Part shown: positions 1-64,000 of the stretch, piece by piece
Position numbering within the stretch: the stretch's first letter is position 1
Layout of the letters: each line of letters begins with the position of its first letter
IMG/VR virus record: IMGVR_UViG_3300009158_000031
Coordinates: 190,394 to 254,393 of that record
Length of the DNA: 64,000 bases
Reading direction: 5' to 3' (one strand)
Notes under the pieces: generated by a model
Told to the model about the DNA's origin: nothing
What the model saw: only the letters and a program-made list of their open reading frames with translations
Database searches by the model: none
Program-made: the position numbers and the translations under genes

Positions 1-73
1 TAGATGAAATCGTTGCAGAAGCTCTTAAATTGAAATATCTCCTAACAATGTCTTAAAAATACTTAATTACAAA

Positions 74-457
74 ATGTTTGTACCAAATCACATTCACGTC
101 CTTATTAAAGGTTATGTCAAAAATCCACCTCGAACAGAGGAACATCTAAATGATTGGTTTCGACGATTGGTCGAACGTGTAAGAATGGTAGTAGTTGCTG
201 GTCCAACTTCTGTATATGTTAATGAACCCGGAAATGAAGGTTTAACTGGAACCGTTACATTAGCAACCTCACATGCATCTATTCATGTATGGGATAACAT
301 TGAACCTGCAATGTTCCAATTCGATCTATATTCATGTTCAGAATTTACTCCACAGGAAGTTATCGAACACTTAGAAGAATTCGATCTAGTTTCATGCGAA
401 TATATGTTCATCGATCGTAATACTGAAATGAAAGTCGTAGAAACTGGAAATGTTTAA
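74..457 (+). CDS. speD: S-adenosylmethionine decarboxylase proenzyme
   Basis: GLTGTVTLATSHASIHVW matches the AdoMetDC xSHxSIHxW self-cleavage motif; also DLYSC; typical size. Confidence 0.85.
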   Translation: MFVPNHIHVLIKGYVKNPPRTEEHLNDWFRRLVERVRMVVVAGPTSVYVNEPGNEGLTGTVTLATSHASIHVWDNIEPAMFQFDLYSCSEFTPQEVIEHLEEFDLVSCEYMFIDRNTEMKVVETGNV

Positions 458-794
458 AGCTCTAAAAAATAAATTACACATCATATCATGGGTGTTAACT
501 GATATTGTCTGGTACTCAGGCAATTCTGATTTAACTCTGATTATGATTATACCTACGTTACTCTTAACCGGATATGCTCTAATAGCACAAAAGGATAAAA
601 GAGAAGAAAACTTTGTACTTGCCTCATGGGTTCTTGCGAATACTATTTGGTTGTTACATGAAATACGAGATTGGTCTATTCTTCCAGTTTTTCTTTTCAT
701 GACGATTGGAGTCGTATTCTCTTTTCTCACTATGAGATCTTGTTTACATATCCAATGCAAAAAACCAACACCTATAAAAAATGGCAAAGTCTAG
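450..794 (+). CDS. membrane protein, unknown function
   Basis: Several hydrophobic segments; overlaps the speD stop. Confidence 0.6.
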   Translation: MFKALKNKLHIISWVLTDIVWYSGNSDLTLIMIIPTLLLTGYALIAQKDKREENFVLASWVLANTIWLLHEIRDWSILPVFLFMTIGVVFSFLTMRSCLHIQCKKPTPIKNGKV

Positions 795-924
795 TACCAG
801 CGAGGTTAGAAATTTCCACGCTAAAACTAAAAAGAAAAATCCTGGAGTACATTCGAAGACAAAATCTTCAAGAGCAAAAACTTCTAAGAATTACAGAAAA
901 GCTTATGTAGGACAGGGGAAATAA
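781..924 (+). CDS. small basic protein (47 aa, missing from ORF track)
   Basis: Translated by hand: MAKSSTSEVRNFHAKTKKKNPGVHSKTKSSRAKTSKNYRKAYVGQGK; fills the gap before 930; resembles K-rich YxGQG(R/K) peptides of large phages. Confidence 0.7.
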   Translation: MAKSSTSEVRNFHAKTKKKNPGVHSKTKSSRAKTSKNYRKAYVGQGK

Positions 925-929
925 TCCCT

Positions 930-1457
930 ATGGCAAAACGTAGAATTCAAAACCGAACCATAATGTTTTTTGGTCAGGTTACAGAAAACAATGTATCTAA
1001 AGTCATCGATCAAATTGATGCCATTTTAGAAGAAGATCCGAATGACAATGGTCCCATCAAAATCATTCTGTCTAGTGAAGGTGGAGATGTGTATGATGGA
1101 TTTGGCCTTATAGGTTATATGGAATCTATACCAATAAAATTCCATATTCATTGTGTAGGTAAAATCATGTCAATGGCATTACCAATCGCTCTATCAGGAG
1201 ATTTAGTTACTGCATCTCCTTATTGTACTTTCATGTATCATGAAATATCCCATTCCGTACCATATCACGAGAAGATACAATATCACAAACAAGAATTAAA
1301 AGAATGTGACCGTCTACAGAAGATGTACGATGAGTATATAGTTAATCACACCAAGTTCGATAAAGTGTTCCTAGATGATATTAAGGATAAACGAGCAGAG
1401 TTCTATTTTTCACCGAAAGAAGCCATTAAATATGGTGTCATATCTAAAATAGTTTAG
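930..1457 (+). CDS. ClpP-like serine protease subunit
   Basis: SSEGGDVYDG, CVGKIMSMA (catalytic Ser), FMYHE (His). Confidence 0.85.
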   Translation: MAKRRIQNRTIMFFGQVTENNVSKVIDQIDAILEEDPNDNGPIKIILSSEGGDVYDGFGLIGYMESIPIKFHIHCVGKIMSMALPIALSGDLVTASPYCTFMYHEISHSVPYHEKIQYHKQELKECDRLQKMYDEYIVNHTKFDKVFLDDIKDKRAEFYFSPKEAIKYGVISKIV

Positions 1458-1482
1458 ATAGATATTAAAATCAAATTATCAA

Positions 1483-1764
1483 ATGGAAAACAAATCAAAT
1501 ACCGTCTTTGGAAAACTTAAATGGTTCTTTACCGAACTTATGAAAATGTACAGCAGTGAAAAATCATATTTCTCTAAGAAGAGAGTTGAATCTGGAATTG
1601 CTTTTGTCATATCTCAATGGGGTATGATTTGGTTCTTAATAAAGAAAATCGATGTACTAACTGCATCCGATATGTTAATTTGGGCAGGTATTGAATTTGC
1701 CGTTGCTGGATATATGATTAATCAAATCCAAAAAGAGAAGAAGACCGAAGATACTTCTAATTAA
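1483..1764 (+). CDS. small two-TM membrane protein
   Basis: Two hydrophobic helices after SKKRVES. Confidence 0.65.
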   Translation: MENKSNTVFGKLKWFFTELMKMYSSEKSYFSKKRVESGIAFVISQWGMIWFLIKKIDVLTASDMLIWAGIEFAVAGYMINQIQKEKKTEDTSN

Positions 1765-1802
1765 ATTTTACATATAATTACTATATTCTAAATAGTAATA
1801 AT

Positions 1803-2213
1803 ATGCAAACATCAGCCGGAATACTTTTCATATTAGACAACAAAGCGCTATTAGCACATTCAACTAATTCAAGATGGTGGAATTCATGGATGCCACCTAA
1901 AGGTCATGTTGAAGACGGGGAGTCTTTACCACAAACAGCAGCCAGGGAAACCGAAGAAGAAATTGGTTGGCGAATAGATCCTAAATATCTTAAAGAAAGT
2001 TTTCTAGTAGAATATCAAAAATCTAATATGGTTTGGAAACAAATACACATATTTCCGATTTATCTAGATTCCATTAATGACGATAGATTAAAAATTGTAG
2101 GAGATCTTCAAAAAGAAGAAGTTGATGCTATTGAATGGATGGATCATGATATGATTATTAAAAGATCTAATCGAGGTTATGTTACACATATATTAAACGC
2201 AATAAAAAAATAA
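1803..2213 (+). CDS. Nudix hydrolase
   Basis: Nudix box GHVEDGESLPQTAARETEEEIG. Confidence 0.9.
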   Translation: MQTSAGILFILDNKALLAHSTNSRWWNSWMPPKGHVEDGESLPQTAARETEEEIGWRIDPKYLKESFLVEYQKSNMVWKQIHIFPIYLDSINDDRLKIVGDLQKEEVDAIEWMDHDMIIKRSNRGYVTHILNAIKK

Positions 2214-2218
2214 AAATT

Positions 2219-3193
2219 ATGCACGAAACACGCATTCCTAAAGTTAAAGGTTTCATTGATTCACGAGAAGTAAAAGTACATGGAACATTCGTAAAAGGTT
2301 GGGTTTGTCCTCTTGATCGAAGAACTCCATACGAAATGAAGTTACTCGTTGATGGAATCGAAATGCCAATCGCATCAGGTATGGAAAGACCAGATGTATC
2401 AAAGGTATATTACAAAAAAGAAAAACAATTTGGATTTCAAACCGTATTTCCTAATACTGCAAAAACCGCAATAGTACTTATTAAAAATGAATATGGTACA
2501 TGGGATGAGGTATTCGATTTATTAGGAATTCCCGAAGCAGTAACTCCTAAAGCAGAAACCTCTAATGAAGATCTAGATAAAATATTTAAAACGACTAACG
2601 AATGGAAAACGTTCTTATGCGTTGATAATTTTTATGACGATCCTGATGCAGTTAGAGAATTTGCATTGAATCAAGATTTTCAAATACACAAAGATTATCA
2701 TAAAGGAAGACGAACTGATGTAGTATATCGTCCTGAAGGTTTAAGAGAAAAATTCGAAAAGATCATTGGTAGAAAAATCACTTCATGGGACAAATATGGA
2801 GTTAATGGATGTTTTCAACATTGTATAGCCGAAGATCAAGTGGTTTATCATTTTGATTCGCAAAATTATGCAGGTGTAATTTATCTAACACCAGATGCAC
2901 CACCCGAAAGTGGAACTACATTCTATCGCTCTAAGAAAAACAAACTAACAAAAATCATGGATAATCCTCATGCAACAGCAACCGGAAAATCATTTGATGA
3001 ATTACATAAGGAAACTTTCGAAAGAGGATTCTATGATTCTACTCAATTCGATGTAGTGGATGTTGTTGGTAACGTTTACAATCGATTAGTTATATGGGAT
3101 GCATTAACACTCCATGCAGCTACTAAATATTTTGGAACAGATCTACATAATTCCAGACTATTCCATCTATTCTTCTTCGACGTAGAGAAATAA
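2219..3193 (+). CDS. 2OG-Fe(II) oxygenase (DUF6445-like) with extra N-terminal beta domain
   Basis: VDNFYDDPD, HFD, YLTP, YNRLV, H...RL jelly-roll motifs. Confidence 0.75.
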   Translation: MHETRIPKVKGFIDSREVKVHGTFVKGWVCPLDRRTPYEMKLLVDGIEMPIASGMERPDVSKVYYKKEKQFGFQTVFPNTAKTAIVLIKNEYGTWDEVFDLLGIPEAVTPKAETSNEDLDKIFKTTNEWKTFLCVDNFYDDPDAVREFALNQDFQIHKDYHKGRRTDVVYRPEGLREKFEKIIGRKITSWDKYGVNGCFQHCIAEDQVVYHFDSQNYAGVIYLTPDAPPESGTTFYRSKKNKLTKIMDNPHATATGKSFDELHKETFERGFYDSTQFDVVDVVGNVYNRLVIWDALTLHAATKYFGTDLHNSRLFHLFFFDVEK

Positions 3194-3249
3194 AATAGAT
3201 ATTCTTCATTAATGCGTAGTTCATATAATTTAAAATACACATTAATCAA

Positions 3250-3945
3250 ATGAAAAAAGTAGAAGCTCTGTTTATATCAGATGTACATCTAGGAAGTAAA
3301 GGATCTAATGCCGCAAAGTTATTAGAAACTTTAAAACAATATGAACCGGAGAAATTATTTATTGTCGGTGACTTCATTGATGGTTGGCTGCTAAAGAAGC
3401 GACATTATTGGACACAGGATTATACTAACGTAATTCGTAAAATTTTATCATACTCAAAACGAGGAACTCAAGTGATTTATATAACAGGAAATCATGACGA
3501 GTTCCTTCGTCATTATGCACCAACCGATCTAGGTGACAATATACAAATTGCTGATGAATGGATTTGGAATGGATATTTCATAACACATGGAGATTTATAC
3601 GATGGAGTTGTTAGCCTAAAATGGTTAGCTCATTTAGGATCTGCTGGTTACGAATTAGCAATTACCATTGATCGATTCATGAAACGTTTTGGTTATAAGA
3701 AATCTTTATCTAAATGGGCTAAAGATTCAGTAAAAGATGCAGTAAAATTTATCACATCGTTCGAATCTCAATTAGCTTTTCAAGCAGATAAACGCAATTG
3801 TACTGGCGTAATTTGCGGACATATACATAAACCAGAGAATAAAATAATTGATGGTATACATTATCTCAATTGTGGAGATTGGATAGAAAACAATACATAC
3901 ATAGTATATGATAAAGGAACATTTGACAATCGTCATTCCGTGTAA
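3250..3945 (+). CDS. LpxH-like (UDP-2,3-diacylglucosamine hydrolase family) metallophosphoesterase
   Basis: SDVHLG, GDFID, GNHD, HGD, GHIH, NCGDW. Confidence 0.85.
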   Translation: MKKVEALFISDVHLGSKGSNAAKLLETLKQYEPEKLFIVGDFIDGWLLKKRHYWTQDYTNVIRKILSYSKRGTQVIYITGNHDEFLRHYAPTDLGDNIQIADEWIWNGYFITHGDLYDGVVSLKWLAHLGSAGYELAITIDRFMKRFGYKKSLSKWAKDSVKDAVKFITSFESQLAFQADKRNCTGVICGHIHKPENKIIDGIHYLNCGDWIENNTYIVYDKGTFDNRHSV

Positions 3946-4612
3946 AAACGAAGAGAATTACATATTAGAAACCCTATATTCAATAGAAAAACAGGAGTGG
4001 ATCGTTGGAACTCGAGTAATTATTGCCGATGCAAATTCTACGGATTCTACTCGACAAAGAATAAAAGAATATCAAGAACATTCTTTACTTAATATTGAGG
4101 TAATTGATGGAGGTTCCGTTTCATTTGGTAGAAATGCCGGTGCCAAATTATGCGATACTCAATACGTTCTTTTTATGGATGCAGATTCTCATCTTTTTGA
4201 AACGGATATTATATTCGAAGCCATCTTTCAAATATTACATTATGCAGATCTAGTAACATGCAAATTAAAATGTACACAAAAAATACTTAAAGCAAATATC
4301 ATATACCGAACATTTAATATCATACAAAGTCTTATGCCAGAAACATTTTCGACTGGAGTTTTTATGATGGTTAATATGGATGAATATCGAAGAATTGGTG
4401 GATTCAATGAAGATCTACATCAATCCGAAGATTATATCTTCTCTAGAAATATTCCTAAAAAGAGATTCCAGATTATAGATAGATTTACCGGACAAGACGA
4501 TCGAAGATTTAAGAAGACCGGATATTTAGGTATGTTAAAGCTGGTATTCAGTAATTACCTTAATCGTAATAACATAGAACACTTTAAGAAAGACGTAAAT
4601 TATTGGAAATAA
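3908..4612 (+). CDS. glycosyltransferase family 2
   Basis: IVIPCKNEE, DANSTD, GRNAGA, DAD, GGF, ED. Confidence 0.9.
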   Translation: MIKEHLTIVIPCKNEENYILETLYSIEKQEWIVGTRVIIADANSTDSTRQRIKEYQEHSLLNIEVIDGGSVSFGRNAGAKLCDTQYVLFMDADSHLFETDIIFEAIFQILHYADLVTCKLKCTQKILKANIIYRTFNIIQSLMPETFSTGVFMMVNMDEYRRIGGFNEDLHQSEDYIFSRNIPKKRFQIIDRFTGQDDRRFKKTGYLGMLKLVFSNYLNRNNIEHFKKDVNYWK

Positions 4613-4643
4613 TGAATCATATAATAACTTTAAATTAATAAAC

Positions 4644-5504
4644 ATGAGTAAAGAAACAATCGGAATCATCGGTCAAGGCTTTGTTGGATCAGCCGTTCGA
4701 GAAGGAATGCAAAATTATTTTGATATTTTAGCATTTGATAAAGATCCAAATAAATACAGCAATGTAGAATCAATATATCATATGATTGAATCTACCAGTA
4801 TTGCTTTTCTTTGTGTACCTACTCCAATGAAAAAATCAGGTGAATGTGATTTATCAATCGTTAGAAATGCATTAACAGAAATCTCTAATATAGCAAAGTC
4901 GCTATCCGTTGAAGATTTTATCGTGGTTATGAAATCTACGGTTCCACCAGGAACAACTGATAAATTGAATAGTGAATATTCCAATTTAGATATCCTATTC
5001 AATCCTGAATTTCTAACAGAAGCTAATGCAACCGAAGATTACAAAAATCAAAATCGTATTATTGTAGGTGGTGAAAGACCTGGATCTACAAAAGTTAAAG
5101 CAATTTTCGCTAAAGCATTTCCGAAAGTGCCTATCATCAAAACATCTTCCACTATCGCGGAAACTATTAAGTATGTAACTAATACATTCTTGGCAATGAA
5201 GGTTTCGTATGCAAATGAAATCTTTCAAATGTGTCAAGCTCTTAATGTAGATTACGATAAAGTAATTGAATATGCTCGATACGATGACCGTTTAGGTAAT
5301 TCACATTGGTCAGTACCCGGACCAGATGGTGATTATGGATTTGGTGGACATTGCTTCCCAAAAGATATTGCAGCACTACAATATGTTGCAAAAAACCTTA
5401 ACGTAGATTCCACTATGTTAACCGCTACAATTAATAAAAATAACCTTGTTCGCACTGATTTAGATTGGACTAAACAAATCGGTAGAGCAGTATCTGCAGA
5501 ATAA
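4644..5504 (+). CDS. ugd: UDP-glucose/nucleotide-sugar 6-dehydrogenase (lacks C-terminal domain)
   Basis: GQGFVG, CVPTP, KSTVPPGT, NPEFL, GFGGHCFPKD. Confidence 0.85.
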   Translation: MSKETIGIIGQGFVGSAVREGMQNYFDILAFDKDPNKYSNVESIYHMIESTSIAFLCVPTPMKKSGECDLSIVRNALTEISNIAKSLSVEDFIVVMKSTVPPGTTDKLNSEYSNLDILFNPEFLTEANATEDYKNQNRIIVGGERPGSTKVKAIFAKAFPKVPIIKTSSTIAETIKYVTNTFLAMKVSYANEIFQMCQALNVDYDKVIEYARYDDRLGNSHWSVPGPDGDYGFGGHCFPKDIAALQYVAKNLNVDSTMLTATINKNNLVRTDLDWTKQIGRAVSAE

Positions 5505-5505
5505 T

Positions 5506-5763
5506 ATGAGTATATTAAAAGATCAAAAAGTAAATTGGATCCAATCTAAAGAAGATACCAAGAAAGTTGAAGATAAAAAAGCAATGAGTGGTAAAGAAAG
5601 ACTTAAAACCATCACTGCAATTATTACTGCTCAACAGACAATAAATGAAAAATGTAAGTTGGTATATGAAAGTAAACCAACTTCTGAATTGTATAGCATC
5701 ATCATAATGAACGATGTTAATTTAAGCGTATTAGAAAAAATAAAAGTACAAAATGAAGGTTAA
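5506..5763 (+). CDS. hypothetical protein
   Basis: Tightly packed ORF in operon. Confidence 0.6.
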   Translation: MSILKDQKVNWIQSKEDTKKVEDKKAMSGKERLKTITAIITAQQTINEKCKLVYESKPTSELYSIIIMNDVNLSVLEKIKVQNEG

Positions 5764-6103
5764 TACTAATAAGATTGATGGAATGGTTATTCGTGATAAC
5801 GAAACCTACATCGTAGAAGACAATCGTTTTTTGAAGAATATGGTTCTATCAAAAACTACATTACATCCTGGTAAAGATACTTCAGGACATTCACATCCTG
5901 GTCTCGAGGAAGTTTACTTCTTCAAAAAAGGAAGTGGTGTTATGCAATTAGATGAAGAATTTATCGATGTTGCTGAAGGCGATATTGTTCTAATTCCAGA
6001 CGGTGCGTTTCATAAAGTATACAATTCAAAACATCCTTCAGGATGGAGTCAACATTCACTTGAATTTGTATGTGTATTTCAATCATACGAAAGAGAAGAT
6101 TAA
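5753..6103 (+). CDS. cupin-domain protein
   Basis: HSHPGLEEVY...GDIVLIPDGAFH. Confidence 0.85.
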   Translation: MKVNTNKIDGMVIRDNETYIVEDNRFLKNMVLSKTTLHPGKDTSGHSHPGLEEVYFFKKGSGVMQLDEEFIDVAEGDIVLIPDGAFHKVYNSKHPSGWSQHSLEFVCVFQSYERED

Positions 6104-6115
6104 CAGATAAAATAT

Positions 6116-6415
6116 ATGAACTTAACAAACGAATTTATGCCTATTCGAGAATGGGCAAAAGACAAAGGAATCTACGAGAAAGGCGATCCTCTAACACAAT
6201 TCGCTAAGCTATCCGAAGAAATGGGTGAATTAGCTATGTCATTGCTAAAGAAGAATGATGCGGAATTTCAAGATGCTATTGGTGATTGTGTAGTGGTACT
6301 TACGAATCTAGCAAAACTTAAAGGTTATAACATTGAGGATTGTATCAATGGATCTTATGAGGTTATTGCAAAACGTAAAGGACAAATGGTTAATGGAACT
6401 TTCGTAAAAGAATAA
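6116..6415 (+). CDS. MazG-like NTP pyrophosphohydrolase
   Basis: KLSEEMGEL...DAIGD, ends GTFVKE. Confidence 0.85.
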   Translation: MNLTNEFMPIREWAKDKGIYEKGDPLTQFAKLSEEMGELAMSLLKKNDAEFQDAIGDCVVVLTNLAKLKGYNIEDCINGSYEVIAKRKGQMVNGTFVKE

Positions 6416-6463
6416 TGTTAATAACTTTCAATAATTAAATTTTTTTATTCCGCAAAAAAGTAT
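6416..6463 (+). promoter_or_regulatory. promoter repeat copy 1 (truncated, lacks TATATTT)
   Basis: TGTTAATAACTTT...TTTTTTATTCCGCAAAAAAGTAT runs directly into the ATG at 6462. Confidence 0.7.
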
Positions 6464-6686
6464 GACAAAAGAAAAATTAGATAAGGAATTACGAGAGCTT
6501 GCCGTGGGCGCAATCGATGCTGGAGACATAGACGATTCAATGGCATTCGATATTGCGGATGGCTGGCTAATGGATAATCCAACCGCGAATGCAGCGATCA
6601 AGAAGTACTATGGCGCAAGCGATGCACAAGGCTTTGTGGCCAATCGAATCTGTTGGCCTAACGTCCGAAACTTACTTAACCCTTAA
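6462..6686 (+). CDS. hypothetical protein, higher GC than neighbours
   Basis: ORF with GCC/GGC/GCG codons. Confidence 0.55.
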   Translation: MTKEKLDKELRELAVGAIDAGDIDDSMAFDIADGWLMDNPTANAAIKKYYGASDAQGFVANRICWPNVRNLLNP

Positions 6687-6713
6687 AACCAATTAACATG
6701 ACAACCCAGGAGA

Positions 6714-7313
6714 ATGATAGACAATCTAGAAATAATAAAGAGCATTCTTAATTTCCAGAAGCGAGGTGACTTCTATATGTTATACGTTTTCAAACGCAAG
6801 AAAGATCAACCTGAAGGAGAACGTAATAATCATCAATCAGTAAGAACTATTAAAACTTATTGCATCGAAAGTATCGATCATCTAGAAAGACGATACGATG
6901 AAATCCGTCAAATGTGCGAAATGTTTAAAGCCCGAGCATATATACATGTACAAAAGCAAAATCACTTTGATGTTTCTCTTAATATGATGGTTGCACTTGC
7001 TCAACGAATTCAAGATGGAAACGTCAATCAAAAAGGTTTATTCGATTCGGTTGTTGGTCAAATCAAAACGCAAGAAAAACTTTGGATAGTCGATATCGAT
7101 ACACAAGATCTACAAGAACTAAGAAACATTCAAGTAACTATTAATCAATGCAAACCAGAAGGACCAAAAACTAAATACATCGTTCCAACTAAAAACGGAT
7201 GGCATTTAATTACTGATCGTTTCGACGTATTAGAATTTTCAAAGAAACATCCTGAAGTAGATATCCAAAAGAAGAACCCTACTTTATTATATTTACCTAA
7301 TAGCTTATCTTAA
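6714..7313 (+). CDS. conserved phage protein with AEP/PrimPol-like motifs
   Basis: WIVDID and TKNGWHLI resemble AEP motifs I and II; function uncertain. Confidence 0.5.
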   Translation: MIDNLEIIKSILNFQKRGDFYMLYVFKRKKDQPEGERNNHQSVRTIKTYCIESIDHLERRYDEIRQMCEMFKARAYIHVQKQNHFDVSLNMMVALAQRIQDGNVNQKGLFDSVVGQIKTQEKLWIVDIDTQDLQELRNIQVTINQCKPEGPKTKYIVPTKNGWHLITDRFDVLEFSKKHPEVDIQKKNPTLLYLPNSLS

Positions 7314-7315
7314 AT

Positions 7316-7377
7316 TGTTAATAACTTTTTACGAAAACAGTTTTTTATTCCACAAAAAAGTATTATATTTATACTAT
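7316..7377 (+). promoter_or_regulatory. promoter repeat copy 2
   Basis: TGTTAATAACTTT; TATTCC at +30; TATATTTA at +48. Confidence 0.8.
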
Positions 7378-7394
7378 AATTAAATACTCAAAAT

Positions 7395-7685
7395 ATGAAA
7401 AACTTTCGAATCGTTATTAAATGTCAAGGTGGTTTCTTAACTATCATCGATAAAAAAACTGAATCCGTAATGGATATTATGAAATCTTTCGTAACACCAA
7501 AAACTATTCTAACAATCGAACAAAAATCCGAAGCATCTGATAATTACTTTACGGTATTCGCAACTAAAGGTTCTAAAGTACATATCGCTTCAAAAGAAAT
7601 TTACGATTCAAACTATATTCAATCATATTGGCCAACAACCGATATGAACAGAATTGGTAAACCAGTAACCGAATGGAGAAACTAA
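7395..7685 (+). CDS. hypothetical early protein
   Basis: ORF directly after promoter repeat. Confidence 0.65.
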   Translation: MKNFRIVIKCQGGFLTIIDKKTESVMDIMKSFVTPKTILTIEQKSEASDNYFTVFATKGSKVHIASKEIYDSNYIQSYWPTTDMNRIGKPVTEWRN

Positions 7686-7698
7686 AAACAAAACATAT

Positions 7699-7899
7699 AT
7701 GCTAAAATTCGAAAATCTAAAAACCGGCGATCGCTTTACTGCGAACACAAATTTTGAAAGTAATGTTGTAAAAATCATTGAGGAATTAACCTATTATGGA
7801 ATATCCGAAACTGGATTACATATAGGATTAACCAAAGATGGTGAACGAATGGGATTCTATGATTTTGACATTATTGATATTATTCACGTAGAAAAATAA
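7699..7899 (+). CDS. hypothetical protein
   Basis: ORF with A-rich leader. Confidence 0.6.
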   Translation: MLKFENLKTGDRFTANTNFESNVVKIIEELTYYGISETGLHIGLTKDGERMGFYDFDIIDIIHVEK

Positions 7900-7903
7900 A
7901 AAT

Positions 7904-8128
7904 ATGATATGTAAATGTAACTCGGAAATACATCCGAAAAGAATTGAATTAGGTTATAAAACGTGTACTGGATGTTCAACCGAAGAAATGAAAGCCGTTA
8001 TACAAATTAACAATCACAAGACCGGGAACGAAATCCAAATCGTTGATCAGGAAACAGCAAGACAATTTAATTTCTTAGCTAGCCGATCATCATTTGGCGT
8101 ATCAACCGGTGTAAAAGGAAGAAGATAA
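7904..8128 (+). CDS. small zinc-finger protein (DksA/TraR-like C4)
   Basis: CKC-x3-I-x3-R-x7-CTGC. Confidence 0.6.
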   Translation: MICKCNSEIHPKRIELGYKTCTGCSTEEMKAVIQINNHKTGNEIQIVDQETARQFNFLASRSSFGVSTGVKGRR

Positions 8129-8132
8129 AACT

Positions 8133-9140
8133 ATGGAAAGAAAATTAGCAAGCATTCAAGTCATTCGAGACATTCGTCCTATTGAAGGAGCAGATGCAAT
8201 CGAATTAGCAATCATTAATGATTGGCAAGTAGTAGTCGCAAAAAGCGTAGGTCATCAAGTTGGCGATCATGTTGTTTATTGTGAAATTGATTCATTCTTA
8301 CCTATAAGAGAAGAATTCGAATTCTTGCGAAAAAGTTCTTATAGGAAGATGGATGATCTAGAAGGATTTCGTCTTAGGACTATAAAACTTCGAGGACAAA
8401 TATCACAAGGACTTATCGTACCAATAAGTATATTTGGTGATTTTGGATGGACCGCATATGAAGGTCTTGATGTTACCGAAAGATTAGGAATTATAAAATA
8501 CGAACCACCTATCCCTGCAGAATTAGCCGGTAAAGTAAAAGGAAACTTTCCTTCATTTATACCAAAGACTGACGAAGAAAGAATTCAAAATCTAACTGAC
8601 AAATATGAGACTTGGAAAACTCAACCATTTTATGTTACTGAAAAATTAGATGGATCATCCGCAACCTACTACTTCCGCAATGGAGAATTTGGAGTGTGTT
8701 CTAGAAATCTAGATCTTGAAGAAACTGAAGGTAATACCTTTTGGAAGATTGCTCGAGAATTAAAGATAGAAGAATGGTTAGGAACACAATCAATTAATTA
8801 TGCCATTCAAGGTGAGTTAATTGGTGAAGGTATTCAAGGAAATCCTTATAAGATCAAAGGACAAACGGTTCGCTTCTTTAACGCATTCAATATAGACAAA
8901 TATGAATACTTAAGTTTAGAAGAATTCGAATCCCTAATCACTTCAATGAAGTTAAAAACCGTTCCAATTATCGATCGTGCATTTACTTTACCTAATACAA
9001 TCGAAGAACTTCTTAATTATGCCGATAAGAAAAGTGAATTGAATAATCAATTTGATCGTGAAGGTGTCGTTATTCGTAGTATCGATCGAAAAATCAGTTT
9101 CAAAGTAATCAGTAACAAATTTCTACTAAACGAAAAATAA
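8133..9140 (+). CDS. RNA ligase, DRB0094/Rnl5 family
   Basis: RKLASI N-terminus, KTDEERIQN, TEKLDGSS, GELIGEGIQGN, EGVV, FKVIS. Confidence 0.9.
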   Translation: MERKLASIQVIRDIRPIEGADAIELAIINDWQVVVAKSVGHQVGDHVVYCEIDSFLPIREEFEFLRKSSYRKMDDLEGFRLRTIKLRGQISQGLIVPISIFGDFGWTAYEGLDVTERLGIIKYEPPIPAELAGKVKGNFPSFIPKTDEERIQNLTDKYETWKTQPFYVTEKLDGSSATYYFRNGEFGVCSRNLDLEETEGNTFWKIARELKIEEWLGTQSINYAIQGELIGEGIQGNPYKIKGQTVRFFNAFNIDKYEYLSLEEFESLITSMKLKTVPIIDRAFTLPNTIEELLNYADKKSELNNQFDREGVVIRSIDRKISFKVISNKFLLNEK

Positions 9141-9481
9141 TGAGAAACCTACTAATAGCACTCCTATGTATTGTTCTAGGACAATCAATTTCCTTTATAC
9201 AACTACAAGGACAATTCATAAACGAATGGATGAAGAATAACATTTGGGCATCAGTTCTTCTTGGATTACCTATTAGTTGGTTGCTTATAACCTTTACTCG
9301 ATATTGTAAAGACGCTTTCGATGGTCAAATATGGCCAGGGAGATTAATTGGATTTGCAATAGGTGCTATCGTATTTACGATAATGTCGCAAATTATTTTC
9401 AAAGAAACATTAACTGCCAAAACCGTTTCCTGCTTATTTTTAGCAGTTTGTATTTTGGCAATTCAATTATTATGGAAATGA
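9140..9481 (+). CDS. four-TM membrane protein (SMR/DMT-like)
   Basis: Four hydrophobic helices in 113 aa. Confidence 0.6.
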   Translation: MRNLLIALLCIVLGQSISFIQLQGQFINEWMKNNIWASVLLGLPISWLLITFTRYCKDAFDGQIWPGRLIGFAIGAIVFTIMSQIIFKETLTAKTVSCLFLAVCILAIQLLWK

Positions 9482-9852
9482 AATTAGAAGTATTTAAAGA
9501 GACGATCAACCGATTAAAGGAACAAAACGAATCTATTGATAGAGCTTACAAAGCTGGTATAGATTTGATAAATTTCTTAGATCCAATAGAAAGTGCAGTA
9601 TCTCATTTGATTGGATCTATCTATGGTATTGAAGGTAAAGAAGTTTTTGATTGGTGGTGTTATGAAAAAGAATGGGGAACTAGAAAGGATTTTAATATGA
9701 CAGATCGTGAAGGAAATGTAATGTGCGAAACTATAGAAGATCTACATACTTGGTTAGAAGAAAATGCATCAAATGATTATATTCTACCTAGAAGATTAAG
9801 TGATGAGGAGCGAGAAGAGGCAATAAAGATTGCATTCGGATTTGGTGCCTAA
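9478..9852 (+). CDS. hypothetical protein
   Basis: Start moved to the ATGA overlap; FDWWCYEKEWG motif. Confidence 0.6.
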   Translation: MKLEVFKETINRLKEQNESIDRAYKAGIDLINFLDPIESAVSHLIGSIYGIEGKEVFDWWCYEKEWGTRKDFNMTDREGNVMCETIEDLHTWLEENASNDYILPRRLSDEEREEAIKIAFGFGA

Positions 9853-9898
9853 ATTAATAACATTCAACATACATATAATTAATAATAAAAACTCTCAC

Positions 9899-10126
9899 AT
9901 GAAAAAACCATTATCTAAAATTGCTTATTTTCTACTACTATTTTTTGTTGCACATCAATTAGGTAGATTAGGATTTAATTGGATGGAATCCCATAATTCA
10001 TTTTTAAGTTGGACTGGAGCTCTATCTATAATTGTTTCTATTACTACATGTCTTATATGTGGTTGGAATATTGGATCAAACTTGGCTGACATCGTAATCC
10101 ATTGGAGATCTAATAGAAAGAAGTAA
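9899..10126 (+). CDS. small membrane protein
   Basis: Start moved to ATG after the CATATAAT motif; two TM segments. Confidence 0.55.
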   Translation: MKKPLSKIAYFLLLFFVAHQLGRLGFNWMESHNSFLSWTGALSIIVSITTCLICGWNIGSNLADIVIHWRSNRKK

Positions 10127-10128
10127 AA

Positions 10129-10190
10129 TGTTAATAACTTTTAGACTCGAAATTTTTTAATCTCAAGTTTTTGTATTATATTTGTTATAT
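10129..10190 (+). promoter_or_regulatory. promoter repeat copy 3
   Basis: TGTTAATAACTTT...TATTATATTTG. Confidence 0.75.
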
Positions 10191-10213
10191 TAAATTCATA
10201 TAAAATATACAAC

Positions 10214-10513
10214 ATGAAAAAATCATTAATTATTGCTTTATTAGCACTTCCTATTTTGAGTTACTCACAAACGGAAATGGGAAACTTTGCACAAGTAAAC
10301 TCTAAAAAAGATACGCTATTTCTTTTAGAAAACGATCCATTAACGAAGTTAACTTTCAAAATTTGGAAATCCGATTCTACTTGGAATGGACAAAATCCCA
10401 CTATCGTTTTCGTCAAAGCGAAAGAAATGGAAGAAATTAAATTTGCTTATTTTAGAAAATCTAATGAATTCGTAAGAATGAGAAAAACTCCCATCAAAAC
10501 TAAAAACAAATAA
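10214..10513 (+). CDS. exported protein
   Basis: Signal peptide followed by Gln (SYS|Q). Confidence 0.65.
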   Translation: MKKSLIIALLALPILSYSQTEMGNFAQVNSKKDTLFLLENDPLTKLTFKIWKSDSTWNGQNPTIVFVKAKEMEEIKFAYFRKSNEFVRMRKTPIKTKNK

Positions 10514-10521
10514 ACCATACA

Positions 10522-10770
10522 ATGAAAAACTCAGCAATGTTAATAACTGGTCTAGTAACCGTAGTATTTACCATCCTATTCGTATCAGCAATCTTTGCAT
10601 GGCCAATTCAATTACTTTGGAATCACTGCTTAGTTGGTGCAGTAAATGGCGTTAACCCTATTGGTTTCTGGCAAGCGCTAGGAATTCTAATCTTATTTAC
10701 TCTTTTATTCACACCTAAAACCAGTCAAATAACCAAAGATGAAAAACCAAATACTCCAAAAAATAGCTAA
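10522..10770 (+). CDS. two-TM membrane protein
   Basis: Hydrophobic; IGFWQALG motif. Confidence 0.65.
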   Translation: MKNSAMLITGLVTVVFTILFVSAIFAWPIQLLWNHCLVGAVNGVNPIGFWQALGILILFTLLFTPKTSQITKDEKPNTPKNS

Positions 10771-11104
10771 TGTAATTGATACATTACCTAAAGATTTAGA
10801 TAATTCTGAAATGATTAAACTTTTAGGTGATGCTCATTGGGAAATAGAAAACCTTTCTAAAGTATCCGATTCCTCTAAGAAAAATCAAAAAGTTATTATG
10901 AACTTCTTTGAAGAATATCAGAATATGGCTATTGATGCTGAATATATCTTGATGGATTATGTAGAAACTTCATGGTGGCATTTTTCTAAAAGACGTTCGC
11001 AAATGGCAAAGTATATTTGGTTAAGTAATAAACGAGTTTCTCTCTTTCAAGAATTGCTAATGAAAATCAAACCTGCAAGATTAGATGAAATGCTTAATAA
11101 CTAA
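10739..11104 (+). CDS. hypothetical protein
   Basis: Overlapping operon ORF. Confidence 0.6.
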   Translation: MKNQILQKIANVIDTLPKDLDNSEMIKLLGDAHWEIENLSKVSDSSKKNQKVIMNFFEEYQNMAIDAEYILMDYVETSWWHFSKRRSQMAKYIWLSNKRVSLFQELLMKIKPARLDEMLNN

Positions 11105-11516
11105 GGAAGATTTTCTAATTGCAGCAGAATTCGCAAATTCGGCTTATCAATACCATACTTCACACGGAAGAACGGATAAACAATTAATACATGATATTGT
11201 TATTGGTAAGCTCGGTGAAATTGCATACAAGAAAATTCTCGGCGATGCTATCAATGATACAGACTTAACGGTACATGAAGATCCCGATCCAGGTTGGGAT
11301 TTTGAATTGAAGAACGGTGATCGTATACAAGTAAAAACCGTTCAATCAAATTATCCATGGGTTTCCTTTGGTAATTTCTATTGGGATCGGTTAGCAATTA
11401 TTCAAATTGAAGGAAATGAATGTACTCTTATTCGAGATATGCATATAACAGAAGTTAAACCGATAGCAGAAAAATCTAAATTTAAAGGATGGTACATTCC
11501 ATCATATAAAATATAA
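11085..11516 (+). CDS. PD-(D/E)xK nuclease-like protein
   Basis: GKLGE...DPGWD...IQVKT. Confidence 0.55.
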   Translation: MKCLITKEDFLIAAEFANSAYQYHTSHGRTDKQLIHDIVIGKLGEIAYKKILGDAINDTDLTVHEDPDPGWDFELKNGDRIQVKTVQSNYPWVSFGNFYWDRLAIIQIEGNECTLIRDMHITEVKPIAEKSKFKGWYIPSYKI

Positions 11517-11517
11517 T

Positions 11518-11769
11518 ATGAAAAAGAAATCTGAATTTTGCACATACGATTCATCAATGATTCGTACATCTCGTTATAACTTTGAAACTAAGGATTTAGA
11601 AGTAGAATTTAATGGAGGTACCACTTACAAATTCGAAAATGTAGATACCGTAGATTATCTAGCATTTGCAAATAGTGAGGAATCTATCGGAAAATCATTC
11701 AATCAGCACATTCGTAAATACGAAGGTAAAAAAACCTCAATAGAAAATCACTCACCAACACATGACTAA
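11518..11769 (+). CDS. KTSC-domain protein
   Basis: SSMI..SRYN....LEVEFNGG..Y....V...SIGKSFNQHIR. Confidence 0.85.
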   Translation: MKKKSEFCTYDSSMIRTSRYNFETKDLEVEFNGGTTYKFENVDTVDYLAFANSEESIGKSFNQHIRKYEGKKTSIENHSPTHD

Positions 11770-12004
11770 AAAACGTAAAACCGTTAAAATGAAAAAGGTC
11801 GATATGGAAAATCGACTCAAATGGTACTTCCATAAAAGATGGAACACTATGTACAAAAAATTCTACATTATTCCTTCTTTGTCTTGGACTTGGAGTGCTA
11901 GTGGAGATTTTATCGAACAAGGAGTATATGCTCCCATGTTTATTCTAAAATTAGAATGGTTGCATTTTGAAGTAGGTGTTTACAATTATCACGAAATGTA
12001 CTAA
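11762..12004 (+). CDS. hypothetical protein
   Basis: Operon ORF. Confidence 0.5.
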   Translation: MTKKRKTVKMKKVDMENRLKWYFHKRWNTMYKKFYIIPSLSWTWSASGDFIEQGVYAPMFILKLEWLHFEVGVYNYHEMY

Positions 12005-12007
12005 TCT

Positions 12008-12364
12008 ATGAAAAGACTAATAAAAGCTTGGTTGCAGAAAAAATTAAAATCTTGGGTCTTTGATAATAAGAGTCCTTATTATAAAGAGCATAGGGTTATA
12101 CAAACTCCAACCGAAACTTTAAAACTTAGATCTACTGCTAGATGGTCGATTCAGGATTTACAAGAGATGCATACAGTACAAGGCTTAAGCGAAGCTCGTA
12201 TAATAGAGATGATTAAAATGGATTTGATACAAGATCTATTTAATCATGTTAAAGATTCTGGTGCTATTGAGATTGTTCAATATGACGAGCCTCCTGGAAT
12301 TTCAATGAATGGTCAAGGAATTCATTTTGACGCTAAATTAACAGTGGTAAAATCTAAACAATAA
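12008..12364 (+). CDS. hypothetical protein
   Basis: Operon ORF. Confidence 0.6.
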   Translation: MKRLIKAWLQKKLKSWVFDNKSPYYKEHRVIQTPTETLKLRSTARWSIQDLQEMHTVQGLSEARIIEMIKMDLIQDLFNHVKDSGAIEIVQYDEPPGISMNGQGIHFDAKLTVVKSKQ

Positions 12365-12570
12365 TGGCAAACGTAATAATAAACATAACCTTAAATGATA
12401 AACAACAAAAGAGTTTAGATATTTGGGGTAAGCATTTAACGGCTATATTTAGATCACGAGGCGATCTAACTTGGACAGTATCATCATGTGGAATTGGAGA
12501 TACCATCACGGTAACCAGTTCGCATGCACCTAAACATCCTTTAGATTTAACAGATGTTGACTCATGGTAG
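12364..12570 (+). CDS. hypothetical protein
   Basis: TAATG coupling; GIG...DLTDVDSW C-terminus. Confidence 0.65.
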   Translation: MANVIINITLNDKQQKSLDIWGKHLTAIFRSRGDLTWTVSSCGIGDTITVTSSHAPKHPLDLTDVDSW

Positions 12571-12580
12571 AATTTAAGAT

Positions 12581-12832
12581 ATGATAAAGCCTAATCTAAA
12601 TTTTTACAACGAATATTATGCATTAATAGATGTTAAAGATCGTGAGAAACTTATATCATTAACAAATAAAATGTCGGAATCAAAACCGGGTTTGCTACAA
12701 GAATCTAAATTTGAGCTAAAGGATAGATTGAATGGCGATATAGAAGTTTGGATATCTAATACAGCAGCATTTGATTATGCAACAAAGAGAATAATTTTCA
12801 ACTTCATTAATGCTCTTAACAAGTTTTATTAA
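12581..12832 (+). CDS. hypothetical protein
   Basis: Operon ORF. Confidence 0.55.
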   Translation: MIKPNLNFYNEYYALIDVKDREKLISLTNKMSESKPGLLQESKFELKDRLNGDIEVWISNTAAFDYATKRIIFNFINALNKFY

Positions 12833-12860
12833 TGATAATATCAAATCAGAAAAAGAAAAT

Positions 12861-13838
12861 ATGCAAAACAAACCAATTAAAATAATCGATGATGTTGAAG
12901 GACAGATTAGATTTATAGTAGAAAATCCAGTAGATAAAACCTATACCATGTACGCTAGAGACGTAGCTACTGGTTTATTAAGAGGAAAAACCAAAATCGA
13001 TTGTAGAATAAAATCACCTGAAGGACATTGGGTATGGTGGAATCCGCATCCTGGAACAGGACAAAGTAAAAGAAAAAACCTAGGTGACATTATTGTAGAA
13101 ATCAAAGATGGTGATAAAATGATTCAAACCGAATATCTTTATCGTCATGGACCAGGAAAAAAATTAATCGTAAAAGACCGAGAGGTTAGATATCCCGGAA
13201 ACCTTACTGACATATATCCTACGGTTTGGGAAATATTCATGGTAGATGATTATTACTCTGAATTTTTAAACATTGACAAAGGTGGAATTGTTGTTGATAT
13301 TGGATTTAATTACGGAATCTTCTCGCTATACGCAATAGACAATTTTGATCCCAAGAAAATATATGCGGTTGAACCAATGCCTTCTTGTGTAAAGATTGGA
13401 AAAAGAATTATGAACGAACAATCTGTTTTAGTTGATATTACCGAAGCCGCAATAACGCTTGAAAATGGTACGGTTTTCATGGACAATTATGAAAATCAAA
13501 CTAATTGTGCAACGGTAGTAGGTTCTAATATACGAACTGCAAAATTCTTAGAATCCGGACAAATACCAGTAAAAGGAATAAACATCAACGATTATCTAGC
13601 AACGATATCCGAAGATGAAATTGAATTAATGAAGATTGATTGTGAAGGTGGTGAAGAATTCATATTTGATACTATCTCACGCCAAAACCTAAGACGAGTA
13701 AAGAATTACATTATCGAATATCATAGTGAAGATATTTCCCAAAAGATTATTAATGTACTTAATTCGGTAGGATATTCAGTTTATCAAAGACCTTCTTGGA
13801 ATAATCATATAGGTACAATTGAAGCATATAAATTATAA
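12861..13838 (+). CDS. FkbM-family SAM methyltransferase with N-terminal extension
   Basis: VDIGFNYGIFS, AVEP, MKIDCEGGE, IEYH; start moved to MQNK. Confidence 0.85.
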   Translation: MQNKPIKIIDDVEGQIRFIVENPVDKTYTMYARDVATGLLRGKTKIDCRIKSPEGHWVWWNPHPGTGQSKRKNLGDIIVEIKDGDKMIQTEYLYRHGPGKKLIVKDREVRYPGNLTDIYPTVWEIFMVDDYYSEFLNIDKGGIVVDIGFNYGIFSLYAIDNFDPKKIYAVEPMPSCVKIGKRIMNEQSVLVDITEAAITLENGTVFMDNYENQTNCATVVGSNIRTAKFLESGQIPVKGININDYLATISEDEIELMKIDCEGGEEFIFDTISRQNLRRVKNYIIEYHSEDISQKIINVLNSVGYSVYQRPSWNNHIGTIEAYKL

Positions 13839-13850
13839 TAACATGAAAAC

Positions 13851-14108
13851 ATGAAAACCCAACTACCTAAAATTGAACTTCTTAATTTTGAAGGACCGGT
13901 ATTACAAGCCGTAAAACATAAAAACCTATACATCATTGTAGATGAATGGAAAGAAATTATTTCGGTTCTTCTAGAAGAAGAATTTCTTGAATTTTTCGAT
14001 GGCGCATTTTCCGTAATAGATTCTGATGGAAGAAATTGGAATATGAGCGAACATCATCGAGATGCCAAACAAACAGCAGAAAAAATACATAAATTTGTAA
14101 ACTTATAA
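13851..14108 (+). CDS. hypothetical protein
   Basis: Operon ORF. Confidence 0.6.
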   Translation: MKTQLPKIELLNFEGPVLQAVKHKNLYIIVDEWKEIISVLLEEEFLEFFDGAFSVIDSDGRNWNMSEHHRDAKQTAEKIHKFVNL

Positions 14109-14109
14109 T

Positions 14110-14319
14110 ATGCAAGACTTAATAGAATCTTTTGAATCGGTTAAGTATCGAATCAAAGCCGAAGGTATGGATTATTGCTTTAAGCATTACTCTAACTTCG
14201 AAGAAATTGAAGATAAAGAATTTCATAAACTAAGAAAGGCTTATATAAAAGCATCAGAGAACATTGAAGAGTATGTGAATTGTAAAATACAAGAACTCCA
14301 AAACGAAGATGGCGAATAA
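14110..14319 (+). CDS. hypothetical protein
   Basis: Operon ORF. Confidence 0.6.
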   Translation: MQDLIESFESVKYRIKAEGMDYCFKHYSNFEEIEDKEFHKLRKAYIKASENIEEYVNCKIQELQNEDGE

Positions 14320-15484
14320 CTCAATAATCAATTGGGAATTATATCAAAAGACTCTAAAACCTTCACATATACATATTGCAGAATTAGATTTTAAAATGAA
14401 AAACAAATTAGATATACAATATCAAGAACTTTTACAAACCATATTAGAACACGGGATTGATAAAGCAGATCGAACCGGAACAGGAACTCGTTCAATATTC
14501 GGTTATACTATTCGTCACAACATGTCAGATGGATTCCCTCTTCTCACAACCAAAAAGATGGCATGGAAATCTATCGTTACCGAGTTATTATGGTTCTTAA
14601 AAGGTGATACTAATATCAAGTACTTAGTTGATAATGATTGTCATATTTGGGATGGTGATGCTTATAAGAATTATGACAAACTTTGTATTGACACAAAGTG
14701 GATGGAACCGGTTAAAAAGGAACTAAATGGCGAAGTTTATGATATGGGAAGAAAATACGATCAAGAAGGGTTCATCAATCGTATCAAAACAGATGATGAA
14801 TTTGCTAAACAATGGGGAGATCTAGGTCCAATCTATGGTAAACAATGGAGAAATTGGGTTAGAAAAACTACACGAGACGAAAAGATTGTTGAACCTGGAG
14901 TATATGAAACGAGTATAGATCAAATCACAAACCTAATCAATGACATTAAAACAAATCCTGATTCACGAAGATTAATGGTCACTGCATGGAATCCTGCCGA
15001 ATTAGATCAAATGGTTCTTCCACCTTGTCATTATGGGTTTCAAATGTATACAAGAGAATTAGATCAAACGGAAAGAGTTATTCTAATGGATAAAAAATTA
15101 GGCGTTACGGAAAACCTTCCTGCATATTATACCGAAGATGAAATGATAAAACATAACATCCCAAAACGAGCAATCTCTCTTATGTGGAATCAACGAAGTG
15201 TAGATACCCTTTTAGGTTTACCATTCAATATTGCAAGTTATGGTTTACTATTAATGATGATTGCCGATGAAGTTAATATGGTTCCTGATCAGCTAATAGG
15301 TAATCTTGGAGATACTCACATATACAACAATCACGTCGATCAAGTAAAAGAACAAATCACTAGAACTCCATTTGAACTACCAACCGTTCATGTTAGAGAT
15401 GGTATTTTTTGTAGTTCTCATAATGATGTTATACTTCAAAATTACAATTCACATCCGGCAATCAAAGCACCTTTAAGTAATTAA
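14309..15484 (+). CDS. thyA: thymidylate synthase (with insertions)
   Basis: DRTGTGT, FPLLTTKK, ELLWF, LPPCH, QRSVD, PFNIASY, GDTHIY; start could be 14396. Confidence 0.95.
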   Translation: MANNSIINWELYQKTLKPSHIHIAELDFKMKNKLDIQYQELLQTILEHGIDKADRTGTGTRSIFGYTIRHNMSDGFPLLTTKKMAWKSIVTELLWFLKGDTNIKYLVDNDCHIWDGDAYKNYDKLCIDTKWMEPVKKELNGEVYDMGRKYDQEGFINRIKTDDEFAKQWGDLGPIYGKQWRNWVRKTTRDEKIVEPGVYETSIDQITNLINDIKTNPDSRRLMVTAWNPAELDQMVLPPCHYGFQMYTRELDQTERVILMDKKLGVTENLPAYYTEDEMIKHNIPKRAISLMWNQRSVDTLLGLPFNIASYGLLLMMIADEVNMVPDQLIGNLGDTHIYNNHVDQVKEQITRTPFELPTVHVRDGIFCSSHNDVILQNYNSHPAIKAPLSN

Positions 15485-15488
15485 CCCA

Positions 15489-15704
15489 ATGCAAATAATT
15501 CGTAGTATATTTCCATTTAAAATCGATCAACGAGTAGTAGATAGATTTATAGAAACCGGTGAAGTAGATGAACTTTACTTAAGAGTAATTTGCTTTAAGA
15601 TTATAAAAAATAAAGAACTGAACGAATTTGAAGATGTAATATTTCGAGGAAAAACCAAAGAAATAAACGAACTTATAATAGACATATCAAATTCAATTGA
15701 CTAA
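15489..15704 (+). CDS. hypothetical protein
   Basis: Operon ORF. Confidence 0.55.
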   Translation: MQIIRSIFPFKIDQRVVDRFIETGEVDELYLRVICFKIIKNKELNEFEDVIFRGKTKEINELIIDISNSID

Positions 15705-15709
15705 TTAAT

Positions 15710-16345
15710 ATGGGATTTGTAACAAGAACACTCAGAAAAACAATGTTGGCTACCACAAATTACGTGGATCCAAAAGAATCAATTCTTTTAGAATTAGGAA
15801 CTCAAAACGCATTCAATGATTTGACTGAACCTGAGAAAATAGACAAATATCCTATACGAAATATACTACATCGATATTTCAAAGCCTATCATACACTAGA
15901 TCTTCAAAAAGAAGATGGCGTAACAATCGTCGATTTATCCATATATCAACCTGGTTTATTTACAGCAAACATCATTACTAATATAGGAACAACAGAACAT
16001 GTTGAATATGAACAAGGCCAATTGAATTGTTGGAAGAATATACATAGTTGGTTAAAGATCGGTGGAATTATGATACATGAACTTCCTGAACTTGGCAGTT
16101 GGCCTGGTCATGGTAGATATTATGCAACTCGAGAATTCTTTCAAAGTTTAGAAGATTATGGATATCAAATTCTAGAATTAGACGATCATAAATTTAACAT
16201 AGGAAATTCTTTATGGTGTGTAATCCGAAAGGTAGAAGATGTTCCTTTTATGGATTACGATACATTCTTCTCTACTATGGCATTCGATCAAAGTGTTCCT
16301 CCTGCTGGGGTAATATCAAGCAATAACCCAAAAAACCTAATATAA
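15710..16345 (+). CDS. class I SAM-dependent methyltransferase-like protein
   Basis: LELGTQ, GTTEHV, LKIGG, HG.YY. Confidence 0.7.
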   Translation: MGFVTRTLRKTMLATTNYVDPKESILLELGTQNAFNDLTEPEKIDKYPIRNILHRYFKAYHTLDLQKEDGVTIVDLSIYQPGLFTANIITNIGTTEHVEYEQGQLNCWKNIHSWLKIGGIMIHELPELGSWPGHGRYYATREFFQSLEDYGYQILELDDHKFNIGNSLWCVIRKVEDVPFMDYDTFFSTMAFDQSVPPAGVISSNNPKNLI

Positions 16346-16489
16346 ATGATACGACGTTTAACCGCATTTATCGTGCTACTATTTTCTTTATTTACCTTTT
16401 TTCCTGCGATTTTTTTGCTTATTGATGCAATGATTAATGGAGATAATTGCGTTGCTAGAAGATTGTTCCTAATAATAGCCGAAGATTGA
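16346..16489 (+). CDS. small hydrophobic protein (47 aa, missing from ORF track)
   Basis: MIRRLTAFIVLLFSLFTFFPAIFLLIDAM...; starts right after the previous stop. Confidence 0.45.
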   Translation: MIRRLTAFIVLLFSLFTFFPAIFLLIDAMINGDNCVARRLFLIIAED

Positions 16490-16540
16490 TATAATCATCA
16501 AGAAGACAAAGTACGAAGATAAATAACATAAACGAATATT

Positions 16541-17365
16541 ATGTTATTGAAAAATGGATCTACTGGAGAAGACGTAAAAAAGCTTCAGACTAAATTAGGC
16601 TTAAATGCCGATGGTTCTTTTGGACCTGGAACAGAAGCTAAAGTTAAAGAATGGCAAAGTGCTAATGGTTTAACTGCCGATGGTATTGTTGGCGATGCTT
16701 CATGGGCTAAAATGTTTGGTACTACTCCGATTGCTTCTGCACCAATTGTTATACCGGCTTCTTCTTTTAAATTAGCCGCTCTTAAAGGACATGTTCCTGA
16801 TGCAGTTATTGCACAAATCCCTGATACGGCTGTAAAATTTAATATCACAACTCCTCTTCGTTTAGCTCATTTCTTAGCTCAATGCGGACATGAATCAGGT
16901 GGATTTAAAGCAGTTAATGAAAATCTAAATTATGGAGCAAAAGGTCTTCGAGGTACATTTGGTAAATACTTTCCAACCGATGCACTTGCTTCACAATATG
17001 AAAAAAAGCCAGAAAAAATAGCTAATCGAGTTTATTCATCTCGTATGGGTAATGGTGATGAGGCTTCTGGTGAAGGTTGGAAATATAAAGGTCGTGGATT
17101 TATTCAATTGACTGGAAAATCTAATTATGCAGCATTCGATAAAACCGTGGATGAAGATATTATTGCTACTCCGGATTTAGTTGCTACTAAATACCCTTTA
17201 ATGTCTGCAGCATTCTTCTTCAATAATAACTCTCTTTGGACTATATGTGATAAAGGTGCTGATGTTGCAACGGTAACTGCAGTTACTAAACGAGTGAATG
17301 GTGGTACAATCGGTCTTGAAGATCGCATCAAACATTTCAACGAATACTATAACCTACTTAAATAA
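16541..17365 (+). CDS. endolysin: peptidoglycan-binding domain plus GH19 lysozyme/chitinase
   Basis: LKNGSTGEDVKKLQ..DG.FG, FLAQCGHES, ENLNY, GRGFIQLTG, VNGG. Confidence 0.92.
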   Translation: MLLKNGSTGEDVKKLQTKLGLNADGSFGPGTEAKVKEWQSANGLTADGIVGDASWAKMFGTTPIASAPIVIPASSFKLAALKGHVPDAVIAQIPDTAVKFNITTPLRLAHFLAQCGHESGGFKAVNENLNYGAKGLRGTFGKYFPTDALASQYEKKPEKIANRVYSSRMGNGDEASGEGWKYKGRGFIQLTGKSNYAAFDKTVDEDIIATPDLVATKYPLMSAAFFFNNNSLWTICDKGADVATVTAVTKRVNGGTIGLEDRIKHFNEYYNLLK

Positions 17366-17367
17366 TT

Positions 17368-17652
17368 ATGGCAGACGAAAAAAATTCTACTTCAGGATTT
17401 ACTGATACCTTCTTTTCTAAATTAAAAGAGCAATCATTTACTATCATACTTATGATAGCCGTCATTTGGTATCAAGGTAAATTGATGGAAGAGAGAGTTG
17501 CGTATTGGCAAAAATTATATGAAGAGCAAAAAGCTTATACTGAGCAAAGTGTAAAAGAAGATAAACAAATTATGTTAGATCGAATTCGGTATCTTCAAGA
17601 ACAACGAGATAAGTATGTTGAAGATGCAATAAACGAATTAAAAACAAAATAA
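17368..17652 (+). CDS. single-TM coiled-coil protein, holin candidate
   Basis: One TM then charged coil; directly after endolysin. Confidence 0.5.
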   Translation: MADEKNSTSGFTDTFFSKLKEQSFTIILMIAVIWYQGKLMEERVAYWQKLYEEQKAYTEQSVKEDKQIMLDRIRYLQEQRDKYVEDAINELKTK

Positions 17653-17659
17653 TACTAAT

Positions 17660-18400
17660 ATGCAAACTTACAACAGTTTAAAAGAATTTCAAGATGCAGT
17701 ATACGCAGCTGCGGTAGGAAAACAAAGCCTTAATGCAATGTGTTCTACTCAATGTAAAAAAGGAACGGTAAAATCTAAAGTTAGATCTTCCAATGATGAT
17801 GGATCGTCGATGAATATGACTTCATCTAATCTAAGTTCAGTTGCACAAGATTATGTAGATAATCACCTTAAAGCAACTAAAAAAGTAAAACAAACTATTC
17901 AATTGACTGGTGATACGGTATCATATACATTTCATAAAATAGATCAATCTAGTTCTAGAACAACTTGTAATATTTCTGTTGATCGAAGTTTTTCAATTAC
18001 TGGTAATGTACAATATGGTGCTGCGAGTGTTACAGCAACTGCAGCATACTCAGATCATACCGATACGACAACAGATGATTATGAAAGTCATTATTCCGAA
18101 GATACTTGTACAATGACATTCAGTGGTTCAACTGGTACTGCCATAATTTATTACAACGCTTATACATGTAGTGATGCACCGACATTAAATGTTACTTATA
18201 CATTTGATACCATCACAATTAAAGCATCATGTACTTACAAAGGTGATACTGGAATTCCATTTGATAATGGTAATGCTCGTCATGAAACAAGAACTTATAA
18301 TCTAGCAGATCTAGGTTTTAGCGGACCAGTATGTATTAAAACTCCTACCGTTTTCGATGTTAGTTGTTCTGACGAATGGGTAAGTAAAGAAATGAAGTAG
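17660..18400 (+). CDS. Ser/Thr/Cys-rich beta protein, possibly aerolysin/ETX-MTX2-like
   Basis: Alternating hairpin SFSITGNVQYGAASVTATAAYS flanked by S/T tracts; fold is an inference. Confidence 0.4.
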   Translation: MQTYNSLKEFQDAVYAAAVGKQSLNAMCSTQCKKGTVKSKVRSSNDDGSSMNMTSSNLSSVAQDYVDNHLKATKKVKQTIQLTGDTVSYTFHKIDQSSSRTTCNISVDRSFSITGNVQYGAASVTATAAYSDHTDTTTDDYESHYSEDTCTMTFSGSTGTAIIYYNAYTCSDAPTLNVTYTFDTITIKASCTYKGDTGIPFDNGNARHETRTYNLADLGFSGPVCIKTPTVFDVSCSDEWVSKEMK

Positions 18401-18415
18401 TAGCATATAATAAAT

Positions 18416-19438
18416 ATGCAAATCTCTAATTATTTTAGTAAAGACAATCACCAAAGAGAAAGTAAACTCTTTGGTGAATTGTTATATTGTGGACACACTC
18501 AGCTAGTCCCACGAAATTTAGATTATTCAGTTTTAGCTAATACTGATAATCGATGGACTCTCATCAATAGAGATTATCAATATTTCATACAATCAAATGT
18601 TTGCTTACATCGACAAGGTGAAATTTGTAGTGGAAGCGGAAGCGGTAAAACGATGATGTGTAAAGCTCATTGTTGGACATATGACGTTGATGGTAAAATA
18701 AAAGGAACTCCTCATTTTGAAGAGAAGGTTGTTGGTGCACTAGAAAGAAAATCCCTAATCAATTTGAATGGTGCTCTTTTTTCAGGTCATGTGAATAATC
18801 TTATAGATCTAAAAGAAACTGGAGTAGATCATCTTATAGACCTTCATAAATATGATTTTGATAGCTCATCAAAGACAGAATATGCATTTAATTGGAAAAC
18901 TTTCGCTGAGGTTTATTTAGAAAATCTTCACATCTATGCAATGCATCCTGGATTACGTAAATTTGTAGATCCGCAAATACTCGAATGGCAATTTGGTCAA
19001 CAATGGTCACTACAAAAAATTGGTATTCGTCCTGATCTAAATGGTAATGATTCTGCATCATATACTGATATGATAGACTCTCTTAAACGAGACGGTATCA
19101 CACCGGAATTTGGAGCAGTTTGGATTTACATATATCCTAATATCATGATTGAATGGTACCCTAAAACAATTGCCATCTCTACCATTTATTCACCTGAACC
19201 AGAAGTTACCACCAATTATGTAGATCTTTTCTTTGAGAAAGGAACCACTGAAGAATTTAAAGAGATATTCAAACGAGTATACGCTGAAACGGCATTAGAA
19301 GACGAAGAAGCCTGTAGTATTATACATCGTGGTCGAAGAGCACTTTGGTTAAATGGAGAAACTGAAGGTGGACCCGTTCAACCTAAGCTAGAAGCCGGAG
19401 TAAAACACTTTTGGGATTGGTATAGCGATCAATCATAA
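18416..19438 (+). CDS. Rieske non-heme iron oxygenase alpha subunit
   Basis: CLH...CKAH Rieske motif; NWKTFAEVYLENLHIYAMH and ED mononuclear-Fe ligands. Confidence 0.88.
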   Translation: MQISNYFSKDNHQRESKLFGELLYCGHTQLVPRNLDYSVLANTDNRWTLINRDYQYFIQSNVCLHRQGEICSGSGSGKTMMCKAHCWTYDVDGKIKGTPHFEEKVVGALERKSLINLNGALFSGHVNNLIDLKETGVDHLIDLHKYDFDSSSKTEYAFNWKTFAEVYLENLHIYAMHPGLRKFVDPQILEWQFGQQWSLQKIGIRPDLNGNDSASYTDMIDSLKRDGITPEFGAVWIYIYPNIMIEWYPKTIAISTIYSPEPEVTTNYVDLFFEKGTTEEFKEIFKRVYAETALEDEEACSIIHRGRRALWLNGETEGGPVQPKLEAGVKHFWDWYSDQS

Positions 19439-19505
19439 CTTATTAACAATCAAATAAATAGTCGATCTTAATGATTGACTTTTGTCATATAAATAAAAAA
19501 TCAAT

Positions 19506-19835
19506 ATGTATAATAACCGTAGAAAATCATCAATGAAGAATTTGTTACTAATTGGATTAGTCTTGTGGATTGCGTTGTTAGGGTTTGCTTGGTTTGCCGA
19601 TCAAGGTGAATTAGTTATTATGAATCGTAAATATCTAAAAACTCAATTTACTTTGGATTCGATAAATATGGAACGCCAAAAATATATACAAACAATATCC
19701 GAATTAGAAGAAGATCTTCAAGATATACAAACTTCCATGAAAAAAACCGAAGATCAATTGATGCGATTGAATAAATTATATTGGATTGAAAAAAGTAAAA
19801 ACGACACAACTATAAAAACCGAAACAAATGAGTAG
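19506..19835 (+). CDS. membrane-anchored coiled-coil protein
   Basis: N-terminal TM then heptads; start may be 19533. Confidence 0.6.
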   Translation: MYNNRRKSSMKNLLLIGLVLWIALLGFAWFADQGELVIMNRKYLKTQFTLDSINMERQKYIQTISELEEDLQDIQTSMKKTEDQLMRLNKLYWIEKSKNDTTIKTETNE

Positions 19836-20067
19836 ATACCAATCACAAAAAGACAATTTACAAATAGCCTATGGATTCGATCATGCATTAGGTTATTGGT
19901 ACGACATGTGGGATACCAACCAACGAGAATCCGATGGATCTCCTCGACATATAGAAGAAGGATCTTCTATGAGGCGAATGTCTAGAGATACATTCGCTAG
20001 TCGACTAATGGAATTTCCCATATCACCTGATCATCTGCAAGCAATTGCACTAGATCTTCCCTTTTAA
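19828..20067 (+). CDS. hypothetical protein
   Basis: AYGFDHALGYWY; ends DLPF. Confidence 0.6.
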   Translation: MSRYQSQKDNLQIAYGFDHALGYWYDMWDTNQRESDGSPRHIEEGSSMRRMSRDTFASRLMEFPISPDHLQAIALDLPF

Positions 20068-20101
20068 CTCCTTCTCACCTTAAAAAATAAATACAACAAA
20101 A

Positions 20102-20491
20102 ATGGAAACGACAACAATCGTAGTGTTAAGCGTAGCAAGCACTCTAGTAATCATTGGACTAATAGCAATGGTAAACGGGTTACGTAAGGCACACAAACAA
20201 ATCACCCACCTATTAGAAACTTCAAATTCAAGTATTCGCCATCATGAAGAAATTCACGATCGAATAAGTGAAGAGAATGAAAACCTGAATCGAATCATTT
20301 GCACTATGGAAAATAACATCCATCGTCGTATAGATGAAACTCTACAACAAGCCGACCAGCAATATGCAAATATTTCTCGTCACGCTGAAGAAACCTGGAA
20401 AGAAAATCAATCCGATTTAGATCGTCGATTTGATCGTCTTTATAATAAAATATACGAGGCATTACCTCAATTGAAAGAAAAAACTAATTAA
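20102..20491 (+). CDS. membrane-anchored coiled-coil protein
   Basis: N-terminal TM, DRRFDRL. Confidence 0.7.
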   Translation: METTTIVVLSVASTLVIIGLIAMVNGLRKAHKQITHLLETSNSSIRHHEEIHDRISEENENLNRIICTMENNIHRRIDETLQQADQQYANISRHAEETWKENQSDLDRRFDRLYNKIYEALPQLKEKTN

Positions 20492-20512
20492 CAATTAATC
20501 GAGAAGGAGTTC

Positions 20513-20541
20513 AGAGAGGGTTCTAACGAACCCTCTCTTTT
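20513..20541 (+). terminator. intrinsic terminator
   Basis: AGAGAGGGTTC-TAAC-GAACCCTCTCT followed by T-tract. Confidence 0.85.
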
Positions 20542-20567
20542 CATATAAATTAAATATTCCTTATAAA

Positions 20568-21323
20568 ATGAAATCTATACTAATTGTAATTATGTTCTTG
20601 GCATCTACTGCCTTTGCACAAGATACTTCAAAGATCAATCCAATCAAAATACAAATTGGTCTTGGCGGAAATTATACTGATGGAAATGCTAAAATACTTG
20701 GATTCAATACCAACAATTCTATTACATATACCTCACTAAATCGTGAGTGGTCTTTGCTGCCATCATTTATTTACTCACAAGTACAACAAGATAATGAGTT
20801 CAAACCCAGACAGCGAGAACTATACATAACCGGTGCTGTTCAAGAAAGACGAGGTTCCGACAAAATTATTTCGGCTTTTGAACTAGAGACTTCATTAGTA
20901 AAACAAATCCGATTAAGAACATCAATTGGTCTTGGATGGAGTTTCGATATAATTCGAACACCTAAAACTAAATTCATCATATCCGAAGCCGCTGTATATG
21001 AATCATATTTATCAGATTTGATAATTGATAAAAACCTACAATCGCTTAGAGCATCTACTCGAATTAGATTTTCCACTAATGGGAAAGTCAATACCGATTT
21101 TGTAGCACTTATACAACCTTCAATATGGAATGATCGAGGAGTTAGTGCAGCTAATAATACAAATTCTCGCATATCTGCAACGATTGCTATACCAGTTACC
21201 AAGAAATTACAATTTGGAATAACCTCTACATTTATTGGATCTACCTATTCAAATTTCATTAATTCTGGAATCAATCCCGCTGACATAAATACAACTTTTT
21301 CACTCATATATAAAAATCTATAA
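20568..21323 (+). CDS. outer-membrane beta-barrel protein (DUF481-like)
   Basis: Signal peptide AFA|Q, GGNYTDGN, amphipathic strands, C-terminal FSLIYKNL. Confidence 0.7.
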   Translation: MKSILIVIMFLASTAFAQDTSKINPIKIQIGLGGNYTDGNAKILGFNTNNSITYTSLNREWSLLPSFIYSQVQQDNEFKPRQRELYITGAVQERRGSDKIISAFELETSLVKQIRLRTSIGLGWSFDIIRTPKTKFIISEAAVYESYLSDLIIDKNLQSLRASTRIRFSTNGKVNTDFVALIQPSIWNDRGVSAANNTNSRISATIAIPVTKKLQFGITSTFIGSTYSNFINSGINPADINTTFSLIYKNL

Positions 21324-21325
21324 AC

Positions 21326-21556
21326 ATGATAATATCAATAATTGGCTTAATCGCTACACTCATCACAATAGGATCATTCCTATTTAAAGAAATCAAAGAC
21401 ATTCGAATGGTTAATTTCATTGGCTGTTTGGTTTGGTTATTATATGGATCGTTAAAGCTCGATTTTCCGGTCATAACGGTAAATTCTGCTATTGCTCTGA
21501 TACACCTATATTCATTTATAAAATCCGAAGATGATAACAATTCTATCGGTAGCTAA
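21326..21556 (+). CDS. small membrane protein (YgjV/PQ-loop-like)
   Basis: SFLFK..IR.VN.IGC.W..YG. Confidence 0.65.
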   Translation: MIISIIGLIATLITIGSFLFKEIKDIRMVNFIGCLVWLLYGSLKLDFPVITVNSAIALIHLYSFIKSEDDNNSIGS

Positions 21557-21734
21557 TTTAGTTAATTATATTGTAATTGGTGCCATTTTGGCATTCATTT
21601 CCGATATAACTATGAGATACATTATCAAAAAACCTGAACTAGAATTTACTAACGTCGAAAGATGTGCCATCATTGCGCTTTGGCCTATATACGTGGCAAT
21701 CATTATATTAGGAAATTCAAAATCAAAAAAATAG
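21531..21734 (+). CDS. small membrane protein
   Basis: Two TM, LWP. Confidence 0.55.
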   Translation: MITILSVANLVNYIVIGAILAFISDITMRYIIKKPELEFTNVERCAIIALWPIYVAIIILGNSKSKK

Positions 21735-21738
21735 AAAC

Positions 21739-21957
21739 ATGCTAAATTATTTCAAACAACCTAAAACCCGAGCTATCATTTCCACTATATTGGTAGTTGT
21801 GGGAACCACTCTTTCCATCGAAGCTGCTCTATGGTTAGTATTCAATTATGGACGAGAGCTAATGGCCTTCACGGTTATTCTCGCTATGGCTTGGTTAAGT
21901 CGTAGTATATACTTTTCGTATTTGGAAAAATATCGCAAAGAAAAAGAAACAAAATAG
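21739..21957 (+). CDS. small membrane protein
   Basis: Two TM. Confidence 0.55.
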   Translation: MLNYFKQPKTRAIISTILVVVGTTLSIEAALWLVFNYGRELMAFTVILAMAWLSRSIYFSYLEKYRKEKETK

Positions 21958-21963
21958 TCAATC

Positions 21964-22197
21964 ATGCAATATTATATAGGCATATTACCAGAAGATCGAG
22001 GTCGACTTAGATCCACGATAGAGTTTTTAAATGACAATCCCAATTGGCGATGGCAGGTTAAAGTCTTATCAGAATTTGACGATCCTGATGGATATTATAC
22101 ATTCCAAATGGAAGGGAATGAGGAGACTTATCGACACTTTCTTCGACTCTCTACTAACGAAGGATTTGTCAAATCTCTTAATCATTATGAAGAGTAG
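21964..22197 (+). CDS. hypothetical protein
   Basis: Operon ORF. Confidence 0.55.
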   Translation: MQYYIGILPEDRGRLRSTIEFLNDNPNWRWQVKVLSEFDDPDGYYTFQMEGNEETYRHFLRLSTNEGFVKSLNHYEE

Positions 22198-22444
22198 TTG
22201 GTTCGTTTATATAGTTCGTTGCTCTGATGGAACTCTGTATACCGGAATCACCGTTGACCTTCAAAAACGAGTGGCCTCTCACAACTCCAAGAAAGGAGCT
22301 AAATATACTGCGACTCGAACTCCTGTCGAGTTAGTTTGGTCTCAACCTTCAGAAACGAGATCCACTGCCGCGAAAGAAGAGTGGAGAATAAAACAGCTTT
22401 CCCGTACAGAAAAACTCGCCTTAATAGATAATCTTATATTATAA
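22187..22444 (+). CDS. GIY-YIG nuclease (UPF0213/YhbQ-like)
   Basis: WFVYIVRCSDGTLYTGIT..R...HN..GAKYT; start moved to MKSSW. Confidence 0.9.
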   Translation: MKSSWFVYIVRCSDGTLYTGITVDLQKRVASHNSKKGAKYTATRTPVELVWSQPSETRSTAAKEEWRIKQLSRTEKLALIDNLIL

Positions 22445-22569
22445 TAATCTAGTACAGATCACTCCCTTGCAAGTAGAGTAAATAAAAAGTTTGCTCACTC
22501 TAAACACACTCTTCTAATATAATCTACTACATCTTATATAGGATAAACCGCTTTATATAGAAGGTAATA

Positions 22570-22900
22570 CGCTATATAAGGTAATAATCTATATAGATAA
22601 CTCTCCTCCTCGTCTGACTAGTCGTGGTGTTGTGAGCGGAGAAATCCGGTAAGCCACGGAGGAAGCCGGTATTTGCAGATCCGCTTATAGTGACACCTTT
22701 TGTTTTCCGCATTCTCACAAAGATTTGCCGCATATACCAACGAGCCGTTAAGTACCGAGGAATCCATAATCGTAATGGCTCTCAATCACCCAGGGCTCGT
22801 TGCTAACTCCCATCACCAAAGCTACTCCGTCCACAACCCGCCTACCCTTATATAGTGATAATTGGATCCGGTGGTAATTCCGCCTTACCTTATATAAGGA
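22570..22900 (+). ncRNA. GC-rich structured non-coding element of unknown class
   Basis: Several stems read by eye, including CAACGAGCC/GGCTCGTTG; no long ORF. Confidence 0.45.
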
Positions 22901-22925
22901 ATATTGAATCCAGTAGCGATTAAGA

Positions 22926-22987
22926 TGTTAATAACTTTCTCACAAAACATTTTTTTATTACAACCTTTTTTATTATATTTGTATATA
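22926..22987 (+). promoter_or_regulatory. promoter repeat copy 4
   Basis: TGTTAATAACTTT...TATTATATTTG. Confidence 0.8.
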
Positions 22988-23007
22988 CATAATAACTAAT
23001 ACACTAT

Positions 23008-23286
23008 ATGGAAGAACAAGAAGATTTTAATCAGGAACTCGATCCTGTACAAAAGGCCGAGTTAGAATTACAATATCAAGAAGAAATAGGAAAGGCCATG
23101 AGAAGTGCATTTGCTTATATAGAGGAAGATCTAGGCTGGGAGGCTTGGATCGAGAATCGAGTGATTGGTGACGCGGCCAAGAAGCGGAGAATCCTCGATA
23201 ATATGATGAAATGGTTTGCTTCTCCAGAGGTGGAGGAATATGAGAAATCCGCTCGCATCAAAAGGGCTATTGATACTCTCGTATAG
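23008..23286 (+). CDS. acidic protein with UVR-like C-terminal motif
   Basis: EEYEKSARIK. Confidence 0.6.
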   Translation: MEEQEDFNQELDPVQKAELELQYQEEIGKAMRSAFAYIEEDLGWEAWIENRVIGDAAKKRRILDNMMKWFASPEVEEYEKSARIKRAIDTLV

Positions 23287-23288
23287 GT

Positions 23289-23370
23289 TGTTAATAACTT
23301 TGTTAATAAGTTTTGAAACAAATAGTAAAATAAATTTTTTTATTCCACAAATAAGTATTATATTTATATA
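23289..23370 (+). promoter_or_regulatory. promoter repeat copy 5 (two tandem boxes)
   Basis: TGTTAATAAC at 23289, TGTTAATAAG at 23301, TATTCCACA at 23341. Confidence 0.8.
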
Positions 23371-23398
23371 TTATTTAATTAACTTAAAAAAGATCTAT

Positions 23399-23653
23399 AT
23401 GCAAATCAATCAAATTAAAACCGGTTCCTTTATTCGTAACAGCGGTGGATTTACCTTCCACGTAACACTTACCGAGAAGTTCGCTCACCTTCACCCTATC
23501 GATGATAACACATCTACCTCAACGAAGGTACTACCTATAGCGGTATTCAATCAGTTAATTCGTAATCACAACTTCGTTACCGTTACCAATCCCAATAACG
23601 CACACGAAAGAATTCTTACTAAATCATATGGATCAAGATTATTAACACAATAA
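23399..23653 (+). CDS. hypothetical early protein
   Basis: Start moved to MQINQ after the promoter. Confidence 0.6.
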   Translation: MQINQIKTGSFIRNSGGFTFHVTLTEKFAHLHPIDDNTSTSTKVLPIAVFNQLIRNHNFVTVTNPNNAHERILTKSYGSRLLTQ

Positions 23654-23716
23654 TGTTAATAACTTTCCCATCAAACATTTTTTTATACCAAAAAAAAGTA
23701 TTATATTTATACTATA
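23654..23716 (+). promoter_or_regulatory. promoter repeat copy 6
   Basis: Same architecture and spacing. Confidence 0.8.
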
Positions 23717-23749
23717 TTTAAAAATCAAATAAAACAAAAAAAATCAATT

Positions 23750-24067
23750 ATGGCAAAATCATCTAGAGGCGGATTAACAGTTTACGATAAACAAGATGTG
23801 GTAATATCACAATTCGCAAAAATCGTACGTAACGAACAATACAGAAAAGAACCAACATGGTTCGAACAACAGGTAATCGATTCTAAACAACGTACTGCGG
23901 ATTATCAAAAACGTATGGTGAACAACCCACCTCAACCCCGTATCTCACACTATAATCCAGACAATATCTTAAATCGCACCAGACACTTATCTGCGGAAGA
24001 TCGTAAAATCGCAATCAAACAATTTCTTAAAGAAGAAAAGGCTGCTAATAATTTAATCAATCAGTAA
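23750..24067 (+). CDS. hypothetical early protein
   Basis: ORF after promoter. Confidence 0.65.
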   Translation: MAKSSRGGLTVYDKQDVVISQFAKIVRNEQYRKEPTWFEQQVIDSKQRTADYQKRMVNNPPQPRISHYNPDNILNRTRHLSAEDRKIAIKQFLKEEKAANNLINQ

Positions 24068-24087
24068 TCTCTAAATAAAAAAAACAT

Positions 24088-24411
24088 ATGTCAGCAAGAC
24101 CACACTCCCTAAATGATGAATTACCTTCTAATCCAAATATTAGAAGAGATCAATACAAACGTATACTTGGTATTCTTAAAATACATCGTGATCGTCCTCA
24201 ATTAGCTTTCGATCTTATAAGAGATTACGCTAAAGGTGTAGATAAGGTGAAAACCGTTTTCCTATACCCCAATGGTACTGGTGATATCCCAACCGAAATT
24301 CGAGTAGTTTCTGAAGGTTCACATACCGAATCTATGGCTACACAAATCATGACTACCGTTTATTCATTTCCTTTCGAACGTCCTGAAATCGTTGAACCAC
24401 CCGTATTGTAG
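24088..24411 (+). CDS. hypothetical protein
   Basis: ORF with A-rich leader. Confidence 0.6.
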   Translation: MSARPHSLNDELPSNPNIRRDQYKRILGILKIHRDRPQLAFDLIRDYAKGVDKVKTVFLYPNGTGDIPTEIRVVSEGSHTESMATQIMTTVYSFPFERPEIVEPPVL

Positions 24412-24473
24412 AATACATATAATAATAAACCACTCCACTCTCACACAGACGGTGGACTAAAAACAACCAATCA

Positions 24474-25562
24474 ATGACAATATCTCAAAAGCAATTTAGT
24501 GACTTCCGAGAAGACGCACTAAAAAATCAACCACTCCGCAAGGAAATCGCACTAGCCGATATTCGTTTCGTCACTATGGATGCAATCGAATATGCCGGTT
24601 TAAACTTTGGACTTGCTCGTCCTGCACTTAAAGATCTAATGCGTATATTAGGTGTAAACATGAATATCGAATCTCGCTTATCTGAATCTATCGGTGAGGA
24701 TGGTGCGAGGAACTTCCTTAATGGTCTAAGATCTGCACTATCTAAATCAGCCGGATCTATTATCTTATCGGTTACACCAGATCGCATCATTCAACGTATC
24801 ACTAAAGGTGGAAAAGAAACTTCACTCTTTACTGCACCTACCTACTTCAATACAGTAGATCGCTTTATGAATACCAACTCCGGTATGGAAATAAAGGATA
24901 TGCACTTCAATCGCGAAACAGGTGGAATATCGCTCTCTGCGGCTTCACCCAAATCAGAATTTAACGTGGGTAACTTTAACGATGAGGTTTTCCATGGAGG
25001 ATTAAATCTCTCTATCACTGCCGATGGAATTAAAGCCGCTCCTTATCTACACCGTCTAGTGTGTACGAACGGAATGGTAACACGTTCTTTCGAGGAATCC
25101 TTTAATCTTAATCGCAACACCACTGAAAGTTGGACTTCCTTCTGGCAGAATCTAGAAAGAATCGAACACTCTGGATTTCAACCCATCGCCTTTACCAACA
25201 AGGTACTCGCTGCGAAAAACACTACTGCTTCTTTCGCTGAGATGGAAAGATCAATGAACCTCATCCTAGGTAATTCAAAATGTGATCTAGACAATCTACC
25301 CCAATTCATCAATTACCGTCCGACCTTCAATCGTCTACACTCTACAGGAATCGATACCCTGAAGTTAACACCAGGACAGAAACGCAATCTACGTACTGGC
25401 TTAACCATGTGGGATTGCATTAATGGAGTTACCGATTTTGCCTCACACAATTATGGTTTTGAAAAAACAGCTAACTGTGATCGCCACTTACAGTTACAAG
25501 CTGGTGATATCCTCACTAAGGACTTCGACACACAAAACCTAATCCTGAATCAACCTTACTAA
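24474..25562 (+). CDS. DUF932-like phage/plasmid protein
   Basis: LHRLVCTNGM; TMWDCINGVTDFASH. Confidence 0.7.
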   Translation: MTISQKQFSDFREDALKNQPLRKEIALADIRFVTMDAIEYAGLNFGLARPALKDLMRILGVNMNIESRLSESIGEDGARNFLNGLRSALSKSAGSIILSVTPDRIIQRITKGGKETSLFTAPTYFNTVDRFMNTNSGMEIKDMHFNRETGGISLSAASPKSEFNVGNFNDEVFHGGLNLSITADGIKAAPYLHRLVCTNGMVTRSFEESFNLNRNTTESWTSFWQNLERIEHSGFQPIAFTNKVLAAKNTTASFAEMERSMNLILGNSKCDLDNLPQFINYRPTFNRLHSTGIDTLKLTPGQKRNLRTGLTMWDCINGVTDFASHNYGFEKTANCDRHLQLQAGDILTKDFDTQNLILNQPY

Positions 25563-25612
25563 GAGTAAGGAACTGCGAGTGGAGAAAACCACTCTAATTT
25601 GATAATACCACT

Positions 25613-25639
25613 AAGGCTGCTCACTAGAGTGGCCTTTTT
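25613..25639 (+). terminator. intrinsic terminator
   Basis: AAGGCTGCTC-ACTA-GAGTGGCCTT then TTT. Confidence 0.75.
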
Positions 25640-25682
25640 GTGGTTTACACAGCGAGACTGCCCTATTACTCACCTTTACCAC

Positions 25683-26030
25683 CTAGAAGAGACTAGATAC
25701 CTTCTAGTCTCACCTAATAAGGGCCTGTACAGATCTAGACCAGCAAAACAACATCCTACTAGATCTAGATCTTAACAAGAAGAGCCTAGATAGACTAGAT
25801 GAGTACTAGCAGTGTACTAGTAGGATCTATTAAGGCTAGAAGCAGACTAGAAGAGCTCAATATATCCACATATAGGACAGAAGAGTGCTATAAAGACTCA
25901 TATATACTCATTATATCACCGATAGATCATCTAGAAGCCGCTGAGGTGAGCTATAGGGACTAGAAAGTCAAAAAAAGGTCACAAAAAGCCAAAAAGGATC
26001 ACTTTTAGCCAAAAAGGATCAAAAAGGCCA
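25683..26030. repeat. helically phased CTAG array and phased A-tract repeats
   Basis: 14 CTAG within 25683-25963; AGCCAAAAAGGATCA at 25987 and 26007. Confidence 0.8.
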
Positions 26031-26583
26031 CATGTGCTCCTCGTAATCCATGTCTTGTCCGCGTTAACGTCCCGTGGAAGTCCAGTCCTGGCTAGGGCCC
26101 ATGAAATTCCGGACATTTTTGACCCTCGAAACTTTGGGCCGGAAATAAGGCGACGCACATCCCACTCTATACGGAAAGCCCTTTCTGGTAACGCGAGTAA
26201 GAGAAGCCCAAAGGCCTTTTTAAAAAAATTTTCCAGACTATATAGGATCTCTCGAAACTCATTGACTAATATATAGAGTAGCCGGTGAGTCTTTTTAAAC
26301 CTTTCTGACTCTTTGTTTTGCTCGAAGGAGAAGGTACTGACAGAGTGAAGACGGCTACTTTGTTTACAGTAATCTGTTAATAGTAAACTCTTACCCGACG
26401 CAAACGACGAGGGGCCATCCAGACTTCTCTGATGGTTTATTTCGCATCCCTCTTTTATACTCTCGGTATAAATTCGAGACCTCGATTGAACTGCCGATAC
26501 CGCGACTCGCATCTGATAACCACGATAAATAAACCATATACTCGATCTTACCGGCGAATCGTGTAAGTCATATAAAAACTAAT

Positions 26584-26910
26584 ATGGAAATGAAAACTGT
26601 AATGTACTGTTCAACTATTGAAGATGCACGAGAGTGTATTGAAGATGATACGACGATATTTCCGCTTCTCGAAAGAGCTCTGATTACCATGTGGAAGACA
26701 ACCTCTCACTCTGAGGAAGTTCTAGAAATCCGTTGTATGGATGTAGGTGCTTCTATGTGGGTAACTCTCCGTCGAAGTGAGTGTGATGAAGTATGGGAGA
26801 AGATCATCACTTGGAGAAGTGGAAGAGAAGAGTGGGAAGAACTGACGGTACTTAAAGATATTCGAGATGAGTGGTTCAACTCTAAGAAGGTTGTGGAGCC
26901 AGTCCATTGA
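26584..26910 (+). CDS. hypothetical protein
   Basis: ORF after CATATAA motif; weak UVR-like end. Confidence 0.6.
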   Translation: MEMKTVMYCSTIEDARECIEDDTTIFPLLERALITMWKTTSHSEEVLEIRCMDVGASMWVTLRRSECDEVWEKIITWRSGREEWEELTVLKDIRDEWFNSKKVVEPVH

Positions 26911-27016
26911 AAAAAAAAAGCCCTCCAGCGTTCAAACTCTGAGTTTCAGGAATAAATAGAAATATAAACGAACAAAAAAGCGCGCAGCGGCTTCCACCTC
27001 TGAGTACCAAGAATAA

Positions 27017-27394
27017 ATGAAATCAATACCTACATATCACGAATTCCTTAATGAGACCGTCTCATTTAATACCGATACTACTGGTCGTGAAGATTGGGAT
27101 GATGATCTAAAGAAACATTCTAGAGATTTTACTCAATCTATAGTAATAATGAGTCCGATGGATTTCTTGAAGAGAGTTCAATATCACCGATTTGAGATTA
27201 ATAAATCTAAAGTGGCTAATTATGTTAAAGAATTTCGTGGTAATGTCAAAGGAATTCCAGCACCAACCATGTGGTTCTCTGATAAGTTTCAATACGATAA
27301 AGGACTTGCTCCTGCTTTTCATGATGGATCTCATCGCATGCTAGCTCTACAAGAAGTAGGGATACGAGAAGTTCCGGTTAAAATTATATACTAA
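27017..27394 (+). CDS. ParB/Srx-like protein with capsid-targeting-like N-terminus
   Basis: MKSIPTYHEFLNE; DGSHRMLAL...VPV. Confidence 0.65.
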   Translation: MKSIPTYHEFLNETVSFNTDTTGREDWDDDLKKHSRDFTQSIVIMSPMDFLKRVQYHRFEINKSKVANYVKEFRGNVKGIPAPTMWFSDKFQYDKGLAPAFHDGSHRMLALQEVGIREVPVKIIY

Positions 27395-27395
27395 G

Positions 27396-28016
27396 ATGAA
27401 AAACATTCAAACATACGAAAGCTTCTTAAATGAACTTCGACATTCAAAAGAGTTTTTAATAGACCTATTTTCTAAAATGGATATTTTAGATAATGATGTA
27501 TACAAAAACATTTTAATCCATTACATTGAACAACCACAAAATTTAGAAAAACAAGAGTTCATTGATTTAGTTTCATGGTTGATCCAGAATAAAAACAAGT
27601 ACAGTGAAGTACTAAAGCCTAAAAATGGATATGCATACAGAGGAACTTCAATAACTCCTGATATGTTTCATAAATTAAAAAATGGATTATCAAAAAAAGA
27701 AGGTGGTATAAGCATATTTAACTTTCCTTATACCAGCGAATCAGAAGCACAAAGTTGGACATATGATTATAAAGTAGCAATGAGGTTTGCGGATAAAGGT
27801 CTTTTAAATAACCCTAGATTAGAAAAAGGAGCTAGACCAGCTATTTTAAGAGCTAAGATAGATGATACATTTGTAGGTAATCCTAAGTTGACTGGTCCCA
27901 TAGCTGACCGATTAAGTCTGAAGTCCGAAAAGGAAATATTTCATTTAGGGAATTCTATAAAAGATGCTGAATGGATGATATTCTCAGCCGATATAGAATT
28001 AGGAAAATTTAATTAG
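27396..28016 (+). CDS. ADP-ribosyltransferase-fold protein with capsid-targeting-like N-terminus
   Basis: MKNIQTYESFLNE; YRG, QSWT...A..FA, EKE (R-S-E triad). Confidence 0.6.
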   Translation: MKNIQTYESFLNELRHSKEFLIDLFSKMDILDNDVYKNILIHYIEQPQNLEKQEFIDLVSWLIQNKNKYSEVLKPKNGYAYRGTSITPDMFHKLKNGLSKKEGGISIFNFPYTSESEAQSWTYDYKVAMRFADKGLLNNPRLEKGARPAILRAKIDDTFVGNPKLTGPIADRLSLKSEKEIFHLGNSIKDAEWMIFSADIELGKFN

Positions 28017-28026
28017 TATAAAGACT

Positions 28027-28425
28027 ATGAAATCAATATCGACATATGATGAATTCTTAAATGAGTCTATTCGTGCAGAAGAGGCTTATCGAGATACAGG
28101 AGCTATTCAAACCGTCATTGATGGAAAGAGAGATATGGGATTCATTACCATCAAATCATCGGTTGATGTGAGCGAAAAAGAATTCTGGACATTGGTGAAG
28201 ATACACGATCTGAGTACCATTCACCTATCTGGAAATGAATATGATGCCTATATCTATTATCATAAAGGAGCCGAGCGAGGTGCCAGAGAGCTAGCGAAGA
28301 TTGCTAACAAATACGGTGGATATCTATCACATGAAGCGACTGAACGAGAATCTCGTCGAATAGGCGAACTTCTAGGTTACGATCGACGAGACATAGATGA
28401 TTATATAAAGAAAAACTACAAATAA
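28027..28425 (+). CDS. hypothetical protein with capsid-targeting-like N-terminus
   Basis: MKSISTYDEFLNE; IGELLGY. Confidence 0.65.
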   Translation: MKSISTYDEFLNESIRAEEAYRDTGAIQTVIDGKRDMGFITIKSSVDVSEKEFWTLVKIHDLSTIHLSGNEYDAYIYYHKGAERGARELAKIANKYGGYLSHEATERESRRIGELLGYDRRDIDDYIKKNYK

Positions 28426-28580
28426 TGGATAATGGAAAACGTAATCAATTAAAACCTGTGAGAATCGCTGATGTTAATAAGTTGGTGGCTAATGATCCGA
28501 GGATTCTTATTAAAGTTAATCATAAAGGTGGAAGTGGAGTTTCTCTTATGAACACTAATAAAATTAAAGACCGAAAATAA
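28425..28580 (+). CDS. small basic protein (51 aa, missing from ORF track)
   Basis: TAATG coupling; fills the gap to 28583. Confidence 0.5.
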   Translation: MDNGKRNQLKPVRIADVNKLVANDPRILIKVNHKGGSGVSLMNTNKIKDRK

Positions 28581-28582
28581 GA

Positions 28583-29287
28583 ATGAGAAAGATAGCCTTA
28601 TATGAGCAATGGATAAATGAAATTGGTGATTCATCAGCCAAGCCATTCAAATGGAGTAGTCCTGTTATCGCTGTTAATATGAAGAGATGGATAGATGATT
28701 GTATCGAAGGAGCTGCAGACAAGAAGATGAGTGGAACTCAAGAAGATATTTACTATAAAACTAAAACATTTAGATATGAATTCCGATCGGATGTGACTAA
28801 TACAAATTATCATGTACACATCGGTGGATTTGTTGGTAGAAATATCTGGATTGCCTTTCAAGGAGAAAAACCTAAAGATTGGGTTGGATATCATATAATT
28901 GCCGGATTAGGATTTGGTGTTGAAGGAGATTTCGATAAAACTACTAATCTTAATGAACAATTCCGAGTAATGGCAACCGTTACCGAATGTGCCATTGATT
29001 TTCTACAACGATTCTTGGATGATGGACGAATCAAGATTGATAAATTTCACATGAAACCTAAGGCCGATCACGAAGAACAAAAAGGAATAGATTCTCGTCG
29101 AGCTAAACTATATGCCCCTTATATTAAAGCCGCATTCCGCAAACTCAAAACGAAGAAGGATTATTACATAGATCAAGAGGCAGATGGATTCGTTCTTCAT
29201 TTCGGAAAGGTCATAATGAACTCTCCTTATTCCACTTCAGTATTAGCATCAACCTTTGAAAATGAAGAATCCAATGAAATCAATTAA
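28583..29287 (+). CDS. hypothetical protein with capsid-targeting-like N-terminus
   Basis: MRKIALYEQWINE; RRAKLY. Confidence 0.65.
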   Translation: MRKIALYEQWINEIGDSSAKPFKWSSPVIAVNMKRWIDDCIEGAADKKMSGTQEDIYYKTKTFRYEFRSDVTNTNYHVHIGGFVGRNIWIAFQGEKPKDWVGYHIIAGLGFGVEGDFDKTTNLNEQFRVMATVTECAIDFLQRFLDDGRIKIDKFHMKPKADHEEQKGIDSRRAKLYAPYIKAAFRKLKTKKDYYIDQEADGFVLHFGKVIMNSPYSTSVLASTFENEESNEIN

Positions 29288-30344
29288 GCTATATGAAGCC
29301 TTCTTAACAGAAGGAGGCTGGGCAACAACCAAAACACAAGGAACCGTTCTGACTCCAGCTGTTATCGCTGAGGTTGTGAAGGTTATGGATCTGATCAATA
29401 CGGGATTCAATGGACATTTGAGAGAGCTTGAACTTCCCACTCTAGATATTCTAAAACCTATTGGCAGTGGAACTTGGTGGAGTGAAGATGTGACCGAACA
29501 ACCAGACAAAACTTATGGAGATGTCGATTACATGGTTGCCTATCCCACTTTGAAGCTCACTGCTGGTCGTGATAGAGAAGATGAGATTGCTACGGTGAAG
29601 CTATACAATACCGAGCTGCTCATGTGGTTAGAGGAAGAAGGTATCACCGATGTAGATATTGATGAGACGAAGAAAATATCTTCGGATGTTTCTCTTAAGT
29701 TAATTGCGATCGTTCCCTTTAATGGAACTGATGCATATGTTCAGGTTGATATGGTTGTTACTCACAAAGAGTATAGTGATTGGGCAGTATTCCGTATGAC
29801 TCCTATTCGTAACGTTAAAGGTTTTGTGCTAGGAAATCTCTACTCTTCATTTGGTGAAGTTCTAGATTTGTCTATTCAGGCAAGAGGAGTAAGAGCTAAA
29901 TTTGAAGGTCAGGTTATGAAGCCTTATTCTAAACGAGCTAATGTTGAGGATCGCATCATCTCACAAAATGCTGAATCATTCATGACCGATATCGCTCGTT
30001 TCTTTTGGGAACAGAGCGGAACAGATATTCCATTCACCGCTACTCCTATCGAATCTTGGAAGGGAATGGATCGCAACTCTCCTCGATTCGAAGATCTAGC
30101 CGAAGGAATTCGTCTGGTTGCCGAGACACTAGGTCAGCTAGACGAATTTGGAACTACTATTAAATACAAATCAGCTGCTGATCTACTAAATGCAGTGATT
30201 GCTCAATATACGAAGAAGATGATGGAAGCTTATAATTCTGCTAAATTTGATAAGGCAGAAACTCCAGCAGCAAAAGCCATTATCACTAAAGTTAGAGCAA
30301 CCATTGACGAATATATCAGTCTGGCTAAATCACTACTTACATAA
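29274..30344 (+). CDS. nucleotidyltransferase-like protein with capsid-targeting-like N-terminus
   Basis: MKSIKLYEAFLTEGG; IGS...GDVD...VQVD Pol-beta-type motifs. Confidence 0.6.
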   Translation: MKSIKLYEAFLTEGGWATTKTQGTVLTPAVIAEVVKVMDLINTGFNGHLRELELPTLDILKPIGSGTWWSEDVTEQPDKTYGDVDYMVAYPTLKLTAGRDREDEIATVKLYNTELLMWLEEEGITDVDIDETKKISSDVSLKLIAIVPFNGTDAYVQVDMVVTHKEYSDWAVFRMTPIRNVKGFVLGNLYSSFGEVLDLSIQARGVRAKFEGQVMKPYSKRANVEDRIISQNAESFMTDIARFFWEQSGTDIPFTATPIESWKGMDRNSPRFEDLAEGIRLVAETLGQLDEFGTTIKYKSAADLLNAVIAQYTKKMMEAYNSAKFDKAETPAAKAIITKVRATIDEYISLAKSLLT

Positions 30345-30351
30345 AAGTAAT

Positions 30352-30726
30352 ATGTTATACTATTCACCAAAAATTGCAGTCGGAGAATCGACTGTAGCAG
30401 GCAGAGGTGTATTTGCCATAGCCGATATAGAGGCTGGAGAGGTACTTGAAGAGTGCCACTTCTTTTTACTAACTAATGGTAATCATTCAGCTATGGATGA
30501 TACTTTAAAAGAGATGGTATTCGCATGGCCGGCATATAATGATGTTCATCAATTTGCTGTTGTACTAGGCAGTGGAACTGTTTATAATCATTCATATGAA
30601 AACAATGCAACCTGGGATACTGATGAAGCTAAATGCTGTTTCAGATTTTCTTCTACTCGAGACATAAAGGCCGGTGAAGAGATATTCACAAATTATAACC
30701 GAAGCGGAGGAAATCACTTTGATTGA
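30352..30726 (+). CDS. SET-domain methyltransferase
   Basis: GRGVFA..DI.AGE, YNHS, RDIKAGEEIFTNY. Confidence 0.9.
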   Translation: MLYYSPKIAVGESTVAGRGVFAIADIEAGEVLEECHFFLLTNGNHSAMDDTLKEMVFAWPAYNDVHQFAVVLGSGTVYNHSYENNATWDTDEAKCCFRFSSTRDIKAGEEIFTNYNRSGGNHFD

Positions 30727-30752
30727 TAAATATAAAAACACACAAAAGCTAA

Positions 30753-31670
30753 ATGGCTAATTCAACATACACAGATCTTCAAGTTCTTATTCAACGAATA
30801 AGAGGTAAGCGAGTTCTTCTTCTTACAACATCTAATAGATGGAGTGGTGATGAAGGAGGAAAACCTAAATCTACTCAATTGGCTGAGTTAATAGCCAGAT
30901 CTTTATACGACGATTCAACGGATTCTACTCTTTGTAAAGTAATAGATATTCCATCTCTCAATATTCACAACTGTGAAGGTAATGTATCTTCCGGAAGTGG
31001 TAATGGTTGTGGAGTTAAGGCTGCTGCCCTAAAGGATACCACTAAAAATCCTACTGGTAATCTTCGTTGTTGGGCTTCTATTAATAATGCCGATGATGAG
31101 TTATGGAAAGTTAGTAATGCTATATTCGAATCAGATGTAGTCCTCTTCTTTGCTTCTACAAGATGGGGTCAGGCAAATGCATTCTATCAAAAACTTATCG
31201 AACGTCTAACTTGGTTAGAGAATCGTCACACTACTCTTGGTGAATCTAATCTACTAGGAAATATTGAAGCTGGTGGATTCTTCATTGGACACAATTGGAA
31301 TGTAGAAGATGTAATGAATACTCAAAGAACGGTACTTCAGTATTTCGGATTTCAAGTTCCACCTCAACTTTTTCTTCACTGGCAATGGACTAATAGTGAT
31401 ACTAACGAAACTCAGAAAGGATATGAAGCTGATGCTAAAGACTTCAAAGAGGTTTGGAAAGTTGGAACATATCCTTTAGAGGAAAGTTTTAATCGTTGGT
31501 TGAATGAAGCTGGTTATGATGCTGGTTCTAGAAAACCTACTCCGGAAGAGGTTGAAATGTGCAAATCTCCAGAAGGATTTAATCAGATAAACCACTGCAA
31601 AGCTTTAGGACTTACTCCTCGTGAAGATGGAACCAAAGCCAAATCTAAAAAATATGGTGGTGACGCATAA
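30753..31670 (+). CDS. flavodoxin/NADPH-dependent FMN reductase-like protein with extra C-terminal module
   Basis: CEGNVS, RCWAS, SDVVLF..TRWGQ; internal SFNRWLNE. Confidence 0.7.
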   Translation: MANSTYTDLQVLIQRIRGKRVLLLTTSNRWSGDEGGKPKSTQLAELIARSLYDDSTDSTLCKVIDIPSLNIHNCEGNVSSGSGNGCGVKAAALKDTTKNPTGNLRCWASINNADDELWKVSNAIFESDVVLFFASTRWGQANAFYQKLIERLTWLENRHTTLGESNLLGNIEAGGFFIGHNWNVEDVMNTQRTVLQYFGFQVPPQLFLHWQWTNSDTNETQKGYEADAKDFKEVWKVGTYPLEESFNRWLNEAGYDAGSRKPTPEEVEMCKSPEGFNQINHCKALGLTPREDGTKAKSKKYGGDA

Positions 31671-32452
31671 TGAAACCGATAAAACTTTTTGAAGATTTTA
31701 TTAATGAATTCGATACAGGTAAAGTATTACTAGGTGATCCTTCTTTATTGGGTAGACCTAATAAATGGGAAGATCTCGGAATAGAGTTTGAACCTAATAC
31801 TGCTGACAAAACTCAATTAATACAATTGATAAAAGATTGGATTTTTAAAGTAAAGGCAGATCCAAAGATGGGACATATCCTTAAAGAATTGCTGCCCTTA
31901 AAAAAGAAGTTTCCGAAAATATTAGAACCATCTGAAGGTAGATCCGTCTATGAAGGTACTTCTCTTTATAGAGGAACTATAATACCATTTAAAGAAGTGT
32001 TATCACTAAAGGGTAAATGGAAACGTAACGACGCGGTTGATATTTTTGGTGGTAGCCTAAATCTCAGTACATCATATAATTGGGAAAGTATTAATAGAAA
32101 GGGATTCACTTCGTTTACACCATCTATCGAAATAGCGGCCACTTTTGCAGGAAGCCTTAGTTCAGAAAATTATAACGAAATTGTAGCATCTAAAACGGTT
32201 GTTAAAAGATTATTAGATGGATCCATTGATGGTATGATTCCGATGATTATTAAAATTAAAGACACACATCCCTTAGCAATTATGAATCCGGTGTTTACTC
32301 AATCAATTCACGAATTCATGAATGAATTTGAGGTATTTGTTGTTGGAAATAAAATCCGGGTTGATGAAGTTATAATTCCAGGATGGCATTACTACGAAAG
32401 AGATGCTAAAGAATTAGGAGTAGATCTTACAAAATATTTTAACATACAATGA
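31670..32452 (+). CDS. ADP-ribosyltransferase-fold protein with capsid-targeting-like N-terminus
   Basis: MKPIKLFEDFINE; LYRG, FTSFT...A..FA, EFEV. Confidence 0.6.
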   Translation: MKPIKLFEDFINEFDTGKVLLGDPSLLGRPNKWEDLGIEFEPNTADKTQLIQLIKDWIFKVKADPKMGHILKELLPLKKKFPKILEPSEGRSVYEGTSLYRGTIIPFKEVLSLKGKWKRNDAVDIFGGSLNLSTSYNWESINRKGFTSFTPSIEIAATFAGSLSSENYNEIVASKTVVKRLLDGSIDGMIPMIIKIKDTHPLAIMNPVFTQSIHEFMNEFEVFVVGNKIRVDEVIIPGWHYYERDAKELGVDLTKYFNIQ

Positions 32453-33057
32453 AACATATCCAAGGTTTTAATACATTCCTTAATGAAGGCGAAGGTTTAT
32501 TTGCTGATGCCGGTAAAGGATCTACTAAAGGAATTGGATATGGAACGCCAGAAAAAGCTAAAGAGACTATTAAGATCGCTGACAAAATGAAGGCAGACGA
32601 TCCAGGAAAAGCCGTTCAAATCGTTAATGCCATGCTCAATCGAGCTAAATACTCAAATGGTCAGAATGATGGCATGAGAGCAGCAATTCCCATCTTTCAA
32701 AAATGGTTAAAGGCCAATCAAGCATCTGAATCATTTTTAGGAGTTGATGAATTCATTCTAGAAAAACTTTGGCAAAAGGAAGTAGAATCTTCTCACCTTA
32801 ACGAAATTGAATATGACTCATCAACTGAAGAACTAACTATTACTTTTAACAATGGAGACCGCTACAGATATTATGAAGTTCCTAAATCCATCTTCCGAGA
32901 ATTTGCCAATGAGAAAACTATTCTAGGAAAGATTGGTGGAGGAATTGTCAAAGGAGCCAAGAAGCTATTTGGTAAGGATATTGACGAAGGTACATATGGT
33001 AAAAAATTCTGGTCACTCATTCGTCGAGGTGGCTATCAATACGAAAAACTCTCATGA
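32449..33057 (+). CDS. KTSC-domain protein with capsid-targeting-like N-terminus
   Basis: MKHIQGFNTFLNE; VESSHL..IEYD....L.I.FNNG..Y.Y.EVP. Confidence 0.75.
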   Translation: MKHIQGFNTFLNEGEGLFADAGKGSTKGIGYGTPEKAKETIKIADKMKADDPGKAVQIVNAMLNRAKYSNGQNDGMRAAIPIFQKWLKANQASESFLGVDEFILEKLWQKEVESSHLNEIEYDSSTEELTITFNNGDRYRYYEVPKSIFREFANEKTILGKIGGGIVKGAKKLFGKDIDEGTYGKKFWSLIRRGGYQYEKLS

Positions 33058-33719
33058 AAGAAATAAAATTATATGAGCAATGGCTCAATGAAATCGATGG
33101 TCCTGCAGATGGATCTCTATTCGGTACATCCGGAGTAGATTTTGGATTCATCGGTCTGCAAGATCCAGGAGACACACCAAATTCGTTTGAACCTAATATG
33201 GTTGAATCCTTTATTATTGATCTTCTTCAAAGACACAATAATACCGTTCCTTCTCCTGGCACACTTACCGTCGAGTATCTTGAAGATATCGAAAAGGTAC
33301 AAACCGGAATGAGTGATAAAGATCGATCATTTGTTCAGGCAGTTAATAATAATCCTATGGCTTTTCATGTTGAAGATGCCAAGAAAGCTGGTATTGATCT
33401 AGATGGTAAATGGTTAACTGAATGTTGGGATTATGCTACCAGTGTAGCAGGTACTGCAAAAGATATTTGGAAAGTAAAACGTCCATTTGAATTAAGCTCA
33501 AAAGTCAAGGGGTTGGTTCCTACTAAATCCTTCTCATTTCCTTCAACTAATGCGGCCGGATCTTTTTATGTAGCAAAAAAGGTTGCAGAGAAATATCCTC
33601 AATTGAAAGAATCTCAAATGGAAGTGGCTACTCAAATAGCAAATTCACGAGTTGTTGCCGGTGTGCATCATCCATTAGATATTGCCGTTGGAAAAATGTT
33701 AGCCTTAGGCTTATTATAA
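33054..33719 (+). CDS. PAP2/acid-phosphatase-fold protein with capsid-targeting-like N-terminus
   Basis: MKEIKLYEQWLNE; K-x6-RP, SFPSTN, SRVVAGVHHPLD. Confidence 0.75.
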   Translation: MKEIKLYEQWLNEIDGPADGSLFGTSGVDFGFIGLQDPGDTPNSFEPNMVESFIIDLLQRHNNTVPSPGTLTVEYLEDIEKVQTGMSDKDRSFVQAVNNNPMAFHVEDAKKAGIDLDGKWLTECWDYATSVAGTAKDIWKVKRPFELSSKVKGLVPTKSFSFPSTNAAGSFYVAKKVAEKYPQLKESQMEVATQIANSRVVAGVHHPLDIAVGKMLALGLL

Positions 33720-34273
33720 TGTTCAAGAAATTTAGACAATTCATTAATGAAGATATTCATATACCTTCCGGTAAATGGATAGACACTGACCTTAAAGGTC
33801 AGGATGATGATATGATGCAACTCATATGGACAATGTATACTGACACATACTCTAAACAAGGATTAGATTTCTCTGCCGATGATTATGCTGAACTTAAAAC
33901 TAAATACCAAGCAACATTCTTAAAGGATGTTGACCATGATCGTATTCCAGATGCCTTTATTATATACAAGAAAACGAAGTATGGAAATAAGATTGCTCTT
34001 CTAGGAACTAATGATAAGAAGACTGCAAAACGAGATCTTCTAGAAAAAACTATTTCATTACTTAAAAATCCTGGTTGGTTGTTAGAGGCCTCTCGTAAAA
34101 TGGAAGAGATTCTTTCAAATTCAAATGTTCCTTATATTGAAGATCCTGAAATCATTGCTGATATTGTCGGTAAAGACAAGAAACCTGAAATGGTTAAACA
34201 TGGATATTATACAAGACTTCTTTCAAAAACACCAAAGCGTATCTTAAAACGCATGTATGGTAAGGTCAAATAG
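33719..34273 (+). CDS. hypothetical protein with capsid-targeting-like N-terminus
   Basis: MFKKFRQFINE. Confidence 0.65.
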   Translation: MFKKFRQFINEDIHIPSGKWIDTDLKGQDDDMMQLIWTMYTDTYSKQGLDFSADDYAELKTKYQATFLKDVDHDRIPDAFIIYKKTKYGNKIALLGTNDKKTAKRDLLEKTISLLKNPGWLLEASRKMEEILSNSNVPYIEDPEIIADIVGKDKKPEMVKHGYYTRLLSKTPKRILKRMYGKVK

Positions 34274-34357
34274 ACCAAAATGACCTAGTAGTTATTCGGC
34301 GGATCCCGTCGGTTATTAAGTAAACCCACTTTTAGGAGATATGTTCTTATAAATAAT

Positions 34358-37300
34358 ATGAGAAACAAACATATGAAAAATCCTATTTTAATTTGCCTGT
34401 TACTATTTAATTTAATTGTAATTGGACAAACAACACCTAAAGAAAGATACATAAACAATTCTGATTATCTTTCTAAAAACTCCTTAGTCGATTACAAAAG
34501 CTATTACGGAGATTCCATACAAGGATTCGACGAAGCAGCTATGAAAGTTGAACTACTAAGACGAAACGTTTTTGGTTCAGAATACATCAACTACATTGCT
34601 CTTGTAAAAAGAGAATGGGTAAATCAAAAGTACGGTATCAAACCTGTACTACCTATCAATTCAAACAACCGACCTATTGGAGGTCCTAACTCAGTTAATT
34701 CACCTGGTAATGCTTGTGTGAATGAAGACTTTGAGCTTACTGCACCTGGAGCTTATAATGGAATGAATTCTGTTTTAGGATGGACAATTCAAAGTGGACA
34801 AAATACTTCCAATATCTGTTGTGGAAATCCTACATATGGTGCTGGCTGTGTTGCTAATCCTATTGCTAATTGGAATGCAGGTAGTCCTGAATTTTCTATT
34901 GTTGCTACTCCAATACTACCTGCTCCTAGTTGTGCTAATCCTCCTGGATTTAGTATTGACAATGTATCAATACCTAATTCACCTCTTGGCGGTAACCGAG
35001 TTGCAAGACTACAAAACTCATGTCCAACCGGTTTGATGACTCGAATTATGACACAATTTCCTGTTTCAAATTCTAATACCTTATTTCAATTTTGTTATGC
35101 TGGTTCATGGGATGGTGTTCATGAATGTTGTGGACAACCTGCTTTTAGAATCGATATGTATAATTGTACAGGTTCATTAATCCCAATACCATGTGCCAAT
35201 GTAAGCCTAACTCCTTCCGGACAATCTTGTCAAAGTGGAGTTCCTGGATATCAGGTAACCAGTGGAGTTTCATGGGTTAATTGGCAAACAAAATATATTG
35301 ACTTAACTCCTTATATTGGTCAGTGTATTAGAATTGTGGTAACTTGCTCAGATTGTTCTTATTCTGGACATCATGGAACTGCTTATTTTGATGCAAGATG
35401 CGGTGGTCAATTAGTTGGAGTTGGATTAGGTGGAGTTGGTGGAAACATTGCAGGACCTGTTAGTTATTGTGCTGGTTCAAATCAAGCTATTATTGCCGCA
35501 CCATTGGGATACTCGTCATATCAATGGATATCTCCTATCACAGGAACAATTCCTGCTAATGCAGGAGGTACAGCTCCAGTATTAACCATAAGTCCAGTAG
35601 TTGCAGGTTTAGTGTATACAGTTCAGTTAAACTCACCATCAGGGTGTTCTTATATTGCAACCAATACAATCATGCCTACTCTTGTAAACATTGCAGGTAT
35701 TGGTTCAGGCACAAGTTGTGCAGGAGGATCAAGTGGAACGGGTACTGTTCAAGGTAATGGCAGTGGCACAGGATACAATTATACTTGGGTAAATTCAAAT
35801 AATGCTGTAGTTGGTACCTCAGCAACAGTAAGTGGACTGCTTCCAGGAACATATAGCGTAACTATAACTGGTCTTGGCGCTGCAGGATGTGGTTCAGCAA
35901 CATCAACTATATCAATAGGAGTTGGAATACCTCAAATGCAAAATCTATTAAAACCGTATTGTGGTTCTCAAGCCTATTTAAGTGTAACGGGTAATAGTGT
36001 TCAGTGGTCTACCAACAATACAGCTATCTCCGCTCCATTAGGAGTGGCAATGGGATACACAGTAAACAATCCAGTACAGGCTTCAGTATACACAGTTACC
36101 TATACTTCATTACAAAATTGTAATGAAGCAGCTTCATTCACCCTAATACCATCTCCGCCGGGCAGTATATCATTACTAACTACTTCTGTTTGTTTAAACT
36201 CGACAAATGGCAGTGGAACTATTAATCTAACTCCTGCATCTGGTTCTCCTCCTGGAGCTAATTCATATTCAGTATGGAATTCTAATAATACTCCGGTTTA
36301 CAATTCATCATTGTCTCCTACTAATCAAAATAATTATTTGTTTGGAAACATGGGAACCGGTAGTTATCAAGTAAGAGTATTTGATGGTTCCTGTGCATAC
36401 ACAACTTCCTTTATTATACCTACTCATGTATTTTCTCCTACATTAAGTCCAACCTCAACAACTCTATGTCCTGGTGGAGGTATTGCAGCCGGAGTAGTAT
36501 TTAGTATTCCACCATCATTATCTCAATACACTTACTCTTGGACACCTAATATCTTTTTAGCAGGAAACACTCAACAATCAACGATTATCATACCAAATCT
36601 TGCAGTAGGTACGCAATCAAATATAACTTACTCAGTTGTAATTACTCCTACTGCTATTAATTGTCCGATGACTCGTACATTAAATTTATGGGCAATCAAT
36701 CCACCAATTCCAACTATTACTGCAATACCTAATATGTGTAACAATATGCTTCCATATCAAGTATTGGCTAATCCCAGTGGTGGTATCTTTACCGGAGTTG
36801 GAATGAGTACATTAGGTTTAATCTCTCCGACTGCTTCACTATTAGGAATCAATAACTTTACATATGCCATTTCAATTAGTACTTGCGCATCATCTAATAC
36901 TGGAAGTTATCAGGTATCATATTTCAATACTTCATCATTAAGCTCTTCAATAAATCCTATATGTTCTACTAATTCAACAATAAATCTTATGACTATTGTT
37001 CAGAATACCTTAGGATCTTGGTCAGGTAATTATATAACGAATAACATATTCAATCCAGCAAATCTAAATGGAGTATACTCATTAACCTACAATAATTTAT
37101 CAACACCAAATCCTACAGTATGTCCTTCATCTACTCAAATGAATATATCGGTTACTAATACAATAATTCCGACTATTGCAAATTCCAATCCATTCTGTAC
37201 GAATGCCTCCTCTTTTGTATTGATCGCTAATCCAAATGGAGGAATCTGGTCTAACAATTCTGCAGTGAGCGGTTTAGGTATTGTAACTCCTTCATTGACA

Positions 37301-39325
37301 TCTCCTACAAATACAACGGTTAATTATGTCGTTAATGTTGGTCCATGTATAAACACAAACACATTCAACATATATCCATCAACTTTCAATACGGCTTCTT
37401 TAACTGGATCTATCCCTAATTTATGCGTAACGAGCTCATCAATAAATCTAATGTCAATCGTACAAAATACGACTGGATCTTGGTCAGGAATGAATGTTAC
37501 TCAAAACATATTCAACCCTTCAGGATTACCGACCGGAAATTATACTTTAACATACAATACCAACTCGGCTCCTAATGTTACTCTATGTCCAGATAACCGA
37601 ACAATAAACATATCGGTTCTTAATCCGGCATCTCCGAACATTACTACATTCGGACCTATATGTAGCAAAGATGCTATTATGCAAATGACCGTTACTCCTA
37701 ATTCTGGTAGTTGGATTTCTACTCCATATCTAAACATTAATGGAATATTAAATCCTTCGCTATGTCCTATTGGAATTAATGCCATTCAATATGTAATAGG
37801 AACTAATACTTGTTCGGCTCAACAAACAAAAACCTTTGTGGTTGAGATGTTCATTCCATCAACGATAACAAATCAAATACCTGACTTGTGTAATACCAGC
37901 TCTCCCATAAATCTTAATTCATATTCTGGTTTTCCTGGATCTTGGTCAGGATTAGGAATCAATGGTTCAATGTTTACTCCATCGAATTCAGGAACATTAA
38001 TTCTAGTACATACCACATCATCATCTAGTGGTTTATGTCCTAGTACGTCAAGCATATCAGTTAGAGTATATTCATTACAATCTCCAGTAATAATCAAGCC
38101 AAATTCTGTATGTAACACATATGCGCCTTTCCAATTACAAGTAAATCCAATCGGTGGTATATTCGGAGGTAATGGATCTAATACTAACGGAATTTTTAAT
38201 CCAGCATATGGAGCGATAGGAAACAATATAATTAATTACAGCATTTCTGCCGGTCCTTGTATAGCATATGCACAGACTACTGTTAATATTGAGAAATTTA
38301 TATCGGCTGATCTAGATCGATACCCTAAAACCGTTTATTGTAAAGGTACTGAATATCCTTTTAATCTGAATTCGTTAGTCAAAAATCCAAATTATAATTG
38401 GTCTGGTCCTGGAGTAAATGGTTATATGTTCGATCCACAAATGGCAAACATCGGAAACAACCTAATATATTATCGAACGCATTCTGCACCAACGGCTTCA
38501 TTATGTCCGGATGAAAAATCATTTAACATAAGGGTTGCTCAAATAAGTAAACCCATCATATCGCTATCTGATTCAATTGGTTGTGTTCCTCTTAGAGTAA
38601 TTCTCAATTCAAACGAAAATACTGGATTATCTTCTTGGAAATTTAGTAATGGATATTCTAGTGAAGCCAATTCTCTTGCATATACATTTACTTCAAGCGG
38701 AATACATTCAATAATATTCTCATATATCAATGATGAAGGTTGTGTATCGCCAAATCAAATGATTACTCTTATTAGAGTTGATGAGGTACCTTTTCCCAAG
38801 TTTCAATTACCAAAATCCATTTATGCAGGAGATTCAGAAATCCAAGCAATAAATCTAACTCCTAATGTAGGAAGTTACACTTACACATGGATGGTATCTA
38901 ATGGATATTCAGTAAACACAATTAATCTTGCATACGATCCCAAGAAAATAGGCAAGTACGAAATAACATTAATTGCAAAGACGGTTAATGGATGCACGGC
39001 ATCTACTAGAAAAATGATAGAGATACAAAACGAATTTGAAGTACATATCCCAAATACTTTCACTCCTAATAGAGATGGTCTCAACGATTATTTTCTTCCA
39101 GTATTTTCTGACTATGGAGTTGAGTTATCTTTTTATACACTAGAGATTTTCGATCGATGGGATCACTTAATTTATAGATCAATCGATCCTAAAAAAGGAT
39201 GGGATGGAAAAGCCAAAAATGAATTATGTCAACAAGGATCCTATGTATACAGACTTAAGTTTTCTGATAAAGAGAAGAATGTGTATGAGAAGATTGGACA
39301 TGTTCTCCTTTTAGGATCCGATTAA
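34358..39325 (+). CDS. large secreted adhesin-like protein with PKD-like repeats and T9SS type-B (gliding-motility/CHU_C) C-terminal domain
   Basis: Signal peptide then Gln; Cys/Ser/Thr/Asn-rich repeats; IPNTFTPNRDGLND...IFDRW...GWDG...GSYVY. Confidence 0.9.
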   Translation: MRNKHMKNPILICLLLFNLIVIGQTTPKERYINNSDYLSKNSLVDYKSYYGDSIQGFDEAAMKVELLRRNVFGSEYINYIALVKREWVNQKYGIKPVLPINSNNRPIGGPNSVNSPGNACVNEDFELTAPGAYNGMNSVLGWTIQSGQNTSNICCGNPTYGAGCVANPIANWNAGSPEFSIVATPILPAPSCANPPGFSIDNVSIPNSPLGGNRVARLQNSCPTGLMTRIMTQFPVSNSNTLFQFCYAGSWDGVHECCGQPAFRIDMYNCTGSLIPIPCANVSLTPSGQSCQSGVPGYQVTSGVSWVNWQTKYIDLTPYIGQCIRIVVTCSDCSYSGHHGTAYFDARCGGQLVGVGLGGVGGNIAGPVSYCAGSNQAIIAAPLGYSSYQWISPITGTIPANAGGTAPVLTISPVVAGLVYTVQLNSPSGCSYIATNTIMPTLVNIAGIGSGTSCAGGSSGTGTVQGNGSGTGYNYTWVNSNNAVVGTSATVSGLLPGTYSVTITGLGAAGCGSATSTISIGVGIPQMQNLLKPYCGSQAYLSVTGNSVQWSTNNTAISAPLGVAMGYTVNNPVQASVYTVTYTSLQNCNEAASFTLIPSPPGSISLLTTSVCLNSTNGSGTINLTPASGSPPGANSYSVWNSNNTPVYNSSLSPTNQNNYLFGNMGTGSYQVRVFDGSCAYTTSFIIPTHVFSPTLSPTSTTLCPGGGIAAGVVFSIPPSLSQYTYSWTPNIFLAGNTQQSTIIIPNLAVGTQSNITYSVVITPTAINCPMTRTLNLWAINPPIPTITAIPNMCNNMLPYQVLANPSGGIFTGVGMSTLGLISPTASLLGINNFTYAISISTCASSNTGSYQVSYFNTSSLSSSINPICSTNSTINLMTIVQNTLGSWSGNYITNNIFNPANLNGVYSLTYNNLSTPNPTVCPSSTQMNISVTNTIIPTIANSNPFCTNASSFVLIANPNGGIWSNNSAVSGLGIVTPSLTSPTNTTVNYVVNVGPCINTNTFNIYPSTFNTASLTGSIPNLCVTSSSINLMSIVQNTTGSWSGMNVTQNIFNPSGLPTGNYTLTYNTNSAPNVTLCPDNRTINISVLNPASPNITTFGPICSKDAIMQMTVTPNSGSWISTPYLNINGILNPSLCPIGINAIQYVIGTNTCSAQQTKTFVVEMFIPSTITNQIPDLCNTSSPINLNSYSGFPGSWSGLGINGSMFTPSNSGTLILVHTTSSSSGLCPSTSSISVRVYSLQSPVIIKPNSVCNTYAPFQLQVNPIGGIFGGNGSNTNGIFNPAYGAIGNNIINYSISAGPCIAYAQTTVNIEKFISADLDRYPKTVYCKGTEYPFNLNSLVKNPNYNWSGPGVNGYMFDPQMANIGNNLIYYRTHSAPTASLCPDEKSFNIRVAQISKPIISLSDSIGCVPLRVILNSNENTGLSSWKFSNGYSSEANSLAYTFTSSGIHSIIFSYINDEGCVSPNQMITLIRVDEVPFPKFQLPKSIYAGDSEIQAINLTPNVGSYTYTWMVSNGYSVNTINLAYDPKKIGKYEITLIAKTVNGCTASTRKMIEIQNEFEVHIPNTFTPNRDGLNDYFLPVFSDYGVELSFYTLEIFDRWDHLIYRSIDPKKGWDGKAKNELCQQGSYVYRLKFSDKEKNVYEKIGHVLLLGSD

Positions 39326-39328
39326 AAT

Positions 39329-39390
39329 TGTTAATAACTTTCCCGTAATAAATTTTTTTATTCCAAAAAGTTTTATTATATTTGTATATA
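39329..39390 (+). promoter_or_regulatory. promoter repeat copy 7
   Basis: Same architecture and spacing. Confidence 0.8.
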
Positions 39391-39409
39391 CAATTTAAAC
39401 AAATATACT

Positions 39410-39604
39410 ATGGAAAATAATTTTGAAGTATCCGATCTTGAATTACTCACAACATCGGAATTAAAAACTCTACTAATCGATTTATTCGATGGTAATGCAG
39501 GTGAAATTCTTTATGGTTTTCGAGAAATGGGAATTACCAAAGATGCTAATCTTAAATCGGCAATAATCCGATACATCATTCGTAAACAACCCATCAATGC
39601 ATAA
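39410..39604 (+). CDS. hypothetical early protein
   Basis: ORF after promoter. Confidence 0.6.
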   Translation: MENNFEVSDLELLTTSELKTLLIDLFDGNAGEILYGFREMGITKDANLKSAIIRYIIRKQPINA

Positions 39605-39917
39605 ACGAAGAAGCGATCGTAACCATCTCATCTACAAAATAGAAAATCTCTCAACCGGAGAATTCTATATAGGAGTTACAGTCGTAACCGGTAGAGCATA
39701 TCTTAAATCTCTTAAATCTCGATGGAAGCGACATATCTATAAAGCAATGGTGCTTCGTGAAGAATGGTTATTTCCAAAAGCGATTCGCGAATATGGCGAA
39801 TCTCAATTTAAACCTGAGATTATCGAAATTGTACGTGGTAAATCTACCGCATTCGGAAGAGAATCTCAACTTATTAACGAAATCCGACCAGCATACAACA
39901 CACGAATGAAATGTTAA
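39597..39917 (+). CDS. GIY-YIG nuclease
   Basis: LIYKIEN..TGEFYIG..RWKRH...AIREYG...E...YN. Confidence 0.85.
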   Translation: MHKRRSDRNHLIYKIENLSTGEFYIGVTVVTGRAYLKSLKSRWKRHIYKAMVLREEWLFPKAIREYGESQFKPEIIEIVRGKSTAFGRESQLINEIRPAYNTRMKC

Positions 39918-39995
39918 TAACTTTTTTACATTTAGCCAAAAATAAGTTTCAAAAAATTTTTTTATTCCAATAAAAAGTATTATATTTGTTATATC
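39912..39995 (+). promoter_or_regulatory. promoter repeat copy 8 (box 21 bp further upstream)
   Basis: TGTTAATAAC 39912, TATTCC 39963, TATATTTG. Confidence 0.8.
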
Positions 39996-40027
39996 AATTT
40001 AATATTAATCTTTTAAACTCAAAAAAT

Positions 40028-40339
40028 ATGAAATCTAAATCAAGTATCGAAAAAATTGCTGCAATTCAATCATTAGTATCGAAATCATTTAACATCGAAC
40101 TACCTAAATTACTTTCACCATCTCGTACTGGTGAAATTGCATACATTCGCCAAATATCAATGTATCTATGCAGATTCAACACAACCGCTTCTCTTAAAAT
40201 AATTGCGGCCGAACATAATCGTACTAATCACGGTACCGTTATCCATGCTTCCGAAGTAATTGGATTCGATTATCGCAAAAACGAAAAAGTACGTAATCAA
40301 ATCATCGCATTAGAAACCCAAATTAAAACAATAGCATAA
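40028..40339 (+). CDS. stand-alone DnaA domain IV (C-terminal HTH) protein
   Basis: LLSPSR...AYIRQISMYLCR..T..SL..I....NRTNHGTVIHA; start moved to ATG 40028. Confidence 0.85.
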   Translation: MKSKSSIEKIAAIQSLVSKSFNIELPKLLSPSRTGEIAYIRQISMYLCRFNTTASLKIIAAEHNRTNHGTVIHASEVIGFDYRKNEKVRNQIIALETQIKTIA

Positions 40340-40341
40340 TC

Positions 40342-40596
40342 ATGAAAGTACACGAAAAAGCAAAATTATACGATTCACTCATAAAAGATTATGAGGAACT
40401 TATCACCGAAATGCAAAATCATTCAAACTCTATTAAAGAAATTGAAACTCGAGAAGATCTTAAAGAAATGAAGGAAAATAACGTTTCAACTTATTATCCT
40501 CTTTTAGCCGGAACCTATCAAGGTTCTAACTTTGGTTTAGATCTTAAAATCTCAAGAGCTCAATCTAATCTTAAATGGTATAAAGGCATAAAATAA
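40342..40596 (+). CDS. hypothetical protein
   Basis: Operon ORF. Confidence 0.6.
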   Translation: MKVHEKAKLYDSLIKDYEELITEMQNHSNSIKEIETREDLKEMKENNVSTYYPLLAGTYQGSNFGLDLKISRAQSNLKWYKGIK

Positions 40597-40598
40597 AT

Positions 40599-41801
40599 AT
40601 GGCAACATTAGTTTGGTTAACCCATTCATTTCGTACAGACTCTAGGCTAACATCTAAATTATCCGGTCCTTGTACATTCGTATATTATTCACCATACTAC
40701 TTTGCTGGTGATCGGGAAAAACAAATTCTGAAACAATGTTCAACGGCTAATCTTGAAGCATTTTACGAATCCCTTGATATTATGCGTAAATCGCTTAAGG
40801 CTATTGGCCACGAGTTTTACGTCTTCAAACAATCAAATCCTATTGAACATATCAATAGCCTAATTGATAAACATGGATTTGATCGAGTTGTAATAGATCT
40901 TCCTCTTTTTGGAATGTGGAAAACAACCGATCCAATGCAAATCAAAGTTCCTTTTGAATTAATCGATTCTGATCTTGTCGACGATACTTGTTTTAATATG
41001 ACGGCTAAATCTAGGTGGATGTCACATACTCGCAAAATATCTACACACAAACCAAATCAATGGAATTCTGAAATTGTACCAAATCCTATTAATGAAGCAA
41101 TCAAAAGTTATCCGCAATACACTAAGAATAACTTGATTATGCCTCACATCATAACATCTCGTGCATCGGCTATGGCTCCTACATATGCTCAAACTCGAGA
41201 TAAACATAATGGCCAAACTCGTTTATCTACTGCATTTCAAAATGGTACGGTAGATCCTTGCAATATGTTCTATAGCATCGCAAACGATTTTCTAAAATCT
41301 GGCGCAGACTTCTCGATAAATGAAGGTGCCCATGCTGCAATGCTTCGTCAATTTGCTTTTCGTGAAATGACAATCATTCAAACTCGTCGAGCTAACCTAA
41401 CCATGGAAGATTCCCCAATGCAATGGGCACAACAATTTATAACAGCAACCTCTCTACAAAATCTAAAGAGTCAAACAAATCCAGATAGCACTTTAACATT
41501 TGAACAAATCAAAACGGCTAGTACCAGCGATACATTAATAAATACAATTCTCGCTGAATCGTTTCAAGTTGGTGTAATGCCAAATCGTGCTAGAATGTTC
41601 TTTGCCGGATGGATGTTTTACAATGCACCAACTGGTCAACAAGCACTTGAATGGTTAATCGATACATTTGATCTTCTTCTCTTAGATGGTCAATGTCCTA
41701 CAAATTATACACAATGTACATCCGCTATGAATATGCAATATGGTAAAGTAATGTTGCTTAATCGTCATAACGTTAAAGCATTACTTGCCTACGAAAATTA
41801 A
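40599..41801 (+). CDS. divergent photolyase/cryptochrome-family protein
   Basis: LVWL...R.D, TRLS...G, LRQFAFRE, GVMPNRARM, LLDG...N. Confidence 0.7.
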   Translation: MATLVWLTHSFRTDSRLTSKLSGPCTFVYYSPYYFAGDREKQILKQCSTANLEAFYESLDIMRKSLKAIGHEFYVFKQSNPIEHINSLIDKHGFDRVVIDLPLFGMWKTTDPMQIKVPFELIDSDLVDDTCFNMTAKSRWMSHTRKISTHKPNQWNSEIVPNPINEAIKSYPQYTKNNLIMPHIITSRASAMAPTYAQTRDKHNGQTRLSTAFQNGTVDPCNMFYSIANDFLKSGADFSINEGAHAAMLRQFAFREMTIIQTRRANLTMEDSPMQWAQQFITATSLQNLKSQTNPDSTLTFEQIKTASTSDTLINTILAESFQVGVMPNRARMFFAGWMFYNAPTGQQALEWLIDTFDLLLLDGQCPTNYTQCTSAMNMQYGKVMLLNRHNVKALLAYEN

Positions 41802-41805
41802 TCAA

Positions 41806-41914
41806 GCAACCTTTATTACTGAATCTGACCTGTGATTTTTAACATATAACCTTTATCTAAGGTGATCGAGGAAATAATATAGTTCTTCAGGCAGATTAGG
41901 TAATTCAAGGTTAC
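41806..41914 (+). ncRNA. branched stem-loop in intergenic region
   Basis: ATTACTGAATCTGACCTG pairs with CAGGCAGATTAGGTAAT; AACCTT pairs with AAGGTT. Confidence 0.5.
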
Positions 41915-41976
41915 TCCATCATACTCATATAATTTATACATTTATCTATAGAATTACGACTAATCAAAAACAAAAT

Positions 41977-42441
41977 ATGGCAAAGACTAAAAAACAAATC
42001 GTTGAGCTTACTCCGGTTGAACGAGTATTCGCTGCATTCATGGAAGATTTCAATGATACTGAATTACAAGAAAGACTAGATGGATTTGAAAGAACTCTTA
42101 AATCTCTAAAGGCTCGTTACAATGAATTAGTTCCTAATTTGAATGATGCTTTGAGAGATCAAACAATTTTAAACAAAATGATTTTGGATTCGGCTAAAAT
42201 GAGTTTCATTAATAACGATGCTTTCAAGAGACTTAAGATTGTGGATTCATATCTAGACGAGAACATGGAACTTGCCAATGATCTTAAAAGTAAAATACAA
42301 TCCGAAGAAGATCTTATCCGAAAATATAAAGAGAATTCACATGATCGTCTTTTTCGATGGTGGCAATCTATTAAAGCCGTAGAACCTAACACTATCCCTT
42401 GGTTAGAATGGAAAATCATGTATGATTCCAAGATAATTTAA
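41977..42441 (+). CDS. coiled-coil protein
   Basis: Heptad pattern; after CATATAAT. Confidence 0.65.
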   Translation: MAKTKKQIVELTPVERVFAAFMEDFNDTELQERLDGFERTLKSLKARYNELVPNLNDALRDQTILNKMILDSAKMSFINNDAFKRLKIVDSYLDENMELANDLKSKIQSEEDLIRKYKENSHDRLFRWWQSIKAVEPNTIPWLEWKIMYDSKII

Positions 42442-42444
42442 AAA

Positions 42445-42508
42445 TGTTAATAACTTTCCATCAATAAATTTTTTTATTCCACTTATTTGTTTTATATTTG
42501 TATATACA
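42445..42508 (+). promoter_or_regulatory. promoter repeat copy 9
   Basis: Same architecture and spacing. Confidence 0.8.
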
Positions 42509-42524
42509 ATTTAAAACAATATAT

Positions 42525-42785
42525 ATGCGAACACATGCTTCAACAACTTACTTCGAAACGCAATCATCCGCTTTAAACGAAGCATTTCAACACGTTCAAT
42601 CTCGAGGTTATTTGGTAAACGAACCCGATAATCTATGGACTGAACATGTTTCATACGGAACAACCGTTCACTATAATCTTCCTCTTATTCTCGAACGAAC
42701 AGGTAATCCTGCTCGTAAATGGTTGCATGTAAATCTTCATCGTATGGATTCAGGAAGATATGAATTAAACTACTACTTAAATTAA
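42525..42785 (+). CDS. hypothetical early protein
   Basis: Start moved to MRTH; RMDSGRYELNYY end. Confidence 0.65.
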   Translation: MRTHASTTYFETQSSALNEAFQHVQSRGYLVNEPDNLWTEHVSYGTTVHYNLPLILERTGNPARKWLHVNLHRMDSGRYELNYYLN

Positions 42786-42791
42786 TAAATC

Positions 42792-43019
42792 ATGATAAGA
42801 AAAAAAGAAGAACAAACCGGACCTATCGTTATCGATCTTACTGGTCCTGATGGTAATGCATTCGCCATAATCTCATATGCAAATCGTTTCGCAAAACAAA
42901 TGGAAATGCAACCAAACGATCGAGCACAAATGAATACCGATCTTATGTCTGGAGATTATGAACATCTCCTTCAAGTATTCGATAAGCACTTTGGTGAATT
43001 CGTTATTCTTGAACGATAA
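42792..43019 (+). CDS. conserved small phage protein
   Basis: IDLTGPDGNAF...MSGDYEHLL. Confidence 0.75.
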   Translation: MIRKKEEQTGPIVIDLTGPDGNAFAIISYANRFAKQMEMQPNDRAQMNTDLMSGDYEHLLQVFDKHFGEFVILER

Positions 43020-43024
43020 AAAAA

Positions 43025-43087
43025 TGTTAATAACTTTTTGTCAAAATATTTTTTTATTCCACAAATTTGTTTTATATTTGTTATATC
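43025..43087 (+). promoter_or_regulatory. promoter repeat copy 10
   Basis: Same architecture and spacing. Confidence 0.8.
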
Positions 43088-43110
43088 AAATTAATTAAAA
43101 AATCATATAC

Positions 43111-44205
43111 ATGGAAGCAATCCAATTAACAAATGCTCAAATCCTCAAAGCTGAAAAACGTCATGAACGTTCGAGATTTGCAGATAAGTATCAGCTAAAA
43201 AACCCATACAATGGAACTGAATATTTGTTCCGTGGAATATGGCGTTCAAATCGAGAATTTATTATTTCTCGAGGAACAGAAACTTATTTGGTACCATTTG
43301 ATAATGTGAATCCAAATCCAACAAACGCAAAAATCGAATCTGCTGAGAATCGCAAAATCGAATTGGTACTTATTGATGATCTACATTATGATGATCGTAT
43401 CTTTCAACCAATGCGAACCGGAACCCCAATCGATTACATGTTTTCAAACGATGGTGGAATTTATCCGGCTACAAATTACATGGTTATCGGTGATCCTGGC
43501 ATTGGGAAATCTACACAAACACTTGATCTCCTTGCAAAAATCAAAAAGAACGAACCTCATCGAAAAATACTTTTCATCTCTGGCGAAATGAATCAAATCG
43601 ATATGTATGGTTATGTTAAACGTTATCCATCATTCGGTAAAATACCTACTCTCTTCCTTTGTGATTATCTAGACGAGGATCCTAAAGAAATCATCGAACA
43701 AACATTTAATCAAGGTTGGGATATCATCCTTATCGATTCATTTATCGAAGTTCAAGAATCCGTTCAAGCTTCTTCAAATATGACAAGAACTGCAGCAGAA
43801 AAATGGTTAATCGATATGATGGTCACTCAAAATAAAGGAAACAATGAAGCAAATCTATTTACATCCGTACTTGCAATTCAACAAGTAACTAAGGGTGGTA
43901 ATTTCGTTGGTTCCAATAAATTAAAACATAATACAACCGGTATGATCGAATTAAGATACTCATCCGAATTTACCGGTGATCGTTATGCTAAGGTAACTAA
44001 AAATCGTCGAGGTTTCAAATACGAAAAAATATACTTCTCTCTTGATAATCCACTCGAAGTAGAATACGATCAAAAACGACTTGAACGAGATGAAGAAATT
44101 CGTAAACGTTTACAACGTGAAAAAGAAACTCTTCTTTCCGAGGAAGAGAAATTCAATAAGATTTTCGGTATCATACAACCGGAATTAACCGAAACAGAAA
44201 ATTAA
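43111..44205 (+). CDS. RadA/Sms-like RecA-fold ATPase (no Zn finger or Lon-like domain)
   Basis: GDPGIGKST, ISGE, ILIDS, VTKGG, KNRRG. Confidence 0.8.
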   Translation: MEAIQLTNAQILKAEKRHERSRFADKYQLKNPYNGTEYLFRGIWRSNREFIISRGTETYLVPFDNVNPNPTNAKIESAENRKIELVLIDDLHYDDRIFQPMRTGTPIDYMFSNDGGIYPATNYMVIGDPGIGKSTQTLDLLAKIKKNEPHRKILFISGEMNQIDMYGYVKRYPSFGKIPTLFLCDYLDEDPKEIIEQTFNQGWDIILIDSFIEVQESVQASSNMTRTAAEKWLIDMMVTQNKGNNEANLFTSVLAIQQVTKGGNFVGSNKLKHNTTGMIELRYSSEFTGDRYAKVTKNRRGFKYEKIYFSLDNPLEVEYDQKRLERDEEIRKRLQREKETLLSEEEKFNKIFGIIQPELTETEN

Positions 44206-44245
44206 TCAATAATCCATAAACAAACAAAATCAAAAATAAATAATT

Positions 44246-44758
44246 ATGCAAGCTACAAAAGCAACACCAGTAAGAAAAGATCGCGATCTAATGCGTCAAA
44301 AATCTAATGCCAGTCCTGTTCTCCTTAAACATTGGGAAGCTAATTACACACATTTTCATCGTAATGTAATTAATCCATCATTGTTAAAACAGGAAGATCT
44401 TGGCCTTGAATTTAAACATAAAGAAAGAACTTTTAAAATTATCGGAATGACTTCTATTTGGACAATGATCGTCGAAGAGATTCGCGAACCAGGAATGAAA
44501 CCGGTGTATTGGGAATGTTCTCGACATTTTGTTCAATTCGCATTAGGCCGTAAAATTCAAGAGTACTTCAAAATTAAAGGAAAGATACATGAACGTCCTA
44601 GAGATTATGATGCAGTGCAATTATATCTTCCACCAATTTCCGTTCTTAGAAAATTGAAAATTGATAAGGATGAAGATGAAATTCAAGAAACTAAACCTAA
44701 ATTCGAGATCTTTCAAGAAGACAACACAAAGGACGATTACAATAACGAATACGAATAA
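44246..44758 (+). CDS. hypothetical protein
   Basis: Operon ORF. Confidence 0.6.
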   Translation: MQATKATPVRKDRDLMRQKSNASPVLLKHWEANYTHFHRNVINPSLLKQEDLGLEFKHKERTFKIIGMTSIWTMIVEEIREPGMKPVYWECSRHFVQFALGRKIQEYFKIKGKIHERPRDYDAVQLYLPPISVLRKLKIDKDEDEIQETKPKFEIFQEDNTKDDYNNEYE

Positions 44759-44759
44759 T

Positions 44760-45401
44760 ATGAAATATCTATCAATCGACATAGAAACATCTGGCTTAGA
44801 TCCGGAAAACAATCAGATACTTTCAATCGGAGCAATCATTGAAGATACGGAAAACCGGCTACCATTCGATGAGATTCCTAAATTTCATGTATGCATATTG
44901 ACTGATCAATTAACCGGATCTCCATTTGCACTCGACATGAATCGTGAACTCATCGAATCAATGGTTCATTATCAAACTGCCGAGGATCAAGATGAAAAGA
45001 ATGATTTAGTAAACATGACTGGCATGCAATTCTTACAACGAGATAATGTGGTTGAATCTTTCTACGATTTCTTATTTCGTAATGGAGTCGTGGAAAATGT
45101 TGATTTTCCTATTAATCCAGGATTAAGTTCTAAAATGAAACCGGTAACAATCAATGTAGCCGGTAAGAATTTCGGTACATTCGACAAGTTATTTCTTGAA
45201 CGTTTACCTCGTTGGAAACAAGCAATCCGAATCCGTCAACGAATTATCGATCCATCAATACTTTTCATTGATTGGAAAGCCGATAATGCAATGCCTTCAT
45301 TAAACACCTGCAAAGTTCGAGCAAAAATTGGTGGTATCGTAACTCATAATGCTATCGAAGATGCATGGGATGTAATTCAATTATTAAGAACTCAATATTA
45401 A
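44760..45401 (+). CDS. DEDDh 3'-5' exonuclease
   Basis: SIDIETSGLD, GKNFGTFD, HNAIEDA; start moved to MKYL. Confidence 0.85.
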   Translation: MKYLSIDIETSGLDPENNQILSIGAIIEDTENRLPFDEIPKFHVCILTDQLTGSPFALDMNRELIESMVHYQTAEDQDEKNDLVNMTGMQFLQRDNVVESFYDFLFRNGVVENVDFPINPGLSSKMKPVTINVAGKNFGTFDKLFLERLPRWKQAIRIRQRIIDPSILFIDWKADNAMPSLNTCKVRAKIGGIVTHNAIEDAWDVIQLLRTQY

Positions 45402-45423
45402 TTAAACCTTAAATAAAATCAAA

Positions 45424-45765
45424 ATGGAAATCTACACTGAAAAAAACGAAAAAACTGCATTTAAAAATCTATTGGAGCCAACTCGTAAATTCTTCCTACA
45501 ATTAGGAAATTACCTACTAATCATCATTGCAATTACTGCCGGTTTTTTTATTGGAAAGTATTATGATGAAGTGTTCTCTAAGGATAAACCTGATGCACAA
45601 AAGTTAATCATTACTCAATCAAAAAATGTATCCGTTGCAATCTCACAAAACAGCGAATTGATTATTCTTGATCGTAACACCGGAAGCATCGCAATGTTCT
45701 CGGATACGGTAGGAATAAATATATTCAAGTTATATGCGAATCAAATCGCTGGTTCTATAAAGTAA
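45424..45765 (+). CDS. single-TM protein
   Basis: TM near N-terminus. Confidence 0.6.
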   Translation: MEIYTEKNEKTAFKNLLEPTRKFFLQLGNYLLIIIAITAGFFIGKYYDEVFSKDKPDAQKLIITQSKNVSVAISQNSELIILDRNTGSIAMFSDTVGINIFKLYANQIAGSIK

Positions 45766-45799
45766 ATTAATTCATAAAATCTAAAAAAACGTAAGTAAT

Positions 45800-46336
45800 A
45801 TGAAGAAGCTAAAATTTTTAACCGTTATTGTACTAGGTCTTATCGTTGGCCTAATCCATTTAAGAATGGAAAGTAAAATGTACCCAAAAAACGAAAGCCT
45901 ATCTCTACTTGATTCTGCTAAATCTCTAGGAATTCCACGGAATGCGGATTGCATTCAAATGTTTGAATCTATCGAGAAATGGTCAGAATTCTATAAGATA
46001 CCTAAAAGTTACGCTTATGGAATTGCTTACGAAGAAACTAGATACGAAGGACCCTTTCATTGGAACTATCAATCGGAAAGAATTAGTCCAGTAGGTGCAG
46101 TTGGTCCTATGCAAATTATGATTGCAACTGGAAAATCTATGGATCCATCTGCAAATCGCAAAAGACTTCTAACTGATATTGATTTCAATGTTAGATTATC
46201 AATGAAATTACTTCGCCATTTACATGATCGTTATGGTGATTGGCACAAGGTATTCGGTTGCTACAATACCGGTAGACCTATGGTAAATCAATATTCAAAA
46301 AATGTAGCATCACACAAAATAGATTGGTCATTATGA
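45800..46336 (+). CDS. membrane-anchored lytic transglycosylase (SLT)
   Basis: EET catalytic Glu, GAVGPMQI, YNTG. Confidence 0.85.
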   Translation: MKKLKFLTVIVLGLIVGLIHLRMESKMYPKNESLSLLDSAKSLGIPRNADCIQMFESIEKWSEFYKIPKSYAYGIAYEETRYEGPFHWNYQSERISPVGAVGPMQIMIATGKSMDPSANRKRLLTDIDFNVRLSMKLLRHLHDRYGDWHKVFGCYNTGRPMVNQYSKNVASHKIDWSL

Positions 46337-46560
46337 AAATTAAAATGTTAAGAATAACAGTCGATCAAGCATCAACAATGGCTTGGTTGCATTCATTCAT
46401 TAAAGAATCTACCCAAAACAAAGTAGATACTAGAAATGATTACTTAGAGATATACTCTGAGAAGGAATTAGAAATCATAGTTCATACTACTGAAAAGATT
46501 GATTTAGCTTTATGGCGAAAAAACCTTAATATAGTAATTAAAGAGATACCTTCTGCATAA
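46324..46560 (+). CDS. hypothetical protein
   Basis: Operon ORF. Confidence 0.5.
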   Translation: MVIMKIKMLRITVDQASTMAWLHSFIKESTQNKVDTRNDYLEIYSEKELEIIVHTTEKIDLALWRKNLNIVIKEIPSA

Positions 46561-46574
46561 CAAAGATAGCCGCC

Positions 46575-46647
46575 TGTTGATGTGTATATTACCTTATTAG
46601 GAATCTATTATATGTGATATGCACATCAACACTGGTCTTCTTTTTTT
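46575..46647 (+). terminator. long hairpin followed by T-tract
   Basis: TGTTGATGTGTATATTAC/GTGATATGCACATCAACA 18-bp stem with two G-U pairs. Confidence 0.6.
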
Positions 46648-46670
46648 AATTCATCTTACATATAATAAAT

Positions 46671-47435
46671 ATGAAAACATTAACGATAGGGGATATTCAT
46701 GGTAGACGAGATTGGAAGAAATTCTTATTCGGAAGCAATGATTTATACCGAGAATGGCGAAGAGCCGCAGATATTGGTAAAGTAGATATTGTAAAGAATT
46801 TACTTCCTTTATATGATTATGATAAAGTTATCTTTGTCGGTGATTATGTAGATTCTTTCACGATAGAAAATATTGATATGAAGGAAAATCTACAGGATAT
46901 CATTAACCTAGCTAGATTTGAAAGAGATCGAGTTGTTCTTCTTTTAGGAAATCATGATGTTCAATATTTCATACCTAAGGTTTCTGGATGTTCCGGATTT
47001 AGACCGGAAATGATGTGGGATTTTCAAGAGTTATTTCAAAGAGATCGAGACCTATTTCATTTAGCATTTCAATACAAAGATTGGTTATGGACGCATGCCG
47101 CAATTAACGAAAGATTCTATTCAGATCATATGGAAAACCGACCTCGTCATGGAACAGACGATTGGGCTCAAGTACTCAATGATATGATGATGAGAGAAGA
47201 GCCTCAAGTATTTCAAGTGTCTTTATATCGAGGAGGTGCATCTCTTTATAGCGGTCCTTTATGGACTGATCGAAAAGAATTAGAAAAGGAACCTATGCCT
47301 GGAATCAATCAGATTGTTGGTCATACTCCAGTAGATGATATTATTGAGATTGAAACTCCTAATGCAAACCTAGTATTTGTTGATACTCTAGAAAGAGGAT
47401 CTAATCGACCATTCGAGAAAGTTTTTGATTATTAA
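46671..47435 (+). CDS. calcineurin-like metallophosphoesterase
   Basis: GDIHG, GDYVD, GNHD, THA, GHT. Confidence 0.9.
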   Translation: MKTLTIGDIHGRRDWKKFLFGSNDLYREWRRAADIGKVDIVKNLLPLYDYDKVIFVGDYVDSFTIENIDMKENLQDIINLARFERDRVVLLLGNHDVQYFIPKVSGCSGFRPEMMWDFQELFQRDRDLFHLAFQYKDWLWTHAAINERFYSDHMENRPRHGTDDWAQVLNDMMMREEPQVFQVSLYRGGASLYSGPLWTDRKELEKEPMPGINQIVGHTPVDDIIEIETPNANLVFVDTLERGSNRPFEKVFDY

Positions 47436-48269
47436 ATGGATAGAATTAAAGTTTGGGCATATTGTTTAGCTTGGAATGAGGAGAAGATGCTCACTTATTA
47501 TTTGAGACATTACACCACTTTCTGTGAGCGAGTAATTGTATATGATAATGAATCAACCGATAATTCTAGAGAAATTTGTTCACGATTCCCTAATGTAGAA
47601 TTCCGAACATTTAGCACAAATAATACATTCGACGATTTTGCACACATTGAAATTAAAACTCGATGTGTGCATGAAGCTCGTAATAAAGCAGATTTTGTTA
47701 TTGTCACGGATTGCGATGAATTCGTCTATCATGAAAATATATTGGAATTCTTAAATGCAGCTAAAGGGAAATATTCGGTACTCTATCCTGCAGGTTTCGA
47801 TATGGTATCTGATAAATTTCCTACAACTACTGGATCTATATTCGATGAGGTTAAATCTGGAGTTCCTAATCCCTGGTATTCAAAACCTGTTATACTAGAT
47901 CCTAATTCAGTTTTCGAATTTTCTTGGGTTGAAGGCTGTCATGAATTAGTTAATGATACTCTAATATCATTTGGTGATATTCATCATGTCGTTGAAGAAC
48001 ATGAGATACCTACAGAAAAACCTTACCGAGGACATATGTGGCCTAGATATAAAAAACAATTTGAGATTCTCGATCGATTCTTTGACCATCCTCTTAAATT
48101 ACTACATTGCAAATTCTTAGGTATTGATTATGTTGCTGAAAGGCACGAGGCATATTCTGCTAGATTGAGTGACGTGAATATTAAGTCAGAGTTAGCAAAT
48201 CATTATTCAGATGATCTTCAAAATAAATTTAATGAGTTGAATTCTCAAGTTAAGTCTATTTTAAATTAG
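47436..48269 (+). CDS. glycosyltransferase (GT2-like)
   Basis: WNEE, DNESTD, DCDEF. Confidence 0.8.
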   Translation: MDRIKVWAYCLAWNEEKMLTYYLRHYTTFCERVIVYDNESTDNSREICSRFPNVEFRTFSTNNTFDDFAHIEIKTRCVHEARNKADFVIVTDCDEFVYHENILEFLNAAKGKYSVLYPAGFDMVSDKFPTTTGSIFDEVKSGVPNPWYSKPVILDPNSVFEFSWVEGCHELVNDTLISFGDIHHVVEEHEIPTEKPYRGHMWPRYKKQFEILDRFFDHPLKLLHCKFLGIDYVAERHEAYSARLSDVNIKSELANHYSDDLQNKFNELNSQVKSILN

Positions 48270-48287
48270 ATCTCGGTAATAATTAAA

Positions 48288-48350
48288 TGTTAATAACTTT
48301 TTTCAAAAAGATTTTTTTATTCCGCAAAGATTTATTATATTTGTATATAC
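48288..48350 (+). promoter_or_regulatory. promoter repeat copy 11
   Basis: Same architecture and spacing. Confidence 0.8.
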
Positions 48351-48367
48351 CATTTAATAATAAACAT

Positions 48368-48619
48368 ATGAAAATCAAAAACCAAACCAAAACCGTAATC
48401 AAATCTGAAATTTTATCAATCGCCGAAGAAATGTCTGCTAATGATTTTATCAACGAATTTAGTAGTCTATTAACATTTGAAGATATTGATAATTTACTCG
48501 ATGTAAATGAAGGATTTACTAATGTTTCTATCGAAGTAAAAGATGGTAAAAAATATTTAAAAAATGAAACCATCTTCATCTTATTTTGCGATGGTAAATT
48601 CGATTCATACTCAAATTAA
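48368..48619 (+). CDS. hypothetical early protein
   Basis: Start moved to MKIK after promoter. Confidence 0.6.
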   Translation: MKIKNQTKTVIKSEILSIAEEMSANDFINEFSSLLTFEDIDNLLDVNEGFTNVSIEVKDGKKYLKNETIFILFCDGKFDSYSN

Positions 48620-48638
48620 TAATCTAAACTCGAAAAAA

Positions 48639-48725
48639 ATGAAAAAGTTAAAACAAAACTGGCCAATAGTAGCTATACTAATTTGGTTTACTTTAATTGG
48701 CATAATTGCAGTTAAATTAGGATAA
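48639..48725 (+). CDS. 28-aa single-TM peptide (missing from ORF track)
   Basis: MKKLKQNWPIVAILIWFTLIGIIAVKLG; TAATG-coupled to the RNA ligase. Confidence 0.55.
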   Translation: MKKLKQNWPIVAILIWFTLIGIIAVKLG

Positions 48726-49828
48726 TGGAATTAACAAAAGAAATACTAATCCAATACGAAGAAGAAGGATGGATTCGTTCACAATCGCATCCTACTCTCC
48801 CATTGAGAATTCTTAACTATACTCAGAAAACTCAGTATGAATCTCATTGGGATGAAGTAACTCTCAGTTGTCGAGGACTTATCATCGATTCAGAATATAA
48901 GGTAATCGTTCAGCCATTCGGTAAATTCTTCAATTATGAAGAGGTCGAAAACAAAGGAGAAATTCCTTTGTCTGGTGATTATGTCTATGTCCAAGATAAA
49001 ATGGATGGTTCTCTTGGTATTTTATTTTGGTATGAATCCGAATGGATAATGGCTACTCGAGGATCTTTCACTTCAGATCAAGCAATCCGAGGATTAGAAA
49101 TTGCAAATCGTCTATTTAATTTAGAGGCTTGGGAAAAATCCATTGCTTATGCATGTGAAATCATTTATCCGGAAAATCGAATTGTAGTTGATTATGGAAT
49201 TGATGAGAAACTCATTTTTCTTAGTGCCTTTTATAACCGTGCATTTTATAATAACAATACAAAAGATTCAGAATTACATTGGACTACTGCAAAAGCATTC
49301 TTCAATGTAAATGGAATTCCTTACAAGTACATCGTTCACACCGAACAGCATTTCGTATTTGGAACTTCTCTTTATAAAGCACTAAAGGAAATGAATCAAC
49401 GAAATTCTGAAGGTTTCATTCTTCGATTCCATCCTTCTAATTATCGAATGAAAATCAAATTTGAAGATTATGTTAGACTTCATCGAATAATCACCAGCAT
49501 CTCATCATATGACGTTTGGGAAAACCTAATGAATACTGGTGAAATGTCTGAAAAGGTTTTAGTCGAAGTTCCTGATGAATTTTATTCATGGGTTCGTAAA
49601 ACAGAAGAGGATATTCGTTTAGCATATTCCAAATTAGAAACCGAGTATCTAGATCATTTTGATTCCATCAAACGTTTAGGAACTCGAAAGCTATTTGCTC
49701 AATCCGCCAGAAACTTTAGTTATCCTGGAATTTTGTTCAATATGCTAGATGGTCAAGATTATTCAAAAGGAATTTGGTTAATAATCAAACCTAAATATGA
49801 GAAGCCTTTTAGTAATAATGAATCTTGA
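48725..49828 (+). CDS. T4 Rnl1-type RNA ligase
   Basis: CRGLI, KFFN, KMDGSLG, ATRGSF, EII, EGFI, KIK. Confidence 0.9.
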   Translation: MELTKEILIQYEEEGWIRSQSHPTLPLRILNYTQKTQYESHWDEVTLSCRGLIIDSEYKVIVQPFGKFFNYEEVENKGEIPLSGDYVYVQDKMDGSLGILFWYESEWIMATRGSFTSDQAIRGLEIANRLFNLEAWEKSIAYACEIIYPENRIVVDYGIDEKLIFLSAFYNRAFYNNNTKDSELHWTTAKAFFNVNGIPYKYIVHTEQHFVFGTSLYKALKEMNQRNSEGFILRFHPSNYRMKIKFEDYVRLHRIITSISSYDVWENLMNTGEMSEKVLVEVPDEFYSWVRKTEEDIRLAYSKLETEYLDHFDSIKRLGTRKLFAQSARNFSYPGILFNMLDGQDYSKGIWLIIKPKYEKPFSNNES

Positions 49829-49867
49829 TAAATGAACATCATATAATATTAAACTAATTAACACAAA

Positions 49868-50083
49868 ATGGAAAAACGATACGATAGAGTAATAATCGAA
49901 TTTCAGAAAGATGATAAATGCGTAATATCTGCTGCATTATCTGATGCCGATTTAGATTTGCTGCAAAATATGCATGGTCAAGAAAAACATGTTGTTGTTG
50001 CAATGATATTTCAAGAGATGGAAGAATCTTTAAAAGAAATGGATCAAAAAAATAGTGTCTCGGTACGCTCTGACGAAAGTTAA
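49868..50083 (+). CDS. hypothetical protein
   Basis: After CATATAAT; 3' end overlaps structured RNA candidate. Confidence 0.55.
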   Translation: MEKRYDRVIIEFQKDDKCVISAALSDADLDLLQNMHGQEKHVVVAMIFQEMEESLKEMDQKNSVSVRSDES

Positions 50084-50122
50084 CGATGAGGTCTCAGTAG
50101 GCAGAAGGCCTCTGATCCTACT
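50055..50122 (+). ncRNA. candidate pseudoknotted RNA upstream of tRNA-Leu
   Basis: TGAC-GAAA-GTTA hairpin; GAGGTCT/AGGCCTC crossed by AGTAGG/CCTACT. Confidence 0.4.
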
Positions 50123-50128
50123 CAACAT

Positions 50129-50208
50129 GCCCTTATGGTGGAATTGGTAGACATGCCAGACTTAGGATCTGGTGCTTAGGCGTGTAGGTTCGAGTCCTAC
50201 TAAGGGTA
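50129..50208 (+). tRNA. tRNA-Leu(TAG)
   Basis: GCCCTTA/TAAGGGT acceptor, CCAGA-CTTAGGA-TCTGG, variable arm, GTTCGAGTC; CCA not encoded. Confidence 0.95.
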
Positions 50209-50225
50209 CTTAAAATAACTATATT

Positions 50226-50540
50226 ATGAAAAACCAATTAATGATTGCCGGACTTATACTAACTCTAGGGAGTTGTTCAGTCGATAAAGAAATTATCAGC
50301 AAAGCTGAATTTGTAAAATGGTCAACAAAAAATGATACCATCTTTTATAACATTAATCCAGTTGCTTATTATGACCATTCAGAATATGAGTTAAATCCAG
50401 GTCACGGTAAGTATGCTAAACCAATTCAGGAATTATCCATAACGCAATTGCGTTTTGATGTTAAGACCGATGAACTAATTAAATATATACATACAATACA
50501 TCTTAGACAAAAGGTAGAAATTGTAGTACCTCGTCATTAA
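50226..50540 (+). CDS. lipoprotein
   Basis: Signal peptide ending LGS|C. Confidence 0.65.
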   Translation: MKNQLMIAGLILTLGSCSVDKEIISKAEFVKWSTKNDTIFYNINPVAYYDHSEYELNPGHGKYAKPIQELSITQLRFDVKTDELIKYIHTIHLRQKVEIVVPRH

Positions 50541-50548
50541 AAATATAT

Positions 50549-50620
50549 TGCGGGATAGAGCAGTGGTAGCTCGGCGGGCTCATAACCCGTAGGTCGCAGG
50601 TTCGAATCCTGCTCCCGCTA
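50549..50620 (+). tRNA. initiator tRNA-fMet(CAT)
   Basis: 1:72 mismatch, GGG/CCC in anticodon stem, CTCATAA loop, GTTCGAATC. Confidence 0.93.
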
Positions 50621-50622
50621 CT

Positions 50623-50697
50623 AAAGATGTAGCTCAGTGACATTAATGAGAGCAATCCGTGAGGACGTGACGGTAGGTTGGATTCCTCCCATCTTTT
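50623..50697 (+). ncRNA. tRNA-like RNA lacking an anticodon loop
   Basis: AAAGATG/CATCTTT acceptor, GCTC/GAGC D-stem, TCC-GTGA-GGA in place of anticodon arm, T-like loop TTGGATT. Confidence 0.65.
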
Positions 50698-50800
50698 ATT
50701 TTGGCTACCTTAATATGTCCCTGGCCAGGAATCGTAAACCCGAGATGCCTATCGCCCGAAGCACACTAGCTCGTTTGGATCGTAAGCCAACAAAGTTTTT

Positions 50801-50848
50801 GCCGAGTTTCCTTAAGGGTAGTATCATCTAAATAAACTCGGCTTTTTT
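50801..50848 (+). terminator. terminator-like stem with large loop
   Basis: GCCGAGTTT/AAACTCGGC followed by T6. Confidence 0.7.
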
Positions 50849-50853
50849 GAATT

Positions 50854-51618
50854 ATGAATATACTAATTAACTATGCTGCATTAGGAAGTAACTATGCAAG
50901 AAACCAACCTAATGGAGGATATTTCGAATCTCAAAGAAGGAACACTCAAACTGGATTAGATGTTGGTGGATTTGATCGATGTATTAATTATGGATCTCAT
51001 TCTTTACCCGAAGATTTTTTTAACAAACACAAAGAACATTTTCAATATACTAGAGGAGCAGGATATTGGATTTGGAAACCTTATATAATTTTAGATGCAT
51101 TATCTAAAATGGGACCTAATGATTTCTTAATGTATTCTGATTCAGGGTGTTATTTCATAGATAAAATAGATCCAGTAATAGATCTAGTAAATTCTACAAA
51201 ATATGGTGTTGCTGTTTGTGAAATGCCTCATATAGAAAAATTTTGGACTAAACGAGATAGTTTTATCCAAATGAATTGTGATGAACCAGAATTTACCGAC
51301 ACTACTCAAAGATCCTCTTCGTTTTTCTTTTGTAGAAAGACAGAATTTGCTCATCATATTGCTAGTGAATGGTATCGTTGGATGTCTCATATTAATTTAG
51401 TAGCTGATGAATTCGTTGCACCATCAAAGAAACCATGTTATCCTGAATTTATCGAACATCGACACGATCAATCTATTCTTAGTTTAGTTTGTAAATTAAA
51501 TGGAGTTGAGGCAATACCTGATCTTGCTTCATTTGATGAAGGCGGTCATCCAGTGATAGATAATACATATAATAGAAAATTTCCTCAAGTAATTTTCCAT
51601 AACCGAACACAACATTAA
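50854..51618 (+). CDS. putative glycosyltransferase (GT-A-like)
   Basis: RGAGYWIWKP, YSDSG, EHRHDQS. Confidence 0.65.
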   Translation: MNILINYAALGSNYARNQPNGGYFESQRRNTQTGLDVGGFDRCINYGSHSLPEDFFNKHKEHFQYTRGAGYWIWKPYIILDALSKMGPNDFLMYSDSGCYFIDKIDPVIDLVNSTKYGVAVCEMPHIEKFWTKRDSFIQMNCDEPEFTDTTQRSSSFFFCRKTEFAHHIASEWYRWMSHINLVADEFVAPSKKPCYPEFIEHRHDQSILSLVCKLNGVEAIPDLASFDEGGHPVIDNTYNRKFPQVIFHNRTQH

Positions 51619-51620
51619 AT

Positions 51621-52301
51621 ATGAAAGCCACTAAAATTTTTACCGATACTATAAATGGTATTGATTTGTCTATAATTGATGAGGAAAATTCAGAAACTCC
51701 TATTTGTGTATTCCGAGAGCTAAAGGAAGATTTATTCTATGGAATATCTAATTTAGATATTAAACCTGAAGATACTATAATTGATGTAGGTGCAAATACC
51801 GGAATCTTTTCAATATATGCAAAAAAACTATATGGCTGCAAAATAATTGCATTCGAACCAGTTCCTGCAAATTTCGAGAATTTCAAAAAGAATATTGTTT
51901 TGAACGGATTTTCCCTAGAAGATTTTGAAATACATCAGGTAGCAATAACCGGTAAAGATGGAGATATTATAAACATAGGAACTCCAACAAATAATAGCGG
52001 AGCATCTTCCACGTTTATTCAATCTGATTCAAGTCATTTTTCTATAGGTTATACATCTGAATGTGTTACCGAAACTTTAGGTAAATATATCAATTCTACC
52101 TGTGTTTATTTAAAAATGGATTGTGAAGGAGGAGAATATGATATTATTCCGACAATCCTAGACAAGCTGAATTTCTTTAAATGGATTGGTGCCGAAATTC
52201 ATATATACAATCCTAATCAAGATCCAGGAGGATTAATAAACTTGATTAATACAAATTTCAATGGTAAATTATTCTACGGAGTAATTATACCTGGACAATA
52301 A
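51621..52301 (+). CDS. FkbM-family methyltransferase
   Basis: IDVGANTGIFS, FEP, KMDCEGGE. Confidence 0.9.
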   Translation: MKATKIFTDTINGIDLSIIDEENSETPICVFRELKEDLFYGISNLDIKPEDTIIDVGANTGIFSIYAKKLYGCKIIAFEPVPANFENFKKNIVLNGFSLEDFEIHQVAITGKDGDIINIGTPTNNSGASSTFIQSDSSHFSIGYTSECVTETLGKYINSTCVYLKMDCEGGEYDIIPTILDKLNFFKWIGAEIHIYNPNQDPGGLINLINTNFNGKLFYGVIIPGQ

Positions 52302-52317
52302 TTTAATAAACCTCAAT

Positions 52318-53895
52318 ATGCCAGAAATTACTGCTCAAAAGACATTAGTTATATATGGATCTCATGATGCATCCGTTACCTTCATAGATAAAAATAATGA
52401 ACTTCGAGTTTTTGAATATGAAAGATTTGTTAAACGAAGATATTCTATGCTTTCTTCATCTTTCGATTCTCGAGAATATCTAGGATCTAATGAAGATGAG
52501 CGTAAACAATTCTTTACCTTAATAAAAGAGAATTTAGCAGATCCAGAAATAACAAATATCTTCTATTTAGAACTAGATGGAAAAGATCTAGATTTCATTC
52601 GAGGATTTTTTCCTTTAGCACAATTCTCTACATTCCCTCATCATTTAGCACACGCAAATGGAGCTTATCATCTATCCAAATTTGATAATGCTCTAATTTT
52701 TTCAGTTGATGGAGGTGGAATAGATTACGAAGCAGTAAGTACAATTAATGTTTATCTAGCAAATCACGGAGAGATATCCGGCATACATAAAACATCTATT
52801 GATTATGGAAGAGCCTATCAATCGATTGGTGATGTGTTATCTGATATAAGGAAAGATTCTACTCATATGACATATGCTGGTAAAATCATGGGTCTGTGTG
52901 CATATGGAAAAATTAGAGAAGAATGGTTACATCATTCAATAGAGTATTTTACGAGCGGTGCCGGTGCTGGATTAGAATCATATATCAGTAATCTTGGTCT
53001 TCCTCAAGGAGATCTATCCGGAAATGATGCATGGGATTTAGCCGCAACGCATCAGAAAGCTTTTGAAATGGTAATGATGGACTTGATAAAGACCTATTAT
53101 AATGTTTATCCAATGGATATTGTTTTAACTGGTGGATGTGCTTTAAATGTTTTATTCAATCAAAAAATATCAATGGATATCGCTGCAAGAAATCACTCAG
53201 TTTTCGTTCCGCCAAATCCCAATGACTGTGGTTTAACTCATGGATGGTTCCTTCATTTATTTCCTGAATATAAAAATCAAGAATCCGTGTATTCCGGCAT
53301 GCATATCTTAGATGAGCTAGAATTAGGAAAATATCTAAACGAATATACTCATGAAGAAGCAACCATTGAAAGGCTAACGGATCTTCTTCTCGAAGGTAAG
53401 ATTTTAGGATTCATTACAAACAATTCAGAAATTGGTCCTAGAGCTTTAGGCAATCGAAGTATTGTTTGTTATCCAGCATTCGAAGGAATGAAGGATACTC
53501 TAAACGCAAAGGTTAAATTTAGAGAATGGTATCGACCTTTTGCACCAGTATGTAAAATGGAAGATATGCATACATTTTTTGATGATGCTATCGAATCTCC
53601 ATACATGAGTTATGCGCCAATAGTTAAAACTGAATACATCAAAGATCTTTCTGCAATCGTTCATGTTGATAATACTGCTAGATTGCAAACCGTAACTTCA
53701 GAAAGTCATGAAAGATTTTACGATATCTTAACTGAAATAAATTCAAGATCAAAAATACCGGTAATCCTAAATACATCTTTTAACATTAGAGGAAATCCAA
53801 TCTTAACCACATATGAGGATGCATTCTATGTATTAGATACCACTCAATTAGATTGTGTCGTTACTGAGAATTACATATTCTATAAAAAATCATAG
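52318..53895 (+). CDS. carbamoyltransferase (NodU/CmcH family)
   Basis: HDAS, HHLAH, DGGG, GKIMGL, GGCALN, GPRALGNRS, RPFAP, NTSFN. Confidence 0.93.
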   Translation: MPEITAQKTLVIYGSHDASVTFIDKNNELRVFEYERFVKRRYSMLSSSFDSREYLGSNEDERKQFFTLIKENLADPEITNIFYLELDGKDLDFIRGFFPLAQFSTFPHHLAHANGAYHLSKFDNALIFSVDGGGIDYEAVSTINVYLANHGEISGIHKTSIDYGRAYQSIGDVLSDIRKDSTHMTYAGKIMGLCAYGKIREEWLHHSIEYFTSGAGAGLESYISNLGLPQGDLSGNDAWDLAATHQKAFEMVMMDLIKTYYNVYPMDIVLTGGCALNVLFNQKISMDIAARNHSVFVPPNPNDCGLTHGWFLHLFPEYKNQESVYSGMHILDELELGKYLNEYTHEEATIERLTDLLLEGKILGFITNNSEIGPRALGNRSIVCYPAFEGMKDTLNAKVKFREWYRPFAPVCKMEDMHTFFDDAIESPYMSYAPIVKTEYIKDLSAIVHVDNTARLQTVTSESHERFYDILTEINSRSKIPVILNTSFNIRGNPILTTYEDAFYVLDTTQLDCVVTENYIFYKKS

Positions 53896-53897
53896 CA

Positions 53898-54791
53898 ATG
53901 GATTTTGACTTAATACACATAACTGAAACAACTGGTGAAAATCCAATTAATCCAATAGATGGAATATATCTGTCATTGAGAAGTGACTTGAAAGATGCTG
54001 ATATAACAACCATAATACCATCAAAGGGTAGACATGGACAATTAAGAGCAACGATCGATTCGTTAAGAGATTCGGTTGCAATTACTTCTGATTATAAGGT
54101 GTCTATTATTGTAGTTGAGATATCTGTTAATATGGAACATCTTAATATTTGTAGAGAAAAATCATGTTCATATATTTGGATAAAGGAAAATTCTCCAAGA
54201 TTCAATAAATGCTTAGCTCATAATATAGGCTATTGTTTTTCGGATTCAACGATTTTACATTTTCATGATTCAGATATATTAGTTAATGATTCATTTTACT
54301 CGAATATCAAAAATCGTAAAATTGATTCTATTAGTGCAGTTCATTGTTTACGAGAAAGATGCGTTAGATCTATGAGCGAAGGAGATGCTAATAGAATTAT
54401 GGTTGATGGAGCACATATCAAAGATGTTATTAGCGAAACAAATCCTCCTATGCCAGAAGAATTTCAAAGAAAAGCTCCTGGAGGATCAATAATCGTAGGA
54501 AGATCTTTGTTTGAATTAATCGGTGGTTTTGATTCGCATTTATTCGATGGATATTCCGTAGAAGATCAATTCTTCTGGGATAAACTTTCATCAATCGTAG
54601 AAATCCCTTCAATGAATGAAAATGATCTAGTACATATTTGGCATGAGGCAGAAAGATCTCATAATAATCAAGATCACATGATTCCGATACAGGCTTTTAA
54701 AAATCTAGAAGCTAGGGGAAAATACTTTGCCGCGGCCAAGAAACTTCTCTTTAAATTAAAATCTAAGGTGAATGAACTTCAAGGACTTTAA
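53898..54791 (+). CDS. glycosyltransferase (GT2/GT7-like)
   Basis: FNKCLAHNIG, HDSD, GGFD..F.GY..ED, HIWH. Confidence 0.8.
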   Translation: MDFDLIHITETTGENPINPIDGIYLSLRSDLKDADITTIIPSKGRHGQLRATIDSLRDSVAITSDYKVSIIVVEISVNMEHLNICREKSCSYIWIKENSPRFNKCLAHNIGYCFSDSTILHFHDSDILVNDSFYSNIKNRKIDSISAVHCLRERCVRSMSEGDANRIMVDGAHIKDVISETNPPMPEEFQRKAPGGSIIVGRSLFELIGGFDSHLFDGYSVEDQFFWDKLSSIVEIPSMNENDLVHIWHEAERSHNNQDHMIPIQAFKNLEARGKYFAAAKKLLFKLKSKVNELQGL

Positions 54792-55374
54792 TATTTATTG
54801 CATATCACTTAAGCGTAGAGAAGATCGTAGATCTTCCATCAAAAATCATCTAAATTCTCTAGGAATCGAATTCGAATTTGTGGATGCCATCGATTCACGA
54901 GATATTGAAGGAGAATTCACAATACCTAAAGGAGCTATCGGTTGTAATTTATCTCATCTAAAAATCTACAAACAGATTATAGGATCCGATAAGCCTGTAC
55001 TTATTTTAGAAGACGATGTTGAATTTTCTTCGGATGTTATCGATAAAATAAGAGACATTCAAATCCCTGAAGATTGGGCTCTTCTCTATTTTGGAGGAAA
55101 TCACAATGAACAAGAATTAGATATGATTGATTCTAATCTACATCGTCTAAAGAAAACCTTTACCACTCATTGCTTTGCAATCAATCCTAAAATCATAGCA
55201 GAAATAATAGAGAAGTTTTCTCTCTGTTACGATCGATTTGTTATTGATGAATTTCTAGCATATGAGATACAAACCAAATACCCTTGCTATGGAATTCATC
55301 CTCATTTAGCTTGGCAAACTACTGGCTTCTCAGATATACAGAATGCTAATGTAGATTATGGCTTTCTAAAGTAA
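54772..55374 (+). CDS. glycosyltransferase family 25
   Basis: ISLKRREDRR, GCNLSH, ILEDD. Confidence 0.88.
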   Translation: MNFKDFNIYCISLKRREDRRSSIKNHLNSLGIEFEFVDAIDSRDIEGEFTIPKGAIGCNLSHLKIYKQIIGSDKPVLILEDDVEFSSDVIDKIRDIQIPEDWALLYFGGNHNEQELDMIDSNLHRLKKTFTTHCFAINPKIIAEIIEKFSLCYDRFVIDEFLAYEIQTKYPCYGIHPHLAWQTTGFSDIQNANVDYGFLK

Positions 55375-55407
55375 TATGTCATTCATATAATTACTAAATC
55401 GTAATTA

Positions 55408-56388
55408 ATGAAAAAGGCTCTTATTACCGGGATCAACGGTCAAGATGGATCTTATCTCGCATCTTTTCTTTTAGATAAAGGGTATGAGGTATGGGGTACT
55501 CTTAAACGTAATTCGGTTGCAGAAAATCAAACCGTTCGTATTGAACATATATTCGACAAATTAAATCTAGAGTATTGTGACGTTACGGATTTAGCTTCGA
55601 TTATAAGCGTGGTTTCTAAAGTTCGACCGGATGAAATTTACCATTTGGCAGCGCAATCGCATGTTCGTATCTCATTCGATCAACCTATCTACACAGCAAA
55701 TGCAACTGGTATTGCATCTCTAAATATTTTTGAAGCGGTTAGATTGATCGATCCAAAAATCAAAATTTATCAAGCATCATCTTCAGAGATGTTTGGAAAT
55801 TCAATTGATCCTGATGGATTTCAACGAGAAACAACTCCGCTAAATCCTGTATCACCTTATGGTTGTGCTAAAGTATTTGCATATAACATTGCAAGAAATT
55901 ACCGAAACTCATATGGAATGTTTATCTCTAATGGAATTCTATTTAATCATGAATCTCCTTTTAGAGGAACTAACTTTGTAACCAACAAAGTATGTAAGGA
56001 AGCCGTTAAAATTAAAATGGGATTATCAAACAAATTAAAATTAGGAAATTTAGATGCATCAAGAGATTGGGGCCACGCAAAAGATTATGTTAAAGCAATG
56101 TGGGCGATTCTTCAAAATAACAAAGCAGACGATTTCGTTTTTGCTACCGGAATATCACATACAGTTAGAGATCTTGTGGAATATGTATTTGGAAGCCTTG
56201 ATTTGGACTGGAATCAATACGTTGAAGTCGATGAAAAATTCCTTCGTCCGGAAGAGTTACATCACCTCAAAGGCGATCCAACGAAAATTCAAAGCATAAT
56301 TAAATGGGAGAAAGAGTATACATTTGAAACAATGTTAGATGAAATGATCGAGTACTGGGAAAATTATTATTCTCCAAAAAGCTTATAA
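55408..56388 (+). CDS. gmd: GDP-mannose 4,6-dehydratase
   Basis: ALITGINGQDGSYLA, LAAQSHV, ASSSE, YGCAK, LFNHESP, RDWGHA. Confidence 0.95.
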   Translation: MKKALITGINGQDGSYLASFLLDKGYEVWGTLKRNSVAENQTVRIEHIFDKLNLEYCDVTDLASIISVVSKVRPDEIYHLAAQSHVRISFDQPIYTANATGIASLNIFEAVRLIDPKIKIYQASSSEMFGNSIDPDGFQRETTPLNPVSPYGCAKVFAYNIARNYRNSYGMFISNGILFNHESPFRGTNFVTNKVCKEAVKIKMGLSNKLKLGNLDASRDWGHAKDYVKAMWAILQNNKADDFVFATGISHTVRDLVEYVFGSLDLDWNQYVEVDEKFLRPEELHHLKGDPTKIQSIIKWEKEYTFETMLDEMIEYWENYYSPKSL

Positions 56389-56408
56389 TAAATATAAATC
56401 TAAAAATA

Positions 56409-56633
56409 ATGAGTTTTAATAAACGATACCTAAGCGAAGATTCTATTAGATCTCATGCAAAATCAAATCCAGATTCATTCCATTGGTTTGAAAGATACAT
56501 GGTTTATGCCGATGCATATATCATTGATACCACTAAAGGAGATTTTGCCGAAAAGATATACGAGAAATTCGGTGAAGGAAATGAAGAAGTAAGAAGAGAA
56601 ATACACAGACAATTAGTAAATGACGAAATATGA
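56409..56633 (+). CDS. hypothetical protein
   Basis: MSFNKRY; operon ORF. Confidence 0.6.
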   Translation: MSFNKRYLSEDSIRSHAKSNPDSFHWFERYMVYADAYIIDTTKGDFAEKIYEKFGEGNEEVRREIHRQLVNDEI

Positions 56634-57388
56634 AAATAACAAAACCTATCGTATTCTTCGATATCGAATCAACCGGAATTAATACTACCCGTGATCGTAT
56701 TGTAGAATTACAAATGATTAAAGTTACTGCCAATGGTGAAGAGGAATGGTATTCTAAATTCAATCCTCATCCAGTAGTAATTTCTGATGAAGCTGCATCT
56801 GTTCATGGTATCTCAAATGAAGATGTTATGGATGCTCCTAAATTCGAAGAACGAGCAAAAGATATTTTAGCCTTTATTGAAGGTTGTGATTTAGCTGGAT
56901 ATAACATTCAGAATTTTGACATTCCTATGTTATTCGAAGAATTTTGTAGAGCTAATACTTTATTCGATTGGAAGAAACATCGTCTTCTAGATTCATATGC
57001 ACTTTGGACTTATTTCGAACCTCGAACTTTGACTGGTGCAGTTGAACGTTTTCTCGGTGAGAAATTTGAAAATGCTCACTCTGCAAAATGGGACGTGGAT
57101 GCAACTAAACGAGTATTCTTTAAACAAATGGAAACTTACAAATTTACTGAATCGGATTTCGACGACGTTATTGAAAAATCTAAAAAAGACAATCGAATAG
57201 ATTTGACCGGTAAATTCGTTAAGAAAGATAATAACGTATTCTATGGATTTGGTAAATATAATGGAAAATCCGTAATGGAAATTAATAAAGTAGATCCAGG
57301 ATATCTTGATTGGATTGCCAATAAATCTGAGTTATCTATGGATTGTAAAATGATTGCTAAAAAATTAATCACTCACATAAACAAATAA
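56630..57388 (+). CDS. DnaQ-like (Pol III epsilon) 3'-5' exonuclease
   Basis: FFDIESTG, HGI, GYN..FD, AHSA..D, C-terminal FGKY. Confidence 0.9.
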   Translation: MKITKPIVFFDIESTGINTTRDRIVELQMIKVTANGEEEWYSKFNPHPVVISDEAASVHGISNEDVMDAPKFEERAKDILAFIEGCDLAGYNIQNFDIPMLFEEFCRANTLFDWKKHRLLDSYALWTYFEPRTLTGAVERFLGEKFENAHSAKWDVDATKRVFFKQMETYKFTESDFDDVIEKSKKDNRIDLTGKFVKKDNNVFYGFGKYNGKSVMEINKVDPGYLDWIANKSELSMDCKMIAKKLITHINK

Positions 57389-57389
57389 T

Positions 57390-57755
57390 ATGGAAGATAT
57401 ACAATTATCAAAATCCTTTTCAGATGATGGAAATACTCCTAATGCATCTAAAGCTCTTAGCTCATACTTGAGTATATGGGTTACCAGTGAACCAATTGGA
57501 ATTAAAATTATTCCTTCAGGTTGGACCGATCCTAGAATGTATCATGTTCTAGTTGAATGGGGTGATACAAACGAAACGGATTATCATTTTCTAGATGCGG
57601 ATCAAATCAAAGAACAAATGGGTATTGATATATCCGAAAATGATTTTGTTTCGTATATAGTAACAAATGATGAGCTATTAGAAAACTCAAATGATTATGA
57701 CTTAGGATCGAAAATTAGAAGCACTCTATATAAAAATGATAAAACCGGTAAATAA
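57390..57755 (+). CDS. hypothetical protein
   Basis: Operon ORF. Confidence 0.6.
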   Translation: MEDIQLSKSFSDDGNTPNASKALSSYLSIWVTSEPIGIKIIPSGWTDPRMYHVLVEWGDTNETDYHFLDADQIKEQMGIDISENDFVSYIVTNDELLENSNDYDLGSKIRSTLYKNDKTGK

Positions 57756-58809
57756 TATAAGACGTAGCATTGAACTCACTAATCTCTATGATATGGGTGA
57801 AAAAATGTGGTGGAAAGATAATGACCATATGTTTTCCAATTGGAGACGTAAGAATTTCATAGTAAATGAAAAGGTCTGGAATGATTGGGTAGATAAAAAT
57901 GTCGATATTGAATGTTGTGAATTGAAGACTCGTGATGTCGTAGAGAATTATGCCGGTAGAACTAAAACCGTAAATTCTACAATTTTTACATGTGGAGTTT
58001 CTACTCCAAGTGAAGGTGAAATCGAAATTGAATATGTTCATCTTCGTTGGGATTTGAAGAGAGGAAACGATGCAGTTAAGAAAATGATTACGGAAATAGA
58101 AGATATGTGTATTATACACAAAGAAAAATCTTCTGTTCAATTGCTAGTTAAAGATAATGGAGATCTTGATCTTCGAGCTTTTGAAATTCATAAACCGAAT
58201 ATCGATCTAAAAATGAATTATGATGATGAATGGAATGATAAACATAATTATCTCATGAATCAACTTAACATGAAGGAAAAAAAAGGAATTGTTCTTCTTC
58301 ATGGACATCCTGGAACTGGAAAGACAATGTATATTCGACACCTTATTTCTTTGTTATCTGAAAAGAGAACCGTCATATATCTTCCTAATCAGCTAATCGA
58401 TTCATTAACAGATCCTTCATTTATTCCTTTGTTATCTGATTATAGTGGATCTATTATAATTATTGAAGATGCCGATGAAGCTATTCGATCTAGAAAAACT
58501 GGTGGTGCATCAGTTGATAAATTACTTAATCTAGCCGATGGTATACTTTCAGATTTTCTAGGCATTCAATTTATCTGTACATTTAATTGCCCTATTACTA
58601 CAATCGATGATGCTCTACTTCGTAAAGGTCGCCTAATCTTCCGACATGAATTTGATAAACTTCCAATCGCGAAAGCTCAGGCATTAAGCGATCATTTAGG
58701 TTTTGATACTAAAATTGACAAAGCCATGACACTTGCCGAAATCTATAATCAAGAGAAGAAATTTAGCGAAGAAGATAAATTAGATAAAAAACGAATAGGC
58801 TTTTATTAA
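57736..58809 (+). CDS. AAA+ ATPase
   Basis: GHPGTGKT, IIIED, LLN..DG, ALLRKGR. Confidence 0.9.
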   Translation: MIKPVNNIRRSIELTNLYDMGEKMWWKDNDHMFSNWRRKNFIVNEKVWNDWVDKNVDIECCELKTRDVVENYAGRTKTVNSTIFTCGVSTPSEGEIEIEYVHLRWDLKRGNDAVKKMITEIEDMCIIHKEKSSVQLLVKDNGDLDLRAFEIHKPNIDLKMNYDDEWNDKHNYLMNQLNMKEKKGIVLLHGHPGTGKTMYIRHLISLLSEKRTVIYLPNQLIDSLTDPSFIPLLSDYSGSIIIIEDADEAIRSRKTGGASVDKLLNLADGILSDFLGIQFICTFNCPITTIDDALLRKGRLIFRHEFDKLPIAKAQALSDHLGFDTKIDKAMTLAEIYNQEKKFSEEDKLDKKRIGFY

Positions 58810-58810
58810 T

Positions 58811-58873
58811 TGTTAATAACTTTTTGTCAATAAAGTTTTTTATTCCACAAATTTTTATTATATTTGTTATATC
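58811..58873 (+). promoter_or_regulatory. promoter repeat copy 12
   Basis: Same architecture and spacing. Confidence 0.8.
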
Positions 58874-58891
58874 AAATTAATTAATACATCT

Positions 58892-59218
58892 ATGGAAAAT
58901 CAAAAAACTTTTATTGATGGTAGAATTCCATCTAACCATCCTGATCTAGAAATTCTTGCCAAGAATTGCGAATGTGAAAATTTCTTAAGATCTTCAATGG
59001 GAAATTATGAAACTCATAGTTACGAAGGACATTACTTCCGAGTAAACTATCTTCGAGATTGGTCAAACGATTCGGTTGAAGGACTTAAAAATTCCTTTGC
59101 AAAAACTAACGAACAAACTTCTGAATATCGTTTCGAATTACTTCATGTATCTGATTGGGAATCCGATGATGATCGATATTGGGAAGCTTCATTTACATTT
59201 TTAGCGCATATAAAATAA
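58892..59218 (+). CDS. hypothetical early protein
   Basis: ORF after promoter. Confidence 0.65.
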   Translation: MENQKTFIDGRIPSNHPDLEILAKNCECENFLRSSMGNYETHSYEGHYFRVNYLRDWSNDSVEGLKNSFAKTNEQTSEYRFELLHVSDWESDDDRYWEASFTFLAHIK

Positions 59219-59221
59219 AAT

Positions 59222-60196
59222 ATGGAAATTCATAAACGAATAGGTTATTGTTGTATTAATCTCGAGCTACAAGGTAGTGAAGGAATTTCTACCAATCGTC
59301 ACATGATTAAGAAAACGTTTGAAGCTCAACGTTCAACTCTCGAAGGTGTATCAAAACTTGCTCTTGCAAACGTACAAGATCTAGTAAAAATCATTCAATG
59401 GAATGAACGTCGTGGTATCAAATTCTTTCGTATGTCTTCTAACATGTTTCCATGGATGTCTGAATATGAATTAACCGATCTACCAAATTGGCCAATTATC
59501 GAAAAGACTCTTCTACTTGGTGGTACTCTTGCAACCAACTATGGTCAACGTTTAGAAATGCATCCCGGCCCTTTTAATGTTCTTGCATCTCTAAATGGTT
59601 TTGTTGTAAGAAAAACGGTTAAAGAACTTAATCAACATTCCGAAATTTACGATGCCATGGGTTTTGTACCATCTCATTGGAATCAAATCAATATTCATCT
59701 AAATACAACTCAAGGTGGTAAAGAAGAATGCGCTAAACGTTTCATCAAAGGATTTGAAAAACTACACCCAAATACTCGAGCTCGATTAGTTATTGAAAAC
59801 GACGATAAACCTTCTCAATATTCAGTAAAAGATCTATACGATCTTTTATATACACAAATCCAAATCCCAATCACCTTTGATTCACACCATCACAAATTTT
59901 GTAGTGGTAATCTAACTCACGAAGAAGCTGCTAAACTTGCCGCTTCAACATGGGGTACCGTTCCTGCCGGTTTTCACTTCTCATCTACAATAAATCACGA
60001 ATCTCCTGATCAAATGGCTCGTGCACATGCCGATTGGATTTACGAAGAAATTACTGATTATGGTACTGGTGCATGGATTATGGTTGAAGCAAAGCTAAAA
60101 GAACGAGCAATCATAAAATATATGAATGAAGGTATTATGCCTTCAACATATGAAGAAAAATATACTCTCATAAATGAGCAAGAAGTTTTATTATAG
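59222..60196 (+). CDS. uvsE: UV-damage endonuclease
   Basis: IGYCCIN, FRMSS, MHPG, IENDD, FDSHHH, AHAD, VEAK.KE. Confidence 0.92.
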   Translation: MEIHKRIGYCCINLELQGSEGISTNRHMIKKTFEAQRSTLEGVSKLALANVQDLVKIIQWNERRGIKFFRMSSNMFPWMSEYELTDLPNWPIIEKTLLLGGTLATNYGQRLEMHPGPFNVLASLNGFVVRKTVKELNQHSEIYDAMGFVPSHWNQINIHLNTTQGGKEECAKRFIKGFEKLHPNTRARLVIENDDKPSQYSVKDLYDLLYTQIQIPITFDSHHHKFCSGNLTHEEAAKLAASTWGTVPAGFHFSSTINHESPDQMARAHADWIYEEITDYGTGAWIMVEAKLKERAIIKYMNEGIMPSTYEEKYTLINEQEVLL

Positions 60197-60740
60197 ACGA
60201 GGTGAAGTGGAAACTTCTGAACCTTGGTTAGTTCCCACTATCGAGAATTTCGATGCTTGGTTAATTGAATGGAAGGATCAAGTAAATCTAGAAGGATTTT
60301 CGGTTTATCTTGGTGGATCTTTTGCTCGACCTTATTGGCAATCTAAAAACGAAGGCGTTGAAAAACCTTTCATTGAAACATGGGACGTTGATATCATCAT
60401 AACCGGTCCAGAAGATTATATGAGACTAAGAGAAATACTTAATTCTGCTTCTAGTATAGGATTCAAACATCATCTGCTTATAGATATTTCATGGGATGAT
60501 ATGCTTTATGATAATCCGGATTATCAGAAGAACCCTTCACAAAGGAAAAAAATTCGAACAAATCGAGATGTCCTAAAAATAAGTGAATTTGAAGATTTTT
60601 ACTGGACTGCTGATAATCTAATTCCTTTTGGAGTATCTCATCAAGAAATGTCTGAAGGAGTTTGGCTATATGAAAACATCAGCTCATTCAATCTAGATAA
60701 ACACTTCGAAAAGAAAAATTATACTATACAATTAATATGA
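60174..60740 (+). CDS. nucleotidyltransferase-fold protein
   Basis: YLGGSF...WDVD...LIDI. Confidence 0.55.
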   Translation: MSKKFYYRRGEVETSEPWLVPTIENFDAWLIEWKDQVNLEGFSVYLGGSFARPYWQSKNEGVEKPFIETWDVDIIITGPEDYMRLREILNSASSIGFKHHLLIDISWDDMLYDNPDYQKNPSQRKKIRTNRDVLKISEFEDFYWTADNLIPFGVSHQEMSEGVWLYENISSFNLDKHFEKKNYTIQLI

Positions 60741-61120
60741 TCGTAGAGGACTTATTTTTTGCGGATAAAGGAAATATAGGTCGGATATATTGGATGATCC
60801 GACGCACCAACGAGATGGCGGAAGATAAAAAGCAGGAGATTCGTCAACGATCTATTGCCGACACACTCAATGCAACATTACTTAATGCCATGTATGAACG
60901 AGGTAATGTCGCTCAATCTATGGATGGCGTTATACAAAGAGGCTGGACGGAAGCTAACAAGCAAATAAATATATTAGAAGATCAAACCATCACACGATCA
61001 GAAGTATTTATGATAGGTGATCCTTCGACAATTGAAAGAATTACCGAAATTGAAAATTCTGCAGGATTTTTACAATGGATAAATCCCTATTTGATTGATG
61101 AAATTAAAAGATTGAACTAA
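60737..61120 (+). CDS. hypothetical protein
   Basis: ATGA-coupled ORF. Confidence 0.6.
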   Translation: MIVEDLFFADKGNIGRIYWMIRRTNEMAEDKKQEIRQRSIADTLNATLLNAMYERGNVAQSMDGVIQRGWTEANKQINILEDQTITRSEVFMIGDPSTIERITEIENSAGFLQWINPYLIDEIKRLN

Positions 61121-61612
61121 ATGTTACATGAACAAAAAATTGCATTCGTCTCACTAATAGACGATCAATCAAAGGTATTTCCAGATCTTTCTGTTAGGAT
61201 ATGGGATCATCAAAAGTTAATTAAGAAACTTCTACGAACCAAAACTTGTATTATAGGCAGAAAAACTTTTGAAATGACTGGTTGGAAAGGACCTAATACT
61301 TGGGTTATTACTCGAAAGAAAAAATTCAAAAGATTTGGTGTAGGTACAATTCATGATTTGAATGATTTGCACCTACACACTGAAGGAACTGTATATGTTC
61401 TTGGAGGAAATTCTCTCTTTAAACAGCTATCTCCTTATCTTGATGAGTTATTCATTTATGTGAATAACCTTGAGGATGGTAAAGATCCATGGATAAAACT
61501 CAATATGAAAGAGTGGTCTCCAATAGATTATAGCAATAAAGGAGCTTGGTCATATGCTCATCTAGAAAAGAAGAGAGGTGAACGAGACTTTATTGAAGAT
61601 TGGGATTTTTAG
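61121..61612 (+). CDS. divergent dihydrofolate reductase-like protein
   Basis: IIGRKTFE, VITR, VLGG; folate-site LPW/D motif degenerate. Confidence 0.65.
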   Translation: MLHEQKIAFVSLIDDQSKVFPDLSVRIWDHQKLIKKLLRTKTCIIGRKTFEMTGWKGPNTWVITRKKKFKRFGVGTIHDLNDLHLHTEGTVYVLGGNSLFKQLSPYLDELFIYVNNLEDGKDPWIKLNMKEWSPIDYSNKGAWSYAHLEKKRGERDFIEDWDF

Positions 61613-62742
61613 TACTTACCGTTAATTCCATTAGCTGCTTTATACGCTAGATAATTATAATTTATAAAAGGTTGAGAATTTAGATGATCGATAATGGTAT
61701 TACCAATTACTAAATTGGGATCATTGTATGATACTCCATTGCCTAATTTATTTCCGCCAATATAAATTTCTTCAGGGATATTCCAAACGAAAGAATTTTT
61801 TGTCTGAGAACCTTCAGACGATCCATTAATCCATAAAGTAAATTCACTTCCAATCAAACTATTATCTAAAACTAAAGTTACATTATTCCATTGATTATTT
61901 GAGAATGAATGAGTAAATTTAGGTAGAGAGGCATAATCTGCAGCATTTCCAAATGATACATGGGATCCATTAATCGCTAAAATCAATCCAGTCTGTGCAT
62001 AATTTCCAAAAGAAAATAAAGAACATGGAGTGCTGATTCCTGAAATATTAGAATGTTTAAACCAAACAGATATCATGAATCCGTTAGTACCAATATAAGC
62101 ATTAGAAATATCCAAGGTAATTGAATGCATTGAGCCATTAGGAGAAGAGGTATTTGATTGAAATGCTCCGTATGCAGTTCCTCCATTAGCACCAAAATCG
62201 ATAGAATTCGAGTCTTCTGGAGCAAAGGTTGAAGGGAAACCGTTAAGATTACTATTTCCTAGATTATTAGTCGTTTTCGAATTAACTAGGCCTAAACAAG
62301 AGCATTGAGGAATAGAAGGATCCCATATAACCAGAGGATCAGCTATGTGCACAAATGGATAATCTTGATTCATAATGAAATATTCAGCGGAATTATTTAA
62401 CCAATTCATTGCGGCACCAATTGTTCCGTATTGAGCTCCACCAGGTCTTCCCGGTAAACCATTAATAAGTTCAAGTAATTTAGTTGGATTCGTTGAGTCA
62501 AATGAACCCCATGCTACCGGAGTATAATCACTACTTCCACCGGGATAAGCTTCACTTTGCGCATCTTTTGTTGAGTATATGATGTATTGACTTCCACCAG
62601 TTTCACCTGCGTAATAAGTAAGACTGTCTTGTGATTGTGCTTTAGAGCTAGTTGCTACGGCAAAACCATTACTCCATAGAGTGTTAGGTTTGTAGTCGTT
62701 TACTCCACCGGCAATTGGATTTCTTTGTAATTGTAATGGCAT
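61609..62742 (-). CDS. LamG/concanavalin-like virion protein
   Basis: ISVWFK...WNNVTLV...LWING...IGG. Confidence 0.7.
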   Translation of the reverse strand: MPLQLQRNPIAGGVNDYKPNTLWSNGFAVATSSKAQSQDSLTYYAGETGGSQYIIYSTKDAQSEAYPGGSSDYTPVAWGSFDSTNPTKLLELINGLPGRPGGAQYGTIGAAMNWLNNSAEYFIMNQDYPFVHIADPLVIWDPSIPQCSCLGLVNSKTTNNLGNSNLNGFPSTFAPEDSNSIDFGANGGTAYGAFQSNTSSPNGSMHSITLDISNAYIGTNGFMISVWFKHSNISGISTPCSLFSFGNYAQTGLILAINGSHVSFGNAADYASLPKFTHSFSNNQWNNVTLVLDNSLIGSEFTLWINGSSEGSQTKNSFVWNIPEEIYIGGNKLGNGVSYNDPNLVIGNTIIDHLNSQPFINYNYLAYKAANGINGKY

Positions 62743-62776
62743 GTTATAATGTTTTGTTTGTTTTTATATTTATTCG

Positions 62777-64000
62777 TTAGATGTTGTTTTTCATCTGCGA
62801 TTCTAGATTTTCTACTTTGGCGGTTAATTCTTTAATTGCCTCTATTAATACCGCAACCATATTTTGATAGGCTACTGCATAAGTTCCATCATTTTTTTGA
62901 TAAACTACTTCTGGAATTATGGTCATAACCTCTTGAGCAATAACACCCATGAAACGATCACTTGATTCAGAATCAATACGTTCATAAGTTACACCTCTCA
63001 AGGAATTTACTTTATTTAAGGCCTCTATTATAGTTTCTACATTAGTTTTAACTCTTGCATCCGAGAATGCAATAATATCATTACTTGCATAAATAGAAAC
63101 GTTTGCATTAGCACCAACTACCTCTATTGGGTAATTAGGCGCAGGAGTTCCAACTCCCAGATAATTATTGGTATAATCAAATACTAAATTAGGATTAGCA
63201 TCGAAAGCTCCAGTATTATTATAAATCACTTGAGTATTAGTTCCAGGAACAGTTCCAGATCCAGCAGATCCTTGAATTCCTTGGAATCCTTGATTTCCAC
63301 TACCTTGATTACCTTGGAATCCAAATCCTTGGAATCCTTGGAATCCTTGAGATCCTTTAGCTCCTTGATCTCCTTTAGTTCCTTGTGGTCCTTGAAATCC
63401 TTGTACTCCTGAAGTTCCGGATATACCGTTTAGACCAGTAGCACCTTGGAATCCTTGATCTCCTTTAGCACCTTGATCGCCTTTGGTACCTTGTATACCC
63501 TGGAATCCTTGGAATCCTTGTGAACCCTTAGCTCCTTGATCTCCCTTGGTTCCTTGAATACCTTGGAATCCTTGATCGCCTTTAGCACCTTGGTCACCCT
63601 TAGCACCTTGATCTCCTTTGGTACCTTGGATTCCCTGGAAACCTTGATCTCCTTTAGTACCCTGAATACCTTGAAATCCTTGATTACCGATAGTTCCTTG
63701 AATACCTTGGAAACCTTGATTACCAAAGGTTCCTTGTATACCTTGGAATCCTTGATCTCCTTTAGCACCTTGATCGCCTTTGGTACCTTGTATACCCTGG
63801 AATCCTTGGAATCCTTGATTACCTTTATCTCCTTGATCGCCTTTAGCACCTTGTATTCCTTGAAATCCTTGATCTCCTTTGGTACCTTGAATACCTTGGA
63901 ATCCTTGATCTCCTTTAGCGCCTTGGTCACCTTTAGCTCCTTGATCTCCTTTGGTTCCTTGTATACCTTGGAATCCTTGATCTCCTTTAGCACCTTGATC
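62777..64000 (-). CDS. collagen-like tail fibre with C-terminal intramolecular chaperone (peptidase S74); 5'-partial
   Basis: Frame stays open from window end through G-X-Y repeats (GDQ/GFQ/GAK/GTK) into FSDARVKTN...GVIAQE...Y...LIEAIKEL. Confidence 0.9.
   Translation of the reverse strand, partial: DQGAKGDQGFQGIQGTKGDQGAKGDQGAKGDQGFQGIQGTKGDQGFQGIQGAKGDQGDKGNQGFQGFQGIQGTKGDQGAKGDQGFQGIQGTFGNQGFQGIQGTIGNQGFQGIQGTKGDQGFQGIQGTKGDQGAKGDQGAKGDQGFQGIQGTKGDQGAKGSQGFQGFQGIQGTKGDQGAKGDQGFQGATGLNGISGTSGVQGFQGPQGTKGDQGAKGSQGFQGFQGFGFQGNQGSGNQGFQGIQGSAGSGTVPGTNTQVIYNNTGAFDANPNLVFDYTNNYLGVGTPAPNYPIEVVGANANVSIYASNDIIAFSDARVKTNVETIIEALNKVNSLRGVTYERIDSESSDRFMGVIAQEVMTIIPEVVYQKNDGTYAVAYQNMVAVLIEAIKELTAKVENLESQMKNNI
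63270..64000 (-). repeat. 9-bp-periodic collagen-coding repeats
   Basis: Recurrent CCTTG units; identical blocks at 63461 and 63758, 297 bp apart. Confidence 0.9.

What the first reader, a model, noticed from the sequence alone, without database searches (positions are those of the whole stretch)
25683..26030. CTAG repeated every ~10.3 bp, then phased A-tracts: DNA built to wrap or bend
Seen: CTAG at 25683, 25693, 25704, 25735, 25765, 25786, 25795, 25806, 25817, 25836 and 25847 fits a ~10.3-bp register within about 2 bp. Near-matches (CTAA 25714, CTAT 25827) fill empty slots; 25759 is off-phase. A/T-tracts then recur about every 10 bp from 25970 to 26025, with a 15-bp direct repeat. Established: phased TA steps favour wrapping and phased A-tracts bend DNA. 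Inference: a wrapping site for small terminase (pac), an origin protein or gyrase.
Basis: partly seen in the sequence, partly recalled or inferred. Interest (0 to 1): 0.8.

Follow-up and report, generated by a model that had tools for sequence, protein, structure and literature searches.

The report
Phased CTAG-box array with DNA bend
A 1-kb gene-free gap in an uncultivated jumbo phage carries CTAG boxes one DNA turn apart, then the most strongly bent DNA of the window and a conserved core; relatives share this layout, so it looks like a docking site for a DNA-wrapping protein, most likely a replication origin, though its role is unproven.

Summary
There are 12 CTAG in 170 bp (25683-25850), against at most 4 anywhere else in the window and at most 5 in shuffles. 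They sit on a 10.25-bp register (R=0.81). With CTAA, CTAC and CTAT, 14 of 17 helical slots are filled.

The A-tracts at 25970-26025 share that register. They are the best-phased A/T-tract cluster and the highest predicted curvature in the 64 kb.

The element lies in a 1-kb gap (25563-26583) between a DUF932 gene with its terminator and the promoter of the next gene. Lake metatranscriptomes cover both genes but not the gap.

Relatives keep the layout although the sequence no longer aligns: boxes, TATA-rich repeats, a bend 44-75 nt before a conserved core (26055-26140), and significant 10.2-10.4-bp TA and A-tract periodicity. Lineages with only 27-29% DUF932 identity also carry CTAG arrays there.

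It is therefore a selected cis-acting DNA scaffold for a cooperative, wrapping protein. Which process it serves is unresolved. An origin of replication is my best guess (about 0.35). A transcription-control region, a packaging site and a centromere remain open. No binding protein was identified. I rate it a new variant of a known kind.

The parts
24474..25562 (+). DUF932-family gene (362 aa). It is the constant upstream neighbour of the element in every lineage examined.
   Evidence: 122 homologues were found, one of which carries PF06067. The protein atlas scores 0.97-0.98 to DUF932 clusters. The gene is transcribed in lake metatranscriptomes.
25595..25646 (+). Conserved TAATTTGAT string followed by an intrinsic terminator. 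The hairpin is at 25613-25636 with a T-rich tail.
   Evidence: The terminator scan finds it. An RNA contig from run X8 ends at 25644. TAATTTGAT followed by a hairpin is present in L005, L006, L007, L008, L011, L027 and L028.
25629..25675 (.). Left arm of a long-range inverted repeat. It consists of GTGGCCTTTTTGTG and CCCTATTACTCACCT.
   Evidence: Inverted-repeat pairs I3, I4 and I5. The I3 stem appears in the centroid single-stranded DNA fold, z=-2.9.
25683..25850 (.). Core CTAG-box array. It holds 12 CTAG and 3 CTAN on a 10.25-bp register. The consensus box is about GACTAGA(A/T)G. It includes the palindrome at 25684-25716.
   Evidence: Searches give the counts, phasing and enrichment. The palindrome is inverted repeat I6. 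The array is predicted to be straight.
25849..25965 (.). TATA-rich repeat segment. Two roughly 26-nt units lie at 25849-25874 and 25879-25904. There are TATAGG boxes, an 8-of-9 DnaA-box-like ATATCCACA at 25862, and two further in-frame CTAG at 25931 and 25960. The right arm of the inverted repeat, AGGTGAGCTATAGGG, is at 25944-25958.
   Evidence: Direct repeat D4 and inverted repeat I3. Equivalent roughly 40-nt TATA/TATAGG units occur in L004 and L005. DnaA boxes are not enriched.
25967..26031 (.). Phased A-tract module forming a static bend. It is three copies of the 20-bp unit AAAAAGGATCACAAAAAGCC, with iterons of the form A5-GG-N-CAC. One inverted copy lies in the terminator at 25629-25640.
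   Evidence: An equivalent bend lies 44-75 nt upstream of the core in L028, L005 and L013, where it is the locus-wide curvature maximum. Its orientation is flipped in L013, which has T-tracts.
26055..26140 (.). Conserved GC-rich core: GCGTTAACGTCCCG, then about 23 nt, then CCCATGAAATTCCGGACA, then GACCCTCGAAAC. It is the best-conserved non-coding block of the gap.
   Evidence: Alignments A1-A3. It is unique in the window. It is among the 1-3% most stable duplex segments of the window. It does not fold better than shuffles as RNA on either strand. Conservation is not in a codon pattern.
26222..26238 (+). Conserved A-run/T-run-CCAGA string (AAAAAAATTTTCCAGA).
   Evidence: It is present in L007 (twice), L008, L011 and L028, and in variant form in L013, L050, L058 and L067. 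Its function is unknown.
26279..26357 (+). CyVA-1-like RNA motif. The match is below the family threshold.
   Evidence: Rfam RF02965 scores 37.3 bits against a gathering score of 41.4, E about 1e-6. It was not found in the other relatives.
26513..26542 (+). Promoter-like site for the downstream gene (CTGATA, 18 nt, TATACT). It corresponds to the CGATACATATAATA string conserved in relatives.
   Evidence: The promoter scan finds it. RNA contigs resume at 26552 (X21), 26615 (X9) and 26652 (X8). The string is conserved in alignment A2.
26584..26910 (+). First gene after the gap: an acidic 108-aa protein of unknown function.
   Evidence: Homologues occupy the same position in L007, L008, L011, L013 and L050. 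No family hit was found.

Best explanation
The stretch is a cis-acting DNA scaffold, not a gene.

Proposed mechanism:
- About 15 CTAG(A) boxes sit one helical turn apart on one face of the duplex over about 280 bp. They load a cooperative, oligomerising DNA-binding protein whose identity is unknown.
- The adjoining TATA-rich repeats and a phased A-tract block, the static bend, continue the same rotational frame. They steer the DNA around that protein.
- This places the nucleoprotein complex 40-75 bp from a strongly conserved GC-rich core.
- I take the core to be the working site and the array plus bend to be its loading platform.
- The most likely job is initiation of phage DNA replication, that is, an iteron-type origin.

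What is shown: the boxes, the phasing, the bend, the absence of laid RNA contigs, and the conservation of the architecture.
What is inferred: protein wrapping, and above all the origin function.

My confidence is about 0.75 that this is a selected protein-binding or wrapping DNA element, and about 0.35 that it is an origin.
For: 1. The box cluster and its 10.25-bp register are far beyond chance, and 14 of 17 slots are filled.
2. The A-tract centres share the frame. The block is the best-phased A/T-tract cluster and the top curvature peak of the 64 kb.
3. The 416-bp spacer ranks first in the window for TA, CTA|TAG and AAA|TTT periodicity at 10.0-10.6 bp.
4. Relatives show selection on architecture rather than on sequence:
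   - The spacer is unalignable even where DUF932 is 90-94% identical.
   - CTAG phasing nevertheless persists in L028 (R=0.74 at 10.2 bp) and L005 (R=0.93 at 10.1 bp).
   - TA periodicity is significant (p<=0.003) in the window, L028, L005, L007 and L011, and marginal in L013 (p=0.06). AAA/TTT periodicity is significant in all six (p<=0.023).
   - The length from the DUF932 stop codon to the core stays at 440-564 nt.
   - The bend 44-75 nt before the core is the locus-wide curvature maximum in four genomes, and is strand-flipped in one of them.
5. Lineages with 27-29% DUF932 identity also have 0.9-1.1-kb gaps holding 7-23 CTAG, with 21 and 23 in L067 and L058 and 7 in L061. In L058 and L067 the boxes are locally 11-12 bp apart. 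L058 and L067 also have a core-like string.
6. The element lies between a working terminator and a promoter. No RNA contig was laid on 25645-26550 in three lake metatranscriptomes that cover both flanking genes.
7. The core does not fold better than shuffles as RNA.
8. GC skew changes from negative to positive across the gap, with all genes on one strand, in the window, L007, L011 and L013.
9. In L058 the module lies next to a DnaB/RecA-like ATPase and an HTH protein.
Against: - No initiator or other binding protein was identified. DUF932 has no fold relative in the PDB. The only nearby ribbon-helix-helix-like ORF (27396-28016) has homologues in unrelated contexts that lack CTAG clusters.
- There is no unusually unstable, unwinding-prone segment in the gap.
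- DnaA boxes are not enriched.
- The window contains other GC-skew switches, at about 20, 36 and 46 kb, and the flanking genes are homologous among relatives, so the skew evidence is weak.
- The L008/L027-type relatives keep the core but lack the boxes and the bend.
- Strict phase coherence is seen only in the window sub-lineage; L007, L013, L058 and L067 are not coherent over the whole gap.
- The RNA evidence comes from assembled contigs at low depth, so a gap in them proves little. Two sediment metatranscriptomes hold 5-7% of the gap's sampled words.
- No replication data exist.
Confidence: 0.35

Rival explanations
1. Transcription-control region. The phased boxes would be operator or enhancer sites, and the A-tract bend an UP-like upstream curve, for a promoter at or near the conserved core. 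That promoter would drive a small RNA (the CyVA-1-like motif at 26279-26357) or the downstream genes. Alternatively the complex insulates two transcription units.
For: - A curved segment 44-75 nt upstream of a conserved sequence is typical promoter geometry.
- A CyVA-1-like motif lies downstream. CyVA-1 was originally found in intergenic regions of at least 600 bp (PMC5737381).
- TATAGG/TATATAG boxes recur in a second long gap (22445-23007) that is also followed by GC-rich sequence.
- The neighbourhood is rich in RNA genes in relatives: L008 carries tRNAs there.
- Sediment metatranscriptomes hold a short part of the gap.
- In L058 and L067 the gene after the gap is an HTH protein.
Against: - No RNA contig lies on 25645-26550 in three metatranscriptomes that cover the flanking genes.
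- The downstream gene has its own proximal promoter, and RNA starts at about 26552.
- The core region shows no RNA folding signal on either strand.
- No sigma-70-like or Bacteroidota-type promoter is evident at the core (and reading the sequence).
- CyVA-1 is below threshold and absent from the other relatives.
Confidence: 0.2
2. Packaging initiation site (pac or cos). Small terminase would bind the phased boxes, the static bend would play the part of an IHF-type bend, and the conserved core would be the cut site.
For: - The architecture resembles known packaging sites, from established knowledge. Lambda cosB has R sites plus a bend next to cosN. SPP1 pacL and pacR have phased boxes and intrinsic curvature flanking pacC.
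- The core is unique in the window.
- Several short contigs of relatives end inside the gap.
Against: - No terminase, portal or other packaging gene was found among the proteins of the 64 kb that were scanned.
- Four long contigs (122-266 kb) run through the site.
- Three contigs of this phage end 38-40 kb downstream instead.
- Read-start pile-ups could not be examined, because only assembled contigs were available.
Confidence: 0.12
3. Centromere-like segregation or positioning site. It would be bound by a ribbon-helix-helix or ParB-type protein, as in plasmid parC, where iterons one turn apart wrap around ParR.
For: - Box spacing of 10-11 bp over more than 10 repeats, and the 4-bp palindromic box core, fit ribbon-helix-helix dimer arrays (established knowledge for R1 and pSK41 parC).
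- A weakly ribbon-helix-helix-like ORF lies 1.4 kb downstream: PHROG Arc-like E=0.003 and Pfam RH3 E=0.018, over the same residues.
- In L061 a ParB-like domain protein follows the gap.
Against: - No ParM, ParA or TubZ-type motor was recognised nearby.
- The ribbon-helix-helix-like protein's homologues are not linked to CTAG arrays.
- No close relative of the clade was found in bacterial genomes, so no prophage or plasmid form is known.
Confidence: 0.08
4. Topological element. This would be a strong gyrase (or other topoisomerase or nucleoid-protein) site that uses anisotropically flexible, phased DNA.
For: Periodicity of about 10.25 bp in TA steps and A-tracts over about 340 bp is the kind of pattern that favours wrapped DNA. 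Known precedents are the Mu strong gyrase site and pSC101 par (established knowledge).
Against: A conserved, specific box (CTAGA) and its deep conservation point to sequence-specific recognition, not merely to flexibility. No gyrase consensus was tested.
Confidence: 0.05
5. No function of its own: a decayed short tandem repeat in a weakly constrained spacer, with the 10-11-bp period an accident of unit length. A related variant is a protein-sponge RNA carrying repeated CUAG motifs.
For: - The 25785-25857 part reads as degenerate 9-11-bp units.
- The spacer evolves fast.
- L056 has a 13-bp unit.
Against: - The register is kept across non-repetitive interruptions and extends into the A-tracts.
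- Tandem Repeats Finder does not see a tandem array in the CTAG boxes.
- Independent rearranged arrays in L028 and L005 keep a phase of 10.1-10.2 bp.
- Periodicity and spacer length are conserved in six genomes.
- No RNA was laid on it.
Confidence: 0.07

Closest known systems
Iteron-type replication origins (lambda ori with O-protein iterons and sequence-directed bend; T4 oriE iterons; plasmid oriV of R6K, P1 and pSC101)
   Same: - Multiple short binding repeats on one helical face.
- An adjacent intrinsically bent A-tract segment.
- Repeats that evolve fast while the layout is kept.
- A single copy in a non-coding region.
   Different: - No initiator gene was recognised next to it.
- No DnaA boxes and no outstanding AT-rich unwinding element were found.
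- The boxes are very short (a 4-6-bp core) and far more numerous (about 15) than typical iterons.
- A GC-rich conserved core replaces the usual AT-rich region.
Plasmid type II centromeres (R1 parC and pSK41 parC bound by ribbon-helix-helix ParR)
   Same: - Ten or more repeats spaced 10-11 bp apart.
- Cooperative one-face binding that wraps DNA into a ring or superhelix.
- A palindromic 4-bp box core that suits a ribbon-helix-helix beta-ribbon.
   Different: - No ParM or ParR operon adjoins it.
- It lies in an apparently lytic jumbo phage.
- The array is not split around a promoter.
- An extra static bend and a conserved core are attached.
Phage packaging sites (lambda cosB-cosN; SPP1 pacL-pacC-pacR)
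   Same: - An array of recognition boxes.
- A bend.
- A unique conserved site beside them.
   Different: - No terminase gene is nearby.
- Long contigs run through the site.
- No terminus evidence exists.
CTAG- or TAGA-containing operators of TrpR, MetJ and P22 Arc
   Same: CTAG or TAGA(A/G) as the recognised core, with tandem cooperative binding.
   Different: Those operators have 2-5 sites at 8- or 11-bp spacing within promoters. Here there are about 15 sites over 280 bp in a stretch on which no RNA contig was laid.
Nucleosome-positioning sequences (such as Widom 601)
   Same: TA steps and A/T-tracts recur in a common rotational frame at about 10.2 bp.
   Different: - This is a bacterial virus.
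- There is a specific extended box.
- No histone-like partner has been shown.

Membership tests
Intrinsically bent phased A-tract DNA | At least 4 A/T-tracts of at least 4 nt whose centres repeat every 10-11 bp | tested here: met
   Six tracts lie at 25970-26025, with R=0.81 at 10.25 bp. This is the top curvature peak of the window in two wedge models. A gel-mobility anomaly was not testable.
Iteron-type replication origin | Cluster of repeated protein-binding sites | tested here: met
   There are 12-15 CTAG(A) boxes and 5-6 A5-GG-N-CAC iterons.
Iteron-type replication origin | Adjacent easily unwound AT-rich element | tested here: not met
   The least stable 40-mers in the gap reach only the 88th-91st percentile of the window. 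The gap as a whole is more GC-rich than the genome.
Iteron-type replication origin | Cognate initiator gene at or beside the origin | tested here: inconclusive
   DUF932 is always adjacent but has no known function and no PDB fold match. The other neighbours have no family hits.
Iteron-type replication origin | Host DnaA boxes | tested here: not met
   There is one 8-of-9 match in the gap, against 0.375 per kb in the window overall, and at most one in any relative (one in L028, none in the other seven).
Iteron-type replication origin | Replication starts here (marker frequency, 2-D gels); strand-skew switch | tested here: inconclusive
   GC skew goes from negative to positive across the gap in four genomes, but there are other switches in the window. 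Replication start itself is not testable with these tools.
pac/cos packaging site | Lies in or next to the terminase genes | tested here: not met
   No terminase or portal hit was found among about 70 proteins of the window that were scanned.
pac/cos packaging site | Genome termini or read-start pile-up at the site | not testable with these tools
   Only Logan contigs were available, and the single read-laying run showed no joints or ends there in DNA run X3 beyond low-coverage breaks.
Type II/Ib plasmid centromere (parC-like) | Iterons about one helical turn apart | tested here: met
   The commonest spacings are 9-11 bp, on a 10.25-bp register.
Type II/Ib plasmid centromere (parC-like) | Adjacent centromere-binding protein and motor genes (ParR/ParM, ParG/ParF) | tested here: not met
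   No such families occur nearby. The weak ribbon-helix-helix-like ORF 27396-28016 is not syntenic with CTAG arrays elsewhere.
Structured non-coding RNA gene (for the array or the core) | Transcribed, and folds better than chance or shows covariation | tested here: not met
   No RNA contig was laid on it. Folding z-scores are +0.6 and +1.2. RNAalifold finds only 5 pairs with one compensatory change.
Rfam CyVA-1 (for the neighbouring motif at 26279-26357) | Score at or above the family's gathering threshold | tested here: not met
   37.3 bits against a threshold of 41.4.

The most novel reading that the evidence does not exclude
A family-wide cis element of uncultivated freshwater jumbo phages that has not been described before. 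About 400 bp of DNA carries nucleosome-like rotational phasing (TA steps and A-tracts at about 10.25 bp) plus specific CTAG(A) boxes. It would wrap around a still unknown phage or host protein core and be functionally coupled to the enigmatic DUF932 protein. That would be a new type of origin or chromosome organiser, and would give DUF932 its first function.
Probability: 0.15. Interest if true: 0.8.

Novelty: new variant of a known kind. Interest (0 to 1): 0.6.

Why it matters
Replication origins, packaging signals and other cis elements of jumbo phages are almost unmapped, and those of uncultivated phages are entirely so.

This is a sharply defined candidate that can be recognised by computation: boxes, a bend and a core downstream of DUF932. 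It is conserved across phage lineages that share only 27-29% identity in the flanking gene.

It offers a concrete handle for three things:
- Finding the protein that reads CTAG(A) boxes.
- Testing whether DUF932, which is widespread in phages, plasmids and integrative elements and has no known function, acts on DNA.
- Asking how far selection shapes DNA mechanics, namely helical phasing kept while the sequence turns over, in viral genomes.

Tried and rejected
- **Coding potential.** ORFs in the gap, including the 177-aa minus-strand ORF 25979-26512, have no family hits. The gene calls on the gaps of L007, L011 and L013 show no gene there. They are judged spurious.
- **Known RNA families.** The only match is the sub-threshold CyVA-1 hit downstream. 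There is nothing in the second long gap or in the relatives.
- **Core as structured RNA.** There is no folding signal and covariation is weak.
- **T7/SP6-type promoter idea.** AGGTGAGCTATAGGGA at 25944 and an inverted copy at 25675 resemble such promoters, but CTATAGG occurs only three times in the window and is not placed upstream of genes. The idea was dropped.
- **DnaA-dependent origin.** DnaA boxes are not enriched.
- **Unwinding element.** None stands out.
- **Ribbon-helix-helix-like ORF 27396-28016 as the binder.** It has no homologue in the array-bearing loci. Its homologues elsewhere lie in unrelated contexts without CTAG clusters.
- **DUF932 function.** The literature gives nothing. 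A PDB sequence-profile search gives nothing. The AlphaFold model (pLDDT 82.5) has no Foldseek match with E<0.1.
- **The 362-aa gene 29256-30344.** It looks like a Pol-beta-type nucleotidyltransferase, not an initiator.
- **Isolated phages.** There is no DNA match, and only one 23%-identical protein match, in 50,697 phage records.
- **Core pattern scans.** The hits in IMG/VR other than this phage appear to be chance matches. The JGI metagenome scan gave L027, L028 and L029.
- **Bacterial genomes.** Only distant DUF932 relatives were found (24-36% identity over full-length or near-full-length matches), and no prophage form of this clade.
- **Mobile-element reading.** No second copy of the boxes or the core exists in the window.
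- **Hc1-like histone lead in L007.** No counterpart was found at the syntenic place in the window.
Full report
**Context.**
The window is the last 64 kb of a jumbo-phage contig of at least 254-266 kb from lake metagenomes. Identical copies exist in four assemblies.
- GC content is about 33%, and genes lie almost entirely on the + strand.
- The host is probably a member of Bacteroidota. The evidence is a CHU_C type IX secretion domain and distant DUF932 relatives in Bacteroidota and Flavobacteriales genome bins.
- No isolated phage is close.
- The finding lies in a 1,021-bp gene-free gap (25563-26583). Upstream is a DUF932-family gene (24474-25562). Downstream is a 108-aa gene (26584-26910).

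- There are 12 CTAG in 170 bp. The maximum elsewhere in the window is 4, and dinucleotide-type shuffles never exceed 5. Poisson p is about 6e-14.
- The 12 core sites fit a 10.25-bp register with R=0.81. p=0.016 when any period from 5 to 20 bp is allowed, and p=0.0004 for periods of 10-11 bp.
- Eleven sites lie within 1.2 bp of the frame, and 25759 is off-phase.
- CTAA 25714, CTAC 25756 and CTAT 25827 fill empty slots, so 14 of 17 turns carry a CTAN box.
- The box extends to about GACTAGA(A/T)G, mostly in one orientation, with a local palindrome at 25684-25716.
- Tandem Repeats Finder does not call this array a tandem repeat.

**The A-tract block.**
- It is the best-phased A/T-tract cluster of the 64 kb.
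- In two wedge models, with parameters recalled from memory, it is the highest curvature peak of the window, about 37 degrees and z about 5.
- The same models predict that the CTAG array itself is straight.
- The A-tract centres fall in the same rotational frame as the CTAG TA steps, with an offset of 0-1 bp. One frame therefore runs for about 340 bp.
- The 416-bp spacer ranks first among all such segments of the window for TA, CTA|TAG and AAA|TTT periodicity at 10.0-10.6 bp.

**Anatomy of the gap.** In order:
1. A conserved TAATTTGAT string and an intrinsic terminator (25613-25636 plus tail).
2. The box array (25683-25850).
3. TATA-rich repeats with TATAGG boxes and two more in-frame CTAG (25849-25965).
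4. The A-tract bend (25967-26031).
5. A GC-rich core (26055-26140: GCGTTAACGTCCCG, about 23 nt, CCCATGAAATTCCGGACA, and so on).
6. An A-run/T-run-CCAGA string (26222-26238).
7. A sub-threshold CyVA-1-like motif (26279-26357).
8. A promoter-like site (26513-26542).

A collinear inverted repeat (25629-25675 paired with 25944-25982) brackets the array.

**Transcription.**
- Three lake metatranscriptomes cover the DUF932 gene.
- One contig ends at 25644, right after the terminator.
- Coverage resumes at 26552-26652 on the next gene.
- Nothing is laid on 25645-26550.
- No lake RNA run holds the gap. Two sediment RNA runs hold 5-7% of its sampled words.
- These are low-depth contigs, so the silence is suggestive only.
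- The core region folds no better than shuffles on either strand, and its conservation shows no codon pattern.
- I therefore read the core as a DNA-level element.

**Relatives.**
DUF932 homologues are numerous. Their contigs gave 11 further gaps from about 8 distinct phages.

*Within the clade of at least 47% DUF932 identity (L004/L005, L028, L007, L011/L012, L013, L050):*
- The long gap, the terminator, a motif-rich spacer, TATA repeats, phased A/T-tracts, the core and a CATATAAT-type promoter recur.
- The spacer is unalignable even at 90-94% protein identity.
- CTAG phasing nevertheless persists in L028 (R=0.74 at 10.2 bp) and L005 (R=0.93 at 10.1 bp).
- TA periodicity at 10.15-10.3 bp is significant in five genomes and marginal in L013 (10.45 bp, p=0.06). 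A/T-tract periodicity at 10.0-10.4 bp is significant in all six.
- The distance from the DUF932 stop codon to the core stays at 440-564 nt.
- A bend 44-75 nt before the core is the locus-wide curvature maximum in the window, L028, L005 and L013. In L013 it is built of T-tracts, so it works regardless of strand.
- L011 uses GACTGT and CCCACT motifs instead of CTAG.

*Exception:* L008- and L027-type phages keep the core but lack the boxes and the bend. They have tandem repeats of about 45 nt after the core instead.

*Distant lineages:* with only 27-29% DUF932 identity, L056, L058, L061 and L067 also have gaps of 0.9-1.1 kb.
- They hold 7-23 CTAG, with 21 and 23 in L067 and L058 and 7 in L061.
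- In L058 and L067 the local spacings are mostly 11-12 bp, with inverted CTAGA-box palindromes, a core-like CCCATG...TTCCGGACACTTTT string and the same promoter type.
- DUF932 is the only neighbour they share with the window.

**Interpretation.**
Selection here keeps box content, helical phasing, spacer length and a bend next to a conserved core, while the sequence itself turns over. That is the signature of a cis-acting nucleoprotein assembly site: a cooperative protein bound on one DNA face, with DNA steered around it towards the core. I put about 0.75 on this general statement.

Its biological role is not settled.

*Origin of replication (about 0.35)* fits best. In its favour:
- Iteron-like arrays, a bend and a unique core.
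- No RNA contig laid on the stretch.
- Fast-evolving repeats.
- A negative-to-positive GC-skew change across the gap in four genomes, with genes all on one strand.
- In L058, neighbours that include a DnaB/RecA-like ATPase and an HTH protein.

Against it:
- No initiator was recognised.
- DnaA boxes are not enriched.
- No outstanding unwinding element was found.
- There are other skew switches in the window.
- The L008-type lacks the array.

*Rivals:*
- A transcription-control region for a core-proximal promoter or small RNA (0.2).
- A pac or cos site (0.12). This is weakened by the absence of terminase genes among the scanned proteins of the 64 kb and by long contigs running through the site.
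- A parC-like centromere (0.08).
- A gyrase or topology site (0.05).
- A functionless decayed repeat or sponge RNA (0.07).

**The binder remains unknown.**
- DUF932 modelled well (pLDDT 82.5) but has no fold relative in the PDB and no literature on its function.
- A weakly ribbon-helix-helix-like ORF (27396-28016) is attractive because Arc-type proteins read TAGA boxes. However, its homologues sit in unrelated contexts without CTAG clusters, and it is absent from the array-bearing relatives.

**Novelty.**
Arrays of one-turn-spaced boxes with an adjoining A-tract bend are a known design, seen in lambda ori, parC and pac/cos sites. This instance differs in four ways:
- It has a very short CTAG core repeated about 15 times.
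- A single rotational frame is shared by the boxes and the A-tracts over about 340 bp.
- It has a GC-rich conserved core.
- It has a conserved partnership with DUF932 in uncultivated jumbo phages.

I rate it a new variant of a known kind, with interest about 0.6.

**Limits.**
- Only the one read-laying run returned contigs, not reads.
- The curvature parameters came from memory.
- The relatives' GC-skew values are not independent of one another.

Noticed in passing
window 26279-26357 (+): Sub-threshold match to the Rfam CyVA-1 small-RNA motif (37.3 bits against 41.4; E about 1e-6). Its loop carries a GAAGGAGAA string. The sequence is nearly identical in L028 but was not detected in the other relatives.
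   Followed up: partly
window 25304-25644: In metatranscriptome run X8, one 371-nt contig joins 25644 (the terminator 3' end) back to 25304, giving a 341-nt circle-like unitig. It may be a ligated or circularised 3' fragment of the DUF932 mRNA, or an assembly artefact. The phage encodes two RNA ligases (8133-9140 and 48725-49828).
   Followed up: no
window 22445-23007: A second long non-coding gap. It has four TATATAG(G/A) boxes about 19 nt apart (22533-22600), a GC-rich stretch (22600-22850) and two more such boxes. There is no Rfam match. In L008 the equivalent upstream gaps hold tRNA genes.
   Followed up: partly
window 4618, 18404, 24416, 46659, 49840, 51566 (+); also L007, L008, L011, L013, L050, L058, L067 just before the first gene after the gap: CATATAATA / ACATATAAT(A/T) recurs on the coding strand shortly upstream of the genes at 4644, 18416, 24474 and 46671, and a variant lies before the gene that follows the gap in relatives. 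It is probably a phage promoter motif.
   Followed up: partly
L008 7132-7710 (also L009, L010): A GIY-YIG homing-endonuclease-like ORF is inserted between the DUF932 gene and its terminator in the lineage that lacks the CTAG array. The window has its own GIY-YIG ORF at 22031-22444.
   Followed up: no
window 25944-25959 (+) and 25675-25661 (-): Two inverted copies of a string resembling SP6/T7-class promoters (AGGTGAG-CTATAGGGA) flank the box array. CTATAGG is otherwise nearly absent from the window, so it is not a general promoter.
   Followed up: partly
window 12810-15484 and 51621-56388: A gene set that suggests modified DNA bases or sugars: an enlarged thymidylate-synthase-like protein (391 aa), FkbM-type methyltransferases, a Nol-like carbamoyltransferase, glycosyltransferases and a nucleotide-sugar epimerase.
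   Followed up: no
window 30247-30726; L007 13000-13086: A SET-domain (lysine methyltransferase-like) protein in the window. In relative L007, a gene with a precomputed Hc1 (chlamydial histone H1-like) domain hit lies a few genes downstream of the gap. No Hc1-like gene was seen at the syntenic place in the window.
   Followed up: partly
window 28027-28425: A 132-aa ORF with a weak, below-cut-off Pfam match to the NleE cysteine methyltransferase effector family (22.9 bits against 27).
   Followed up: no
window 50622-50700: A tRNA-like sequence directly after tRNA-Met that ARAGORN and Rfam did not call. The surrounding segment is second in the window for CTA|TAG periodicity.
   Followed up: no
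window end (about 64000); IMG/VR contigs of 122, 207 and 254 kb: Three independent contigs of this phage all end 38-40 kb downstream of the gap, near the point where gene orientation flips to the minus strand (61609-63993). This could be an assembly-breaking repeat, a variable region or a genome end.
   Followed up: no
L058 845-1720 and 4555-4791; L061 3299-3703: In distant DUF932 lineages the CTAG-rich gap is flanked by a DnaB/RecA-like ATPase upstream (the same PHROG families as window 43111-44205). It is followed by a 78-aa HTH protein in L058 and L067, or by a ParB-like domain protein in L061.
   Followed up: partly
window 25661-25675 / 25944-25958; L007 7235-7247 / 7516-7528: Long-range inverted repeats bracket the motif array with exactly 268 nt between the arms, both in the window and in the 53%-identity relative L007. 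This may be coincidence or a looping geometry.
   Followed up: no

Follow-up and report, generated by a model that had tools for sequence, protein, structure and literature searches.

A T4-like N-terminal leader shared by arrays of otherwise unrelated genes in a Bacteroidota-infecting jumbo phage is likely a capsid-targeting tag

In bacteriophage T4, a short capsid-targeting sequence (CTS) is carried by the internal proteins IPI-III and by Alt, the ADP-ribosyltransferase (ART) that this phage packages, and is removed by the gp21 prohead protease, whose cleavage specificity is I/L-x-E. The loci for internal proteins in T-even phages are hypervariable and encode diverse defence-countering proteins that share only the CTS (PMC3012670). 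In the phiKZ-like giant phages (phiKZ, SPN3US, 201phi2-1), propeptides are found on ejection and inner-body proteins, which they are thought to target to the prohead, while polyvalent and MuF-fused phage effectors are covalently joined, either with one another or with a head protein (Iyer et al., 2017, PMC5512222). Hub domains of these injected polyvalent proteins include ART and ParB/Srx.

Here we analysed the final 64 kb (hereafter, the window) of a 254-kb contig from an uncultured Bacteroidota-infecting jumbo phage, whose genome spans at least 254 kb. Nine genes in the window, all on the + strand and with ATG starts at 27017, 27396, 28027, 28583, 29274, 31670, 32449, 33054 and 33719, share an N-terminal leader. 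The first eight (starts 27017 to 33054) open with M-[KR]-x-I-x-x-[YF]-x-x-[FW]-[IL]-x-E, and the ninth (start 33719) with a decayed or shortened copy, MFKKFRQFINE; the fifth starts at ATG 29274, within an ORF that opens upstream at TTG 29256. The strict form of the pattern, M[KR].I..[YF]..[FW][IL].E, has exactly 8 matches in the six-frame translation of the window, all eight of them at the first Met of ORFs of 125-356 aa within 27017-33054, and at the DNA level it is observed 8 times, with 0.01 expected from 100 dinucleotide-preserving shuffles. All nine N-termini quoted in the first-pass annotation are present in the sequence, and its claim that the tag opens none of the other genes in the window holds in the six-frame pattern search. 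Because the codons differ among copies at conserved positions (ATA/ATT/ATC, CTT/TTA/CTC/ATA/ATT, and TAT/TAC/TTT) and the DNA 5' of the tagged genes is not conserved among them, the tag is conserved as a protein and not as a DNA repeat. The leader is short and probably amphipathic, its hydrophobic residues falling at positions 4, 7, 10 and 11 and its charges at K2, E8 and E13; AF2 predicts only a short helix for it, at low confidence.

The first tagged gene (27017..27394, 125 aa, leader MKSIPTYHEFLNE) probably encodes a ParB/Srx-like protein, and the second (27396..28016, 206 aa, leader MKNIQTYESFLNE) a possible ADP-ribosyltransferase. Neither has a match in a Pfam search; the former leads to a rank-3 ESM Atlas cluster that is 63% ParB_N (score 0.94, 178 shared features), and the latter to DRAT, ADPrib_exo_Tox, Mod_ADP_RT and NarE clusters of the Atlas (0.82-0.91), which are to be read as leads only. 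The third (28027..28425, 132 aa, leader MKSISTYDEFLNE) is weakly similar to the NleE methyltransferase effector (Pfam NleE, E = 7e-5, 22.9 bits, under the 27-bit cut-off), and the fourth (28583..29287, 234 aa, leader MRKIALYEQWINE) belongs to a virus-only family with no functional assignment, whose closest Atlas clusters are viral hypothetical proteins, some of them DUF6934.

The fifth (29274..30344, 356 aa, leader MKSIKLYEAFLTE) is a Pol-beta-superfamily nucleotidyltransferase with a GSG...DxD motif, and E13-G14-G15, G64-S65-G66 and D83/D85 are invariant in 42 aligned homologues. Its AF2 model (mean pLDDT 89, but below 50 for leader residues 1-16) matches family X polymerases (Foldseek probability 1.00, E = 1e-5). 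The sixth (31670..32452, 260 aa, leader MKPIKLFEDFINE) is R-S-ExE ADP-ribosyltransferase-like: 24 homologues all keep R101, S148, E219 and E221, and the Vis ART toxin provides the top three, weak PDB matches (E = 0.05) of its AF2 model (pLDDT 75). Some of its homologues have a different start, MIKLKNILREF, and some are fusions with the layout tag-domain-internal tag-ART, which is what a polyprotein with a cut at every tag would look like. The seventh (32449..33057, 202 aa, leader MKHIQGFNTFLNE) contains a KTSC domain (Pfam 1.6e-13, residues 113-155) and the eighth (33054..33719, 221 aa, leader MKEIKLYEQWLNE) a PAP2-family phosphatase domain (Pfam 1.7e-7, 31.5 bits, above the 27.2-bit cut-off). 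The cargo of the ninth (33719..34273, 184 aa) has no assignment; remote homologues are found in the huge phages LR745208 and LR756501, and its homologue in the related contig L007 (L007:10780) has a full-form tag, MKHVKLFEDFMNE. Among the calls of the first-pass annotation, the nucleotidyltransferase is borne out by fold and motif, KTSC and PAP2 lie above the Pfam cut-offs, and one of two proposed ART folds stands with the 260-aa protein, while the second ART and the ParB/Srx-like call go back to the weaker Atlas leads.

Two further + strand genes of the array, both overlooked in part or in full by that annotation, start without the leader. One is a SET-domain gene (30352..30726, 124 aa, Pfam SET 2.6e-14) with the N-terminus MLYYSPK, and the other a WrbA/FMN-reductase-like flavodoxin gene (30753..31670, 305 aa), inside which a tag-like copy, ESFNRWLNE, is found at 31488-31514, ahead of a Cys-containing tail of 51 aa; of these, the SET gene itself and the internal copy had been missed. 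Most members of the flavodoxin family (2624 matches) are ~250 aa long and end soon after an ES[FY]xx[WF] helix, and the Glu-ended motif with a C-terminal extension occurs only in the 10 closest homologues. A 51-aa ORF also lies inside the array.

As in the T4 CTS, we thus find a short N-terminal leader that is common to otherwise unrelated proteins, is similar in sequence and ends in I/L-x-E, as do 9/9 leaders in the array. T4 ipII and ipIII start with MKTYQEFIAE, followed by A, and the leader consensus here, MK-xIx-[TL][YF]xxF[IL]NE, aligns with it save for a three-residue insert (x-I-x after MK), so that it has 13 residues where T4 has 10. Forms of T4 length are found in relatives (MKTFNDFINE, MKSFQEFINE, MKTFTYFINE), which bears out the likeness proposed at first pass. 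The residues after the presumed cut are heterogeneous across the nine leaders (T, L, S, I, G, F, G, I, D). In 120 homologues of the fifth protein, leaders vary in length and sequence and always end in Glu, immediately before an invariant GGW, with Glu-Gly-Gly invariant at the boundary of the conserved domain.

The same genome encodes a T4-type head module, comprising a T4-like portal (Portal_T4, 5e-71), a protease-scaffold fusion and a gp23-like capsid protein (Gp23, 4e-36), as well as a gp17-like terminase and a gp18-like sheath. The gp21-like protease that the first-pass annotation had proposed to look for is therefore present: the gene, placed between those for portal and capsid protein, encodes a gp21-family Peptidase_S77 (Pfam 6.3e-13; BLASTP to T4 gp21, 6e-12) whose ELDHP and ISSRAAG segments align to T4 H85 and S140, with the catalytic His and Ser kept. 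The array in the window is not unique in this genome. The contig carries two more, both upstream of the window, giving at least three of 5-10 genes each, and one of them, array A, follows immediately on the terminase-sheath-tube genes with ten tagged genes. In 152 kb of the genome, at least 25 ORFs among ~223 genes are tagged, and these are mutually unrelated: with the tag removed, BLASTP (E <= 1e-3) found no similarity between any two of 25 proteins.

Beyond this genome, the tag is widespread in IMG/VR, where at least 158 matches, almost all at ORF starts, were found in at least 120 stretches, versus 27 single matches for a scrambled-pattern control; for 145 of the matches listed, an ORF of at least 60 aa follows. 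In ∼20 of 80 related head modules, the tag opens a ∼110-aa gene that is flanked by those for portal and protease, where T4 has gp67/gp68 (e.g., MKIIKTFEDFIAE). Contig L007 shares four cargo families with the window array, in a different order, and includes a tagged PAP2 homologue (L007:11735); a tagged homologue of the Tad3 anti-Thoeris protein (4.5e-21) and a tagged lysozyme were also found in related contigs. The capsid proteins of the closest cultured phages are only 28-34% identical. Chryseobacterium phage MA9V-2 is among the relatives that bear the tag. A protease-scaffold of this kind is also encoded by Tenacibaculum phage PTm1, around whose head genes no tag is visible, so that the tag is not obligatory in the wider clade.

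Judged from sequence, the shared N-terminus is likely a T4-type capsid-targeting leader for head loading, cleavage and co-injection with the DNA, and computation gives good support to the original reading of a modular tag on diverse cargo: each of the computational checks proposed at first pass turned out as predicted. We infer core binding, presence in virions, leader removal, injection and action in the host as follows. During prohead assembly, the ∼13-residue leader would bind the scaffolding core, and proteins of any kind that carry it would thereby be enclosed in the head; the gp21-family protease would cut after the final Glu of I/L-x-E, and the mature protein, freed inside the capsid, would be ejected into the next host along with the DNA, to act at the very start of infection, probably in host takeover or counter-defence. 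From the window, this cargo would comprise two ART-like proteins, the Pol-beta-type nucleotidyltransferase, the PAP2 phosphatase, the KTSC and ParB/Srx-like proteins, and small proteins. The kinds of cargo (ART, ParB/Srx, Tad3 homologue, lysozyme) support packaging by analogy. Counted against it were the number of cargo species, at least 25 and far above that of T4, the heterogeneous post-cut residues, the variant starts in some homologues of the sixth protein, the low-confidence short leader helix, and the untagged SET gene and 51-aa ORF within the array.

Because the phage also encodes a ClpP-like protease (window 930-1457, Pfam 5.9e-20), another protease could read the leader, which might then be a degron or an inhibitory propeptide that times the destruction or activation of potentially toxic enzymes in the infected cell; the ART, nucleotidyltransferase and PAP2 proteins could harm the producing cell, and the leader is predicted to be disordered. 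We regard this as improbable, given the likeness to the T4 sequence, the gp21-type I/L-x-E end, the tag on the small portal-protease gene of relatives and the position of the arrays next to structural genes. ClpXP-type degrons are not known to need a conserved Glu at a fixed boundary. Just as improbable is a leader that directs proteins elsewhere, candidate destinations being the membrane, compartments for replication or assembly, a route of secretion and a shared chaperone. While the 4, 7, 10, 11 spacing fits an amphipathic helix, common in membrane- and partner-binding peptides, and tag-like motifs are also found internally and near C-termini, the leader is charged and lacks a hydrophobic core and signal-peptidase or lipobox features, the phage's secreted-type protein carries a CHU_C T9SS domain instead, and neither the invariant junction Glu nor the T4 likeness would be explained.

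Descent of all tagged genes from tandem-duplicated, diverged paralogues that kept their N-terminus by chance or gene conversion would fit their tandem arrangement and the near-identity of some neighbouring tags (array A has two copies of MKNYINTFEGFLNE beside two variants that each differ by one residue), but is very improbable: no similarity beyond the tag was detected among 25 proteins, the folds differ (Pol-beta nucleotidyltransferase, ART, PAP2, KTSC and ATP-grasp), the tag is also found on well-known cellular families that are normally without it, such as CTP_transf_like (Pfam domain from residue 21), and the differing codons argue against gene conversion. Least credible of all is a role in translation, as a favourable initiation region or downstream box. 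It would fit the ATG-AAA/AGA start and the A/T-richness of every copy, but synonymous codons vary freely while amino acids, aromatics and Glu included, are kept as far as codon 13, conservation is lacking in the upstream regions, and tag-like peptides are also internal.

Read as a capsid-targeting leader, the tag is accompanied, as in T4, by a gp21-family S77 protease, a T4-type portal, a gp23-type capsid protein and, as with Alt, ART cargo. Where T4 tags a handful of genes, however, this phage tags at least 25, mostly for enzymes of 120-500 aa; its protease and scaffold form one fusion protein, further tag-like copies are internal in fusion proteins, and the phage itself is only distantly T4-like and infects Bacteroidota. 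As in T-even internal-protein loci, clusters of unrelated genes have the leader alone in common and gene sets differ between related phages (L007 and this one), but the scale is larger, with three arrays of 5-10 genes, enzymatic domains are clear, and the tag is distributed over jumbo and mega phages of an uncultured clade, not over the T-evens. With phiKZ-like phages it shares the predicted head-internal proteins of a giant phage, a related prohead protease and x-x-E motifs; their propeptides, however, are mostly of 80-160 residues, share no short tag and have S/A/G-x-E as their cleavage site, in contrast to the uniform 13-residue tag with I/L-x-E. As in polyvalent and MuF effectors and phage P1 Dar, ART, ParB/Srx-like and other conflict domains would be virion-delivered, and a 1096-aa phage protein combines the fold of the fifth protein with ParB/Srx by fusion (E = 1e-22); unlike there, each effector is a separate small gene with a portable leader. 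The tag system is, in this sense, a scaled-up variant of the known T4 system, and by analogy with T4 IPI and Alt, and in view of the single Tad3 homologue found with a tag, in a related contig, its cargo may serve as an anti-defence payload.

Twelve ORFs lie between positions 27017 and 34273 of the window, in which nearly all genes are on the + strand and densely packed at a G+C content of ~33%. Eight of them (starting at 27017, 27396, 28027, 28583, 29274, 31670, 32449 and 33054) open with the strict pattern M-[KR]-x-I-x-x-[YF]-x-x-[FW]-[IL]-x-E, hereafter the tag, and a ninth, at 33719, opens with MFKKFRQFINE; we refer to these nine tagged genes and their products, in order, as cargoes 1 to 9. 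The first-pass annotation had seen this start at no other gene in the window, and in a six-frame translation of the 64 kb the peptide pattern is indeed absent elsewhere, while the corresponding DNA pattern gives 8 matches against 0.01 expected from shuffled sequences. Since synonymous codons differ between the copies and the DNA upstream of them is unrelated, what is conserved is the peptide. In all nine genes the leader ends in I/L-x-E (five times as LNE, three times as INE and once as LTE).

Interspersed with the tagged genes are a 51-aa ORF (28425-28580), a 124-aa gene midway along the array for a SET-domain protein of the lysine methyltransferase type (30352-30726; Pfam 2.6e-14) and a 305-aa flavodoxin-like gene (30753-31670), all three without an N-terminal tag. 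The last carries a tag-like ESFNRWLNE at 31488-31514, 60 residues before its end, and belongs to the very large WrbA/FMN-reductase-like family (2624 matches), where an ES[FY]xx[WF] helix lies 2-9 residues from the C-terminus in about half of the ~250-aa members read; ESFxxWLxE followed by a Cys-containing tail of about 55 aa is found only in the 10 closest homologues of the gene. The tag may here serve in an internal or C-terminal position, or the likeness may have arisen by chance. As a recurrent device a C-terminal tag can be set aside, as the core motif ends 1 of 2233 ORFs against 1.7 expected, and the flavodoxin case is thus an oddity. Just upstream of the array, 25563-27016 is a 1.4-kb stretch devoid of a credible ORF and with a higher G+C content (about 0.40 against 0.33), in which 26279-26357 (+) matches the CyVA-1 RNA family at 37.3 bits (E = 2.5e-6), under the Rfam gathering score of 41.4. 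Genes for tRNA-Leu and tRNA-Met are found at 50129 and 50549 of the window.

The window forms the final 64 kb of IMG/VR contig 3300009158_000031 (254,393 bp), and its sequence is also present on contigs that are 207 kb and 122 kb long. A tag census over 152 kb of the genome (~223 genes on the + strand) found 25 ORFs, roughly a ninth of the genes, whose start is the tag or closely resembles it. Besides the nine of the window array, these comprise ten consecutive genes directly after the terminase, sheath and tube genes (array A, with leaders including MKNYINTFEGFLNE and MKHILTFKNFLNE), four genes just upstream of the window (MFKKFFQFISE, MKPIKNYNEFINE, MLKFNQFVNLILNE and MLKYNQFVQWLNE), and, near head and replication genes, an ATP-grasp enzyme (RimK, 2e-34) and a 132-aa protein. 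Genes of ordinary replication and nucleotide-metabolism functions (e.g., topoisomerase, clamp loader, exonuclease, thymidylate synthase, RNA ligase) are without the tag. When the tag was stripped from all 25 proteins and the remainders were compared by BLASTP, no pair was similar at E ≤ 1e-3, and Pfam gave no matches on array A.

The likeness to the capsid-targeting sequence (CTS) of phage T4, on which the first-pass annotation had built its proposal, holds at the level of residues. T4 ipII and ipIII start with MKTYQEFIAE-A and ipI with MKTFKEFTST (NC_000866), and the tags align with them as MK, a three-residue insert and [TL][YF]xxF[IL]NE, so that the 13-residue form described here differs from that of T4 by three extra residues after MK. 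T4-length tags occur in relatives, as MKTFNDFINE on the related contig L074, MKSFQEFINE in homologues of cargo 5 and MKTFTYFINE in Chryseobacterium phage MA9V-2. In T4, the internal head proteins all enter the core by means of a CTS of 10-20 residues, which the prohead protease gp21 strips from the internal proteins and Alt. Cleavage by gp21 is after the Glu of I/L-x-E (PMC12991175).

A gp21-like protease, for which the earlier annotation had suggested a search, is encoded in the same genome. Walking the 207-kb JGI copy in 10-kb steps located the head genes in two blocks, the first with genes for the large terminase (gp17-like, phmmer 4e-53) and the sheath (gp18-like), and the second, ~25 kb further upstream, with gp2-like, Portal_T4 (5e-71), Peptidase_S77 and Gp23 (4e-36) proteins, in this order; a gp20-type portal and a gp23-type capsid protein, both parts of a T4-type prohead, are therefore present. 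The S77 protein (633 aa, at L224:3037-4938 on a piece of the JGI copy) matches Pfam Peptidase_S77 at 6.3e-13, with 49 bits against a cut-off of 27, and T4 gp21 aligns with its first 170 residues (BLASTP 6e-12, 34% identity) such that the His of ELDHP falls on T4 H85 and the first Ser of ISSRAAG on T4 S140, the two residues whose mutation inactivates T4 gp21 (PMC12991175). Its C-terminal 450 aa are coiled-coil-like with 23 I/L-x-E sites, and from their position and composition only we take them to be a fused scaffold. An internal tag-like MHFFNFLAE-SK lies at residue 494, ahead of the last 140 residues, and is kept in relatives as FFKFINE-SK or FFQFLGE-AK. The capsid protein starts with MYLINE-SE, and its counterparts in relatives with MNLINE-AE, MYLLNE-QE or MIKLINE-AE; after the capsid gene, an 860-aa Lys/Glu/Ala-rich protein (L224:7419-10001) has the exact C-terminal end ...EEYQFLINE. 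Elsewhere in the genome, a gene for a 175-aa ClpP-family protease (930-1457 of the window; Pfam 5.9e-20) lies amid metabolic genes, distant from the head module, and genes for SmpB, TROVE (Ro60-like) and a poly(A)-polymerase-type nucleotidyltransferase are adjacent to one another at 57-70 kb of the 207-kb contig (pieces L220/L223). The T4 late promoter TATAAATA is not enriched, with 5 matches against 12 expected.

Just downstream of the array, a 1655-aa protein (34358-39325) has a signal-like N-terminus, a PKD domain and, at its end, a CHU_C sorting domain for type IX secretion (4.7e-14), the last of which points to a host within the Bacteroidota. The same genome encodes a second protein with a type IX tail, a cohesin (L221:18371-20263), and the phage apparently exports proteins through the type IX secretion system of its host. 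The capsid protein is closest to that of the uncultured huge phage LR756500 (54% identity), followed at 28-40% by those of Tenacibaculum phages pT24 and PTm1, Sphingomonas phage PAU, Chryseobacterium phages MA9V-1 and MA9V-2, Flavobacterium phage MaF61 and the Prevotella Lak megaphages. A search with the first 25 kb found only a thymidylate synthase gene in common with Flavobacterium phage immuto, which has a polymerase of family A and was rejected as a useful relative. Among GenBank phages the array has no match at the nucleotide level, phage searches by tblastn with cargoes 5 and 8 found nothing, and tblastn with a 20-aa tag and with the 112-aa portal-proximal tagged gene gave no match because these queries are too short or too diverged.

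The tag extends well beyond this genome. Scanning IMG/VR with a degenerate DNA pattern of the tag returned at least 120 stretches, with 158 matches among those listed, of which 145 are followed by an ORF of at least 60 aa; 133 of these 145 have at most 25 open codons upstream. The control, which used the same set of codons in scrambled order, gave 27 stretches with one match each. One 34-kb contig holds eight tagged genes within 7 kb, and where structural genes are present at tagged loci, they are T4-like gp17, gp18, gp20, gp21 and gp23 (phmmer). On L074, a portal gene is followed by a 113-aa gene starting with MKIIKTFEEF, the protease-scaffold, the capsid protein and three tagged genes, and five tagged genes are present on L007, also a related contig, including homologues of cargoes 6, 8 and 9 and a ParB-like protein, in an order that differs from that of the window. 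A search with the protease-scaffold collected 254 relatives, and the contig studied here was not among the best 80 returned from IMG/VR; in about 20 of these best 80 loci, a gene of ~110 aa between portal and protease starts with MKIIKTFEDFIAE, MKYLRLFEQFIKE or alike, a position that in T4 is occupied by the core proteins gp67 and gp68. Tenacibaculum phage PTm1 has the same type of protease and no tags near its head module.

Among cultured phages, MA9V-2 (OR513085, 218 kb) carries T4-length tags (MKNFFSFINE, MKTFTYFINE, MKTFFTFVNE and MKNFFQFINE in the 117 kb scanned), with tag-related sites at 162897, 166687, 170857, 216401 and 217850. There, MKTFTYFINE opens an 82-aa gene between portal and protease, and the capsid protein reads ...DRWSEFINE-AAPKGG near its N-terminus. 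We found no published virion proteome for any tag-bearing phage, including MA9V-2 as the nearest cultured one, which is a ready experimental system. In the GC-rich, 485-kb uncultured phage LR745208 (L010), a homologue of cargo 9 (L010:8448-8897) and an unrelated protein (L010:13911-14618) share a leader of ~30 residues, M(V)TLRSKL[VI]RLAH.NP.LR..LLPLLKE-A, which is quite unlike the tag and also ends in L-x-E. Proteins of the cargo-9 family may therefore carry another kind of loading tag in a second lineage of huge phages.

The boundary between leader and cargo is best seen in cargo 5, for which at least 199 homologues of 50-98% identity were collected. Over the 120 read, both the length and the sequence of the leader differ (e.g., MINLKTYDQFLFE, MRNLPTYENWTALNE, MYIKLFEQWLAE and MKSFQEFINENYTLNE) and its final Glu always stands directly before an invariant GGW; this Glu is invariant in the 42 homologues aligned. 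The AlphaFold2 model of cargo 5 reaches a pLDDT of 89 over the domain and stays below 50 for residues 1-16. Most of the 37 homologues of cargo 6 start with the tag, which is followed at once by a conserved FE[YT]G motif. Six longer ones carry ~120 extra residues between tag and conserved domain, which in at least one of them include an internal tag-like YTFESFLNE; these longer forms are as expected of a fusion of two tagged genes whose products could be separated by a protease that cuts at each tag.

Behind the tag lie unrelated proteins, several of them enzymes. Among the folds proposed earlier, those of PAP2 (cargo 8) and KTSC (cargo 7) were corroborated by Pfam (31.5 bits against a cut-off of 27.2, and 50.6 against 25, respectively), and so was the nucleotidyltransferase call for cargo 5 (29274-30344) by its invariant GSG at 64-66 and D83/D85 and its Pol-beta palm fold; since its model resembles Pol beta, lambda and mu (Foldseek probability 1.00, E = 1e-5), cargo 5 is predicted to be a nucleotidyltransferase of the Pol-beta superfamily. 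A phage protein of 1096 aa combines this fold with a ParB/Srx domain. Cargo 6 (31670-32452) has R101 (YRGT), S148 (FTSF) and E219/E221 (EYEVF) invariant among 24 homologues, an arrangement of Arg, Ser and Glu-x-Glu as in R-S-E ADP-ribosyltransferases (ARTs), and the top three hits of a fold search are to the Vis ART toxin, weakly (E = 0.05, TM 0.26-0.30); neither Pfam nor PDB sequences gave a match, and a profile search of PDB sequences with the families of cargoes 5 and 6 returned only noise. The ART lead for cargo 2 and the ParB/Srx lead for cargo 1 come from a language model only, the latter as an Atlas feature match to a cluster that is 63% ParB_N, and cargo 3 has a weak match to the NleE-like methyltransferases (22.9 bits, under the 27-bit cut-off). 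PHROGs were uninformative on the window array. Pfam searches with 46 further tagged proteins from IMG/VR identified at least four of the ATP-grasp family, two cytidylyltransferase-like enzymes, two DUF5824 proteins and one each with LRR, phage lysozyme and CHAP domains; in an additional tagged cytidylyltransferase (L112:7470-8039), the Pfam domain begins at residue 21, just past the leader. Also among the 46 is a homologue of Tad3, an inhibitor of type I Thoeris that binds and blocks the ThsB sensor; encoded at L067:4389-5156 on a 248-kb contig (IMG/VR 3300032307_000764), it has the leader MKRIKDFKGFINE and the Tad3 domain at residues 49-170 (Pfam 4.5e-21). The head would then already contain a protein known to counter a host defence. 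Alt, which T4 packages, is an ART, and both ART and ParB/Srx serve as hub domains in polyvalent proteins that are injected.

The most economical reading of the shared leader, and in our judgement a probable one, is that of a T4-type signal for loading into the head. We infer that the leader would dock the protein on the scaffolding core and be removed by the S77 protease after its Glu, and that the mature protein would then travel in the head and enter the next host with the DNA, where the cargoes would probably act in host takeover or counter-defence. The occurrence of the tag on many unrelated families indirectly favours a leader that may suffice to load a foreign protein. Each of four other explanations leaves at least one of three observations unaccounted for: that the leader is like the one in T4, that its last Glu is kept at the junction, and that the cargo folds are unrelated. 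A degron recognised by a ClpP-like protease of the phage would leave the likeness to the T4 CTS and the Glu kept directly before GGW unexplained; the same is the case for a signal that targets proteins to another compartment. Diverged paralogy would account for a common N-terminus, and is countered by the unrelated folds behind it and the lack of any similar pair among the stripped proteins. A translation signal, finally, does not fit a peptide that is conserved through synonymous codons up to a boundary Glu.

That unrelated proteins of the head interior share a removable targeting leader is a principle already known from T4 and the T-even phages, whose internal proteins are a diverse set with only the CTS in common. 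What is new is that the lineage is that of an uncultured jumbo phage of Bacteroidota, with LR756500 and the Lak/PAU/PTm1 group as relatives, that the tag has 13 residues and marks at least 25 genes (roughly a ninth of all), that the cargo is clearly enzymatic, and that fusion proteins contain internal copies of the tag; a literature search for the tag motif strings did not find them in any paper of the collection searched. More tentatively, and with somewhat less than even confidence, the tag could be a portable, position-independent loading code of a large clade of uncultured Bacteroidota jumbo and mega phages, from which an injected proteome of tens of proteins per phage, enzymes as well as counter-defence (Tad3), could be read from sequence. 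The tag would then be a removable leader at the N-terminus and a processing site between the domains of a fusion, and may also be used near the C-terminus in the flavodoxin-like family. If so, its primary role would be to bind as a helix and cleavage would be secondary, an arrangement not known from T4.

Proteins injected together with phage DNA act ahead of any phage gene expression, and are for that reason the first place to look for factors of counter-defence and host takeover; they are normally found by virion proteomics of cultured phages. With a marker tag, metagenomes alone would suffice to list the proteins that uncultured giant phages inject. Such a tag could also pick out new anti-defence proteins, as exemplified by the tagged Tad3 homologue, and would offer a means of bringing foreign proteins into Bacteroidota phage heads, a use to which the CTS is put in T4. 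The loading mechanism of T4 would thereby range well beyond the T-even phages and be scalable to about one gene in nine.

What the first reader, a model, noticed from the sequence alone, without database searches (positions are those of the whole stretch)
34358..39325. Phage-encoded 1655-aa T9SS type-B cargo (SprB-like surface adhesin)
Seen: Sec signal followed by Gln, Cys-containing low-charge repeats, PKD-like domains and a clear CHU_C/gliding-motility CTD. The ORF is intact over 5 kb, with TATAAATA at 34348 just upstream. Established: type-B CTD proteins are exported by the Bacteroidota T9SS with PorP/SprF-type partners. Inference: the phage uses the host T9SS or gliding track to alter the infected cell surface (aggregation with new hosts, receptor masking, grazer avoidance) or to jam secretion. 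No PorP/SprF gene is recognisable in this window.
Basis: partly seen in the sequence, partly recalled or inferred. Interest (0 to 1): 0.8.

Follow-up and report, generated by a model that had tools for sequence, protein, structure and literature searches.

The report
Jumbo-phage copy of host surface adhesin
A freshwater jumbo phage of Bacteroidota carries an intact, selectively maintained gene for a 1,650-residue host-type cell-surface fibre, with the signals for export by the host's Sec and type IX secretion systems; related phages swap its tip domain with bacterial versions, which suggests phages re-dress the surface of the cells they infect.

Summary
ORF 34358-39325 is intact and has a Sec signal peptide followed by Gln. 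After it come a helical segment, a Cys-rich jelly-roll head, about 15 Ig-like domains and a type-B T9SS sorting domain (PF13585 52.7 bits; TIGR04131 47.3 bits).

The window is the last 64 kb of a 254-kb IMG/VR viral contig. Three further assemblies and bridging contigs from another sample carry the same junctions, so it is not a chimera.

The protein belongs to a full-length family of Bacteroidia chromosomal proteins of unknown function. It is not a SprB homologue: it has no SprB repeats.

Family members sit on at least four unrelated phage backbones and are under purifying selection (dN/dS 0.11-0.24). The gene is mosaic. The stalk of all 11 phage-context alleles forms one clade. The head region comes in two types, each 74-94% identical to a bacterial head, and phage monophyly is rejected there. 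A close relative of this phage carries the other head type at the same locus.

No PorP/SprF gene was found here or next to any homologue, so it is an orphan cargo, presumably using a host shuttle.

Export, display and biological role are inferred. Phage T9SS cargo has been noted before (type A, 2019-2020).

The parts
34358..39325 (+). Cargo gene: 1655-codon ORF. The probable true start is the ATG at 34373, giving 1650 residues.
34358..34426 (+). Sec-type signal peptide (residues 1-23), with the predicted cut before Gln24 (Bacteroidetes Q-rule).
   Evidence: Sequence inspection and hydrophobicity heuristic. Signal peptide plus Gln is conserved in phage and bacterial homologues. Q-rule: PMC5837995.
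34427..34702 (+). N-terminal ~90-residue helical segment (residues 24-115). It is absent from the ~1550-residue alleles. Function unknown; possibly a pro-region.
   Evidence: AF2 helices at 27-34, 59-68 and 73-92, with low to moderate pLDDT. Absent in L003/L012 alleles. No Pfam match.
34703..35452 (+). Cys-rich beta jelly-roll 'head' (residues 116-365), head type A. It is the most conserved part of the protein.
   Evidence: AF2 pLDDT ~80. Foldseek matches: CBM4-2, CBM61, CBM27, MAM-Ig of PTPRK and the GH85 C-terminal sandwich. It is 94% identical to bacterial P0006 and 92-98% to other phage alleles; omega is 0.02-0.1.
35453..38821 (+). Stalk: a string of about 14 Ig-like beta-sandwich domains (residues 366-1488). 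It includes a ~155-residue two-domain unit repeated 4-5 times (residues 740-1430).
   Evidence: AF2 all-beta, pLDDT 80. Repeat unit. Foldseek top hits are the GhpA Ig chains.
38822..39010 (+). PKD-like domain (residues 1489-1551).
   Evidence: PKD_4, 27.9 bits against a cut-off of 27. The A3 profile matches ColH PKD domains.
39041..39301 (+). T9SS type-B C-terminal sorting domain (residues 1562-1648).
   Evidence: PF13585 52.7 bits, TIGR04131 47.3 bits. The profile hits the C-terminus of the T9SS-secreted protein GhpA at E 3.9e-11.
38558..39322 (+). C-terminal anchor module (residues 1401-1655) with its own history. It is nearest to the allele of the backbone relative L015, not to the alleles that share the head.
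   Evidence: Identity to head-sharing alleles is only 30-45%. Nearest are P0017/P0021/P0030. Holding the six head-sharing alleles together is rejected (p-AU 7e-69). dS is 0.19 here against 0.034 elsewhere versus L002.
34348..34355 (+). TATAAATA box about 20 nt upstream of the conserved ATG. Function unproven.
   Evidence: Present but not enriched (5 against 12.4 expected). A TTATAnnTA box lies at the same distance in six phage loci.
39597..39917 (+). GIY-YIG homing-endonuclease-like gene directly downstream of the cargo gene, also present in L002 and L015. It could promote exchange at this locus (inference).
   Evidence: PHROG homing endonuclease, E 1e-10. Synteny.
20568..21323 (+). Phage-encoded DUF481 outer-membrane beta-barrel with a signal peptide plus Gln. 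It is not PorP/SprF, and no link to the cargo is shown.
   Evidence: PF04338, 23.9 bits against a cut-off of 21.1, covering the full-length model. Viral DUF481 clusters exist in the ESM Atlas.

Best explanation
The gene is a host-derived accessory gene ('moron') of a freshwater Bacteroidota jumbo phage. It encodes a cell-surface fibre.

Proposed pathway (inferred from the sorting signals):
1. The protein is made in the infected cell and crosses the inner membrane by Sec. Signal peptidase I cuts before Gln24.
2. The C-terminal type-B domain is recognised by the host type IX secretion system.
3. The protein leaves the translocon on a host PorP/SprF-like shuttle. Because no shuttle gene lies next to it, it behaves as an 'orphan' type-B substrate.
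4. It stays anchored on the outer membrane through that shuttle, holding a lectin- or MAM-like jelly-roll head at the end of a stalk of about 15 Ig-like domains.

What the data show:
- The architecture and the sorting signals.
- The phage location.
- Purifying selection.
- A modular history. Phage alleles share one phage-specific stalk, and probably one anchor lineage. The head region has been exchanged with bacterial alleles at least twice, and exchanged between unrelated phages.

What is inferred:
- Export and surface display.
- The purpose. I think the phage gives the infected cell an adhesin tip of the same type as its host lineage's own. This keeps or increases specific adhesion to the host's substrate or to kin cells during a long jumbo-phage infection, so that progeny are released next to susceptible cells.
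- Receptor masking or superinfection exclusion is a secondary possibility.
For: Architecture and sorting signals.

Phage location, not a chimera:
- The window equals the end of the 254-kb UViG 3300009158_000031. Two other UViGs are 99.996% identical over 24,965 bp, and L002 is 94.6-98.6% identical.
- Contigs of DNA run X4 bridge 33700-34462 and 36524-39401 with no mismatches.
- Phage gene content.

Host origin:
- There are 834 homologues, collinear over their full length, on bacterial chromosomes (Aurantibacillus, a Sphingobacteriaceae bacterium, Bacteroidia MAGs).
- Bacterial contexts were verified for P0006 (MreB/MreC/PBP2), P0010 and P0047 (RbfA, Rho).

Maintained function:
- dN/dS is 0.11 (window against L002) and 0.19-0.24 (against L001/L013/L014), with dS up to ~1.
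- Head omega is 0.01-0.1.

Spread among phages: the family is found on window-type, L001-type and L003-type backbones and on a 385-kb UViG.

Cassette behaviour:
- L015 flank proteins are 71-93% identical to the window's, but its cargo is only 48% identical.
- L001/L013/L014 cargo is 73-75% identical, but their backbones are unrelated to the window's.

Modular history:
- Trees of 19 context-labelled rows. In the stalk (residues 701-1400) all 11 phage rows form one clade (SH-aLRT 99.9). In the N-terminal part (116-700) phage monophyly is rejected (delta lnL 361, p-AU 4.5e-6).
- There are two head types, each 74-94% identical to a bacterial head but only 45% identical to each other.

Orphan substrates using an unlinked shuttle, and strict CTD-shuttle pairing, are established in F. 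johnsoniae (PMC12618676). Anchoring of type-B cargo on PorP-like proteins: PMC9143113.

Weak hint of expression: metatranscriptome run X1 holds contigs >=95% identical (three of the four >=99%). Two lie inside the gene (37314-37464, 37827-38098) and two in the upstream gene. Run X2 holds a 90-95% relative over much of the gene.
Against: - No experiment shows secretion, display or any phenotype.
- The RNA-library contigs are low depth and may be carried-over DNA.
- No PorP/SprF partner was identified in the window or in any homologue's neighbourhood, and the other ~190 kb of the phage genome was not examined.
- The window's CTD is only ~40-44% identical to that of the bacterial lineage that shares its head. 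This is at or below the level at which CTDs were seen to share a shuttle in F. johnsoniae (PMC12618676), so use of the host shuttle is not assured.
- The head's ligand is unknown, and the fold matches are generic jelly-rolls (TM to target about 0.6).
- The host is inferred only from homology and GC content.
- The phage or bacterium label is known for only 19 of 106 alleles, and two of the phage labels rest on IMG/VR loci that are 95-98% identical.
Confidence: 0.6

Rival explanations
1. Superinfection exclusion or secretion jamming. The phage fibre is made in order to occupy the host's type-B shuttle or translocon, or to cover the surface. This would displace the host's own adhesins or receptors so that competing phages can no longer adsorb. 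Adhesion by the head would be irrelevant.
For: Type-B cargo needs a specific shuttle and competes for it (PMC12618676). Phage alleles keep a phage-specific stalk and anchor lineage. T9SS cargo genes are variable islands in another phage (PMC7468147). Recombination recurs at the anchor-module boundary.
Against: Jamming would not need a head held at omega 0.01-0.1 and 92-99% identical across unrelated phages and a bacterium. It would not need repeated import of bacterial head types either. Nor would it need a 1,100-residue stalk under purifying selection.
Confidence: 0.15
2. Virion component. The protein is a tail fibre or capsid decoration built of Ig-like domains, and the CHU_C domain is just a beta-sandwich reused for binding.
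For: Ig-like and PKD domains are common on virions. The gene follows an array of nine genes with a capsid-targeting-like N-terminal motif. T9SS sorting-domain ORFs lie near head genes in some gut phages (PMC6949934).
Against: A Sec signal peptide plus Gln is conserved in all alleles; it would send the protein out of the cytoplasm where virions assemble. The protein is collinear from end to end with chromosomal bacterial proteins. It has no PHROG match. It lacks the MK.I..YE.FLNE motif carried by its upstream neighbours. The tail-fibre-like genes lie elsewhere, at 61.6-64 kb on the minus strand.
Confidence: 0.05
3. Neutral passenger. The gene is a recently captured host gene with no role for the phage.
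For: The protein is host-like over its full length. The gene's GC content is above the flanks in several phages: 0.36 against 0.26 in L001, and 0.34 against 0.27 in L012.
Against: The ORF is intact at 5 kb in every phage allele seen. dN/dS is 0.11-0.24 over dS up to ~1. The gene is present on at least four phage backbones, including 254-kb and 385-kb genomes. The phage stalk clade is old and diversified.
Confidence: 0.03
4. The contig is bacterial (a genomic island) or a mis-assembly, so the gene is not phage-encoded at all.
For: No capsid, portal or terminase gene lies inside the 64-kb window. PHROG hits are mostly to enzymes.
Against: IMG/VR lists 122-, 207- and 254-kb viral contigs with the identical locus. 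Genes are dense, almost all on one strand and mostly without any Pfam match. The window contains a homing endonuclease, two RNA ligases, an endolysin, a Peptidase_S74 tail-fibre chaperone and tRNAs. Independent assemblies and bridging contigs agree.
Confidence: 0.03

Closest known systems
Bacteroidia chromosomal 'gliding motility-associated C-terminal domain-containing proteins' of 1550-1730 residues (for example in Aurantibacillus circumpalustris and Sphingobacteriaceae bacterium CNR22; the nearest is P0006 / MAG contig CAMCZO010000069)
   Same: They are collinear over the full length: signal peptide plus Gln, helical segment, Cys-rich head, Ig-like stalk, PKD, type-B CTD. Overall identity is 45-58%, and 94% in the head with P0006. 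The window protein is a member of this family.
   Different: The window copy is encoded on a phage. Its stalk and anchor module belong to a phage-only clade, and only its N-terminal ~700 residues are of the P0006 type. The family has no studied member, so its function is unknown.
Phage-encoded T9SS cargo reported earlier: 'Cryophage' type-A CTD proteins (Bellas et al. 2020, PMC7468147) and T9SS sorting-domain ORFs in gut phage lineages (de Jonge et al. 2019, PMC6949934)
   Same: These are phage genes with a T9SS sorting domain, presumed to use the host system. In Cryophage they are among the most variable genes between phage variants, as this locus is here.
   Different: The Cryophage proteins are type-A CTD enzymes or PA14 proteins, which use the PorV shuttle and are attached to A-LPS or released. 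This one is a type-B CTD fibre, which needs a specific PorP/SprF-like shuttle and stays bound to it (PMC9143113, PMC12618676). It is a full-length copy of a host protein with a documented domain-wise exchange history.
SprB, the gliding adhesin of Flavobacterium johnsoniae
   Same: It is a type-B CTD, a long repetitive cell-surface filament, and is bound to a PorP-like protein (SprF) (PMC9143113).
   Different: There are no SprB repeats (PF13573), no adjacent sprF-like gene, and the protein is about a quarter of the size I recall for SprB (~6,500 residues, from memory). Other phages do carry true SprB-repeat CHU_C proteins: LR756502 has a 1670-residue protein with 13 repeats, and L003 has a 736-residue one.
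GhpA, the T9SS-secreted grappling-hook protein of Aureispira (PDB 9flp and related entries; bioRxiv 10.1101/2024.01.29.577165)
   Same: It gives the best structural match to the stalk (Foldseek E 2.8e-26). The family profile's CTD aligns to GhpA residues 5804-5886 of 5898 at E 3.9e-11.
   Different: GhpA is 5898 residues, identity is only ~16%, and the head is different. The window protein shows no evidence of hook assembly.
Orphan type-B substrates of F. johnsoniae (Fjoh_1123, Fjoh_1720, Fjoh_4934) served by the unlinked shuttle Fjoh_1677 (PMC12618676)
   Same: These are type-B cargo with no neighbouring porP/sprF gene. This is the likely mode of handling here.
   Different: The analogy is one of gene organisation only. 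No homology to these proteins was tested, and the shuttle for the phage protein is unidentified.

Membership tests
T9SS type-B CTD cargo (TIGR04131 / PF13585) | Type-B sorting domain at the extreme C-terminus, scoring above the curated cut-offs | tested here: met
   PF13585: 52.7 bits against 27, residues 1562-1642. TIGR04131: 47.3 bits against 35, residues 1563-1648 of 1655.
T9SS type-B CTD cargo (TIGR04131 / PF13585) | N-terminal Sec signal peptide (in Bacteroidota usually followed by Gln) | tested here: met
   Judged by inspection and a hydrophobicity heuristic only, with no dedicated predictor. Conserved in all homologues. Q-rule: PMC5837995.
T9SS type-B CTD cargo (TIGR04131 / PF13585) | Five conserved CTD motifs A-E needed for secretion (PMC12618676) | not tested
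   The motif sequences are in a figure that is not held. Only the HMM match over model positions 1-79 of 86 speaks to this.
T9SS type-B CTD cargo (TIGR04131 / PF13585) | Cognate PorP/SprF-like shuttle, commonly encoded directly downstream | tested here: not met
   No PF11751 match in 30 otherwise unannotated window ORFs. The other large ORFs had PHROG matches to unrelated families or none. None is adjacent in the 10 other phage loci with gene calls (L001-L004, L012-L015, L027) or in the bacterial loci L005, L016 and L028. This is not disqualifying: 3 of 12 F. johnsoniae substrates are orphans (PMC12618676). The rest of the 254-kb genome was not examined.
T9SS type-B CTD cargo (TIGR04131 / PF13585) | Secretion that depends on the T9SS and surface anchoring | not testable with these tools
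   Needs expression in wild-type and T9SS-mutant hosts.
SprB family (gliding adhesin) | SprB repeats (PF13573) | tested here: not met
   None at E<=0.01 on the whole protein or at E<=1 on seven pieces. The same library finds 13 repeats in the LR756502 phage protein.
SprB family (gliding adhesin) | sprF-like gene downstream, and movement on the gliding track | tested here: not met
   Downstream are a 64-residue ORF and a GIY-YIG endonuclease gene. Movement on the track is not testable here.
Phage-encoded T9SS cargo (as in PMC7468147 and PMC6949934) | The gene lies on a bona fide phage genome | tested here: met
   IMG/VR contigs of 122-254 kb carry the identical locus. Phage gene content. Independent assemblies and bridging contigs.
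Phage-encoded T9SS cargo (as in PMC7468147 and PMC6949934) | The cargo gene is a variable island between related phages | tested here: met
   L015 has the same backbone (71-93% amino-acid identity in the flanks) but its cargo is 48% identical.
Bacteroidia 1550-1730-residue head-stalk-CTD family (unnamed) | Full-length collinear homology | tested here: met
   93-100% of the query is covered at 45-58% identity to bacterial members, with E = 0. Placed in the trees.
PKD domain | Pfam PKD/PKD_4 above the gathering score | tested here: inconclusive
   27.9 bits against a cut-off of 27 on the whole protein; 16.3 bits on a piece that begins inside the domain. The profile matches ColH PKD domains.

The most novel reading that the evidence does not exclude
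Freshwater jumbo and huge phages of Bacteroidota maintain their own lineage of a T9SS 'display scaffold': a phage-specific Ig stalk plus a type-B anchor module. They re-tip this scaffold by recombination with the head domain of whichever host lineage they infect. The infected cell then shows the host's own recognition or adhesion tip and stays attached to kin cells or to the shared substrate, which steers progeny to susceptible hosts. On this reading, head type would be a readable marker of host range, and a phage-encoded or specially recruited shuttle would serve the phage-type anchor.
Probability: 0.15. Interest if true: 0.8.

Novelty: new variant of a known kind. Interest (0 to 1): 0.6.

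Why it matters
Phage genes with T9SS sorting signals have been mentioned twice in passing. Those reports covered type-A cargo in a cryoconite phage and sorting-domain ORFs in gut phages, and neither gave a mechanism.

This case differs in three ways:
- It is a type-B cargo. Type-B cargo stays bound to a specific outer-membrane shuttle, so the protein should be displayed on the infected cell rather than released.
- It is a complete copy of a host surface fibre.
- It has a clear modular history: phage-specific stalk and anchor, with heads exchanged with bacteria and between unrelated phages.

If the inference is right, large phages of a major freshwater phylum actively redesign the adhesive surface of infected cells. 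The head allele may then report which host lineage a phage infects. That would be useful for host assignment in metagenomes, and for understanding particle attachment and aggregation in lakes.

The gene also offers a natural test set of CTD variants for the unsolved question of how type-B CTDs are matched to their shuttles.

Tried and rejected
- **TATAAATA as a T4-like late promoter.** Rejected as evidence: 5 matches against 12.4 expected. The relaxed form TTATAHHTA gives 16 against 24.7.
- **Megablast of 26-46 kb against GenBank phages.** No match.
- **tblastn of the protein against GenBank phages.** Only C-terminal matches, in two huge phages and one small contig.
- **PHROGs on the cargo protein.** No family.
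- **Pfam on seven pieces at E<=1.** Nothing for the helical segment, the head or the central stalk.
- **PDB sequence search with the head profile.** No real hit.
- **PorP/SprF search.** None found. The one outer-membrane barrel in the window is DUF481, with no NCBIfam or PDB sequence match.
- **IMG/VR scan with the DUF481 protein.** It found only this phage's own contigs, so co-occurrence with the cargo could not be tested.
- **Look-up of the Aurantibacillus protein P0055.** Not on record.
- **Genome-contig scan.** Only one MAG was returned. It is labelled Chitinophaga pinensis, but its flanks are 31% GC, so the label is doubtful.
- **Upstream alignments of phage and bacterial loci.** No shared promoter.
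- **Rfam on the window.** Only the two tRNAs.
- **Positive selection on the C-terminal module.** Considered and rejected. Between the closest alleles the excess divergence there is synonymous as well (dS 0.19 against 0.034, omega 0.11), which points to recombination.
- **The full-length tree.** It places the window clade as sister to bacterial P0006. This proved to be driven by the N-terminal ~700 residues only.
Full report
**1. The observation**

The window has one uninterrupted ORF at 34358-39325 on the + strand (1655 codons).
- Pfam places CHU_C (PF13585) at residues 1562-1642 (E 4.7e-14, 52.7 bits, cut-off 27) and a marginal PKD_4 at 1489-1551 (27.9 bits, cut-off 27).
- NCBIfam places TIGR04131, the T9SS type-B sorting domain, at 1563-1648 (47.3 bits, cut-off 35).
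- The N-terminus MRNKHMKNPILICLLLFNLIVIG/QTTP has the form of a Sec signal peptide followed by Gln (inspection and a hydrophobicity heuristic). Every homologue examined keeps a signal peptide followed by Gln (..IGQTTP..KAQVG..NAQCP). This matches the Bacteroidetes Q-rule (PMC5837995).
- The protein has 48 Cys in regular pairs and 7.5% charged residues. A ~155-residue two-domain unit is repeated 4-5 times between residues 740 and 1430.

Two corrections apply.
- The conserved start is the ATG at 34373 (Met6). The relative L015 has no upstream ATG.
- TATAAATA at 34348 is present but the motif is not enriched in the window (5 matches against 12.4 expected). A TTATAnnTA box lies about 20 nt upstream of the conserved ATG in six phage loci. 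This is suggestive only.

**2. Is it phage, and is the assembly sound?**

Gene content says phage.
- Nearly all genes are on the + strand and most have no family match.
- PHROG and Pfam hits: two RNA ligases, thymidylate synthase, DHFR, an endolysin, a transglycosylase, a GIY-YIG homing endonuclease, two DNA-polymerase exonuclease-like genes, a 'minor coat protein' family, and a Peptidase_S74 tail-fibre chaperone beside fibre-like genes on the minus strand at 61.6-64 kb.
- There are two tRNAs.

The assembly is reproduced independently.
- The window is identical to the last 64 kb of IMG/VR contig UViG_3300009158_000031 (254,393 bp).
- Contigs from two other samples (122 kb and 207 kb) are 99.996% identical over 24,965 bp spanning the gene and both flanks.
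- A fourth assembly (L002) is 94.6-98.6% identical and syntenic on both sides.
- In DNA run X4, one contig covers 33700-34462 and another covers 36524-39401, both without mismatch. Both gene junctions are therefore bridged in another sample.

The 'assembly chimera' refutation fails.

Evidence for expression is weak.
- A lake metatranscriptome (X1) holds four short contigs at >=95% identity, three of them >=99%. Two lie inside the gene and two in the upstream gene.
- A sediment metatranscriptome (X2) holds a 90-95% relative across much of the gene.
- Both are at low depth, and DNA carry-over cannot be excluded.

**3. What the protein is**

- AF2 on residues 1-480 with 40 homologues gives helices at 27-92, a beta jelly-roll at 120-355 (pLDDT ~80) and an Ig-like domain at 366-467.
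- Foldseek matches the jelly-roll to carbohydrate-binding modules (CBM4-2, CBM61, CBM27, CBM16), to MAM-Ig of PTPRK and to the C-terminal sandwiches of GH85 enzymes.
- The ESM Atlas finds the same head fold at the N-terminus of many Bacteroidota type-B CTD proteins.
- AF2 on residues 481-1655 gives an all-beta chain of Ig-like domains (mean pLDDT 80). Its best structural match is the Ig chain of GhpA, the T9SS-secreted grappling hook of Aureispira (E 2.8e-26).
- The family profile's CTD aligns to the last ~85 residues of GhpA (E 3.9e-11).
- There are no SprB repeats.

The architecture is therefore: signal peptide - helical segment - lectin/MAM-like head - about 15 Ig-like domains - type-B CTD. 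That is a cell-surface fibre.

**4. Relatives**

The big protein search returned 834 hits. The best are collinear over 93-100% of the length.
- Named bacterial members are ~45% identical: Aurantibacillus circumpalustris, Sphingobacteriaceae bacterium CNR22 and Bacteroidia MAGs.
- The closest bacterial copies, P0006 and its near-identical MAG copy L011, are 58% identical. P0006 lies beside mreB, mreC, PBP2 and rodA.
- P0010 and P0016 are tandem paralogues in a Bacteroidia MAG, next to type-A T9SS cargo genes.
- P0047 lies beside rbfA and rho.
- None of these bacterial loci has a PorP/SprF gene next to the cargo gene.

Closer copies (73-97%) and a large group of ~1550-1620-residue alleles lie in phage-like contexts.
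- L002 and L015 have the same backbone as the window.
- L001, L013 and L014 have other backbones that share only a ~50% identical transglycosylase (L001, L014) or nothing (L013) with the window. L001 and L014 resemble each other downstream of the gene.
- L003, L004, L025 and L027 form a third backbone with a rhomboid gene and a second CHU_C protein.
- L012/L022 is a 385-kb contig listed in IMG/VR.

Two GenBank huge phages (LR756502, 642 kb; LR745206, 634 kb) also encode CHU_C proteins. One is 1670 residues with 13 SprB repeats. Type-B cargo genes are thus recurrent in large Bacteroidota phages.

**5. Selection**

- Nei-Gojobori dN/dS is 0.11 for window against L002 and 0.19-0.24 for window against L001/L013/L014, at dS 0.76-0.98.
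- It is 0.25-0.30 between phage and bacterial copies.
- The head is the most constrained part (omega 0.01-0.1). Residues 201-300 are 99% identical to the bacterial copy at dS 0.7.

The gene is maintained by selection in phages.

**6. Mosaic history**

Sliding windows and region-wise BLAST show three segments.
- Residues 1-700 are 87-99% identical to the L001-type phage alleles. They are also closest to bacterial P0006: 94% in the head, 61% in 366-700.
- Residues 701-1400 are about equally close (66-74%) to L001-type and L003-type phage alleles. They are far from P0006 (47-58%).
- Residues 1401-1655 are only 30-45% identical to the alleles that share the head. They are nearest to P0017, the allele of the backbone relative L015.

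A tree of the C-terminal module rejects holding the six head-sharing alleles together (delta lnL 117, p-AU 7e-69).

I then built trees from the 19 alleles whose context I could label (11 phage, 8 bacterial).
- In the stalk (701-1400) all phage alleles form one clade (SH-aLRT 99.9).
- In the C-terminal module the bacterial alleles fall on one side (support 87).
- In the N-terminal part (116-700) phage monophyly is rejected (delta lnL 361, p-AU 4.5e-6).
- Parsimony on the 105-row region trees gives 3, 1 and 1 phage/bacterium changes for the N-terminal, middle and C-terminal parts.

Two head types exist.
- Type A is carried by the window, P0001-P0005 and bacterial P0006 (94%).
- Type B is carried by P0017, P0020, P0008, P0045 and bacterial P0047 (74-82%).
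- The two types are only 45% identical to each other.

Even between the nearest alleles (window and L002), dS is 0.19 in residues 1401-1655 against 0.034 elsewhere, with omega 0.11. This marks a recombination boundary near residue 1400, not positive selection.

The backbone comparison points the same way.
- L015 flank proteins are 71-93% identical to the window's, but its cargo is only 48% identical (head type B).
- L001/L013/L014 cargo is 73-75% identical although those backbones are unrelated to the window's.

A GIY-YIG endonuclease gene lies directly downstream in the window, L002 and L015. It may promote exchange at the locus; this is inference.

**7. Mechanism**

Established knowledge:
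- T9SS substrates have a Sec signal and a CTD.
- Type-B CTDs are collected from the translocon by specific PorP/SprF-like shuttles and remain bound to them at the surface (PMC9143113, PMC12618676).
- Nine of the twelve F. johnsoniae type-B genes have the shuttle gene next door. The three orphans share an unlinked shuttle. CTD-shuttle pairing is highly specific, with crosstalk between CTDs that share a high level of sequence identity (PMC12618676).

Inference for this gene:
- The phage protein is exported by host Sec and the host T9SS.
- It is handled as an orphan type-B substrate by a host shuttle and displayed on the infected cell.
- The head is the most constrained part. It occurs in discrete types shared with bacterial lineages, and it has been imported repeatedly onto a phage-specific stalk and anchor.
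- The selected function therefore most likely resides in what the head binds, not merely in occupying the secretion system.

I favour a role in keeping or boosting host-type adhesion of the infected cell, to substrate or to kin cells. Surface masking or exclusion is the main alternative. None of this was tested.

One weak point is the CTD. The window's CTD is only ~40-44% identical to that of the bacterium that shares its head, so which shuttle serves it is open. The remaining ~190 kb of the phage genome was not searched for a shuttle.

**8. Comparison with what is known**

- Membership in the type-B CTD cargo class is met on the two sequence criteria. It is untested for the five motifs and for actual secretion.
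- Membership in the SprB family is not met.
- Phage-encoded T9SS cargo is already in the literature. Cryophage carries type-A CTD enzymes, described as variable islands (PMC7468147). T9SS sorting-domain ORFs occur in gut phages (PMC6949934). Phage proteins that obey the Q-rule were noted for P. gingivalis phages (PMC10367356).
- I found no paper describing type-B cargo in phages, or any that combines 'huge phages' with T9SS. The library searched is incomplete.

I therefore rate this a new variant of a known kind. The phenomenon is known. The type-B, shuttle-anchored, full-length host-fibre version and its modular head exchange are new.

**9. Verdict**

The finding is real and the phage context is secure. 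Its annotation as T9SS type-B cargo is well supported. 'SprB-like' should be read as an analogy only. The functional story remains inference, sharpened by the head-versus-stalk phylogenetic discordance. Interest 0.6.

Noticed in passing
window 27017-34273 (+): Nine ORFs (starts 27017, 27396, 28027, 28583, 29274, 31670, 32449, 33054, 33719) begin with M[KR].I..[YF]..[FW][IL][NT]E, for example MKSIPTYHEFLNE and MKEIKLYEQWLNE. The motif occurs nowhere else in the window. The protein bodies are unrelated to one another (one KTSC, one PAP2). The motif resembles the capsid-targeting sequence of T4 internal proteins (concept in PMC3012670; the T4 sequence itself is recalled from memory). This suggests an array of packaged or ejected proteins immediately upstream of the cargo gene.
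   Followed up: partly
window 20568-21323 (+): A phage-encoded 251-residue DUF481 outer-membrane beta-barrel with a signal peptide followed by Gln (..AFAQD). PF04338 scores 23.9 bits against a cut-off of 21.1. The ESM Atlas has viral DUF481 clusters. No link to the cargo gene is shown. An IMG/VR scan found only this phage's own contigs.
   Followed up: partly
window 10214-10513, 45800-46336, 50226-50540 (+): Further envelope-targeted candidates. There is a 99-residue ORF with a signal peptide (..LSYSQTE). The transglycosylase (SLT) has an N-terminal hydrophobic segment like a signal-anchor. A 104-residue ORF has a lipoprotein-like signal (..LTLGSC). Judged by heuristic only.
   Followed up: no
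L003 2393-4603, L027 905-3334: The L003-type phages carry a second type-B cargo gene (736-809 residues; SprB repeat, PKD, CHU_C) beside a rhomboid protease gene, about 5 kb upstream of their copy of the large cargo gene.
   Followed up: partly
L032 1789-6801 (LR756502) and L033 4489-6987 (LR745206): Two unannotated GenBank huge phages (642 kb and 634 kb) encode CHU_C proteins. One is 1670 residues with 13 SprB repeats. The other is 832 residues with an ALK/LTK glycine-rich domain, Ig_7 and PKD. A SpoVR-like gene and a glutamate-synthase-like gene follow the first.
   Followed up: partly
window 39597-39917 and 40599-41801: A GIY-YIG homing-endonuclease-like gene lies directly downstream of the cargo gene in the window, L002 and L015. 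The 400-residue ORF at 40599-41801 is missing from the 97%-identical relative L002 (only its first 22 residues match), so it is an indel between close strains.
   Followed up: partly
window 36872-36946 (residues 839-863): A 25-residue in-frame indel in the stalk separates the window allele from L002.
   Followed up: no
window 34476-36500, DNA run X4: Assembly of the head and proximal stalk is fragmented, and summed contig depth is 2-5 times that of the flanks. Several strains or genomes with near-identical heads probably co-occur in that sample.
   Followed up: no
window 25979-26512 (-) and 22000-30000: GC rises to 0.37-0.40 between 22 and 30 kb. The only sizeable minus-strand ORF in the window's interior (177 residues) looks non-coding by its translation. 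Rfam found no RNA family there.
   Followed up: partly
L011 (CAMCZO010000069): The MAG carrying the closest bacterial homologue is titled 'Chitinophaga pinensis', but its flanks are 31% GC, so the species label is probably a placeholder.
   Followed up: no
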